DNA of 60,515 nucleotides, the filler included, from Squatina squatina (taxonomy: Eukaryota): NCBI GenBank assembly GCA_031763465.1. It is 3 parts of 3 records of this genome, joined end to end, with 100 filler letters (N's around TTAATTAATTAA, not from the genome) between each part and the next. Parts side by side here need not be neighbours in the genome. Positions count along the whole stretch, not along the records: positions 1 to 23,686 come from JARFOE010000058.1; 2 more parts are not named here. One strand, 5' to 3'. Numbering within the stretch: position 1 is the first letter of the stretch; each line of letters opens with the position of its first letter. This document shows, in pieces, positions 1 through 60,515 of this stretch. The position numbers and the translations under genes are program-made. The notes beneath the pieces are model-generated. The model was not told the DNA's origin. It did not search any database and was given only the letters and a program-made list of their open reading frames with translations.

Positions 1-819
1 GACAAGCTGTCGGAGGTGAAAGTAGAAACTCCTACTCTATTCTTGGTTCACCTCTATGCAGAGCCTCGCTTCCCCTTCTACCACTTCTCGCTGACAACTG
101 ACGGCTTAAACGAGTGCATAGAAGCAGACTTGCTGGTCTCAAAGACAGGGCCAGACGCAATCAACATAGCGATGTATAATTACGGCTGTCAAAGGCACCG
201 TGTGTAATTGGTGCAATAGCTCGCATCATCAGGGGCAGGATTGGCCGCTGCACAGGGAGGCTGCTTGGCCTTCAACGCAGTCACTCGCTCAACAGGCTGA
301 CATGCCAACAGGGTGAAGCCATTTTAATGACTTTCCCCAGCATCACTGCCACAGATATTCTAAGCCAACAGATTAACATGATTTTGCAAGCAATAGCCCT
401 GTTTTCTTTAACATGCTCTAAGTGTTGATGTGCTACACTGCATCACTTCTGTACGGTCTCATTATCTGGGGAGAGAAATTCCTCAGGTTTGTACCAGGAG
501 CTAAGGCCAAAGAAATGGAGGCCGCCTCACTTCCACCCATTTCTGGCGCGGGCCACGGGGACACCATTTTGGTAAGGGCCAAAGAAGAAGTATCATTTAA
601 CCACATCTGAAGCAGGCGTTAGTCCATTAACATATTCAAATAAGGAGCCTGTGTGTGGGTGTCTTCATGTGTGTANNNNNNNNNNNNNNNNNNNNNNNNN
701 NNNNNNNNNNNNNNNNNNNNNNNNNNNNNNNNNNNNNNNNNNNNNNNNNNNNNNNNNNNNNNNNNNNNNNNNNNNCCTATCTATCTCTCGTGTTTCTTCT
801 TTTCTCTTCTTCTTTAGCC

Positions 820-843
820 TCTCTCTCTCTCTCTCTCTCTCTC
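820..843. repeat. (CT)n microsatellite
   Basis: Direct ctctct run. Confidence 0.9.
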
Positions 844-2777
844 ACTGCCTCATTCTCCATTCAAGCCATTGGAATGCCCACCCCCCTTCCATCACCTGCT
901 GAGACCTGGATGGTGGATGGAGTATCCAAGCAGCAGGGGCACAATTAGACAGAAGCTCAGCCTTTGATCATTTGCCCATATGTGAGTCCAACAGCTGACC
1001 ACATGTGTCCAGGGACAGGTTAACCTGCAGAAACACAGACTGGGATTCCCACATTTCTAACCCTGTTTCCGTGCATTAAATTCTGAGCCAGTTCCACTTC
1101 ACAGCATCTTGAAATCGCAGAGCTTAATAAAACTTGATTGCCTGGTCTTAACTCCTGCAGCATTTCATTTAACCAAATCTCATTAAAATGCGGATATAAG
1201 GTCCTGTATCATGTCAGCATTTCCTCTTTAATGTTGCGCCCTGAAAATTATAAAAATAAGTTATGTTATAATCTTCGACAGGGAATGATAAACATGTGTT
1301 CAGAACAAAAGAAACACACTGCACCAGCACACGAGGCACAAGTTACAGGCACAACTTTCCAAAAGGCAGTTTGCACCTTACCATCCCTTCATCCATAAAA
1401 GGGACTATCTTTCAGTTTTGGCCATGCAACATNNNNNNNNNNNNNNNNNNNNNNNNNNNNNNNNNNNNNNNNNNNNNNNNNNNNNNNNNNNNNNNNNNNN
1501 NNNNNNNNNNNNNNNNNNNNNNNNNNNNNNNNGTTGATCCATTCATGCTCTGTCACTTTAACTATCCCATTCACCAGACTTCTAGCAAGTGAGAGCTGTG
1601 CTCTTCTACATGAAAGAATTCACCTTACGGCAACCAATTTAATGGGCACTAATTTCTGATATTCTTCTATTGAAATGTGAGTAGCTCCATTAAGAATCTG
1701 CTGATGCAGGAGCACCCATAGGACATCCATTGACATGCCTATCTCATTTCATACCTCAGGCACTGAACTCTCTCCTACCCCTCTGTATATAAGTCATTAG
1801 TAGCATTTTATTTTTGTGGGCGCTATTAAAGTTAATTTCCCCTTTTTTCATATTTTCTTACTGTATTGTTCAACTGCCTTTTTGAACACCTGGAGCCAAG
1901 AGGAAAATGCCTGGTCTCCTCCCAGACTACTGTCGACAGCTGTTGCAATCAACCTCCAGACAAGGAGACATCAGGGACCATCCAAAGCTCTTTAGTCGTT
2001 TCCAGTACACAATCACACAAGTTCTTAGGTCCTTTTTAATAGTACATGCAACTTTGTCATAGCTCAGATTTTTAATTTGCTGATTTAAAGGGCATCTGAG
2101 TTTGCCAAGTAAGAATCTGTAGTGATAAGTACTTTCATGCCCTCTTATTATTCTCAATATTTATCGTTGAGCCATCTATCTTAAAAAAAACTGCATTACA
2201 TCGATTACCTGTTGTTTTTATTGTTGTTACATCGAATACCCATCTCACAATGTGAAGTGAGTTCATGAATTGGCTGAACTTCAAGACAGAACACTATGAA
2301 ACCTAGACTGTGTCTCTTGATTGGATCAATTTCTTCATGTGCCAAGGAATCAAGTTCCGGCACCTCCCTTCCCTTCTGTCAATACTTGTTCCAACTGCAG
2401 ACAACTCAGGTGGTCTTAAGGGGGAAGAGGAAAGTGTCCACTGCCAAATCAGTCCTCAAATGAGCCGAGACACCCAGTAGTAAACGCAAAGATCAGAAGG
2501 ACAAATCTTCTCCCCTCCAAGTACAAGGGATTTTAATTTTCTCCATGCACTATTTTTAGTTATGACACTCCTGGAATATACCGGTTTGTTTATTTTTAAC
2601 AAATTATTCTTTTATTTTAAATATTTATGACTACCACCGAGATTGAGAAGGCAGGAATTTGATGGGAACACGTTAACCAGAGCACTAAAAATAGTAGACA
2701 GAGAACAGATCTAAGTAGCAACTAGTGACGAGTAAAGATATAACAGATGTTAGGAAAGTACCTCTTAACTCAATGAA

Positions 2778-3090
2778 TACTTGGAATATAAACAAAAAAT
2801 GCTGGAAAAACCCAGCAGCTCAGGCAGCATTTGTGGAGAGAGAAACAGAGTTAACGTTTCAGGTCTGTGACCCTTCATCAGAACTGGAAAAAGCCAGAAA
2901 TGCAGGAGGTTTTCAAACAAGTGCAGGGGCAGGGAAAGCGGGGAGGGGGAGGAAAGAACAAAGGGGAGGTCAGTGATTGGGTGGAAGGCAGAAGAGATAA
3001 AGAGATGATGCAAGGCAATCAGAGGTGGAAATGTGCACATGAAGAAACACATTAAATCTAGATAGGGTGTAAACGAGGGAAACAGCAACA
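2778..3090 (-). mobile_element. Penelope-like retroelement terminal fragment carrying a hammerhead motif
   Basis: aatgctggaaaaacccagcagctcaggcagcatttgtggagagagaaacagagttaacgtttcaggtc is the reverse complement of the 17360-17455 repeat, which lies downstream of a GIY-YIG fragment. Right boundary approximate. Confidence 0.7.
2849..2885 (-). ncRNA. Minimal type I hammerhead ribozyme (Penelope-associated)
   Basis: Minus strand reads AGTT-CTGATGA-a-gggtc-aca-gacct-GAAAC-GTT-AACT: CUGAUGA and GAAA core, 5-bp stem II, stem I AGUU/AACU, palindromic AACGUU stem III. Confidence 0.7.
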
Positions 3091-4249
3091 GCCATTAGAG
3101 GGAAGCGAAAAAAGAGCCATATGTTGTTGTGTTTGTTTTATTTAACTAGCCTGCCCCTCAGCCGGTGTTGGGATGGGGCTCGAGCACAATGGGGGAGGGG
3201 AAGCCCCTACATTTCTATATTTCCCATCTGCCTATATTTCCTTCCTTTCTGATAGGAATTAACCTAAGTCCGTACACATAAAAATAAACCAATACACCAA
3301 ACCATAGCAGCTGAATCCGGAGGCTACTTTTCCATGTGTAATTTTTCAGCTCCTATCCAGCTGATTGCAGGTGGATGCAATTCCTGGAGAGATAGTATAC
3401 GGTGACCAAGTTTAAGAAGATCGGATGTCCGACCGCATGAGATTTTGAGTTAAAAAAGACGTCCCCTGCTCAGTCCCAAGGCTCGATATAAATATATCGC
3501 AATCACTCTTCCTGGGTTGTGTTATTAAATGCTTCTGTCAGGTTTTTTGTTAAAATAGTAATGCTTCATTGTATTTTTCCACATTGTAATATTTGCAAAG
3601 TCCCACTCCAGCAGACAGCTGTTTTATAATTGTTCTAATGATTTTGCCATTTAATCTGCACTGTATAATTTCACAGCCCCGCTTCATAATTTGTGATATT
3701 TTGACCACAGCGAACATTTTGACTGGGTCACTGGTACAGATTGTTGCTTTTTTTTGAACCTATAGCCATTAGTTGTAACCCCGAGAGAAAGGAAAACAAT
3801 GGAAATCTCTCCCCCTTTAATCTCTGCTTTTAACAGAAATTTTTTGCCATTCTAACCGTATTCTGCTAATGCAGCAAGAGCAGCAGCCCTCCTTCTGTGC
3901 CTTTATCCCTGCTGTCAGGTGTTGCAATTTTACACTTGACTGAATCAGACAACCAATCTTCTTGGAACTGCCAGGCTCGAATTTTCAGATAATTTGCGAG
4001 ATGTGCAATGGGGGGCCAAGTTACTGCAGCCTTGTTCTCCAGTCCGCTTGTGTGCGGAACGACGCAGATCGTTCGGATTCTGAAACCCGCACCTTCAGAG
4101 CAGGAGCAAGCCCCGCTTAAAAAATAAACTCGAAGGGATAGAAATCGGGCTTTGCTCCGGGCCTGATCTACCGACTTACAACGGGCACGACGAGGGCCAA
4201 TTTCGAAGGGCCGCCGTCCCATGTCCAAAGTATGCCTCAAAGACATCCC

Positions 4250-4720
4250 ACCTGTGCCTCAGTGGGTTGCAGTCCCGCCTCTGAATCAGAAGGTTGTGGG
4301 TTCAAGTCCCACTACAGAGACTTGGCAGAAAAAATCTAGGCTGACATTCCAGTGCAGTGCTGAGGGAGCGCTGCAGTGTCAGAGGGGCAGTACTGAGGGA
4401 GTGCTGCACTGGTGAAGGTGCCATCTTTCGGATGAGACGTTAAACCGAGGCCTCGTCTGCTCTCTCAGGTGGATGTAAAAGATCCCATGGCACTATTTCA
4501 AAGAAGAGCAGGGGAGTTCTCCCGCTGTCTTGGACCAATATTTATCCCTCAATCATCTGGTCAGTATGACATTGCTGTTTGTGGGATCTTGCTCTGCGCA
4601 AATTGGCTGCCATGTTTCCCACATTACAACAGTGACTACACTTCAAAAAGTACTGCTGCATAGCGTTTTGGTAGTTCCAGCGGTTGTGAAAAGCACTGTA
4701 TAAATGCAAGTCTTTCTTTT
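4250..4720 (+). mobile_element. Near full-length tRNA-derived Deu-domain SINE (SacSINE1-like)
   Basis: A-box-like tgcctcagtgg, B box GGTTCAAGTCC at 4299-4309, Deu core (gaagagcaggggagttctcc...ccaatatttatccctcaa...acattgctgtttgtggga...gcaaattggctgcc), tail ataaatgcaagtctttctttt; ~33-bp internal duplication at ~4352-4418. Confidence 0.85.
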
Positions 4721-5019
4721 GTTCTTTCACCGCTATCCGATTGGTTCATTTTTCAGACGCCCCAGGCAGCTGCCAAAAACAGGCATTAGGCCCCTTACAT
4801 ATGTAAATGAGGGGCCTGGCACCTGATTTAGGCAGCTCTGGGAAACTGGATGGCAATGGCCAGGGCCGGAGCTGGGCCTTCTCAGCTCGGGATTGACCAG
4901 CAGGTGCTGCAGCCCAATCNNNNNNNNNNNNNNNNNNNNNNNNNNNNNNNNNNNNNNNNNNNNNNNNNNNNNNNNNNNNNNNNNNNNNNNNNNNNNNNNN
5001 NNNNNNNNNNNNNNNNNNN

Positions 5020-6100
5020 CAAACAAACCACATGCACAAACCATACACACACAATCCTCACACACACAAACCANNNNNNNNNNNNNNNNNNNNNNNNNNN
5101 NNNNNNNNNNNNNNNNNNNNNNNNNNNNNNNNNNNNNNNNNNNNNNNNNNNNNNNNNNNNNNNNNNNNNNNNNNNNNNNNNNNNNNNNNNNNNNNNNNNN
5201 NNNNNNNNNNNNNNNNNNNNNNNNNNNNNNNNNNNNNNNNNNNNNNNNNNNNNNNNNNNNNNNNNNNNNNNNNNNNNNNNNNNNNNNNNNNNNNNNNNNN
5301 NNNNNNNNNNNNNNNNNNNNNNNNGAAACACAAACCACACACACACAATCCCCCCAAAGCACACACACACAGACCACACACATACAAACCGCAAACACAC
5401 ACACATACAAATCACACACACGCACAAACTACACACACAAACTACAGACTTATAAAAAACGCACAAACAACACACACACGCAAATCACACACACTCACAC
5501 ACACAAAACACACACACAATCCACACACACACAAACCACACACAAACCACACACACACACAAACCACACACACAAATTCCGCACACACAAACCGCACAAA
5601 AACCACATACACACAAACCACACACACACAGACTATACACACAAACCTCGCACACACACTCACTCATTCACTCGCTCACACACTCACACACACACATTTA
5701 CTCACTCATTCACACTCGCTCAAACTCACTTTCACACACAGACTCTCTCACACTCACACTTACTCACACCCACTCGCTCAAACTTACTCACATTCATTCA
5801 TACACACACTCACTCATTCACTCGCTCACACTCACTCATTTACTCACAAACTCACTCACACACACTATCACATACTCACATGCACTCACTCTCATTCGCT
5901 CACTCATACACACTCACTCATTCACTCACTAACACGCACTCACTCAATCACTCATTCATACGCACTCACACACACACTCACGTGCTCACCCACACACTCA
6001 TTCACTCGCGCACACACACTCACTGACTCATTCATTCACTCATTCATTCATTCACTCACTCACACTCTCACATTCAGACACTCACACACACACAAATACA
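5020..6100. repeat. Degenerate compound microsatellite: (CA)n/CACACAAAC, then (CACT/CATT)n; includes a gap
   Basis: Direct inspection; motif changes near 5650. Confidence 0.9.
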
Positions 6101-6359
6101 CTAGTTAATATAATTAATTCTAACGCCATCTCATTTCTATCAGGCACCATTTTAACTTTGCTTTAGAAGCATGTTTTGCTTTCTCAGATTTTACGTTCAA
6201 CACCGAGTTAATTTCCTAAATGATTTAAATTCCAATTTCGCAATGAGCCCAAAGTTCACATTTGCACTAAGTCAGCAACACATTGCATGGGATGCGGTAA
6301 AGTGAGACAGGGAGGGTCGGTGTAGTTCAAAAAATGCAACGTTTGATTTGTAAATCAAA

Positions 6360-6760
6360 ATTGTTTAATGTTAACTTGGTTATAACCCTTTCTTCCTCCA
6401 AAAAAAACTGTACATAGGTTTTGTTAGAAAACAATTCTTCATAAATATTGTTTCAGCGGCAGGTAAATACCGGTGATTAAATTACAAGATGATAAATATG
6501 ACATTATGAATATGTATATTTACAGAAAATAGCTATCACAAAAAAGGCAGCGTTATACTTAACTGTCACAATCCTGTACTAGTGTGAAACTACATCCCAG
6601 CCTGTGAAAAGCACTCAAACAACAGGTTTGACCCAATCGAACGGGAGATACATTCACAAGGATTTTTTTTAAGTTCAAGACATAACAGGACTTTGGCACT
6701 TTTTTAAAGACTGAATTTTACAGTCAATCAGCTCCGAGGTGCCACCATGAGTTCACTATT
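6360..6760 (-). other. Candidate Zic3 distal 3'UTR with polyadenylation signal
   Basis: On minus strand downstream of Zic3 exon 1: U-rich, Pumilio-type TGTAAATA (6517-6524), TATTTAT elements, ATTAAA (6364-6369). Not linked to a visible last exon. Confidence 0.35.
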
Positions 6761-8869
6761 GAAACATATGGTCTACGATTCTGCCTCCCAACCCCCCTTT
6801 CCCCTTACACCATCCATTTCAACGACTTCCCTTATAAGCTACGCCTCAATTCTATTATCCTTTTGGAGGAAACATTCTGCTTGTTGTTCCTACTTACTAC
6901 TAAATTGCTACTTTTTAATCACTTTTTGTCCCTGATCACAATCTGCAATTTTCCATCAATTGAAAGTGGCGGCAGGTAAGAATTTCCTTGGGTGGAGGTG
7001 CAGAAAATCTACAATCACATTTTTGTTCTTTGTCTCCAGTCCTCATGGTCTCTTCAGACTGAACATCAGCTGCTGCTAAGAGGGTAGGTGGGCAACCTGT
7101 GCCCATACTTTTGCCAATGCCATTTACAAATGTAATGCTTCTTAAGGATTTTGGCCAAATGCTAAAAAGGAAAATCATTTGACACTATTTGCTTGCCCCT
7201 CTCATGTGCTTAGTTTGTGAGTGCTTGTATAAATTGTGGGGAGGAAAGGTGATTACTTTATCCTTACCCTCTGTTTCGTGCTTTGTGAAGGGCACAAATA
7301 GCATTTGCTGTGGAAGGGCTTTGTGATAATATGAAAAAATAGGAAACTGATTATATGACAAGTGAAAAGGGTTCACATAATTCATCCTGCAAGAATCATA
7401 ATGTAAGGCTTAATACAATGCAAATTTAAAGGTACAGGGGCCAAAATTCCCTTGCCCTGCGTTCCCGGTGCTGAAAACAAACTGTCCGGCCCATTAGCAC
7501 CCGGCACTGACTCCATGAAAAATGTGCAAAATTCGCCACTTTAGTAAAAAACAGGGCGTGGAGCTGTTACAGGCACTGATGGGCTCCATGGAGCACTGGA
7601 GGGCCGCTCTTGCTCACCTTCTGGCGAATTTCACATGACTATCATGCAGCAGTAATCAGCTTCCACTCCATGCCAGTCCTTAAATGAGTTGTGGCTCCTG
7701 CCTTCTGCTGCTCTCNNNNNNNNNNNNNNNNNNNNNNNNNNNNNNNNNNNNNNNNNNNNNNNNNNNNNNNNNNNNNNNNNNNNNNNNNNNNNNNNNNNNN
7801 NNNNNNNNNNNNNNNNNNNNNNNNNNNNNNNNNNNNNNNNNNNNNNNNNNNNNNNNNNNNNNNNNNNNNNNNNNNNNNNNNNNNNNNNNNNNNNNNNNNN
7901 NNNNNNNNNNNNNNNNNNNNNNNNNNNNNNNNNNNNNNNNNNNNNNNNNNNNNNNNNNNNNNNNNNNNNNNNNNNNNNNNNNNNNNNNNNNNNNNNNNNN
8001 NNNNNNNNNNNNNNNNNNNNNNNNNNNNNNNNNNNNNNNNNNNNNNNNNNNNNNNNNNNNNNNNNNNNNNNNNNNNNNNNNNNNNNNNNNNNNNNNNNNN
8101 NNNNNNNNNNNNNNNNNNNNNNNNNNNNNNNNNNNNNNNNNNNNNNNNNNNNNNNNNNNNNNNNNNNNNNNNNNNNNNNNNNNNNNNNNNNNNNNNNNNN
8201 NNNNNNNNNNNNNNNNNNNNNNNNNNNNNNNNNNNNNNNNNNNNNNNNNNNNNNNNNNNNNNNNNNNNNNNNNNNNNNNNNNNNNNNNNNNNNNNNNNNN
8301 NNNNNNNNNNNNNNNNNNNNNNNNNNNNNNNNNNNNNNNNACAAAGCTTCTCGCTGCGGGTTGCTTCACTGCAAGCGTGGTGAACAGACAAACACGGCGA
8401 CGACCAGACTGAAGCGAAAGCGATCGACGTTTGTTTGACTTCTTATCCAAAACGGAATAAAAGGCGGAATTTTATTATTGGGAGGTATTTTAAAAGCTCG
8501 GAACACGGACAATTGCATGTGGAGAATGTTTTGTCTTTATTTTAAAGGGAGGGAGCCCCTGGCGCTGAGCGGCCGGGTGCTGAGCTCCGAGTCTGTGGCT
8601 CCCCGACAGGACTCACTCGGTGAAGGGCAGCCTTTCCCCGGCAACTTTTGATCAAACCCAAACGGCGCCTGGCGCGGCCTCTCCGCCACAACAATGTGAC
8701 TCGGGATTAAAATCAAATTGTTTCTGTGCGAATGAAATCAGAGGCGATGGTTTTTAAGTTTCAGAATCCAGCGACATTACATTTTATTTCTTCAAATTAA
8801 TCATGAAAACAACTGGTAAATAACCTAGAGCGGCTGTTTTAACGGGGAATTGACACTTCTGTCTGTTAC

Positions 8870-9018
8870 CTGTGTGGGTCCGTTTGTGAATCTTTAGGTT
8901 TTCCGACCTGGCGAATATTTTCCCACATCCCGGGAAGGGACAAGGGAAGGGTTTCTCGCCCGTGTGCACTCGAATGTGATTAATGAGTTTGTACTTGGCC
9001 TTAAAGGATTTTCCCCCC
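8870..9018 (-). CDS. ZIC3: Zic3 exon 1, 3' part (ZF2 end and ZF3); 5' part lost in gap
   Basis: [49 protein letters not shown] then phase-1 donor G|GTAAC at 8869. GKSF and GKIF are Zic3-diagnostic (Zic1/2 have GKPF and GKVF). Linked to RBMX. Confidence 0.85.
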
Positions 9019-9118
9019 NNNNNNNNNNNNNNNNNNNNNNNNNNNNNNNNNNNNNNNNNNNNNNNNNNNNNNNNNNNNNNNNNNNNNNNNNNNNNNNNNN
9101 NNNNNNNNNNNNNNNNNN

Positions 9119-9725
9119 TACCATGGCTCCAGCAGCCACGGCGAGACTGGGGGCCACCCGTTCAGCCCTGGTCTGCACCACCAGAGCTTCCGCGGCGCCC
9201 CGTCCACCAGGGCTGTCAACGAGCAGATGGCCCTGGGTGTGCCGGGGCAGCTGGTCGCCAGGTCACGCCATTACAACAACCAGGTGACGGCTCCAAGAAG
9301 CGAGCATTACGTGACATCTTTACTTCAAAGCTACAACCCGATCACTCTGAACGTGGGTTTATGTGGTCACGGCGGGACGGGTCCATTCTTTAGATGCTTG
9401 AAACAACCCATCAAACGGGAGTTGGTCTGCAAGTGGATTAGCCAGGAACAAGAGCGCAAGAATTGCTGCTCGCGGGCATTCAGCACCATGAAGGAACTGG
9501 TCGCCCACCTGACGGTGGAACATGTTGGGGGAGCCGAACAGCTCACTCACGTCTGCTACTGGCACAGCTGCTCAAGGGATGGCAAGCCTTTCAAAGCCAA
9601 ATACAAACTGATAAACCACGTCAGGGTCCACACCGGGGAGAAGCCTTTCCCTTGCCCTTTCCCCGGCTGTGAAAAACTCTTCGCCAGATCCGAAAACCTG
9701 AAGATTCACAAGAGGACCCACACAG
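9119..9725 (+). CDS. zic6: Divergent Zic family exon 1 (ZF-NC plus ZF1-3), probable Zic6; 5' end in gap
   Basis: Open from the gap edge: YHGSSSH...NEQMALG...[10 protein letters not shown]...[19 protein letters not shown]...[15 protein letters not shown]...[21 protein letters not shown], donor G|GTCAGT at 9726. Head-to-head with Zic3. Zic family certain; the zic6 name is inferred from position and divergence. Confidence 0.75.
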
Positions 9726-10554
9726 GTCAGTCTGCTCGCTCCGTCCTCACTCGGGGGATTTGCGAGAGTTTGCTACCAACTTACATCGTTGTTTGTAACT
9801 TACTTTCGCACTGTTGAGAAAACGGATCCCTCTAAATGGCACTTAGATGAGTTTAAATTTAATAATTTGAGGAATGACAGTTGGAGTTCATGATCTTTAG
9901 TGATAGATGTGATTAATCAAGATGACACTACTGTACTAAAACTAAAACCCACAATGTCCGTGTGGAGATAACAGATACAAACACCCATGGCCCTTCGCCA
10001 CACTCTCATTTCTCGGCTTTAACAATGGATATTGTCATCGTGGAGCTGTTTTGTGAGAAGTTTGGTCTGAAGCAGTATTTGGAGATTCTGGGGCTAACAG
10101 CGGCTTTATAACATGTTTATTGGGTTATACATCAGGAAGCTGCCAGTTCACCGTGATTTCCCCTCGTGTTTCCTATGTTCTGACTGTCACATTTTTGTCA
10201 CGTACACTTGGTTAAAAAAATAAGATACATTCAAGATTAGAAACCGACAGATCCGCAATGTAACTGCTCGGGCCCTGTATAAAGAGAGTCTGTTTCCCAC
10301 ATTTAAACATTTGGCTCATAACATCCGTTCAAATCAATAAGACACAGTAATCGATCTTTATATATGCAAATCTGACAGAGGTATTGGTTAACCATATTCA
10401 AATTTGTTCCGGCGTATTCAGTACTGATACAGGCGCCCAGTACATGGACATACACTCAAACATGCTGACAAAGATAAATCCGCTTCGGGAAATCAGCTTA
10501 TCAACAGATTGCAACAGAAACTAGTGTGTGAATATTGGTGGAGGGATCGATTGA

Positions 10555-10765
10555 GACTGTATGTATCCATATCTACCTATCTACACATCAACCTATCTAC
10601 ATAATATATTTACATAAATATGTATATCATCAATATATAGATCTATGTATATCGTCAATTTCTATATGTGTGTATATCATCCTTCTATATATATGTGTAT
10701 ATCATCAATGTATCTATGTCTATGTGTGTGAGTGTCTATGATTATCTAAGCCATGTCTATATGTG
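10555..10765. repeat. Degenerate (TATC/TA)n low-complexity repeat
   Basis: Direct inspection. Confidence 0.75.
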
Positions 10766-10988
10766 ATGACGGAGAGTGAATTCTAATTAAAGCTACTATT
10801 TAGATAATTCTACTGAGTGTATTTATGGGTTTTATAGGTTGGGAAATCAAAGTTTTAACCTATGGGATTTATTTCAAATTGTTATTCTNNNNNNNNNNNN
10901 NNNNNNNNNNNNNNNNNNNNNNNNNNNNNNNNNNNNNNNNNNNNNNNNNNNNNNNNNNNNNNNNNNNNNNNNNNNNNNNNNNNNNNNN

Positions 10989-11005
10989 CGACGCTCTTCC
11001 GATCT
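10989..11005 (+). other. Illumina adapter remnant
   Basis: CGACGCTCTTCCGATCT at a contig start, identical to the 3' end of the TruSeq read-1 adapter. Confidence 0.9.
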
Positions 11006-12062
11006 GAATCCTGACAGTTCGAGCTGTCTGCCCCTCCCCAGTGCAGGCGGTCACTCCTCACTAGAACCACCAGAAAATGTTGCCAATACTACACCAACTG
11101 TGGGAGGGGCACCAAGCACTTCATTTCGTCCTGTCTGGCTTGAATTTAGTGAGCAAACACACATACATTTGGCTACACCTAACCCGAGCATAAATTATTC
11201 TTTAATTTGCTCTTAAAATACATTAACATGTACAGTTGGTTAATTACTTCCAGCCGCTCCGCCATATTTCACCACCCTTCTCTTCCAGGAATTACTTTGA
11301 CCTCTCTTCGTCTTCTTTCATTTCCTAAAATCTCGAGTTCTTTCATTTATCTCACATTCCCCTGCTGCAGTTATATAGTCCTTATTATAGAACAAATGGC
11401 CGACTAACCCGACAAGGCGATAAGAAAGTTTGCCTGATTTTTAAACATAAATTCCAGCTGTTTAAAGAAATTCTTCAAGAATCATCTCTGGTAGGATCAC
11501 TTGTCAGTAATTAAAACATCTTTAAATTTTGTTACATTATTTTTGTGCCGATTTGAAGCCTTTTAACAATTACTTTGAAGAAGAGCCCAGCTTTAACCTT
11601 GCCAAGTCTCCTAGGTGANNNNNNNNNNNNNNNNNNNNNNNNNNNNNNNNNNNNNNNNNNNNNNNNNNNNNNNNNNNNNNNNNNNNNNNNNNNNNNNNNN
11701 NNNNNNNNNNNNNNNNNNATAATCTTAGTGACAACACCACCTGTCGCTTTGTCTCGGACTGGTCTTGTTAGAGCTCCTTTCTTTTCAGCTGCTAATATCC
11801 TAGTCGTGACCTCAGCCTGACACCCACCTTCATCCTCATTCCTCCTGCTCATAATTATTTCAAACATTTTTAAATCTTATTATTTATCTGCCCTGCCATT
11901 ATAAATTTTCTGGGAAATGGGGGTGAAGTAGAGAGTTTGCAGGGTGCGCAGGAGCAGTGATAGAAGGAATAGAGCATCAGATACCTTGATGCAAGGAAGT
12001 GCAACTGGCTTAGAAGTCAGGCTATGGATTTGTGAGGGGAAGACCAACAGGAGACAGGAGAT

Positions 12063-12485
12063 GAAAGAAAGACTTGCATTTCTATTGTGCCTGACATGAC
12101 CACAAGATGTCCCAAAGCGCTTTACAGTCAATTAAGTACTTTTGAAGTGTAGTCTATTGTAATGTGGGAAAGGTGGCAGCCAAATTGTCCACAGCAAGCT
12201 CCCACAAACAGCAATGTGATAATGACCAGAGTCTATTTTTGGTGATGTTGGTTAAGGGATAAATATTAGCCAAGACACCTGGGAGAACTCCCCTGTTCTT
12301 CAAAGTAGTGCCACAATGATCTTTTACGCTGACCTGAGAAGGCAGTTTAACGTCTCATCCGAAAGACGACACCGCCGACAATGCAGCACCCCCTCATGAT
12401 TTCTGTGCTCAGGTCTCTGGAGTGGGACTTGATTCCACAACCATCTGACTCAGAAGTGAGAGTACTTGCCAACTGAGCCACAGGT
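12063..12485 (-). mobile_element. Deu-domain SINE, near full length
   Basis: Reverse complement of the 4250-4720 family, including the head (gtgggacttgattccacaacc...ctgagcca). Confidence 0.85.
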
Positions 12486-12574
12486 GACACTACTAACTGA
12501 GATAGTTAGGCTGACAGGTAACCAAATTGCAAGGTGCCGGAGAGGCAATACACAATGCGTTAAAAGTGAAGTAT

Positions 12575-12758
12575 CTTCTTCTTAGGCAGTCCCCCGGGGT
12601 CGAGGATGACTTGCTTCCACTCCGATACTGTGGGTTCTGAGATGACTAAATATTTCTATATGGGATCCACAAACTCTGCCACAAGTGGGGCAGGTGGTGA
12701 TTGATGGGGCGAGTGGGTGGGATGCTCGGATTGTCGCACGCTCCTTCCGCTGGTTGAG
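12575..12758 (-). mobile_element. RTE-clade LINE 3' end
   Basis: Encodes RKER...CPTCGRVCGSHIEIFSHLRTH (C-terminal C2H2-like motif) followed by a short 3'UTR and a (GAA)n tail. Confidence 0.7.
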
Positions 12759-12760
12759 CT

Positions 12761-12970
12761 TGGCCAATATTTATCCTTCAAATGAACTTCACTAAAACTA
12801 TCTGGCCATTATCTCATTACTGTTTGTAGAGCCTTGCTATGCGCAAAATGGCAGCTGTGTTTCGTACATAACAACAGTGACTACACTTCAGAAGTACTTC
12901 ATTGGCTGTAAAGTGCTTTGGGACTTCCAATGGACGTGAAAGGGGCTGTATAAATCCAAGTTCTTTCTTT
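12761..12970 (+). mobile_element. Deu-domain SINE 3' half
   Basis: tggccaatatttatcc...acaacagtgactacacttcagaagtacttcattggctgtaaagtgctttggg...ttctttcttt. Confidence 0.8.
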
Positions 12971-14699
12971 TTAGGGGTAGGAATGATTTTGTGTTGAGAT
13001 ACTCCAGACTTTACTCCAGCTCAAACACCACTCTCATATTCCGCATTAAAGAGGGCTGAATGTGAAACAGATGCGAAAAACATTCAGAAGTTTATATTCT
13101 AAAATTCGAAGTTAAACTCGCGCCCAATGTAACCTGAGCGTTGCATCATTGTCACCAGCACAACCTTACTGAATTTAATTACAACTTATCTTCATCAGTA
13201 AATCATCCTCAAGTGTATGAAACCAGTTCGCCAGTGCATGATATCACAGAAATACCTTCAACTAATGAACAAGCTGCACCTTCTCTACTTTAATACAAGC
13301 GGTAATGAATCGGGGCTTTTTTAATAGATCAGGTTCTGAGGTTAGTTGAATTTGTTTGCCTGGAATTTGGTTGCAAAGCCTGGCTTTAATGCGTAGCAAT
13401 GGCACAACAGGTCTTATTCACAATTAAGCATGCATGCAGTCACTAGTTTTGACAGAAACTTGACACCCAGAGCAGAATTTTCTTCAAAGCAGACGCCTGT
13501 TGTGCTTTGTGTCCATGGTACTGTCAATCTAATACTTTCAAAGCCTAAGCTTTTTGTTACTCCCGGTAAGCCGGTCATACGTGTTTCTTCTAAGTAAATT
13601 TATTTTTTTTTTAAAAAGAAAGCTCTCGTTCCATGTGGGTCCCTGGAACTTCGCAAATACGCAGGTACCCAGCAATGTTTATCAAAACAACTAACTTTAA
13701 GCAATTAAGAGCATCTCTCGCCCCTGTGCAGAGGTGCAAAGATGAGGAAGTTAGCAGGGAGAAATCAGGGTAAATAAAGAGTGAAGCATTTTAACACAGA
13801 AACTAGTGACTGTGTCGCTGGGAGTGAAACAGGCTGAAGGTTCAACCATTTCTCACCTCTCCTACCCCGGTTAAGGAAATGTTGATTTAATAAATACAAA
13901 CATTNNNNNNNNNNNNNNNNNNNNNNNNNNNNNNNNNNNNNNNNNNNNNNNNNNNNNNNNNNNNNNNNNNNNNNNNNNNNNNNNNNNNNNNNNNNNNNNN
14001 NNNNTTCCTGATTTCACTCCTAAAATGGTCCAGCTCTAATGCTCAGATTGCGCCTTTGAGTTCCGTGATCACAAGTGGTGCGTGCGTTTAACACAAGTCC
14101 AACGAGGTCCCATACAGAGGAACTTGTAAATGTAAATGCAGCCTGAACAGATTCTGAAATAATATTTTTCTTTTAAATTGATTAAAGTGAAACATTTACT
14201 GTGAAGATTTATTAAGAATGCTACACAGGTAGAAAGGGTGATCCATCGTAAGTTTATTAAACAAATATTGGTATATGTTCAAGACATAATCAGGCACTGC
14301 GGAGAGATAATGAAGCCACCAACGTGTGCTATTTAATGTACTAATTACACAATCCCTTGCTCAAATTAATGTGGATCTTGGGACTATTTACAAAATATCA
14401 CAGTACAAGAAAATACAGATAAAAGAACATCTAATCTCTGCTGCTGTGGGGAAATGGGAACAAAGTAAAATCAAACTTTAAACAGAAGGGGGAAAGATCA
14501 GTTAATGCCACTCTGTATATATTTACATGAGAAAGGAAAATACGGAGTGTCTATGTACAATCAATCGATGTTATTGCAATTTTTTTTTAAATGCAGAACT
14601 TCAAAATGCACTTTTTTTTTAGTAAAATTATTCAATTATCTATTGAAGCACAAACCTTGGAACAGAAAAACACCAGAGCACAGTGACTGACATCTTTGG

Positions 14700-14900
14700 A
14701 ATAAACACAGCAGGAGCCGTTCCTCGACCCCGTGCGAGTGGCGGGAAGCCTTGATTGGCGGAAGTGCGTGTTGGAAATCCGGCCGCGCTGCTGCTGCGTT
14801 TGATCTTTCCAACGGTTCGAAGTCTGCGGCCAGGTATTCAACACGCCTTCCGGCTGGGCGAGACGCTCCATCCCGCCAATGACACGGAGTCGGAGAGCGA
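14700..14900. promoter_or_regulatory. CpG-rich candidate housekeeping promoter, possibly with RBMX non-coding exon 1
   Basis: GGCGGGAA (E2F-like, 14740-14747), ATTGG (14754-14758), CGGAAGTG (ETS/GABPA, 14759-14766), possible donor CAG|GTATTC at 14834, TCCCGCCAAT (14871-14880). Confidence 0.45.
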
Positions 14901-15569
14901 ACACAAGCATGCACCACAAACCAAACTGAAAAGGAAAAAGCTTATGCGTTGAATTAAAGACTTGTGAATGTACAGTTGCCAGCCAAGCTTTTNNNNNNNN
15001 NNCAAAATGACAGTGATCAGGAACTAAATTTTTTATTTTTTTTATTATCGCTATTATCCTAGATTTGCAGTGAAAAGTGAAGTGCTCTCCAGAAAGTTTT
15101 CAGGAATTGAAGCTATATGATAAATATTTTAAATGCAAAGAAAAAAATACACATCGTAGCTTGCTCCACACGGAGCCCATTATTAATCCACCTTCACGAC
15201 ACTATAAATCTTGTTGACGAACCAGAAACAGGCAAAAAATCCAATAGTTCCTGAAACAAAGGAAAACAGTTATGGCGTAAAGAAGTCAGTTATCACATCC
15301 AATAGTAAAAAAAAACCTGATTCATCAATACCTTCGAGTTAAGGTTTAATCACCACTAAGAAGTTTCACGAGCAACAGCACGTTTCCTGCTCTAGTTTTG
15401 GCCATTTCCTCAGTGCTGCAATTTCACTGATGCATTTGTGCAGCTTTAATTCATTAGTTTTATTATAACACTGCTCACGGAATGTGGCTCTCTGGATGCG
15501 CTCCAGCATAAAGGCAGCACTTTCACCCATTGCTGTAACATTCATAATATAGTATTGCAACATATCATC

Positions 15570-15744
15570 TAATACTTCAAAAAGGGAATTGGATAAATAC
15601 TTGGGAGGAGGAAAAATGGCAGAGCTATGGGGCAAGAGCGGGGGGGGGAGGGGGGAGTTGGTCTAACTGAATAGTTCTTCAAAAAGAGCCTGCACCAGCA
15701 CAATGGGCCAAATGGCCTCTGTCACTGCTGTACTATTCTATGAT
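15570..15744 (+). mobile_element. CR1-type LINE 3' end
   Basis: ttcaaaagggaattggataaatacttg...atgggccaaatggcctc...tattctatgatt tail. Confidence 0.75.
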
Positions 15745-15932
15745 TGGTTTGAAATAAAAACTCACCTTACTGACAAAAAAGGTACAGGGTTATTTCTAAC
15801 ACTATCTGCCACCAACCTAAAAAAAAAAATTAAGTTATAAATAAGTTTTGTTGCTCCTCGCTCTTTTTTTTTGCTCTACCTCCCACAGTGGATTTGCATT
15901 TGATCAACATTGAAATATTTTCATTTGTTCAT

Positions 15933-16156
15933 TCAGGATGGTATGTTGCCTCCCTGGTGCAAGGGTCAGGGATGTCTCTGAGCGGCTGCAGAACATTCTG
16001 GAGGGGGAGAGTGAACAACCAGCTGTCGTGGTGCACATTGGCACCAACGATATAGGTAAAAAAAGGGATGAGGTCCTAAAAGGTGAATTTAGGGAGCTAG
16101 GAGATAAACTAAAAAGTAGGACCTCAAAGGTAATAATCTCTGGATTACTACCAGTG
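15933..16156 (+). mobile_element. CR1 LINE ORF1 SGNH-esterase domain fragment
   Basis: VCCLPGARVRDVSERL...VVVHIGTNDIG...KVIISGLLPV. Confidence 0.85.
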
Positions 16157-16984
16157 NNNNNNNNNNNNNNNNNNNNNNNNNNNNNNNNNNNNNNNNNNNN
16201 NNNNNNNNNNNNNNNNNNNNNNNNNNNNNNNNNNNNNNNNNNNNNNNNNNNNNNNNAAAATGCTAAACTTGCAGTGTAAAGCTGTTGGGTCCAGGCACTT
16301 TATAAACCAATCTGCCAGTAATTTCTGCTTAGGGACACTCCCTTACTCTACCATCTATACCTTCAAAACAAGATTGCCCACTTTCCAACTTGAGGTCTTC
16401 CTAATGAGGGAGGGAGATTGCCAGCTGGTTGGGGCACAAGTGGGCAAACTCCGGCTTCAATTTCTAACTATCGAGACAACTCTGCCCATGCATGTATCCA
16501 GGCTGGAACACGAAGTGCAGCTCGCGGTCTCAGACTGACACCAGCTATGTAAATACATGCTTAATGTTACATGCTGTGGATCTAACTTAGCACTTTCTGA
16601 ATGTACACATTTCTACAAGAGATGCTTCCAGATCTAAAACCTGAAATTCAAGCCAGAGAAGGAGTTTTGTATTTGTGCAAGGAATCCAAATGTATGGATC
16701 ATTAATGACATATTTCAGAATTCTGCACTTTAATCAGGTATTCATTCATTGCCCTACACTGCACTGTTTCAGCAAAATCGTACCCATCTCCCTTTTTATA
16801 AAATGACAGCACTAATTCACACAAAATATGCATTAAAAATACTACAGCCAAGCACAGATTTTGTAACAAACCACAGAAATAAGATGAGAAGTACTAACCC
16901 AGGACACAGAAATGAAGTCAAGAGAACATTCGTCTTCCATTTCTCACCGCCAAATGCTGTGGAAAGAACAACAATTAACCAAAA

Positions 16985-17455
16985 TACTACATTGGGGAGA
17001 CCAAACGCAGATTGGGTGACCGCTTTTCAGAACATCTCCGTTCAGTCTGCATGCATNNNNNNNNNNNNNNNNNNNNNNNNNNNNNNNNNNNNNNNNNNNN
17101 NNNNNNNNNNNNNNNNNNNNNNNNNNNNNNNNNNNNNNNNNNNNNNNNNNNNNNNNNNNNNNNNNNNNNNNNNNNNNNNNNNNNNNNNNNNNNNNNNNNN
17201 NNNNNNNNNNNNNNNNNNNNNNNNNNNNNNNNNNNNNNNNNNNNNNNNNNNNNNNNNNNNNNNNNNNNNNNNNNNNNNNNNNNNNNNNNNNNNNNNNNNN
17301 NNNNNNNNNNNNNNNNNNNNNNNNNNNTTAAAAACCTGCTACAATTCTAACTTTTTTCAATTCTGACGAAAGGTCATCGACCTGAAACGTTAACTTTGTT
17401 TCTCTCTCTCCACAGATGCTGCTTGACCTGCTGACTATTTCCAGTATTCTGTTTA
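16985..17455 (+). mobile_element. Penelope-like element: GIY-YIG endonuclease fragment, gap, terminal repeat
   Basis: 16985-17056 encodes YYIGETKRRLGDRFSEHLRSVC; after the gap comes the same terminal repeat as at 2778-2890. Confidence 0.8.
17359..17395 (+). ncRNA. Minimal hammerhead ribozyme motif, second copy
   Basis: aatt-CTGACGA-a-aggtc-atc-gacct-GAAAC-GTT-aact; perfect stem II, one mismatch in stem I. Confidence 0.65.
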
Positions 17456-18344
17456 AATAACCAAAATACCAGTTAGACTATAGTGAAAAACTTTTCTGGT
17501 CTAGTAATCCTGAGTACTGAATGTCCTTTCCAACTTTCAAAACATGCTTTATCACTTAACTTTTGGGAGAGTTTTGGGGTGTGGTGCTCCCTTCTTTCAG
17601 TCAATGCCCAATGCAGTACTGAAGAAGACAGAGGATCACTTCTCAATTTTGAACAATCGCTGCAGAGACCATTTGGTTGCCTTTATGCAAAGTGATCAAT
17701 TGCTGAACAAAGTTCTAAGCCATGCATCATTAAGTTAGTCAAACTAATTAGCGAGGACAACTGGTAGGTCTTGAAAGGTGCGTTTCTTTAAAAGGGACAG
17801 GATCCCCAAATGATTTCTCAAGTTTGTTTGACTGACTCACGCATGGTACACAGCAGAAACATGTCTTATTTTGTTGCAAAAATGCTCCTGTAGCCCATGG
17901 AGCCTGAAGCTACAAAGCACAGCAATAGGACTGATCAATTTTTTATTGGGTTTCTATTAGGATAAGGGCAGTAGCTGTCAGTGAATGCAGACCTCATGCA
18001 TTTGCACTTTATTACAAAAGTTCATCATCGTTAATATATCAAATAAAAAAGGTCTTCCAAATAAACCTGAAGTCCTGTGACTGTGCTCCAATTTTGTTTT
18101 TGTTCAATCTGTTCATGCAATAGAAGAATATGCTGATGGAGTGAGATGAAGAGGGCTGGAGCAGAAACATCAGCACAGAACAGTTGGGCCAAATTCTGTG
18201 TGAATGTTTTACTTTGCTCAGTAAAAGAGATTTTATTAGCAGTTTTCTGCTGGTTGAATTTATGTAGTAGAGCCTATTTCCCATTCTCTTCAAAGTAAAA
18301 CACAAGAGGTATGGGAGGCAGAACTCAGTACGATACTAGGATTT

Positions 18345-18560
18345 GAAGTTATCGTTATGAGGGGAGACTTGAGACAGCAGGGCTACTTCCACTGGAGCAA
18401 GAGGAGAGTTAACATGAGTTTTTTAAATTATGGAGGGTTTTGGTAGGGTAAAGAGGGAAAGATTATTCCCCCTGGATGAGCAGTCAGTTATGAGTGGCTA
18501 TCAATTGAAAATGTCACTCAGAAAATGCGGAGGGGGGGGTTGGGAGAAATTTCTTTACGT
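18345..18560 (+). mobile_element. Degenerate CR1 ORF2 C-terminal fragment
   Basis: Resembles the SYEERL..LGLFSLE..RGD....FKIM.GFDRV..E.LFP segment. Confidence 0.55.
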
Positions 18561-19297
18561 ATGTTATCTTTTCCATTTCCACTTATAGCGGAATCAGGTT
18601 TTAGAACGTAGATGCTGACGGAATGAATCAAAAATGAAGGAAACAAACCTATTGACAATAACTTATTCACTGCCCATGGGTTCATGCGCTGCAGTGTCAG
18701 AGGTCACATACAAAATCTCATGCCAGTTTATTGATTGCAGCGCCTTTGGGTTAGTGACATTTTTGCAACATAATTTCAACCACCACCACAGCAATGCGAT
18801 CGATTCAACATAACCCAGATATAACCAACAAAAAATGACACTGCACATTACTCACTCTTGTACATTCTAGCAGAAACATATCCTGCAGGTGTTCCGAGCA
18901 AGACCCACAGAACAACAGCACAGGTCATCAATGCTCCTCGGTTGGCAGGTGAAAGGAACCCAAGGCAGGCGAGGACTGTACAGTGGGTGGAAGAAAAGAA
19001 AGGTCTCAGAATGTACAGCAAAATACCACTTTTCTGGGTCTCTATTTCCTCAACTGACAGCAGCTCCTCCTCAGTACAGACAGGGTTGTATTTCTCTACT
19101 ACTCATGTATTCTGAAAGGTGTGATGAAGGAATTTGACTTTTTTCATACACATCCAACCCGTAGACAAATAGTAATCCTGACCTTTATGAAATTAATTAT
19201 CTCCATTGCTAGATTTTCTGCTCTACATCATAAAAAATGAAAAAAACTGCAGCTTTTTGCATATTCCAACCTGCTCGTTCTACATTGCAGTGCGACT

Positions 19298-19392
19298 GTG
19301 AAAATACCTGTGGAGAAACAGTGGAGTTAACTGTTGAGGAGTCCCACTTGTAAAATTAACTCCTCGGTTCCCTCCACGGGTATGATTTCACC
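19298..19392. repeat. Imperfect inverted repeat, likely a MITE
   Basis: gtgaaaatacctgtggagaaacagtggagttaa pairs with ttaactcctcggttccctccacgggtatgatttcac. Confidence 0.6.
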
Positions 19393-19837
19393 NNNNNNNN
19401 NNNNNNNNNNNNNNNNNNNNNNNNNNNNNNNNNNNNNNNNNNNNNNNNNNNNNNNNNNNNNNNNNNNNNNNNNNNNNNNNNNNNNNNNNNNNTGTAGTCA
19501 TCATTGTCAGCACAGAGGGAAGATTCCTCCCTCCGTTTCCTCATAAGGTCCATCCCTTCCCCAAACAACAGTAACCCCACCTTTTGGGTACTAATTTTGC
19601 AGCAACTAGTCTTGCACCTTCCCATTCCTTGTTCTTTCCACTGTGATATGTAATCAAGATATCCACATGATTGAAGACATAGTAGGTGTTCTTCTTGTTG
19701 AATTCAGACTGCAAAATACAAAAGGAATTTAACAGGAAGTTAACAAAATCTGAGTGTCTTTTGGCAAAATTCATCTAATTAGGACACACGATCCAGAAAT
19801 ATGATATTGCCATAATCAGACACATTAACAGAAATTG

Positions 19838-20006
19838 GCAGCACAGAAGGAGGCCATTAAGCCCATTGTGTCTGTGCCGGCTGAAAAAGAGCTATCCAGC
19901 CTAATCTCACTTCCCAGTTCTCTTGATCCATTACGGCACTTCAAGTGCACATCCAGGTACTTTTTAAAATGTTGAGGGTTTCTGCTTCTACCACCCTTTC
20001 AGGCAG
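19838..20006 (-). mobile_element. CR1-type LINE 3' end
   Basis: LPERVVEAETL on minus strand plus 3'UTR (aggaggccattaagcccatt). Confidence 0.7.
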
Positions 20007-20164
20007 NNNNNNNNNNNNNNNNNNNNNNNNNNNNNNNNNNNNNNNNNNNNNNNNNNNNNNNNNNNNNNNNNNNNNNNNNNNNNNNNNNNNNNNNNNNNNN
20101 NNNNNNTGGATTAAAAAAAAAAGGAATGGAAAATGAGCCAAGATTTAGGAGAATTGATTGGAAG

Positions 20165-20490
20165 CTTGGTCTAAAAGATTGGCTTTGGTGAGGTTTTTAA
20201 AACTTAAAATAGATGTGGAGAGACAGAGAGTCTTAGGGAGCAAATGTCAGAGCATAGCCAAGAGCTCTCAAAGCTCTCACGTTGCGGGCTGCAGGGAGTG
20301 GGGTTGAGCAAAAGACTAGAGTTGGAAGACTAGAAGGTTTGGGAGAGGATGCAAAGCTGGAGGAGGTTGCAGAGATTGGCTGAAGCAAGGCTTTAGAAGA
20401 ATTTGAAGATGAGAATCAGAATTTTAAATTCAATGTGTTGAGAGGGAGTTAGCCGATGTGGATCAACAAGGACACCTGGGCGAATGGGAC
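20165..20490 (-). mobile_element. Degenerate L2 LINE 3' fragment
   Basis: Similar to 45515-45925 (ggaggaggttgcagag...gaagatgagaatcagaattttaaatt). Confidence 0.5.
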
Positions 20491-20989
20491 TTGCTCTTTT
20501 AAACAAACCCATAATTTAGACAACAATAATTAACAAACAAATTAACAAACTTTAAACTAAAACTTAACAAAAATAATCACATTACACTTGTGTATTTGTG
20601 ATTTGGAGAGAATTCTGAAGGGAAAGAACAGACAATGACAAACTAAGAGCTCTTCTACATGAGATTTAAAACTTTGCCTGTACATATCACACCTTCCAGT
20701 AATTTTTCTCTTGTCCTGACAATTTGCTTGACCCCATTCCCTGACTACCCATAATAGCAAAGATTGCAGATTTAAGTGGTTTGCTCTAACTTGCTGGTTT
20801 CTCCCTATCCCTGATATCAGATATTAGGCTCTGACAGAAACATGCATTTTGCCACTCTGAGATTTTAATGGCCATTAAGTAGCAATTTTCATAGTATTTG
20901 GAATTTTCAATGGGGCTTTAAATTTCAGTGGATGAGCATGCCATTTTCCTGTTGGGTTGTCCTGGCTGCAATAACTGAAAAATTAGAGC

Positions 20990-21178
20990 AGTGTCCTGGC
21001 CAATATTTATCTCTCAATCAGCATCACTAAAAAAGATTCTGTTCATTATCACATTGCTGTTTATGGGAACTTGCTGTGTGCAAATTGGCTGCCTACATTA
21101 CAACAGAGACTACACTTCAAAAACTACTTAAGCTGTAAAGCACTTTGGCACATGCAGCAGTTATGAAAGGCACTAGAA
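20990..21178 (+). mobile_element. Deu-domain SINE 3' half
   Basis: gtgtcctggccaatatttatctctcaatc...gcaaattggctgcctacattacaacag. Confidence 0.8.
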
Positions 21179-21264
21179 ATGAGTACAATTTGGAAAAAAA
21201 CCCAACAAAACACATTGTTACGTATATGGATTAATGTTGATGTGTATATATGTGACTTCTGTAG

Positions 21265-21408
<144 letters not shown>

Positions 21409-21619
21409 TAGCATTCCCTCTAAGCATTTAACCAAGATGGCATTAGTCTGGTGAGGNNNNNNNNNNNNNNNNNNNNNNNNNNNNNNNNNNNNNNNNNNNN
21501 NNNACAGGCCCTCTCAATAGTGAACACAGAAGAAAAATACTCATTCAAGACCTCTCCTATCTCTTCAGACTCAATACACATATGTATAGAGGGAGTGTTG
21601 CAGGAGCAAATTGTAATTT

Positions 21620-21694
21620 AGCAGTGATGACTTTATTGGCATTGATCTTGTGAGCTGACGTTTGCCCTTTTTGTCCTCTAAGAAGTTCTGAGCT
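21620..21694 (+). ncRNA. SNORD61: Box C/D snoRNA SNORD61 (U61)
   Basis: C box GTGATGA at 21624-21630, D box CTGA at 21688-21691, terminal agc/gct pairing, guide TGTCCTCTAAGAAGTT complementary to 18S rRNA AACUUCUUAGAGG; same RBMX intron as in human. Confidence 0.9.
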
Positions 21695-21761
21695 TTCTTC
21701 AGTTATACTGAAAGTACAAATTGGCAGTGGAGCATCGAGTAACTTTTTAATCTCCTTTTAG

Positions 21762-21822
21762 TTCTGCTGATGAAAGATCGTGAAACAAATAAGTCGAGGG
21801 GTTTTGCTTTTGTTACTTTTGA
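21762..21822 (+). CDS. RBMX: RBMX second coding exon, 5' part only
   Basis: Acceptor ctccttttag, then (V)LLMKDRETNKSRGFAFVTF (RNP1). Homology stops abruptly; the expected ESPADAKDAARDMNGK is absent. Confidence 0.85.
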
Positions 21823-23338
21823 TACGAGTGTTTTTCACGTAAGCGGAAAAAAATGGCAAAAAAAAAAGCACAAATATTACACATCTGCCAATATCCAGCA
21901 TTCTGGTGTGCATCCACACATTAATTTTTTTACCATTTTTTTCCAGATACATTTTAAAACAAAACCCCATTTAATTTGATTGAAGGCAGTTCTTCTCTTA
22001 AATCAAACATTTGCCAGTTTATCTGCTTTACTGTGGCCCATGCTGGATTGATTAATCAACAACTTGCATTTATAGGGCACCTTTAACAAAATAATGGCAT
22101 ATCGAAATCATGAGTTTTAAGAGGCTTTGGGAGATGTGGAAAAATGTAGCGAGAAGGACAGTATAGCAGAGGGAGGGGAAATGCACACTGATTCTGAGAT
22201 AGTGGGAGCTGCAAGTGGAGATATTAGACTAGGGTGCAGCAGATGTAGCATGAAAACTGAAGTGAAGGGCAGCTCTGTGAAGAATACCAGCTGAGCTGAC
22301 AGAATGATGAAATGCCAACTCAGGAGATCAAGCCTCAACTACTGCCTACACTCGCACTTAGCAAGCTTGATGTCTGTTGACAGCCAGGGTCCTTGCTGAA
22401 ACATTAGTTCAGCTCCAGGAGAAGGAAACTGGCAGGATTAGATGGGTTTCACAGAAGCAAAACTTCTACCAGCTGTTCAAGACAAAAGTGTGGGCAGCAA
22501 TCATGGGGAAGAGTGCAGCTATCCCTTCTGTTAAAGGAACAACTTCAATGATGGGAGGCAACAAAAAAAGAATTGAATGGAAAAAGGCTCATCAAAAGTA
22601 CATTAACAGCAACCTGTCCGATCATAGAATCTACCCAAGCCTTTTCAGATAACAACCAACCACAGGAAGAGCCTTCAAGGTTAAAAGATTCTGAAATTTC
22701 TATTAGACCACTTAAAATTAACCAAACAAAATTCCTGATGTTAATCTAACCTTAAAACTAACTTTCTTATTCAATGCTTAGCTATTTAATTCTACAGGTA
22801 TTTCATCCATCATCTCCGCACCAAAAAAAAACTGTACTGCAAAAAGNNNNNNNNNNNNNNNNNNNNNNNNNNNNNNNNNNNNNNNNNNNNNNNNNNNNNN
22901 NNNNNNNNNNNNNNNNNNNNNNNNNNNNNNNNNNNNNNNNNNNNNNGCATATCTTTACTATAGGTACAGCTTTGTTAATAACAGTCCCTTTGACAGCTCA
23001 GAAGAGAGGGAGGAGGTCAGGTTTGCAGTGAGGACCACTTGATGTGTAATTTTAGAATGCACATACCGTAGTATGATGCGCAGTGTCTGCTGCGTTATCC
23101 TCCATGTAATTGTAATGACCATTGGTGTTTCATAACACTTGTGGTTCTATAAAGCAAATCACAATCAGCTGGCAAGTGAAGTTGAACAAACAATTATACA
23201 TTGGATCCTATTGAAACCTTTAGTTCCAAAGCAAAAAGCAGGGCTCTATTTGACTCCGGTATCACTTGTGGTTTGTGCCTCCAGCTCACAACTGACCGTA
23301 TGCCCTTGAAGCACCCTTTAAGTTGAATCCAGTCCTGA

Positions 23339-23581
<243 letters not shown>

Positions 23582-23686
23582 TAACTTTACAAGAGCCAAG
23601 TAGCAAATTTATTGCACTCTTGTGTATGGACAGTCACAACAACTAACCAGATTTCAAGGAGTCTCTGTCTGAAATTCAGTGTGTTT

Positions 23687-23786
23687 NNNNNNNNNNNNNN
23701 NNNNNNNNNNNNNNNNNNNNNNNNNNNNNNTTAATTAATTAANNNNNNNNNNNNNNNNNNNNNNNNNNNNNNNNNNNNNNNNNNNN
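23687..23786. other. Artificial scaffold linker N44-TTAATTAATTAA-N44
   Basis: 12-mer with stops in all six frames centred in exactly 100 positions. Confidence 0.95.
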
Positions 23787-24454
23787 GACTCCTGTATTTC
23801 AGAAAATAGCAATGAATTGTTAATGGTTTCATATCTCCAGTTCACTGAAATCAAAAGGCAACATCTGTAATGATGTATACCGTTTCCTCCTCCGAATTAC
23901 AAGCAATGTCATGGGAAATTCAATAATTAGTTTCAATTTTTTTAAAAAAAGGTTGAGGCACACCTGGAATTATAGACCAGTATATTTAACATCTGTTGTA
24001 AGGAAAGTCTTTTGAAATGTTTGAGAGGATTTTACCCTTAATTTGGATTTTGTTTGCAATTTGCAGTTTTCTCATTTCTGTACTAGACAAGTTTCCCCTT
24101 TTCCTCTTTAATTTCCCAATTAAAGCATTACTGCTGTCTCAGTCCCCCTTGAGCTGATATTGAAGGATGACTTAGCCATATATTTCATGAAATGTCAGTA
24201 CCAACCCTATTGGTGTGTATTTAATACATTTTTCCTTGCCTACAGGATGAAATGGATTTTCCACCTGTTTCCTTTCTCTAGGATGGAGTGTTGCTAGAGC
24301 AACCACGCTACCCTCCTTTGCTTTTTTCCCCCCTTGTACTTCGTTAGAGCAAGAAAATTCTGCTTGTGGTTTATTTCACATTTCTATCAGAAACAACCTT
24401 CTGTTCTGCTCCCACACACAGGACTATAAATAATCGACCTTTTCTCTCTTTTAG

Positions 24455-24483
24455 GTGTTACAGTAATTGACAAACCTTTATGA
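24455..24483 (+). CDS. KLHL2: KLHL2 (Mayven) last coding exon
   Basis: Acceptor tttctctcttttag, then (G)VTVIDKPL*, the KLHL2 C-terminus; KLHL2 lies upstream of CPE in human. Confidence 0.75.
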
Positions 24484-25543
24484 CTAAAGTACGCTGGATA
24501 TGGTGAACACTGGATTCTGCATTGAAATGGTATTTCATGAAGTAGCTCAACTTTTTAGCACTTCTTTGCTCATGACCACATTGGAAGCAAGCATTTAAAG
24601 CAATGTGGAAGAGGGCAGACAGCCATGTCTTGTCAGCAAGAATAGAAGATTATGATGATTGCACTTGATAGAAGCACTACATGGAAAAGGGGCTACATTA
24701 CAGCTATTAGCGAGTAGTGTTGGAATGGAGCCTTGAAGTATAGGATTTGAAATTTTAAAAGCTGCTATAGAAATACTGACATGTGTCAGGCAAGATAGAC
24801 TTGAGTGTTGTGTGAAACAAAGCAACACTCTGTTATGGACACTACAGATAGTGGCTTCACAAACCTTGTGAAAAGGAAACAGAGTAATGGTTACAATTGT
24901 ATAGTGGCAAATAAACTGCTTCCATATGTCTGATTATGGAGGTCGATGTGCAAGTTGCCAACAGTTACATTTTGGTTACAGGACCATAATTTTGACTACC
25001 TTTTGCTGTTGGCACAGCACTTCAAGACTTGATTAAANNNNNNNNNNNNNNNNNNNNNNNNNNNNNNNNNNNNNNNNNNNNNNNNNNNNTAGATAACGAG
25101 AGTTTAACACTAAGTTATCACTTGTGGAGAAAAAAAATGAAGACTGTACCAAAACTTTTAAATGCATTTCCAATTTTTAAAAAGTCATGCAACTAATAAG
25201 TGCAGGAAGATTTTGAAATGTATGATTTGTCCTTTGTTTCTATTAAATCATGACCACGTTTTGATGCATTCCTACTTTTCTTGGTTTACTTAAAATAGTT
25301 CTTGGCATGAAGAGTAGTGTTGTAAGTTTATGTTATTAAATGCGTGTGCATTTTCCCTGAATTGCATGTTGTGTTGCCAATATACAGTATATTTATGTAC
25401 TGGTTACATTTTGCTGCTGTTTTTTTGAGTAACACTGCCAATTTTGTTTAGTATTCTGCGTAAATGCTGTAAGGAATATGAACACTGAAGAATTTATTTG
25501 TTTGGGAGGAAAAAATAACTTACTGCATTACTCAAATTGTTTA

Positions 25544-25549
25544 AATAAA
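25544..25549 (+). terminator. Probable KLHL2 polyadenylation signal AATAAA
   Basis: AATAAA ending a ~1-kb U-rich region and followed by GT-rich sequence. Confidence 0.55.
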
Positions 25550-26043
25550 ACTTTCTATTGTGTTTGATTGCAAATCTCTCTTTTTGTGATAGGGAGAAAG
25601 TAGGATACATCTTTCTAGAATTTGGAAGATATTGGGGTTAATGTCTGTTAAAATAGGGAAGATGAAGGATTTGATATAAGCTCATTAAGCATTGATGCGC
25701 TAACACTGTCATTGGTGTTTTCTACCAGCAGATCTAAATATTGGCAGTTAATTAATCTCAGACTGGATGTTAAAATATTTAATTATCTAGGAAGGTTTTT
25801 TTTAAATATAGGAGGCACGTACTGCAGGTAAGTATGTTGACAAAACTGGACACCATCTGAGTGCATCCCACATGCTGTTCTATTGTACTCTGTGGTCTAG
25901 AGCATGTACATGGAGAAGCAGATTGTGGTCTTTAAAGAAATCACCAACGTCATTATCTTGTAATTAAGAGGATGGCAGAAATGCACAAGAATTGTGTTTT
26001 TAGAGGAATACTTGAGGACGGTGCTGAAGAACTATTACAGGAG

Positions 26044-26129
26044 TACAAAAGCAAAATACTGCGGATGCTGGAATCTATAATAAACAAAAAATGCTGGAAA
26101 AACTCAGGTCAGGTAGCATCTGTGGAGAG
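26044..26129 (-). mobile_element. Penelope-like terminal repeat fragment; hammerhead would fall in the gap
   Basis: gatgctggaatct...aaatgctggaaaaactcaggtcaggtagcatctgtggagag, same family as 2778-2890. Confidence 0.7.
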
Positions 26130-26739
26130 NNNNNNNNNNNNNNNNNNNNNNNNNNNNNNNNNNNNNNNNNNNNNNNNNNNNNNNNNNNNNNNNNNNNNNN
26201 NNNNNNNNNNNNNNNNNNNNNNNNNNNNNTTTGTATTGCTTCAAGATGAATCAAATTGTATCAATACGATTTCAGCACTTTTATTGTAGATCCTGTGAGA
26301 ATAAAAAAAAGAAAACAAACATATTGACAAATTTGTCGAATTACTACAATCTCCTCCAAGTGACTTCCACATCCACGTGACACGCAACATCCCAACCTTC
26401 TCCGCAAAATAAAATAGACGGCAGTTGAAAGCTGGTATTTCCCATTCATTATATTCACTGCTTTCTGTAATCTTGGATGAGGGTCAGCTCTGATCTCCGG
26501 TTAAATTCGCAGCCTTCCTGACAATCTCCAAACCTATGTTGCCAGATGAGATAGGAAATGGTTGACTTTTTAAGATTGTATTATGATAGTGAAATAATAA
26601 TAAAAATGATCTTTAAAGAAATGTGGGGAAATGCTTTGATCACAATATCTTGATAGTAGGAGGAACAAAGCTAGTGCAAGAGAAACGAGCAAGCGTGGAA
26701 TCAGAACGAAGTGACCTCCTTTTACCCTTGACAATGCCC

Positions 26740-26912
26740 TTTTAAAGTGTGTGTCCAGGTTGGTTTGTGTCAGCAGCGAGCGGCTCCTCCCTCTCCGAGC
26801 TGTCATTCACTCGCACTGCTGCTCATTACCGGGGCGCCGCTGCCAGTCTCTCTCCCCGTTCACTCGCTCGGCTCTTCCACCTTGAGGCGCGGAGCAGCCA
26901 GCCCGGTTGACC
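26740..26912 (+). promoter_or_regulatory. CPE: CPE GC-rich promoter and 5'UTR
   Basis: CpG-rich segment directly upstream of the Kozak gaccATGG. Confidence 0.55.
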
Positions 26913-27154
26913 ATGGCTTGGTGGCGTCTTCTCCTGACCTGCTCGGCGGTGTGGGGAACAGCAGCCTGGGCGAGGGCAGCGATGCCCGCTGACCCTCCCG
27001 GACCGCGCTCCGCTTCCGACCCGGCGTCCGAGGGGATCCCGTTCGAGTATCACCGCTACCCGGAGCTGCGCGAAGCCCTGGTTGGTGTCTGGCTCCAGTG
27101 CCCCAGCATCAGCCGCATCTATACGGTCGGCAAGAGCTTCGAGAGACGGGAGCT
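26913..27154 (+). CDS. CPE: Carboxypeptidase E exon 1 (signal peptide and start of M14 domain); 3' end in gap
   Basis: [20 protein letters not shown]...[38 protein letters not shown]. Confidence 0.93.
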
Positions 27155-30100
27155 NNNNNNNNNNNNNNNNNNNNNNNNNNNNNNNNNNNNNNNNNNNNNN
27201 NNNNNNNNNNNNNNNNNNNNNNNNNNNNNNNNNNNNNNNNNNNNNNNNNNNNNNNNNNNNNNNNNNNNNNNNNNNNNNNNNNNNNNNNNNNNNNNNNNNN
27301 NNNNNNNNNNNNNNNNNNNNNNNNNNNNNNNNNNNNNNNNNNNNNNNNNNNNNNNNNNNNNNNNNNNNNNNNNNNNNNNNNNNNNNNNNNNNNNNNNNNN
27401 NNNNNNNNNNNNNNNNNNNNNNNNNNNNNNNNNNNNNNNNNNNNNNNNNNNNNNNNNNNNNNNNNNNNNNNNNNNNNNNNNNNNNNNNNNNNNNNNNNNN
27501 NNNNNNNNNNNNNNNNNNNNNNNNNNNNNNNNNNNNNNNNNNNNNNNNNNNNNNNNNNNNNNNNNNNNNNNNNNNNNNNNNNNNNNNNNNNNNNNNNNNN
27601 NNNNNNNNNNNNNNNNNNNNNNNNNNNNNNNNNNNNNNNNNNNNNNNNNNNNNNNNNNNNNNNNNNNNNNNNNNNNNNNNNNNNNNNNNNNNNNNNNNNN
27701 NNNNNNNNNNNNNNNNNNNNNNNNNNNNNNNNNNNNNNNNNNNNNNNNNNNNNNNNNNNNNNNNNNNNNNNNNNNNNNNNNNNNNNNNNNNNNNNNNNNN
27801 NNNNNNNNNNNNNNNNNNNNNNNNNNNNNNNNNNNNNNNNNNNNNNNNNNNNNNNNNNNNNNNNNNNNNNNNNNNNNNNNNNNNNNNNNNNNNNNNNNNN
27901 NNNNNNNNNNNNNNNNNNNNNNNNNNNNNNNNNNNNNNNNNNNNNNNNNNNNNNNNNNNNNNNNNNNNNNNNNNNNNNNNNNNNNNNNNNNNNNNNNNNN
28001 NNNNNNNNNNNNNNNNNNNNNNNNNNNNNNNNNNNNNNNNNNNNNNNNNNNNNNNNNNNNNNNNNNNNNNNNNNNNNNNNNNNNNNNNNNNNNNNNNNNN
28101 NNNNNNNNNNNNNNNNNNNNNNNNNNNNNNNNNNNNNNNCCTCCAGCTTGAATAACAACATTATTTTCACAGTCTAAAGGCAGATGTGCTTGAAATCAAT
28201 AATGTGTCTGCATATTCCAAATAATGTGTTTTTTTTATGAAAAGGGTTATATTTACAGTCAAGAAATGGGAAAACCATCAGGTGAAAATGCATTAGAGGT
28301 CAGTGTGTAGTATAACCCGGCATTTCATGGCATCCCCTCTGGCATGGGCGCAGTCTGCAATAGAAGCATTGTTTGGGGACTGAGTCTGATTTAAATGTAT
28401 GATGTAAACTGTTCACCAAATCCGAAACATAAGAAAATGATTATTTCAGGTTCAGTTTTGAGGGATGATTCTGCTCCTTTTGAAAAATGCCCACATTATT
28501 TGGAAATGCCCCAAATACCTCAGCTCACATAAAGAATGAAAGCTATCATCCCTGTTAGGACATTAAACCATTTTTGAAGGGAGGGAGAAGGGGGTAATAA
28601 GAGAATAATATGCTGGAAATTCAACCTATTGGTATTTTGATCTATTCCCTTGTCATATGTAAGTTCACACAAGAAAGTGTCATTTATGTTGCAGGGAGGG
28701 GGAGAGAATTAGAGGAGAATAGGAGGAGAAAGTTGCTTTCTGGCATAATTTCTAACTGTAAAAGGTTATGTTAACTGGAATCCCTGTTTGAAGTAATGCA
28801 TGTAATTAATAATGTTACATTATCATAAGTCCAAGTGATTGTAGCAATTACAGCATCTTCCAACACGACGCTGTTAATGGCATAGACATCAGAGTGGAAA
28901 GCAGAGGTACCTTTCCAAAAATAGGAATGTGACCTTTCAGAAGTAATCCAATTTAATAACAGTCTGAATAGAAACACATGCAGCCTTTATTCTGCCTGCT
29001 GTTTGGTGCCCATAACTCTGCAACTGGAGTAGGCATCTGATTCATGTTAATGATGTAGATAGAGGGATGCTTTCAGCTTTGTGGTGCTGCTGAAATCTGA
29101 GAGAGACACGCTTCAGGTCTCTCTGGGTTTGTTTGCATTGATGTACAGAGATTCGCTTTAATTGTGTGAAGATTATGAGCATTCACAATGCCAACTGCAT
29201 CTCGCTAATCAATACTTTGTGTGAGTACCTTGCCCCAAAAAATCTCCTGGACTGCTTGCCATTGGCTAATGTTTCTCGCACAATACTCACACCCACATGG
29301 TTTCATTATTCTTCCCAAATGGTACCTAGCATGGCTGACATGTTGAGGGGTGGATGGATGGATGGAATCTGTAACAAAGCTTAAACAGCTAGTGAATTAC
29401 TGCAGGAGTACAAAACACTGGCAAACAGCTGTTTATGGTTTAACAGTTAAACTGTAAAGGGCTGTGAATGAATGAATTGAGCCCAGCACAATATGTCTTT
29501 TGAATGCTATCTTTCCTGTGCAGATTACCAAATGTTGACTATATTTCACATTAGAACACATTTGTTATATTGAGAGCACTTTAATCTTGAGACAAGGTAC
29601 TGTAGCAACTTAAATAATGAATTGTCTGCATATGTGAAGCTGTAGTGGTGAAAACTGCATAATTCTAAAATACACATTTATTACCCTATCAAAATAACTT
29701 GGGTGTTGTGGACTATTTGCTACTTGTGCACAATTNNNNNNNNNNCTCTGGGATGCAGATTTTAGGATGGTCTTGTGCGATAGTGAAAGAACATCTGTAA
29801 CGAATTTGTTCCTAATGCAATATCAGCCCTGTTCAGTTTGTTTTCTTTCTCCTCCCCTGAATATATTTTCTATTAAAATAGCTGAGGCAGGCAGGCAAGC
29901 CAGAAATAAGGATGTTCACCCACTAACCATCCTGCTCGAAATGTTAGTCAGTACAAGGTGTGCATCTTCCCAAATGTCTATAGGAAAAGCTCAACAAGCC
30001 TTTACCTTTTTCTTGAAGGAGGGAGGAGAAAGGCCCTTTAGAACATTCCCTAGCTAACTGAGGTTTGGACAAACCCATTGCATACATATGGTAAACAGAT

Positions 30101-30241
30101 TGGTGAACCAGGCTCCCTCGGGGCTTCAGCTTTGACCCCAGAAATATGAAGCAATTACTATCAAGGTGTGTGTGAGTAAATCATATTTTCCATCATGTTT
30201 AATTGTGCGCTGCAAATTTATCATTGATCTTAAAGAATGAG

Positions 30242-30381
30242 GGAGGTGAAATTTGTCTTGAATGGGAGTGCAAAATGAGCGATGGTGCATCAGCAGCCGA
30301 AAATCGGGCGGAGAGTAAGACAGGCTGCCGGTACGCTATCGCCTGTGGCTAGGGCAACCACACAAGACAAGTTTCACCCCC
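30242..30381. mobile_element. ~140-bp MITE with ~19-bp TIRs
   Basis: ggaggtgaaatttgtcttg ... caagacaagtttcaccccc, plus inner inverted arms gcgatggtgcatcagcagcc / ggctgccggtacgctatcgc. Confidence 0.7.
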
Positions 30382-30840
30382 TGGTGTGTTATATATTTTA
30401 GTTGTATTCCTATCTTGAACTGAAGCATTTTTACCATCACCTGGAAGCCAATTCTCTTTTGGTTATGTCACTCTCTGTGTAAGATCCTGTAAAAGTCGTT
30501 AAATATTTTCCATGAGATAATACAGCCAGAAATAGTGAACGTAGCAAATATTTTCATGGATGACAAATTATTCAGTGCTGGTATATAAAAAAAGTACAGT
30601 CATTAGAAAGCAGAGAGTAGATTATTGTCCCCTTTCGAGATTTTTTGACCATTTATCCACAGAACGGACTTGGGGAGAGGGGAGAAAGAGTAACTTTTTA
30701 CTTGTAAGCTATTTAAATCAAATTGAATTCATAAATGTTTTCTTTAAAAACAGGTTCTGAGACAGTAGGTGGTTAAAATTTTAATGGGCTAAGTTTTGAT
30801 ATTGTTTTCCCATAGACTGTAAATAATAAATATATTTTTA

Positions 30841-31237
30841 GCCTGTCTCAATTTCAAAATTCTCATCCTTATTTTCAAATTCCTCCATGGCCTTGCCCCT
30901 CCCTATCTCTGTAATCTCCTCCAGCTCCCCCAAATATCTGTGCTCCTCTAATTCTGCCCTCTTGAGCATCTCTGATTATAATCACTGTAACATTGGTGGC
31001 AGTGCCTTCTACTGCCTAGGCCCTAAGCTCTGGAATTCTCTGCCTAAACCTCTCCATCTCTCTCACTGCTCCTTTTAAGACACTCCTTAAAACCTACCCC
31101 TTTGAACAAGCTTTTGGTCACATGCTCCATTTTCTCCTTAAGTGGCTCGGTGCCAAATCTTTGGTCTCATAATACTCCTGTGAAGCGCCTAGGGACATTC
31201 TACTGCGTTAAGGCGCTATATGAATACAAGTTGTTGT
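30841..31237 (+). mobile_element. L2 LINE 3' end
   Basis: FKILILIFKFLHGLAPPYL...GGSAF.CLGPKLWNSLP, 3'UTR and caagttgttgt tail. Confidence 0.85.
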
Positions 31238-31337
31238 NNNNNNNNNNNNNNNNNNNNNNNNNNNNNNNNNNNNNNNNNNNNNNNNNNNNNNNNNNNNNNN
31301 NNNNNNNNNNNNNNNNNNNNNNNNNNNNNNNNNNNNN

Positions 31338-31607
<270 letters not shown>

Positions 31608-31789
31608 TGACAGCAGAATGTGCTCCATATCCCTAGATACTTGTAATAATGTCACCTGTTCACACGTTTGGCATTTCTCTGAAAGGATAGTCCTCTCTTT
31701 GGGAAAAACCATTTTGCCATTCATGATGGTTTATCTTATACTTCAAACAATTCACCAGATTTTGCTTTCCTCTGCTCTGCTGAAGGCAT

Positions 31790-32120
31790 TGCCTCATGCT
31801 GGAATGCAGTTGAGCAAGTTGGACGAGGTTCCATTCTTCATGTGTGAGTTTCGACAGTAACCTTCAGCAGGATATTTAACCATGGAGGTCATCATCACTG
31901 AGACCGATCATTTACTCACCCAATGCCCATACCTCTGCATTTTCCAGTAGGGATCGCGAGACAGTGATTCCATCCCACCCCAGACCAGAATTGGTAATGG
32001 CAGCTGCACTGCCACCTGGTGAAATCAGCAACTCAACGTGGACTAAGGGTTAGTCTGGGTCCTTCCAGATCTGTGTGGGTTCAGTTCCATACTTGATAAA
32101 GCATTTGCAGCTGGATAGCC
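31790..32120 (-). mobile_element. Old SINE-like repeat, second family; related pieces at ~35640-35830 (-) and ~36290-36450 (+)
   Basis: Mutual similarity by eye (cattcttcatgtgtgag...gacag...tcagca; ggtccttccagatctgt). Confidence 0.4.
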
Positions 32121-32149
32121 TGAATCACCAGATTTTAACCAAAACATTT

Positions 32150-32745
32150 GGGGGTGAAATTTGGTAGAGCTTTTGTTAAGGCGCTACACAAAATGCTAGC
32201 ACCTTAATAGCGCCTAGAAGCGGAGGTGCAATGACGTCGCAAAATTTGGGTTTTAAAAAATTTTTTGGGGGGCGAGGCGAGTTTGGGAGGCGCTAAGTCG
32301 GGACTTTTGGCGCAATGTCCAGAGGCGACCTGCTGGCTACGGAGGCGAGGCGCACACGCACCATTCCATGGCCCTGACTTGACATTGCAGCAAATCACTT
32401 CAGACACAAGAAATGAATGCTGATTCCAGGAAATCATGGCTGTCTGAAGGAGTTCGCACCAGATGAAGGCAAACACACCAGACTATGACAACAGTGCTGA
32501 GTAACAGGNNNNNNNNNNNNNNNNNNNNNNNNNNNNNNNNNNNNNNNNNNNNNNNNNNNNNNNNNNNNNNNNNNNNNNNNNNNNNNNNNNNNNNNNNNNN
32601 NNNNNNNNCCTTTTGATGATGTGGTACGCCGACCTTCTGCGAAATTTCCCGGGCGAGGCACAAAAGTGTCTGCGCCTGGCTGCGACATAGCCATTCCGGC
32701 ATGCCCAATTTCTCTTTTCGTGGAAAAAAGGGGAAATTCGCCCCC
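32150..32745. mobile_element. Non-autonomous DNA transposon ends with GGGGGYGAA TIRs (Harbinger-like); spans a gap
   Basis: Starts gggggtgaaatt, ends aaattcgccccc-taa, CpG-rich ggcg repeats inside. Confidence 0.5.
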
Positions 32746-32913
32746 TAAATATCGATGTCTAGATTTCAAGAAATATTTGGTTTATGTTGGCCTCCTTCCA
32801 TGCAGTAAATTTCTATGAATCTATTCTATGATTCTATGTTTTACAGATAATTTTAATTATATTCAGCAGTAAATTTTTATGTAGGTTTTCTTCCCCTTGT
32901 TTTTCCCTTCCAG

Positions 32914-33081
32914 ACAGGTGATCTGAAGGACTGGTTTGTGGGGCGCAACAATGCACAAGGAACAGACCTCAACAGAAATTTTCTCGATCTAGATCGGATA
33001 GTCTACGTGTATGAACGGGAAGGAGGGCCCAATAACCATCTTCTGAAAAACATAAAGCTTTCTGTGGACAAAAACACAAAG
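32914..33081 (+). CDS. CPE: CPE exon 3
   Basis: [56 protein letters not shown]; AG/GT boundaries, 168 nt. Confidence 0.95.
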
Positions 33082-34261
33082 GTAGGAGTGTGACTACAAG
33101 ATTCTGGGACAAAGTGGTCCCATTCACTGCTGCTGAGCAATTGAATGCTCATAATTTGTCCCAGTATTTTCTTCACATGTTATCTTGTATAAAGTTATCA
33201 GGTTAGAAGAATGGACGAGGATAGTATTCCCCAATTTTTCTTTTTTACAAACACGTGTACACACACGTACAAAATAGGGTAGCTATCCTCAAAAAGTGCT
33301 CCTAACCAGAAGTGTTGCTTACAGCCAGCAGTGCTTAGCAAATTGTGGGCCCATAGTGCCTGATTGTTCCATTCATTTATTTAAGTAGACAGGAAAATGG
33401 GATGTAGGCCTGTGATTTCCTGACAAGTACCCACTGTGAGCACCCTTTCTGGGAAATGGCTCAAGTGTCTCCTATCTACTTGAAGATATATGTGTTATTG
33501 TAGAGTATTTTCTGGCTAATATTTTGGGTCTCCATTCTCCTCCAGCACCACCTAGGTGCTTTAGNNNNNNNNNNNNNNNNNNNNNNNNNNNNNNNNNNNN
33601 NNNNNNNNNNNNNNNNNNNNNNNNNNNNNNNNNNNNNNNNNNNNNNNNNNNNNNNNNNNNNNNNATGAGTAAAGAAAAAGTGCGATATCCTGGAAAATCT
33701 ATAAATGAGATTTCCATTATAACTTACCATTGAAAGTACACAGCATTCTGTGCAACCATCCTTTACACATCTTCTAGTGTTATTATGCATAGTGACAATG
33801 ACAGAGGATTTTAATTTTAAAAACAACTGATGTCAAATACTGGGTGGCTGTCATGGTTACAGGTAGAAGTCCAATCTTAGTATTTATGTGATTGGCTAAA
33901 CTTCATTCTCATGCTTTATGATATCATCTGAACCCCTTATTGGATTATTTCCACACAGTCGATGTTTTCGTACATAGACCAGAATGGAAGTGTGTACGAC
34001 AAAAGGACACCGCCCACTGTGTTAAGTGAAGGGAAGAGAAACAGTTTTAATGTTATGTTTTACTGATATGATTGCCCTGCACACATCACTCCCATTTTTG
34101 TTGCTCAGGAGTCATAGAGCTATTCCCACCAATAGAATGTGAAATTATATTCTGTAGACCCTCCAAATGCAATATCCTGTATTTGCTGGCAGTTTTCAAA
34201 GAGAGCCTGAAATCGCTCAACAAGAACTTGTACAAAAGAGTTGATTATGTTCCATAACACT

Positions 34262-34341
34262 TGATATTCCATTTGTTCTCTCAGCAAATCTTCATGGTGG
34301 TGACGTTGTAGCGAACTACCCATACGACGAGACTCGCACCG
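34262..34341 (+). CDS. CPE: CPE exon 4, 3' part only
   Basis: [27 protein letters not shown] with donor G|GTAAAT; expected 5' part LAPETKAVIHWI is missing and an in-frame TGA lies upstream. Confidence 0.85.
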
Positions 34342-35332
34342 GTAAATACAAAAGGAACCTGATGAAAAATGATGTTTGCTCGGCATAAATATAGAGCATA
34401 AAATGAACAAAGTAAAGTGATATAAACATGTCAGTCTCTCAGAGGGTTGCTACCTTTATGTCATACAGCAGCATACAGGCAGGCCAACGGGGCAGAGCTC
34501 TACTCTGTTACAAGGTTTAGAGGAGGGAGTAAATAATGCCATGATGTCGCCAGAGGTTTGTGCAGCAGCAGTTGTCAATCCTGTTCCAACACAGATGTTT
34601 GCTACAACACAAACTTCCTGCTGCAGTCAAAATAACAAGTTGGCTTTTCCGAACTTGAATTTTCTCAGTAATATGTTTTTAGAAATAAAGTTTTCATTAA
34701 AAAACTCAGTTTTATGGATCTGTGGTAAAAGTAGAGTGATTACATACCTGATGACACCTTAGCCAGTGGTTTAAAAAAACCTCAGACTTTTCATGTTGGT
34801 GAAAGTGATCGCTTAATGAAATTGACAAATATAATACTTTTAAGATGCTTTTCTGGACATTGTTATTTTAAAAATACCATATAGAGATAAAGACAAATGG
34901 GAAACGTTGGCTATATGCTTGAAACTCATAGCACTACAAAGTATTCACATTTGTTTTAAAATATATAATCAATTGGTTTTTCATTTTCCCCCATGTCACA
35001 CACACTCTGAAAAGTCTCATTCAGGCTTTACTGACAGATAGTTATTTCTGGTATCAAACCAATTCTTTTTCCAGCCATTGCGATCAAGTGTCAAGTAAGG
35101 GGGGCAGTGAGGGGAGAGAAGAAAATTCCTGAGTCACAATGCAGTCCAGTCCCAACAGCTTTGTACACATGGGAGTGAATGCAAAGAAAAACCATCAGTC
35201 CAGTAGCATTTTTTCAACAGACTATAATAATTNNNNNNNNNNNNNNNNNNNNNNNNNNNNNNNNNNNNNNNNNNNNNNNNNNNNNNNNNNNNNNNNNNNN
35301 NNNNNNNNNNNNNNNNNNNNNNNNNNNNNNNN

Positions 35333-35613
35333 GAGGACACCAATTTAAGGTGATTGGCAGAAGAACCAAAGACAATGTAAGAGCAAACTTTTTTACGCGG
35401 TGAGTGGTTAAGATCTGGAATGCACTGCCTGAAAGGGTGGTGGAGGCAGACTCTAAAATGTTATCTTTCAAAAGGGAGTTGGATAAGTTTCTGAAGGAAA
35501 ACAATTTGCAGGGCCATGGGGAAAGGGCAGGGAAGTGGGACTATCTGAAAGTCGGCACAGACTCGACCGGCTGAATGGCCTTCTTCCGTGCTGTAACCAT
35601 TCTATGATTCTAT
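35333..35613 (+). mobile_element. CR1-type LINE 3' end
   Basis: RGHQFKVIGRR...FFT.VVKIWNALPERVVEA, tail cattctatgattctat. Confidence 0.85.
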
Positions 35614-35914
35614 GGATCTATCACCTTGTGTATTGTAGTCTGGTATTTGGAACAGTGCCTGCTTGCTGTCCCCTATATGCATGTACTTCCAGCAGACACT
35701 TCTCTATCTAGTTTGGGGGTACTGAGGTTAACTGGGCACCCTATTTGAGACTAACTCAGCACAGATTAGAAATTGAGCCTGGGGCCTTCCAGATCTGTAT
35801 AGCATATTTCCATCTCATGGTGCTTTTCCTCACTGCACCATTGCTCTTTGTCCAAAAAATCCCAAACAGTTAATATTGTTAGATCTTGTAATTTTGTCAT
35901 TTGTTATTTTCCAG

Positions 35915-36054
35915 GTATGCAAGATTTCAACTACCTGAGCAGTAACTGCTTTGAAATCACAGTGGAACTGAGCTGCGAAAAATTTCCACCAGAAGACACA
36001 CTCCCACAGTACTGGAAGGAGAATAAAGACTCTCTCATTAATTACATTGAGCAG
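35915..36054 (+). CDS. CPE: CPE exon 6 (contains catalytic Glu in EITVEL)
   Basis: [47 protein letters not shown]; AG/GT boundaries, 140 nt. Confidence 0.97.
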
Positions 36055-37104
36055 GTTAGCAAAAAAAATCCAGTAGGTGGTGACATTAGATCAAGCCCAT
36101 TTTGAAATGAGTCCCTCTTCACTTTCCTCACCATTTACATTGTGTTGCTATATTAATACAGGATGTGCAAATCTGAAGTGATTGACAGCCATGCCTATAC
36201 TTTCACTGTGTTCAAATGAGCCAGCAAGTAAAGAACTTGAGCTCATTTGGGACTAAACTAGATTGCCTTTAGATTCAAGGTTCTCATTCATGTTACCTTT
36301 GCTGGAAACATACGTATGTGGACACCAGACAAGAGTAGGGTTGGGCTCAACTATAATTTGTCACCGCTGCTGAATATTTGCTGACACCCACTGTCCATGC
36401 TCCTATGTGAAGAATGACCACTTGGCTGAGATCCTGCAGGACTGTGGATCTGTACCACCAGAGGACTAAAGGGAGAAAACTGAAGGGAAAATTTTAGGGA
36501 GTAACATTGCATAGCTACCAATACGCTTTTTCCAAGTCAAAATGTTGTTTCTCTCAGAAAGTAGTCTGGATGTGACCAGCTGAGTCTAAAGGGGATATTT
36601 TAACTCCCGGGTGAGTAGCTGGCTGGGTGAGCGGGCTGCCCAGCTGATTTTAATGGCCAGGCCTCATTCAGATCTCATCAACCAGTTGCCCGCCCAAAAT
36701 GGGTGGAAAAAGGCAGCTACCAACGGTCAACAATTGGGTGGCCCTGCTGACACCGAAGTACGTCGCCGGGGGCGGGGGAAGGGGGCATCGGGCAGGGGAG
36801 TTTGTCAGCCTGTCGCAAGTGGGAAGGTGGAAGCCCGGGGCAGCAGAGGCCCAGGACCACCCCTACTTCTCCTAGCCCAGCAAAAGAAATTTTCCTACAT
36901 TACAACAGTGACAGCTTCATTGGCTGTAAGGTGCTGTGCGATGTCCTGTTATCTTGATTGNNNNNNNNNNNNNNNNNNNNNNNNNNNNNNNNNNNNNNNN
37001 NNNNNNNNNNNNNNNNNNNNNNNNNNNNNNNNNNNNNNNNNNNNNNNNNNNNNNNNNNNNATCAGATATGTGGAACGTCAACTTTTGTAGGTGTTGCATT
37101 TGGG

Positions 37105-37353
37105 AGGATTCTTTAGGCGCTCAGTTTAGGGAATTTTGAAACGGGGCACCAACGAGGCGCCGCACACACTGATGATGACATCGGAGGCACTAAGTTGATC
37201 TCGCCTGGCCGCGGAGGCGCAAAATTTTAACGCCTAAAGTTTTGCCTGTCCGAATTTCGCGGGAGGTGCAAAACGGTGATTTAACACCTAAAGAATTTTT
37301 AACACCTTAAGTCGGCATTAAACGAATTTAACGCCATGCCGAATTTCACCCCC
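37105..37353 (-). mobile_element. DNA transposon terminal segment (Harbinger-like), same family as 57521-57775
   Basis: Reverse complement aligns by eye with 57521-57775 (cctccg.ggccaggcgagat; aaaattcccta.act.a.cgcct); ends aatttcacccc. Confidence 0.6.
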
Positions 37354-37700
37354 AAGATACCTACACTGAAAACAGATCTTTGTAAACAATATTTGGTATT
37401 AATTGAATTTATATACTATATTTGGAATAAATTGCATTTCCCACAGTCCTAGAAACCCAATAAATTGTAAAGGAAGAACGAACTTGCATTAATATAATGC
37501 CTTTCATGACTTTNNNNNNNNNNTGGTTGGGATGATGGTGTGTAGAAGTCACATAATGATGGTGTGGGACAAGTTTAAAGGACCAGCTGGTGTTTTCTTG
37601 TCCTTCATTTTTGTATGTCCCATTTGTTCGCTTAAGTGTAAATTGCGAAGTAAAGGATTTTATTTTTCAAACATCTTTATTTTGATCTGTTTCTTTGCAG

Positions 37701-37799
37701 GTTAACTTTGATCTTGAATCATTTTCTGAGAGAAAAGAAGAGGAGAAGGCAGAAATAATGGAATGGTGGAAGATGATGTCTGAAACACTGAACTTTTAA
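37701..37799 (+). CDS. CPE: CPE last coding exon (amphipathic membrane-binding tail)
   Basis: Acceptor ttctttgcag; [32 protein letters not shown]. Confidence 0.97.
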
Positions 37800-38927
37800 A
37801 CAGAAGGATTTTGCTCCTTTTCAGACACACGCTTTAATGGGAAGTGTGCGGCATCTTGATCTCTTTTTTAGTCATTTAANNNNNNNNNNNNNNNNNNNNN
37901 NNNNNNNNNNNNNNNNNNNNNNNNNNNNNNNNNNNNNNNNNNNNNNNNNNNNNNNNNNNNNNNNNNNNNNNNNNNNNNNTCATTTAATTATTTATGTTTT
38001 CCTGTGTTTTAATTTTACTTGAATACAGTGATATAGTAGATGATGGCATTATGTGAGGTGAACAATCTGATGTCCCACCTGTTCAAGCCACTTCTTCAGC
38101 TAGACTATATGCTGCCATTTGGTGGCGATTCTATTTTGTTCACCTTACTCAAAGATTAATTCCCTTCCTTCATGGTCTGTTTTAGATACATGTGATCACT
38201 GTTTTTGTATTTGTATGTCATAATTCATTTAAAGATCCCAAATGATGCTTCATGACTAAAAATATCAGGGCATGTTTGGAAAGGGGAGGGAGAAAAATAC
38301 CTTAATTTTGGAATAATACATAATGAATGAAGTGTGCAAGGTCTTTACATATTCATGTAACTGACTTTTGAAAGTATTCAAAGTGAAGGGTAAAGTCTGT
38401 TCTGAATTTATTTGAGGTAAGAGGAAGGGAGAATGTAACGGCAGATGTGAATTGGAAAGTTGCTGTTGATTAGTGTATGAACGTGTTAATTTTCTGTAAT
38501 GGTTTGAACATCCCACATAAGTTGTTAACTTAAACTTATTCAATCTGTTAGTGACTGACATTTCTGTAGCAAGTTGCAAAACTGAGACTGAGCACTTGGG
38601 AGACAAAATTATTTTTCTCATGTTCATATTGTAAAATAAGTGATGTATCACAGTTCCAACTTCAGTCACAGGTAAAGGTCTGAAACAAAGTTATTACACA
38701 GTGATGGAAAACAACTAAAAGGTTTAGATTATAATTTGAGGGAATATAAATGTGTTAAATAGCTGTATGTCAACAACATAACACAATTGCTGTGCTCTCT
38801 TAAAAATCCATTTTGTAATTTGCTAAAACTAACGACAGTACCACATGATTGTAGGAGTAATCTGATGTTGTGCTCTGTCCTCTTAACTATGTAACATCAC
38901 AGTGTTCATGACATTAATATCTCATTA

Positions 38928-39027
38928 NNNNNNNNNNNNNNNNNNNNNNNNNNNNNNNNNNNNNNNNNNNNTTAATTAATTAANNNNNNNNNNNNNNNNN
39001 NNNNNNNNNNNNNNNNNNNNNNNNNNN
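38928..39027. other. Artificial scaffold linker N44-TTAATTAATTAA-N44
   Basis: Same structure as 23687-23786. Confidence 0.95.
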
Positions 39028-40763
39028 CCCATTTGCCGAAGTAAGCAAAGGTTGGACATAATCCAGTTGCCTGAATGGTTCTTTTAATAGCCAGGCAACT
39101 AGGCAATGATTTACATCAAGCCGCAGCTCTGAAGGGGCCCATCATACAGTGATGGGAAACATTTTTGGCGTGAACATCTGTTGCCTGGCCTTTCCAGTCT
39201 GCTTCTTATTACTGAGCAAAAATATCAAAACGTTTCGAAACAGGGAATCAGTACGACTAAGTCATACTTTTAGACAAGTAATGATGTAGTTTTTAACAAC
39301 GGCATTAGTATAAATGAACTGTGACACATCATGTAATTTTTGTTCAATATTTTCAGCAATAGGTCAAACAAAGAGGCCAATGATACATGGGGTTATTTTA
39401 CTTTTAAAAGTTTCATCGCCAGACAAAATGTTATGTTTATCCTCGTACCACCCACTGGTTGTGCCTGACCTGGTTGCAGACCTCCTTCAAATCCAGTCAC
39501 AGAGGGACGTGTGAGTGACCAAAATATGACTTCGTTCTGCTACTCCTCCAGGTGGTGATGGGCTCAGGCCCCAATTCTCTGCCTCCTGTCATTGCAGGAT
39601 CCCGATTGCAATTTTGAAGCACAAATGGTTGGCATGAGCACAGAACACACTTTGCGCATTTGTATTAGACGGTGAGTGGCTAACCAAGGGACATTAAAAT
39701 AGACCAACGGTGGCTGCACCACAAATAGGCTCTAACCATTTTCATCTTTTAATTTTGTGGGGCCTGGAGAGCAAGACTCCCTCCTCCTGGCTCCACAACA
39801 ATAATTGACCCCTCAGCTAACCATTGCTTGCCCAACAGGGCCCATCGGGCTTGGGATCATCACTCCCACTTCAGTTCCTGTTTGGGTCAGAATTTAAAGA
39901 TTGCACTCATGACGTTGAAATATCAGCAGCCATCTATGTTTTTGACCCAAATGTATGTAAGGCAGACAATTCACTTTTGGCAGGCAGCAGGACAATGGCT
40001 AATGGACACAATTGAGTCACACATGCAAGGAAGTGAGAGCACAGGACTGCAATCCAAACTGAATTCTAGAGAGAAATTATAGAGACCCACAACGTGTATA
40101 TGTGATGTGGAAGACAGACAAGGAGAGAGAAAGAAATGTAAACAGGACCCACAGAGACACAGCTCACGATGGATTGGCATTTGTCCAGCTTGTCAAAGTA
40201 GTTTAAACGCCAATATGAAANNNNNNNNNNNNNNNNNNNNNNNNNNNNNNNNNNNNNNNNNNNNNNNNNNNNNNNNNNNNNNNNNNNNNNNNNNNNNNNN
40301 NNNNNNNNNNNNNNNNNNNNAGCAAGATATTAGAACTGGAAATATTTACATAACTGAAGGCAGTGCTAGATCATTGTAATATTTTTTGGCATCTAATGAG
40401 TATCTTGCCTCTGAATCAGAAACATTACATTGAAAAAGGGAGTTCCCATTCCATTCCCTGAATACCACTGCTAGACTCCACGGGCTTCAAAGTAGGCGTT
40501 GTAAGATTTACTGATTAATCAATTACATCTGTAGCCATCTAAGATGTTGAAGGCTAATTATTATTTATTCAGATGCCATTTGGGGTATTTTTTGAGATTA
40601 CATCATTCTTCTTACAATCCATACAAGTCCCATATCAATTACATTGTACCATGGATGAAATCATACATGGTTAGGCTATTACATCTTAACTGGCAAAAAG
40701 TGAGAACAGAAAGACAGCAGAGCAGAATGGATAATTGTTTTACTGAACATGAAATGCAACTTA

Positions 40764-40922
40764 CACTGGGTCCGCGGGGTCCATATCGTCGGACTGCATT
40801 ATAGCCGAAACTGCATTTTCGCGAAATCCTTTTAAAGAGCCAGTTTAAATGGGGTCCAAGACGGACTCGCATTAAACCGAGTGCCGCGCTATAGCGGGCC
40901 ACACTATAGCAGGGTCCCACTG
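40764..40922. mobile_element. Tc1/mariner (Tigger-like) MITE
   Basis: TA|cactgggtccg ... gggtcccactg|TA: imperfect TIRs with TA target duplication. Confidence 0.55.
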
Positions 40923-43900
40923 TACTTGTATCTCTATTGATTACTGAAAGAAATTAAATGGAACTTCAATTAAATTCATGGTGTTATTCAATTGAAAAAA
41001 AAGACCAAACAATGTGCCTGAGTTTGCAGCATGCGTAAACATAAAACAATAANNNNNNNNNNNNNNNNNNNNNNNNNNNNNNNNNNNNNNNNNNNNNNNN
41101 NNNNNNNNNNNNNNNNNNNNNNNNNNNNNNNNNNNNNNNNNNNNNNNNNNNNTTGTGTAAGTATGATCTAAAAATATCTTTATTTAAAGTCAAATGTATA
41201 TGACAGCAAATATAACTGGCTACAAAATATAATGTTATCATAAATGCAATCCTTATTAATGGTAGTGCCATTGATCTTATTTAAAACAGCTATTGTCAAT
41301 TAATCTTAGCAGCAAATAAAATTTCATAAATATTGGGTCCTAACTGAAATTGTTATTGTTAGAATGGAAAACTGAACTTTGCAAAGTAACCTGTTGTTAT
41401 AATAAAATGACTTGCAAATATTTACTCCTAAATGGTATAATGTGCACATGGTTTTGGTTGTATAAAACTGCTTCTTTCTTTCGAATAAATTAAGCCTTTG
41501 AGCAGTAACCTACCCCAGAAACTTTCAAAATGTGCATGTAATTTCCTGTATAAAATCGGGAAAAATGAGATTCTATGAATGCTGAATAAAGGGGTGAGAC
41601 AAAACCGCAGAACATCTCCATATGCATAGCATTCTCTGAATAAAATCAGAAACAAATCCGTAGCTTGTTACATTTTTATGTTGTGAATGAAATACAGCTA
41701 CAAACCTTGCACCATTAAAGATATGCAACCCTTGCAACTGTATCTTCAAACATTCCCTGTTATATGTCTCTGCTAATAATAAACCGGACTTGAAATTTTA
41801 AAATAGAAATCTTTATGAACAAGACTGAAATGAATGAGTTATGCTTTTTATATGGATTGTACTATTCAAGAATTACTGCAGCGATATTGTACTCCTGGTT
41901 GAGATTTTGATGTGAACAACTGTACAATAACCAGTATGGAAGAACTGAGATCAATGAAGTAAGTCTAATGCAAACTCAATCAACTTCTGCACTTATTATT
42001 TATTTAGAATGTCTTTTTTTTAATGGGCATTAAGCCTCTGACTTTACTCATATCCTTCACTGAGGGAAAAGTGATTTAAATCAGCTGTGAACAAATTAAA
42101 CCTTTCAAAGTGCTGAAAAGATTTTTGTTGGAGCTCTCCATCTAATTAGTGTTAAATCAAAGAAAAGAGAATAAAGTTAAAAAAAGCATAAAACTTGGAT
42201 AGTGCCTTTGACTACAAATCATTGCAACTTTCAAACGTGTCCCAAGGAAAGGATGTTCTGCGAGTGTCAGTCAGCAGGAGGTTTGAATTGTGGGTTAAGT
42301 GAGTCAAAAATCAAAAATAAAATCTCCACCTTTGATCTTTCTTTCCTTTTGGCATGGATTTCTTTTTTCATTTTCCCCTTCTTATAACACTCCTGCTTTT
42401 TTTTGCTACTGGCAAGTTAACCTGACTATAGTCATTGACTTTTCAAGAGGTTTCAGTTTCTATTCTCAAAGCATGTGTTTCTGATTCAGATTAGTCGATG
42501 AATGGGATCTACAGCCCAAGATACTAGGAAAGCAACACTGCAAATCACTGCGAGCAAACAAAAAATGTCCAAATGCTACCATTTTTTGTTGGAAAGGCTA
42601 ACATGTTGACCCTTTAAGGCCTGTCGTAACATTATGAAAACTATCGTTTGGGCCATTTGCAGTAAATTAGTAAATAACATTGATAAAAGGTACAGATGTG
42701 TGCAAGGAACAAGCTCACAGAAACTCTTTGGGTTAGAATCGAATATCTGGCCCCGGTGCTCAATTCTATCTTTTGTTTAAAACAAATGATTGTTTTTGAA
42801 ACTTATGTATAAACTACAGACAAAATGATGATTATACACTGCAGAAACCAGAACGTAGGCTTGAGCATTGCCTTTTATCTTTTAAATGCACAGAAATGAT
42901 GCTGTACCTTTGGCAACCAAGGAACCATGAATATTTTCATTGATGCTTAACTCTTCCTAGTCCAGTTGGAAATATTGAATAGAGAACTGGGATAACCTGT
43001 ACATGATTAATAAATGACAATAATGTTTTTCTATGCCACATAAATAGAGTACATGTCATAGACAACAGTGAAATATAATAAANNNNNNNNNNNNNNNNNN
43101 NNNNNNNNNNNNNNNNNNNNNNNNNNNNNNNNNNNNNNNNNNNNNNNNNNNNNNNNNNNNNNNNNNNNNNNNNNNNNNNNNNAAAATACTTCTGAAGAGA
43201 GGGTGAGGAAATTATATAATATTTTCTCCGAATGCCTCACGCTCCTGGACAGAGGGACGGGTAGTGACCAACTAGTTTATTGGTGAACAGTAAGATTCCT
43301 TCAGTTGTGTGTGGTGGTTGGGGGTAGCGCTGCAGAAAGAGGGTCCATATATCCTGTGATTGGCAGTTGTCCCATATTTGTTATTGGGAGTGGAGCTCTT
43401 GGGTTATGCAAACCTAAAGATGTATATAAATAAGCTTTGCATATGGTAAGCACCATTACTTCATATCACAATTTTTCAATAATAATTTTATAACCTTTGC
43501 AGTGTAGAATGTTAATTGGACATTAATAATGAGAATTCTTGTGTAAATAGTTGCCTGTCATGGTGTAGTTGCAGGCCACTCGTCCTTAGGTGCCTGCCAT
43601 TTTGTTTTCCCCACAGTTTATATTTTTCTACAATACTGAAGAACTCACTCAGATCACTGACATTTTGGAAATGTTTCTTAACCTCAACGCATATGCGTAT
43701 CCATAGCTATCCTGTACTCAGCTCAATGCAGCCCTCGAGCAATCTAGATCAACATTACAGTTTTTTCTGGAACACAGAAGCCTCGGCCACAGTCCACATG
43801 GCAAAGAACTGAGACGCCTGTCTCGTTGACATCCATATATAACCTATTCTGTTGGTGCCAATAAACCTGAATTGCAGGAGCATTTTCAGTGCTGTTGTAC

Positions 43901-44229
43901 AAGTGATGGAGACATAGTGCAGCTGTGCTGCAAGTTGCAGAACACAAAAAGTGTCCTTTGGCTGCCCTGACCCATTTACATAATTAACCTACTTATTTTA
44001 ACTATGACATGTACTAAAGATGTGCCAGTAATGCTGTCACACTTGTTCTGTAAATGCAAGGCCATCACACTCTCCTTTTTCTAAATATACACCTTAAATT
44101 AGTTGGCATTAAATATTTAAAACTCAGTCCGAGTCCTAATATAAAAATACATAAGTGGTTCAAATTTACATACATAGGAAAGTTCAGGAATGGAACAGAC
44201 TACGCAGTCTACCTGACCAGTCTCAAAGA

Positions 44230-44470
44230 CTAATAGCTCTGAATCACCCACTGCCTCAAATAGCTATCCAATTCTTCTTTCACTTTTTCCAAACATCTGC
44301 TGTCTTGGAAAGCCCATCTCACACATTCACCATCTTCCCTGCTCAAAGCACAAGCCTATGCCCTCTGGTTCCAATTTCAAACATATTATTATGATTCAGT
44401 TTATTTATTCTCGTAAGAATCTTGAATACTTGACTGATGTCTCCCCTGAGCCTTATCTTCTTCAGAGTAA
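44230..44470 (-). mobile_element. Degenerate CR1 ORF2 C-terminal fragment
   Basis: LFTLKKIRLRGDISQVFKIL...TRGH on minus strand. Confidence 0.65.
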
Positions 44471-45514
44471 ACAACTGTAGGCTCCAGCATAAGTTCCAAG
44501 GTGTGCCCCAACTTGCACATCCGCTACCGACCCAATCAAAGCTTGCACAGTCAGAGAGGTCCCACCATTTAAAAGCCTTCAGCGGGGCGAGGAACACATC
44601 TGCCACCCCTCCCCCTCTCCCCGCCCCTCAGTCCAAGAGGTTGGAAAGATTGGATGAAGAGTTCCAGAATGAGGGGAACACTTACGAAGAGAGCCCGCTT
44701 GAAAACTTTGGGGGAAAAAATGTGATTGCCCTATTTTTGGGGATTCAGGCCTCAATCCTGGTTTGGACTCCAGATGATTTCTATGTGTGCTGGTGTGTTG
44801 GCAGGTTTACTGGGTTCCTCCAAACAGCAGGAACATGGCAACTCTTGACCACACCTCCCGCCCACCTCCCTTACAATGATGGCCTTGTTGGAGATGGGCA
44901 GAGTTTTCTTAATTCTCAAGTGGAGTAACCAGGTCCCAGCCTAGTTCTTGGCTGTTCCATCATACTCCTGCCAAAATTATGTCAGTGTACAATGAAGCAA
45001 TAATGGATTGTCAAGGCCTATTCCTTTCAGCAATTCCTCCGCCTCTCTGAAATTCAACTTTTGTATTGAGCAGATTGCTATGGTCTCTCCTGCAGAAAAG
45101 AAGAAATCATTTCAGATATTTGCAATCCTTTGCTAACTTGATAAGATGTTACCTTTGGATCTTGCTGCAAATATACTTATTGAAATATTTGACATTTCTT
45201 TTAAAAAGTCCCTACTACCCTACCTTCAATTCCTATTGTAGTTCCACTGACCAACTCCTTAATTTACTTTGTTTTTAAATTTGTCTTAGTCCAACCTACT
45301 ACCTGAAGCTCCATGCCTTCGGAACAATCTCTCGTTTCCCCTTATTCCTGACGTGGCTTCCATTAATGGCCACCTCGGTCTTTTCCTTCCATTGCCTTTC
45401 TTTCTTANNNNNNNNNNNNNNNNNNNNNNNNNNNNNNNNNNNNNNNNNNNNNNNNNNNNNNNNNNNNNNNNNNNNNNNNNNNNNNNNNNNNNNNNNNNNN
45501 NNNNNNNATATTAT

Positions 45515-45925
45515 ATACAACAACTTGTATTTCTATAGCACCTTTAACAGAGTAAAATGTCCCAAGGCGCTTCACAGGAATATTGTAAGACAAAAATTTG
45601 ACACAGCCACGAAAGAAAAAATGATGCAGGTGACCAAAAGCTTGGTCAAAGAGGTAGGTTTTAAGGAGCAGCTTAAAGGAGGAAAGAGAGGCAGAGAGGT
45701 TTAGGGAGGGAGTTCCAGAGCTTAGAGCCTTGGCAGCTGAAGGCACGGCCACCAATGTTTGAAAGATTATAATCAGGGATGATCAAGAGGGAAGAGTGAG
45801 AGGAGCATCGATATCTCGTGGGGTTATGGGGCTGGAGAAGATTACAGAGATAGGGAGGGATGAGGCCATGGAGGGATTTGAAAAAAAAGGGTGAGAATTT
45901 TGAACTCGAGGCGTTGCTTAACCGG
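45515..45925 (-). mobile_element. L2 LINE 3' end
   Basis: FKSLHGLIPPYLCNLLQP...GGRAFSCQGSKLWNSLP and SSFKLLLKTYLFDQAF; tail matches 30841-31237. Confidence 0.85.
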
Positions 45926-45939
45926 GAATATAAAAAGAT

Positions 45940-46230
45940 AGAAAGAACTTGCACTGCATTTATACAGCATAACCTCAGGACATCCCAAAGTGCTTTACAG
46001 CCATTCAAGTACTTTTGAGGTGCGGTCACTGCTGTAAAGTAGTGAAACGCAGCAGCCAATTTTCGCACAGCAAGCTCCCACAAACAGCAAACATCATAAT
46101 GGCCAGATAATCTGCTTTTTAATGCTGTTGATTGAGGGATAAATATTGGCCAGGTCACCTGGGTGAACTCCCCATGCTCTTCTTCAATATAGCTCCGTGG
46201 GATCCCTTTTACGTCCACCTTGAGAGGACC
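45940..46230 (-). mobile_element. Deu-domain SINE (core and tail)
   Basis: Reverse complement of 4460-4720. Confidence 0.85.
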
Positions 46231-46239
46231 TCTCAATCC

Positions 46240-46460
46240 ATTGATGTTTGGGGAAAGCGGAGAGACAGAGAGGATAACATTTGGAGGAGGGAAAGTGAAC
46301 TTTAAGTACAGACGTTCAATTGTAAAAATGTTGATGTATGGATGAGCTGGAGCATGTTCCAGAATGAGAAGTGTTTCATCAGGAAGCTGCGTCTGTCAGA
46401 GGTATCATTTAACAAGTAGCTCAAGGAAGCATTGTTGGATCAGTTGCCATTCCTCCGACT
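46240..46460 (-). pseudogene. Degraded pogo/Tigger DDE transposase fragment
   Basis: Minus strand QQCFLELLVK*YL*QTQLPDETLLILEHAPAHP...FPPPNV...SMD resembles CFVPEVK.YL...LLILDNAPAHP...FLPPNTTS.IQPMD. Confidence 0.5.
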
Positions 46461-47945
46461 TTTCTTTCGCATGCAGTAATGAGTGGCCAGTAATACAACA
46501 TTGCTATTTTTCAAACACTGTGGCGTCTCGGCCCCACCAACACAAAGTCAATTTCAATTTGTGCTCCCCGAAGACACCAGCAAAGATCTGACAATGCTAT
46601 TCTGTTATTGCTGCCTTCAAATCTTTCAGCACTGTGCTCATTGCTGGCAGCTGGCATGTCTCGGGGCAAGCACTTCCAAAGCAATCTGGTCTCATCGCAG
46701 TCTTAAACTCGATGTCTCCTTCAATCTCTCCTAGCAGTGACTTCTCCAACGCCTTGATGAATGTCGGAACAAGAGCAAGCCACTCAGCCCCTCGAACCGG
46801 TTTCATCATTCAATAACATCAGGACTGATCTGTAACTTAATTCCATTTACGCACCTTTTATCCACATCCCTTGACACCCTTATCTCACAAAAATTTATCA
46901 ATCTCAGTCATGAAAATTTCAATTGACGCAGTATCCACAGGCTTTTGAGGGAGAAAATATTTTATCTTCCAACACTCCTGTGAAGAGTCTTGGGATATTT
47001 TACTACAATAAAGTCATCATATAAATACAAGTTGTTGTTGATGTTGTTATTATTGTTTATAATATAACTCAAACCTAAACTATAGAACATAGGTATAAGT
47101 ATACTCATGATATAGAAGCAGAATAGTATATGTTCTGTATATTCTACGCTCCAACAACAGACATACTGCTGTCCCAAAGGTATCAGTCAACATAATGCCA
47201 TGATGCAAGTTGTCAGTTAACCTGGAAGCAATGAAGGATGCTAGCATAATTACACTGATGCTGTGCTGGAACCCAATTACACTTCCGGATTTTCTGTGTG
47301 AAGCCAGTGCTGAACTCATGACCTCTTTCTAGGAAGGGATAAGAGTTCAGCAATTTTATGGGCTCCTAAGTGTGACTCCGATTACTGCAGACTGATTCAT
47401 AAGGTTCTGTAGATCATCAGGGCACATAAACACATCCTCTCTCCCATTTTAACACTAGACATATTTTCCTCTGTTAAAGAATAATCTTTTACTAATCCAT
47501 CATTTGTTTATAATCAAAGTTTAGTCAAAGAATATATCTATAACTTTATACACAGAGGAAAATATATGCTCATGAAATGCACATGCAGATCCAATACTAA
47601 ACTGCCAAGGAATTGGATAAAGACTGCCANNNNNNNNNNNNNNNNNNNNNNNNNNNNNNNNNNNNNNNNNNNNNNNNNNNNNNNNNNNNNNNNNNNNNNN
47701 NNNNNNNNNNNNNNNNNNNNNNNNNNNNNCTTTCTCCCTCTGCCTCTCCCTCTCCCTGCTTTTGTCTCCACCATTGTCTTCATATAAGTAACCTCCGACG
47801 GTGACGTAGGAGCAAGAGGTCGAATGCCAAAGCAGCCCCCATGAAACAAGATAAATGTTGTGATTTGAAATCTGCCCTGAATGATATGGGGAATAGTTAG
47901 GAGGCAGAACAATCCTTGCGATCTAGCCACCAGCCACTCTGACTA

Positions 47946-48270
47946 TAAGAACATAAGAAATAGAAGCAGGATAGGCCATTCAGCCCCTTGACCCTGTCAT
48001 GAGATCATGGCTGATCTGTTTTTGGCCTCAACTTCACTTTCCTGCCGGTTCCCCATAACCCTTGTCACGCCTGTAGTTCAATCTCAGCCTTGGATATATT
48101 CAATGACTCAGCTTCCACAGATCTCTGGGGTATAGAATTCCAAAGATTCACAACCCTCTGAGAGAAAAAATTCCTCCTCATCTCCGGCTTAAATGGGCGA
48201 CCCCTTATTCTAAAGCTACCCCCCCTAGTTCTAGATTCCCTGATGAGGCGAAACACCTTCTCAGCATCTA
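47946..48270 (-). mobile_element. CR1-type LINE 3' end
   Basis: ESRTRGGSFRIRGRPFKPEMRRNFFSQRVVNLWNSIPQ and tail (agaacataagaa on +). Confidence 0.85.
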
Positions 48271-50389
48271 TGTGTTAGCAAACTGCAAAGAGTAATGGCC
48301 GACAACATTTTTTTCCAAGATGGCACCTTTAAATAACGCTCCTCCAGTTGACTCCCGACTCCAACTCGACAGCTGAAGCTGTTGTTGTCACCGCCAGGCA
48401 GTAGATGAGGGTGCACGGCTGAACTTCACTTCCGGGGCGGTAACAGGGCGCCGCGCACGGCGATGACATCATTATCGGTGCGTGCAGTCGAGCGGGGTAC
48501 TTCCGGCTGGAGCGAGCGTAAAGCCTCTGCAAACCCCCCGCCCAATTCCACAGGGTGGGTGGGGGGGGAGCTGTTATCGCCGCGCCTGGGCAAAAAACAT
48601 TTTGCACCCTGGCACAAGACTGCAAATCTGTAAAACCACACCTGCCTGTTACGAACAAACAGTTTCTATACATCTGGAGGAGAAATGGTTTGATCATTAA
48701 GAGCCTGACCACCATGAAAGGGTATTAGTTTCAATCTGCACATGGAAGTCAATTAGACTCTTAAACTGCAAACGAATGTGATGTCTGTCTGGTATACTTG
48801 TCTTTTGGTCACACAATACCTTGGGACCCTGCTGAGGGGTAAATGCTCTTTTATGGCTTTAGCTGCAGTTATTGTGTAAACACAGTAAAGTTTTATGAGA
48901 AAAATCACCAGTTCACCAGTGAAGCTGACAGCTATTTGCCCACATAACAGAAACCAGGTATGGTATAAATGAGTAAATGTGGGTTTTATTCAGTTCTGTG
49001 TGAATGGCAGTCGTTAGAAATCTTCAGAACTCTCTGGCTTTGGTAAAACAAGATAGTTCGATCCACAGCTGGCAGGTCTCAATAATGATAGTGCAATAGA
49101 ACAGCTAATGCAAATGGCCACGGGTCCCCACAGACCAGTCATCCGAAGGGGAGTGATAGTATAGGAAATAGCACTTNNNNNNNNNNNNNNNNNNNNNNNN
49201 NNNNNNNNNNNNNNNNNNNNNNNNNNNNNNNNNNNNNNNNNNNNNNNNNNNNNNNNNNNNNNNNNNNNNNNNNNNNTTTATAATACAGAGCCTTTTAAGA
49301 TGATCACCATGCATAATGGCTGAAACTAATATGATCAAAATGTTCTATATTTTTTTCAGTGTGCTATAAATAGAAACATGTTTCATGTCTTCTGTACTTC
49401 ATTTCAGTTAAGCTCTGCAACACTTAGGTTGGGTTTGTAAAAAATCCGAAACGAACGAGATACTTGAGGGTTTAATTCCTTCGGATAGTGCATGGGTTGA
49501 TGCATTTGTGTAAATTTTTGTTGTGCAGTATTTTAACGTGCTTGTTAACTTTTTAAAATAAAATTAGGTAGCATTCAAATAGCACACAAAGGAATTTTGA
49601 ATGAATGCATTAACCATTTCACTACCAGAAGAAATTAAAACCCCATTTTTGAAAGTAGACATGGGAATACTCCTATGCGGTACTCAAAGTGTCACAAAAT
49701 ATTTCTGCTGTGTTACCCATGGTGTAACAAATAGTCAGGTTTCAGTTCAGGACCAGTTTGAATCTGTGCCAGGCACATTCACATAACTCAGTAGTCTGAA
49801 CTCTACTGAACTGGGTCTGAGTCTACCTGAACTGTCCTGGGTCCAGTCCATCTTGTAGTATGGAAGATTTGCCCCTGTCTCCATTTGGGAAAAACCTGGT
49901 ATGTCACGTTTTGGCATGTGTAGCTCAGAACAGCTGTCCCAGCCTCACTAATGAAACTTCAGCGTCTTCTAATTCTCACATGGGACGAACATGGGGGCTC
50001 TGATCTTCTTAGCATGTGGAGATCAGATCAGGCTTTTGTTAACAAAGCACTTGGCCTTCTTTCTGCTGACTCCAACCATTTCTAAAGCAAACATTCAGGC
50101 CAACATGATTTTAATGCAGTGGGAATAAAGCATTAATGTAGAGTAGTCTTGATAATCGGACATATTAGCCAATAGCTTCCATTCTTCCTTGAGGTGGAAG
50201 TTAATATAGCAACAGCAAACAAGCAGACATGTCTGGGTGTTTCTGGGCTCCACCAAGTTCCTGCCAGATACACTGCTGTAAGGCCCAACGGTACATACAC
50301 CTGCAGAACTTAAGCATAGATGTTATTCAGGGTCACATGGGTCTAACCCAGCATAAATTGAACAGTAATCAATCTCAACGGGGTTGGAA

Positions 50390-50515
50390 TTCGAAAGTGA
50401 GGAAGTGATCCTTCAGTACTATAGAGCCTTGCTCAGACCCGATCTGCAGTACTGTGTCCAGTTTTGGGTACTGAACCTCGGGGAATATACATTGGCTTTG
50501 GAAAGGGTATAGGGG
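50390..50515 (+). mobile_element. CR1 ORF2 fragment
   Basis: YRALLRPDLQYCVQFW...ALERV resembles YKALVRPHLEYCVQFW...LERVQRR. Confidence 0.6.
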
Positions 50516-51190
50516 AGGAGCTGGAGGCAGATTGTGTTCAGGACCTGAGTGAGCAAGAGACTCATGAGGTCTGGGAAGGAGGGAGGATGCAGCGGAGCAA
50601 GCTGCATGGATCCATCTTTGTAATAAAGGTACTTGAGGTGATGGTGGCATGGGTAGAGGAGAGTAGTTTAAGGGGGTGGGCGATTGTCAAAAAGGGACCC
50701 TGGGTTCTGCTTGCCCACCAGGAGATCCTGGAATAGTGGGTGGAAGTGAAGCATGACAATACCGACATGGTCATGCCAGATTTGACAAATGGCTAGATGT
50801 AGTGGAACAATTTAAATTATGTATGCATTATCGTTTTGTGCTCGGGTATGCTGTAGACTACACCCCTCAGACTTGAGGGAGTCAAGGTGGGAGCTGTTTT
50901 GGCAGAGGGAAAACACCAGGGATGGGATACACTGTTGGCTTTTCTGGAAACAAAAGCATCTACGATAGAGGAGAGAGCGCAAATAAGCAGATCAACCACA
51001 GCTGAGGGGGTCATGATGAGTGGAGGACCAGAAGCTAGGGATTTGAGGCCAAAGTTGTAAGGATCCTGGGGTGGAGATTTTTTTCATGGGTGGATGATTA
51101 AAGTTGTGGAATTATTGAGGGGTGGAAGAAATTGGTTGGTGTGAGAGAGACATGGAAGTGATCAGTGATATCCTCAGCTGAAATTAAGAC
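50516..51190 (-). mobile_element. Degenerate L2 ORF2 internal fragment, interrupted at ~50795-50832
   Basis: Minus-strand pieces AVVDLL..ALSSIVDAFV, HYSRI, FITKMD resemble the L2 EN-RT linker region. Confidence 0.5.
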
Positions 51191-51849
51191 CACAGGTACT
51201 GAAAAGCCATGATGGAGAAGTGCATTTTTTTTAACAGTTAGATCAGATAGCTTTAAAGTCTCTGCTATTGCTCTCTTGCCGATTCATGTTGTAGAATTCA
51301 GTGCAAAATGGAGATTGTTGGGCAGGCCAGGGACACACAATGGAAGACAGAAACCAGGAGTTTAAAAGTTAAAGTCTGCAAACTCCTGTCAATCAAAACG
51401 AACAATGCATATGGTAATGTGAAGCTTCCAGCCACAAAGACTGGAATGCGTTTATTGAAGAAAACCACTCATAAGCACCATGTGGTTCTAAGTGCTGATA
51501 CCTTGCGACAGGACATGATTAGATGTAGTGGAACAATTTAAATTATGTATGCATTATCATCAACCAAAACACAGAAAATCATCTTCACCCGTACAACATA
51601 ATACCTTTTAAAACCAGACTTTAAAACGAGTCTCAGAAAAGACAATGGTGACTGGGGACTCCGCCCAGCCACACAAATGTGATGCAAAATCTCACATTCC
51701 AGAGACATTACTCATCGACACGATGAGGTACAGGAAAACAAATTGGCATAAACACCTAAGTGCTGGAAGAATACAGTACAGATCAAGTAAAAACAGTACA
51801 GGTGTTGAATACGGATATCACTGCTAATCACACCAATATCGGATCATTA

Positions 51850-52746
51850 TAACATGATGCATATTTATAACAAATTCCGGAGATCTATTCTCTAAGTAGT
51901 CAACACTCAGACTTAGTGGCACCAGAAGAGGGTTCACATAAAGAAGTCAAATCTCAAGACCATTAAATCATTAAGACGATAAATTTGGCGCGATTCTAAT
52001 ACACACTGGGAAATGGTATAACTGGCCCCCAACAAGTAGCCTCGATAGAAGGAACAGCTTCGGGCTTGACCCACATCGAAGAAGACATCTTTATGCAGAG
52101 CATCCAGAAGAAGAAGAAATAGCAGATCAACGGTGATCGTACGATCTGGGAAGAAACACACACGTAGCAGCAACATCGAGAAGACCGTATCCTCCGAAGA
52201 CCCTGAGGGAGGAAAGACATCACCCAAGTGAGCAGACCGCTCGTCAGAGGCGAAGGGGAAAAGGTTCAGGTCGAAACGACCCCTACCTGTGCGACCAAGA
52301 GTAACCTGGGCGAAGCGACCTGCACCCGGCTGGACGGACGCCATCGGAGTGAGCCACGAGGGTCCCAACAACGCAGTTAACTTTGGATTGGGTGAGATTA
52401 ACGCACGTGGGCTACACACTCCCAAGACGGTGGGGGCACAAACAAGGGGGTTCAGCGGCCACTCTCCTAGACTGTTAATTAAAGGGGACAGTAGCTTAGA
52501 GGCCACGTTGCGGCCTACCTATTGGTATTCCTTGAATTTGGCCTAGGGACAGGAAGCGCTGGTCTCTCTCTCTCTCTCCCACCATCTCTCCATCAACATT
52601 TGCCTGTGTATGTTAGTAGTAATCCGTTGTGTAAATAAACATTCCCATTCTTCTTAAGAAAACACTGTGTTTGTGTGTGTATGTTCATTGATTCCACTCT
52701 GAATACCATCCATACGCTTAGAAGTCCATATAAACCGAATCAGACA
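51850..52746 (+). mobile_element. Candidate solo or partial LTR
   Basis: Distinct CpG-containing block with TATAA (~52017), CT run, AATAAA (~52634), downstream GT-rich tract, ends ...cagaCA. No TG start or TSD found; left boundary uncertain. Confidence 0.35.
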
Positions 52747-53849
52747 GCTGACGGTTCTCTGCCCATAACCAAAAGCAGAAGGGCTGCTGTCATCACACAG
52801 CAAGACTCCAGGTTGGGGAGCAAGCAGAGTGTGCGACCTACAATGTCAACCTCTTCTCCGTCCTCTCGGAGAATGATGCAGGGCTATGGCGTGCGCCACC
52901 AGTGGCATAGCTGCCTGTGGCAGGTGAAGGGTTTGCTGGGCGTGCTGATGACGAGCAACTGGTACTGCCTGGCATCATCTTGGTGTGCCCTCATCTCTCT
53001 CTGCTCCAAAAGGAGCCGACGCCTGTGGTGTCGGTGGAGTTCCCAGTTCACCGCTAGCGCAGCCTCCATGGCCGACTATACCGATTTTTTGCACTCTTAA
53101 AGTGCTGACCCTAAGGCAAATTTAAATGTTGCTAATGCACTTTCCGAGTCGCAGACATGGCCTCCAACATGATTCCACCCGAAAAAGTTCAATTTTCCAA
53201 AACAACATGGCGTACCTTCCTGCCCCTTTAAATATCACTAAAAATCAAGGCAGTCAGTGTGTCACTACCCAAAAAATGGGGCGGTGTCACCGCTACTTTG
53301 TAGGTTTACAATTGCAGGCCTCCAATTGTACGGCAAGGCCACTTAGCGAATGAAACGGGCGTTCATCTCTTAACGCCTGTTTAGCGCTCTTTTACCGCTA
53401 GTGTTAGTGGTCCAATTGGGCACCCGTGGTCTTTTAATTACAAAAGTAAAGACCAAGGGCTAGATTTTAATGGGGAAGGTGGGGTGGGGTGGGGTGGGGG
53501 TTGCTACGAGGTGGTTGGGAAACCCGGGGGAACAGGTTTCCCGGAGACCCTGCTGACTTTAACGGCAGAGCCTGTTTTGCATGTAAAACCTCTGCTTTCC
53601 ACCTGCAGCCAGCCAAATTGAGAGGCTGGCTGTCTCCAGGCAGGTAGGCCTGCAGCACTAGGCTGTAAAGAGGAGGAAGGGAGGATTTGCATGAGGGACC
53701 AGGCCAGGAAAAAGATCAGGTCAGGTAAGGCCGGGAAGAGAATTGGGGGCTTAAGGCTAGGAAGAGGACCTGAGTGGGACCTGAAGAGCCTTGCGCGGCC
53801 ACCCAGCTTAAAGGGCACATTGTTCCTCGCCATTGATGTTTGTCATGTA

Positions 53850-53971
53850 TAGTTAGGAACAGGAGGAGGTCATCCAGCTCTTCGAGCCTGTACCACCATT
53901 CAGTTTGATCATGGCTGATCTGTATCTTCACTGCATCTACCCACCTTGGTTCCATAGCCCTTAATACCCTT
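53850..53971 (-). mobile_element. CR1-type LINE 3' tail
   Basis: ggaacaggaggaggtcatccagctcttcgagcctg...gatcatggctgatctg, as at 47946-48060. Confidence 0.7.
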
Positions 53972-54845
53972 NNNNNNNNNNNNNNNNNNNNNNNNNNNNN
54001 NNNNNNNNNNNNNNNNNNNNNNNNNNNNNNNNNNNNNNNNNNNNNNNNNNNNNNNNNNNNNNNNNNNNNNNCAAAATGAAAGTAATGGGTGATTTTAGTC
54101 TGCATGATTCGGAATTATAAAAATAGGCCTTCCGGTTTTCAGAGATAGTTGGCCAATGACGGAAACCTGCAGAGCAGCAGGTGAAGTGCTCTGGAGACAA
54201 AGAACAATACTCTTGCCTTTAATCAGAAAAATGTAGTTGAAGATTCGAGCATTTATGTAATGGAATTTAATGATTGAGATTTTACCTGTGCTGCTCTCTG
54301 GGAGGGGAGAGAATTATTAATAGAGGGTGAACAGCATTCTATTGGGGAGAGGATTATTAATGGTTGGGCAAAAGACATTCTACTAGCGACCTTCTGCAGC
54401 CAAGCAGTTTTTCAGTAGTTGCAAACATATTGAGCCCGGATATTGAGACACATCTGCTTCCAATATTTATTGGAAAAAATCCCACCCCCAACTCCGTGGA
54501 GTGGAAAGAAGGAACTGTTTTCACTTTGTGGTTCTGACTTTTTTATTTTGCTGGCCAAAAACCACCACACATGTGTTCACTAAATTGTAAAAAAACCCTG
54601 CGTTCCACACTATATTAATAATTAGATTATGTTGTGTCCAAATAAATGTATTATTAAGTTTCTGATTTTTTGAGGGAGTGGAAAGGAGTTGGTTTGTTGG
54701 TATGTTTAAGTAAACTAAATGGATCAAAAATGATCATTATCCATTTAGTAATTTGACTGCAAGCAGCCTGGTAGCTGTAATTTTCAACTTTTGGACTCCT
54801 TACTGGGAAACCCCCAGACCTTATGTTTTCTTCACAAAAACTTAC

Positions 54846-54960
54846 CATAATGCTATAATTCTTGTTCTGACTGAGAATCATAGTTCTGCTTACATTCTGG
54901 AGGGTAAGTTTTGCCCATCTCAAACAGGTCAATGGGATAGAGAAGCCAAACTGACTGGAT
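54846..54960 (-). other. Candidate orphan exon (115 nt), product unrecognised
   Basis: Acceptor ttctattctttctcatacag and donor ATG|GTAAGT; one frame open. Confidence 0.3.
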
Positions 54961-55034
54961 CTGTATGAGAAAGAATAGAATTGCAAGTTGTTTTACACCA
55001 TCCCAACTCCACCTTATCCATTCTGCTGCTCAAG

Positions 55035-55246
55035 TGTCAGCCATGACTCAGTTAGTGGCAGTCTTGCCTCTGTCTCAGAAGAGGTTCAAGACCCACTTGC
55101 AGACTTGAGTACAAAATCGAGGTTGACACTCCAGTGCAATAGTGAGGGAGTGCTACATTGTAACAGGTGCCACCTTTTGGATGCGGTCTTAAACCGAGAC
55201 CCAGTCTACTGTCTAAGATGGATGTAAAAGATCCCATGGTACTGGC
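55035..55246 (+). mobile_element. Deu-domain SINE 5' half
   Basis: Head with ggttcaagaccc B box, then gagggagtgct...taaaccgag...ggatgtaaaagatcccatgg. Confidence 0.8.
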
Positions 55247-57520
55247 NNNNNNNNNNNNNNNNNNNNNNNNNNNNNNNNNNNNNNNNNNNNNNNNNNNNNN
55301 NNNNNNNNNNNNNNNNNNNNNNNNNNNNNNNNNNNNNNNNNNNNNNTCATTTTCCTTCACTGAACAAAAATTAAAACAATCTCAACAAATAAGATATGTT
55401 TGGTGTTTTTACTGTAGTACTGATCTTTCTCATTTGACACGCTGAACTGTATTCTGTGATTGATGAGTCAACACGGAGAACCTGGTGGGAAGGGTTTCCA
55501 TTTTAGTTGCCTGAGTAACTGTTCCGCATTAACGCACCAAGCAGAAATGTAGCACCGTAGCACAGCTCCGTTTCCCTGCCATAACTACTTGCAACTGCCT
55601 GGTGCAAGTCCAATGTTCCCGTTCCGGACCATCCCCAGTTGTTTTCTGACCAGCCGATTAGTTATAGCACACTAGTCACGTTTAATCAACTACAAATTGC
55701 CGCATCTTTCATTTCCACCAGAAGGCTGATTTGACCCTTTCAAGAGAAATATATGCCAATGTCTCGCTGGCATGTTACATACACCTTCTGCAATTTAATT
55801 TTCAAACAACATCATGACATTCCTGAAGCGTAGAAAAATATAATTATAATTTCCATTTGTGAAGCATATGTACTGTAAAAATGTGATACAATTTCTTCTT
55901 TTAGGACAGCATTGGCCAAGAGTTCAGCTTTTAGATATACAATCACACATTACACACAAATGCTGCATTCAGCAGTTCTCCGGGTTTGTTATTTTTGTAC
56001 TGACTCCTAAATAATATCTTTATGAGTATCACTGATTTTTGCACATTGTGCTACATTTTAAAGTGCATAGAACATTGTTGGCATGAGCTTGAGCAGCAAA
56101 AGTTCCATCCAAGTCCAAACCAGATGTGTGTCATCATGGAATGACGTCTTTAAAGAATTGATTTTAAATCAGCTGGAACTCATATCATGTACTTATGATT
56201 TTAGCAGAAGTGTTCTGGACACATGTATAGGTGCATATAGCAAGCAGTAGTTCTCTTTATAAATAAAGATGGCAGAGGGAAATGAAAGCAACATGTTGGG
56301 ATGGTTGCCATTGCCTGGCAAGCTCAATACATTGTAAAGATATTAGTAATGCAGTCAAAGCTGGGCATCGAACTGAGGATACAAGTGGTGTGCAAAATGC
56401 GACATGCTGCCAAGATGGTGTCTGCCACAATCCATGCTTCATCTATAGGAAGCAGTGAGCAAAAATAAGTGTGTTGTAATAAATTGCAGTAAGATTCAGG
56501 ACTGTCTACTTTTTTTACACATATTTGTAGTTCATATTTTCAAAAGCAGCAAAAGCCTGTGTATCTCTTGAACGTGATACCCAGCATCTCTCTCAGCATG
56601 TCTGGGGAACACTGAGCATGTCATTTGCAGCAAGTCTGCAAGTGGGAAAGTGGTGTTAGTAATGAAGATTGCCACCATCTGGCTCACACCTGTGTTTTTG
56701 CTAATATAGCAGAAATGACTGAAGGATATTAATCCTGGTTGCAGTCCCTACTCGAACAAGGCCCTGTGACAGACAGAGTTTGTCCCAGTTGAGGAGTATT
56801 TGCTGACGTTTCACATTGTGCGTTTGATTGATAAGGTTCTACTTTCATGTAATCACTGGGGAGTCACACACATTACTGATTATTGAAGCATGGTTCATTC
56901 TCTGTATTCACAGAATGAAGGCACTCAAGTTTTGTGTAGTGTCGGTCCTGAATAATTTCAAAAAAGAGCACAAGATGCCTGCCTTAAAAGAGGTTTCTAA
57001 TCCCTTGGGGATAGCAGTAGCATAATCTGTAACATTGCATTTTTACTAGAAGAGCAGACATCTGAATAGTCTTTGACTGTATAAGCATTCTGTTCATTGT
57101 TAGAACAAATTGTTCACTCCTTTATGTGCCATATAATATCACAACTCCTGCTGTAGTGGAATATTACAAATACATTTTACTTGGATGATGCAGACAGATA
57201 TATATTTAACTATCTATACAAAATGGGAATGAAATATATGTATCCTTTCAACAATTTATATTTTTCTCCAGTTGCTTAAGAATAAATTTCTATTATACTT
57301 TATTTTAAAGTGCGGAAGATTGTTAAGCTTTTTCAAAGAATTTTGTGACTGTAGGTTATCTATTTTCTGGCTTGTTACAAAAAACTATAATTCTGGTAAT
57401 CCTGCTGAACATGAGACCGTAGCAAATACCAAAGCAAACCTAGTGTTAATAAAGATTAACGATAGATGTGCATTTTTCTTTATAGGGCTTTGACTTCCTT
57501 GTGGAAGTCTGAAAAATCTA

Positions 57521-57775
57521 GGTGGGCGAAATTCGGCACTTTTTAAAACCTCTTTATTGCCTTATTAAGGCGCTAAATCATCTTTTGACGTTTAAATGCC
57601 GATTTGCACCTCTCACAAAATTCGCCCCCAAATTTCTTTCGGCGCTAAACCTTTGCTCCTCCGTGGCCAGGCGAGATGCTGTTTCTGGAGGCGTTAGCTG
57701 CCGGTGATGTCATCAGTGCGCACAACGCCTCCGTGGCGCCTTGTTGCAAAATTCCCTAGACTCAACGCCTTAAGT
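57521..57775 (+). mobile_element. DNA transposon terminal segment (Harbinger-like)
   Basis: Starts ggtgggcgaaattcggca; homologous to 37105-37353. Confidence 0.6.
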
Positions 57776-57988
57776 GAGCTGAGAAAAATGCCTTGAAAAG
57801 TTGGCGCTGCACATCATTCACGGGCCGGTCCGCCATCTTGCTTGAAGGAATCAATAGCCAAATTAGTCTGAGTACTACCATTGGGATCNNNNNNNNNNNN
57901 NNNNNNNNNNNNNNNNNNNNNNNNNNNNNNNNNNNNNNNNNNNNNNNNNNNNNNNNNNNNNNNNNNNNNNNNNNNNNNNNNNNNNNNN

Positions 57989-58072
57989 TGGGGCGTGGGA
58001 TTAGTTGGATAGCTCTACCAAAGAGCTAGCACAGGCACGATGGGCAGAATGGCCTTCTTCTGTACTGTATGA
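57989..58072 (+). mobile_element. CR1-type LINE 3' tail
   Basis: gggattagttggatagctct...atgggcagaatggccttcttctgtactgt. Confidence 0.7.
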
Positions 58073-58139
58073 AATCCAATGCATATTAAATCCCAGCCAC
58101 CTTATAATGATCTAATGCTTCAGTGAGTATCCAGTAGAA

Positions 58140-58610
58140 ATAGTTACTCACTTGGTGAACATTGATTGAGTGGAAGCCATTATGGTTCACATATGGAGCA
58201 TGAAGGACCATATGAGTACCATCAGTGGCACCCTGGACATTTGGGAAACTTGCCATTTGGTGGAAAATCAGCTTGGGCCTGTTGCTGTCTGGCTTCCGTG
58301 TGGAAATTATGTAGTCATTTGCTCTGGCAAACAAAGAATGTTTCATCAGTTTTATATAATGTAATACTGCAGACTTACTGATATTGTTGATGCCTCTACT
58401 GCCCCTTGGAAAGAGCTGCTCAGTGCCAAAGTTCAAGATAGTTGTCACCTTGAATGTCACTGTCGGTGATGTGCCTCATTTAGAGTTGGGCTACAGGTCC
58501 TTTTACAACATGCTGAACAAAAATTGAAGCCTGCAAAGGCATCGCTGCTTTGTGAGGTCAAGAAATTCCTTACGGATCTGATATTTGGGTAACAGGTTAA
58601 TCGTAGGTAG
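58140..58610 (-). pseudogene. PIF/Harbinger (HARBI1-like) DDE transposase remnant
   Basis: KVTTILNF...ISKSAV...LFARANDYI...FPNVQGATDGTH..LHAPYVNHNGFHSINV; upstream EFLDLTKQRCLCRLQF in a shifted frame. Confidence 0.8.
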
Positions 58611-60279
58611 ATGTTGTCTTTGTACAATCACATCTGACTTTCTTGGCATCCAAACACACTTCTTCTGAACAGCACATGTATAAATAATAAAACCTCTGTT
58701 GTGCTTTGGTTAATGATGACAGCCCCAAATACTACTGGAAGCTCCTGCGTATAGTGTAGGCTTTACACTTTACACGTTTTTCCCCCTGCAGTGGATGAAA
58801 ATCCATTCCTCACTTTCTATTTCAATTTCTGCCTGTCTCTTTAAATTTTTCAGCATTTGACATGCAGTGTAAAGGAACTGAGTGGCAGTTGATATAGGAG
58901 CAGCCTGTGCTTGACCTGTGAGTAGCAGAAATAGAAGAAGCCGACACCCAAGCCACAGTGACATCACTTCTCCTTCATTCCATTTAATTTTAAATTATGG
59001 TCCAGTCAAACGTCCCACGCCCTTCCCATGACTGGAAGTGCATGTGAAGCGTAAAGGGGCTCCATCCCTTTCTCTTCTGTCTTGTGCCCCAAATATACTT
59101 GTAAATGGGCCCAATGCAGATGTATATCAGTCCTGTGATCGCAACCACTACAAGTCCCACGTGGACTTACTTCACTATTAAATATGAGGAAATAGAAGTT
59201 AATTAGTCATCCGGAACACTATATCAAGTCCAGAAATAAAATCTACATTCTGCCTCAAACATACTTTGCCGATATACTTGGTTATTTTTGTGATATTGTA
59301 GTCTAAGTGACATTAATTCTGTGTAAAAACATTTTAAGTCAGCATTCTCTGATCTCAAATTCCATAAAATAATTTAGATAATTTTAATTTTACAGTAGCA
59401 TGCACAAAATATTGGCAAACACAAACTTCACTATGTTCTGATTACCCCAAAATTTTTAATGCTATTATGCAGCGAAACAGAAACCATTTGTTTTTTTAAA
59501 AACGTTACTGCTGCCAAGCTGATTGTTATCTGAATTGATCTGAAAAGGCTAACAGTAGCTGAGTTATTTGATGGTTAGTTTATGGTAACAATAACCATTT
59601 GTAGCTTTTGCAAGTGGCTGAGGTTTCTTCAAGTCCTGTTTNNNNNNNNNNNNNNNNNNNNNNNNNNNNNNNNNNNNNNNNNNNNNNNNNNNNNNNNNNN
59701 NNNNNNNNNNNNNNNNNNNNNNNNNNNNNNNNNNNNNNNNNNNNNNNNNNNNNNNNNNNNNNNNNNNNNNNNNNNNNNNNNNNNNNNNNNNNNNNNNNNN
59801 NNNNNNNNNNNNNNNNNNNNNNNNNNNNNNNNNNNNNNNNNNNNNNNNNNNNNNNNNNNNNNNNNNNNNNNNCCTGATGGCCCATTTTCTGAGATCACAC
59901 TGCCAGTGGAAAGTCTTGTCTCCAGGAACGCCCTCATTCAATCTTTGGGGCATGACCTATGCCTCAATAAGTACATCAATGTGTTGTTCAAACAGTAGAG
60001 CTACTGGCAGCATTTACCACATGGCGGTTTTCTGCTTTTTGTGTTCCTGCATTTTCAAATATTTTCAGGTTTTTTTCTAGATTTTGCTGGAAATAATTTG
60101 AGCCTCATAATGCCCTGAAATGTATTCAATCTTGTTGGCTGGCTATCTGCTATCAGGTTGTCTACATCCTTCAGGGTGATCTCATGTATCAATAGAGACC
60201 GGGATATTAAGGATTCTGCCAGTTGGCATTGATTTAGGTACATCGCCTAATTTTAGCACATTAAAATAAAAAGGAAAAA

Positions 60280-60385
60280 TTGAAAATGTTGGAAATCTGA
60301 AATAAAAGCAGAAAATGCTGAAATACACCACAGATCAGTCAACATCTGCAAGGAGTAAAGGCGGGTTATGATGTTTCGGGTGAAC
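60280..60385 (-). mobile_element. Degenerate Penelope-like terminal repeat
   Basis: tgttggaaatctgaaataaaagcagaaaatgctgaaatac...cagtcaacatctg; hammerhead core eroded. Confidence 0.5.
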
Positions 60386-60515
60386 TAATTTCCATTTAGT
60401 CAACTTTCTTACCCTTACTTGTAAGATTGCTTAATTAGAAAGTTTCTGATCCTGGTCCTTGCTGGGATTTTCCAGTATAGGCCCCACTGGGACTTTCATT
60501 TTACAACAACTCAGT

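Follow-up and report, generated by a model that had tools for sequence, protein, structure and literature searches.

Zic6 is described as evidence for an early third pair of Zic genes that "remains only in teleosts" (PMC4467302), as a gene whose retention is limited to teleosts (PMC6771876) and as one lost from tetrapods (PMC7403390), while vertebrates other than teleosts are credited with five Zic genes (PMC6175831), as far as the available text of these papers goes. A locus of Squatina squatina at which two pieces of Zic coding sequence point away from one gap raises the question of whether a cartilaginous fish also carries a sixth Zic gene beside Zic3 and, if so, which way the pair faces. 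We analyzed this locus within a window of 60,515 nucleotides (the whole stretch of DNA examined) from assembly GCA_031763465.1. Very probably, it carries the first coding exons of shark Zic3 (minus strand) and Zic6 (plus strand), as neighboring genes that likely form a head-to-head pair. The features of the window are as follows.

8341..8869, minus strand: start of Zic3 intron 1; no match to exon 2
8870..9018, minus strand: 3′ end of the first coding exon assigned to Zic3 (second half of finger 2, finger 3); 48 residues, cut by the gap, with a GT donor past 8870
9019..9118, no strand: unsized scaffold gap of 100 N, within which both 5′ ends and the putative shared promoter region are hidden
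9119..9725, plus strand: 3′ part of the first coding exon assigned to Zic6 (N-terminal region, ZF-NC, fingers 1-3); 607 bp, open frame, zinc ligands kept (P0001)
9726..10888, plus strand: start of Zic6 intron 1, with a GT donor at 9726; no match to exon 2
16820..19774, minus strand: TM9SF (EMP70) gene, three exons in order (Pfam EMP70 profile positions 101-141, 273-321 and 318-349), pointing towards Zic6
21280..23547, plus strand: first three coding exons of RBMX (21280, ~21770 and 23390), from RRM_1 matches and translations; divergent from TM9SF
23687..23786, no strand: artificial linker (12-base motif with stops in all frames, flanked by 44 N on either side) that closes the Zic-locus segment
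38928..39027, no strand: second artificial linker of the same composition

Two Zic pieces on either side of a gap

The initial annotation described two Zic exon-1 zinc-finger arrays diverging from one gap. Both pieces are indeed present and point away from 9019-9118, but the minus copy amounts to 149 bp and is not a whole array. The two stop at the same intron position (same codon position), each with a GT donor (8870 on the minus strand, 9725 on the plus strand). Within the common finger region they are identical at 115 of 149 bases (77%), as against 23 of 100 in the flanking introns, indicating two genes rather than one duplicated contig. Exons 2 and 3 of Zic3 or Zic6 were absent from the whole window in a match search. 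Coding sequence missing in the gap comes to at least 837 bp for Zic3 and ~350-430 bp for Zic6, a total of at least ~1.2 kb, and includes the N-terminal part of Zic3 (ZOC-box/subclass A region).

The 48 residues of the minus piece are identical in 14 of 315 stored Zic proteins, and all 14 are elasmobranch Zic3. A single difference sets chimaera Zic3 apart; over the 48 residues there are one or two differences in most bony-vertebrate Zic3, two or three in three skate Zic3, and three in the closest Zic1, 2, 4, or 5. Both residues regarded as diagnostic of Zic3 are present, a Ser in finger 2 and an Ile in finger 3. Among the 315 proteins the pair occurs in 86, every one either named Zic3 or retrieved through a Zic3 search or Zic3 clusters (one has a UniRef 'ZIC 5' label), and the Ile is missing in three skate Zic3. 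On these residues the piece at 8870-9018 is assigned to Zic3. The same 48 residues match elasmobranchs only and the best matches of the plus copy are sharks, bearing out the view that the host is a cartilaginous and not a ray-finned fish.

The contig that carries the minus piece (8341-9018) is CpG-rich, with an observed/expected ratio of 1.01. On the 3′ side of Zic3, two AT-rich, repeat-free stretches (3200-3900 and 6300-6900) resemble, by eye, a conserved non-coding element and a 3′ UTR, and a long imperfect CA-rich simple repeat at 5020-6100 gives spurious His/Thr-rich frames. Our Pfam scan covered 292 frames of at least 55 codons outside 4700-6100, a scope from which short exons may escape. 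It also returned weak OSK/GDSL-like matches for a fragment at 15914-16156 (plus strand), which we take to be probably the esterase-type ORF1 of a LINE.

Orthology of the plus-strand gene

Membership of the plus piece in the Zic family is indicated by Pfam zf_ZIC (E 8e-21), with zf-C2H2_15 also over the cut-off, and by the ZF-NC, the atypical finger 1 and the Trp-containing fingers 1 and 2 (Pfam and alignment). A PDB search returned generic fingers and human ZIC3 only. Its best matches are proteins of Heptranchias, Pristiophorus, and Heterodontus (80% identity), and its chondrichthyan relatives (59-80% identity) are labeled 'ZIC 1-like', 'ZIC 3-like' or uncharacterized and are distinct from annotated shark Zic1, 4, and 5. 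In all, this sixth Zic gene is represented by 25 sequences from 19 named shark, ray, and chimaera species, none of them labeled Zic6. Fingers 1-3 are visible in the window, and five fingers were found in all 13 orthologues examined.

Which Zic gene is it? Several characters place it in subclass B, with Zic4/5. The Cys spacing of finger 1 is 11-12 in the window copy and in 13/13 orthologues, 12 in 16/16 Zic4/5, and 14 in 17/17 Zic1-3. Absence of the ZOC box, Ser in finger 4 and a four-residue Cys spacing in finger 5 are common to 13/13 chondrichthyan orthologues and 16/16 Zic4/5 and occur in 0/17 Zic1-3; these three traits were scored on the orthologues, as the window copy lacks those parts, with an assumed pattern for the ZOC core. 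Another character is shared with teleost Zic6. Val or Leu replaces Ile in the finger-2 helix in 25/25 chondrichthyan sequences, 17/17 teleost Zic6, the window copy, and one of 267 others, and that sole exception is itself teleost-Zic6-like.

The finger-free part of the protein gives a similar picture. When the N-terminus of chimaera Zic6, fingers excluded, served as the query of a sensitive search, the top match among 27 was a shark orthologue, followed by the representative of a 90% cluster that holds Cynoglossus 'zic family member 6' (122.5 bits, E 2e-30), with Zic5 at 101.7 bits. A word-indexed search with the Heterodontus N-terminus returned 13 chondrichthyan proteins and no bony fish; it missed teleost Zic6 as well and is thus mute on coelacanth, lungfish, and gar.

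A maximum likelihood tree was built from 52 rows, namely 13 of the 25 chondrichthyan sequences, four teleost Zic6, 33 Zic1-5, the window copy, and one unnamed protein, with the subclass A/B root taken from the literature and no outgroup. The plus copy and the 13 chondrichthyan proteins formed one group (100/99), which joined teleost Zic6 (100/99), and the plus copy paired with that of the sawshark Pristiophorus (99/97) at 81% identity, which makes a squalomorph shark the likely host. Zic1-5 formed five separate groups, each holding its own shark member. When the longest branch was left out (26 rows), the grouping of chondrichthyan and teleost Zic6 was kept (SH-aLRT 98), and on that tree AU tests rejected a union of the plus copy with Zic4 (p 0.0003) and with Zic5 (p 0.002). 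In agreement with the initial annotation, the plus copy thus falls outside Zic1, 2, 4, and 5.

Some measures run against Zic6 orthology. The window piece is 52-56% identical to teleost Zic6, below its identity to Zic1, 4, or 5 (56-61%), and its nearest atlas cluster is a Zic4 fragment, so that orthology rests on the tree, the shared characters and synteny. Teleost Zic6 is a long branch, and both Zic6 groups are fast-evolving. These are the points in favor of a different reading, in which Zic4 or Zic5 was duplicated in chondrichthyans only, and the extra gene, here the plus copy, ended up next to Zic3 and is drawn to teleost Zic6 in trees solely by long-branch attraction. Against it stand the AU tests, the specific match of the finger-free N-terminus and the finger residues held in common with teleost Zic6, and the partner gene, Zic3, which is the same as that of teleost zic6; moreover, a separate Zic4 and a separate Zic5 are present in sharks, on different sequences. 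We regard such a duplicate as very improbable and largely refuted. The piece at 9119-9725 is assigned to Zic6, as the shark copy of the sixth Zic gene.

A further Zic6-like protein, P0285 (430 aa), is very divergent, and its nearest atlas cluster is 'Zic family member 6'. It joined teleost Zic6 on a long branch in the maximum likelihood tree and, without teleost Zic6, stayed outside Zic1-5 (SH-aLRT 91). If P0285 comes from a lobe-finned fish or an amphibian, the date of Zic6 loss would shift.

Zic3 and Zic6 are neighbors in cartilaginous fishes

Adjacency of the two genes had been read from their join in the window, which alone proves nothing; support comes from independent chondrichthyan assemblies. 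Of the 14 species for which both genes were retrieved, 13 carry Zic3 and the sixth Zic on sequences of the same length, and in the 14th the two come from a draft assembly with scaffolds of 20-25 kb. Four of the 13 species give them successive identifiers, namely Amblyraja (XP_032886209/210), Leucoraja (XP_055499943/944), Cetorhinus (XP_078403833/834), and Callorhinchus (EukProt P001022/P001023); in the other nine the accessions are non-consecutive and 6 to 2108 apart. As controls, Zic2 and Zic5 of Cetorhinus share one sequence length, and catshark Zic4 and Zic5 sit on sequences other than that of Zic3.

Skate gives the order of the genes. In the available part of PMC10115646 (SI Table 10), the promoter baits on Leri_12C run from Rbmx (37.40-37.41 Mb) through Tm9sf2-1 (37.43-37.44 Mb) and 'Zic1-1' (37.59-37.60 Mb) to Zic3 (37.60-37.63 Mb), the last two in adjacent bins of a table that gives no strands. 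By position, 'Zic1-1' would be the skate orthologue of Zic6, and at least six Zic gene models are present in that species (PMC10115646, in the part available). The TM9SF exons of the window, a gene that the initial annotation did not mention, correspond to skate Tm9sf2-1, whose baits come after Rbmx and before the two Zic genes, and both fishes have the order RBMX, TM9SF, Zic6, Zic3. As the initial annotation had stated, RBMX lies on the Zic scaffold, its exons starting at 21280 (plus strand), on the same side of the linker at 23687-23786 as the Zic pieces; its name rests on recognition of the protein and on skate gene order. The TM9SF gene beside RBMX (16820-19774) looks intact, and its human counterpart is a pseudogene. 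At the paralogous Zic2/5 locus, Zic5 is the member of the pair that TM9SF2 adjoins, in keeping with one common ancestral order.

Because the window consists of three unrelated segments joined by spacers, gene neighborhoods across the spacers are not real. The middle segment holds exons of a carboxypeptidase E-like gene (Peptidase_M14, 26886-36102, plus strand), which was rejected as a neighbor of RBMX since the concatenation linker at 23687-23786 lies between them. No GPR101 was seen in the window. In skate, the LE gene numbers do not follow position, with LE19513 at 22.4 Mb and LE19521 at 37.6 Mb; they were not used to order genes, and skate Gpr101 (LE19526) therefore cannot be placed.

The gene identities could be right and the head-to-head join nevertheless a product of reference-guided scaffolding, with a different arrangement in the animal. 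The window is fragmentary, consisting of 42 contigs and 41 N runs, of which 27 measure exactly 100 N. Besides the concatenation linkers, it holds at a contig start (10990-11005) what we take, from its motif, to be a sequencing-adapter remnant, a sign of an untrimmed short-read assembly. At another 100-N gap of the same locus, TM9SF profile positions 142-272 (~130) are skipped, indicating that such gaps hide kilobases, and the Zic-RBMX locus spans 23 kb here as against ~200 kb in skate. Contig order in the window was probably set by a scaffolder or a reference and not by reads. However, linkage of Zic3 and Zic6 is conserved from the chimaera to skates and sharks, the order in skate is identical, and an order copied from a reference would still be a chondrichthyan order. 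A real arrangement that differs from the one seen here is accordingly quite improbable.

Zic3 and Zic6 are neighbors in cartilaginous fishes, and it is likely that they form a head-to-head pair. That orientation is visible in the window across the unsized gap, and the adjacent promoter bins of skate agree with it, without strand. In skate pectoral fin buds, 'Zic1-1' and Zic3 are both expressed, with active promoters and similar log2 fold changes of -3.2 and -3.4 (PMC10115646 SI Table 5, in the part available). A Zic pair on Leri_14C, with baits in adjacent bins at 17.97-17.99 Mb, has fold changes of -6.2 and -6.2, and all six skate Zic rows listed in the available tables shift in the same direction (PMC10115646), so that the common sign is not specific to the Zic3/Zic6 pair.

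By analogy with Zic1/4, Zic2/5, and zebrafish zic3/zic6, the two genes would be transcribed divergently, likely from one shared promoter region and with shared distal enhancers. Zic6 may be a five-finger transcription factor co-expressed with Zic3. Zic3 would act as a subclass A activator. Zic6 would be a subclass B factor and, if the results for ZIC4/5 in the available text of PMC7403390 extend to it, is predicted to need composite sites for activation.

Ancestry and orientation of the Zic3-Zic6 pair

The initial annotation held that Zic6 is ancestral to jawed vertebrates and was lost in tetrapods, and that each of the three Zic clusters started out as a bigene. A chondrichthyan copy supports this, but the model is not new, having been published already (PMC4467302, PMC7403390, in the text available). 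The vertebrate genome duplications may have turned one ancestral pair of a subclass A and a subclass B gene into three, Zic1/4, Zic2/5, and Zic3/6, after which Zic6 would have survived in cartilaginous fishes and teleosts and been lost in the line to tetrapods (lobe-finned or tetrapod stem). No chondrichthyan Zic6 was reported in the accessible portion of the full-text literature searched, and 'zic6' is absent from the supplements of PMC11589584, PMC3964593, and PMC13200729; an earlier notice elsewhere is possible, if not probable. New here are the chondrichthyan orthologue of Zic6 and the reversed polarity of the inversion discussed below, the rest being mostly anticipated by the 2007 model.

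Orthologous neighbors, with a Zic6 of subclass B type, are also found in the teleost zic3-zic6 pair (zebrafish chromosome 14; PMC4467302, PMC6771876, PMC7403390), whose divergent orientation the chondrichthyan pair likely shares. At 610-730 aa, chondrichthyan Zic6 exceeds the teleost protein (~525-555 aa) in length, and it is less diverged. Further, in the available accounts zebrafish zic6 faces the conserved enhancers and fgf13a, whereas chondrichthyan Zic6 faces TM9SF and RBMX. The Zic1-Zic4 and Zic2-Zic5 bigenes likewise set a subclass A gene head to head with a subclass B gene, but they are kept in tetrapods, form separate clades in the tree and lie on separate chromosomes in sharks. The X-linked ZIC3 singleton of mammals has the same neighbor, RBMX, and faces away from it in the same manner, but Zic6 is gone.

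This last likeness bears on how the locus was rearranged. Zic6 is on the RBMX side in the window and in skate, and shark Zic3 thus faces away from RBMX, as mammalian Zic3 does, with the human strands at the ZIC3 locus and the place of FGF13 taken as background. Upstream of zebrafish zic3, on the far side of zic6, are the conserved elements and fgf13a (PMC4467302, PMC6771876, PMC7403390). The amniote Zic3 enhancer lies 3′ of Zic3 and a paralogous sequence lies 3′ of Zic2, from which an ancestral 3′ position was deduced (PMC6175831), and mammalian ZIC3 has RBMX and GPR101 as neighbors on the side opposite the enhancers (order, PMC12890961), according to the accessible text of these papers. None of six published primers for these zebrafish elements matched the window with fewer than five mismatches, a result without bearing on the polarity.

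In the available text of PMC7403390, which cites Keller and Chitnis (2007), Zic3 is said to have changed its orientation through a deletion/inversion on the chromosome from which the mammalian X derives. If this published polarity holds, the zebrafish arrangement is ancestral, Zic3 flipped with the deletion of Zic6 in the mammalian or tetrapod line, and the shark needs a second, independent flip. Such a history appears unlikely, given the position of Zic6 on the RBMX side in window and skate, the mammal-like facing of shark Zic3 and the 3′ enhancer position deduced from the Zic2 paralogous sequence (PMC6175831, in part), and since one ray-finned flip is simpler than two flips. With shark Zic3 oriented as in mammals and enhancer-like sequence 3′ of Zic2, one ray-finned inversion and a tetrapod-line deletion make the simplest account. 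It is therefore reasonably probable that the inversion belongs to the teleost side, and that the tetrapod change needs only the deletion of Zic6. On balance, we also favor the view that chondrichthyans keep the ancestral gnathostome locus intact (RBMX, TM9SF, Zic6, Zic3), that mammalian ZIC3 never flipped, and that the teleost pair was inverted under a fixed enhancer landscape.

If this account is true, the published polarity of the rearrangement at the human heterotaxy locus would be reversed, and the teleost flip would have swapped the gene nearest the conserved enhancers, which may be why teleost Zic6 evolves so fast. Chondrichthyan Zic6 supplies the outgroup evidence that was missing from the 2007 bigene model and bears on the polarity of the Zic3-locus inversion. 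The redistribution of bigene enhancers after loss of a partner (tetrapods) or a flip (teleosts) would become testable in skate and catshark embryos and with existing chromatin data. In the databases, Zic6 is mislabeled in every shark, ray, and chimaera record seen. The finding amounts to a neat correction of an evolutionary account, not to a new type of system: Zic6 changes from a 'teleost-specific' to a gnathostome gene, and the Zic3-Zic6 pair would be as old as the jawed vertebrates.
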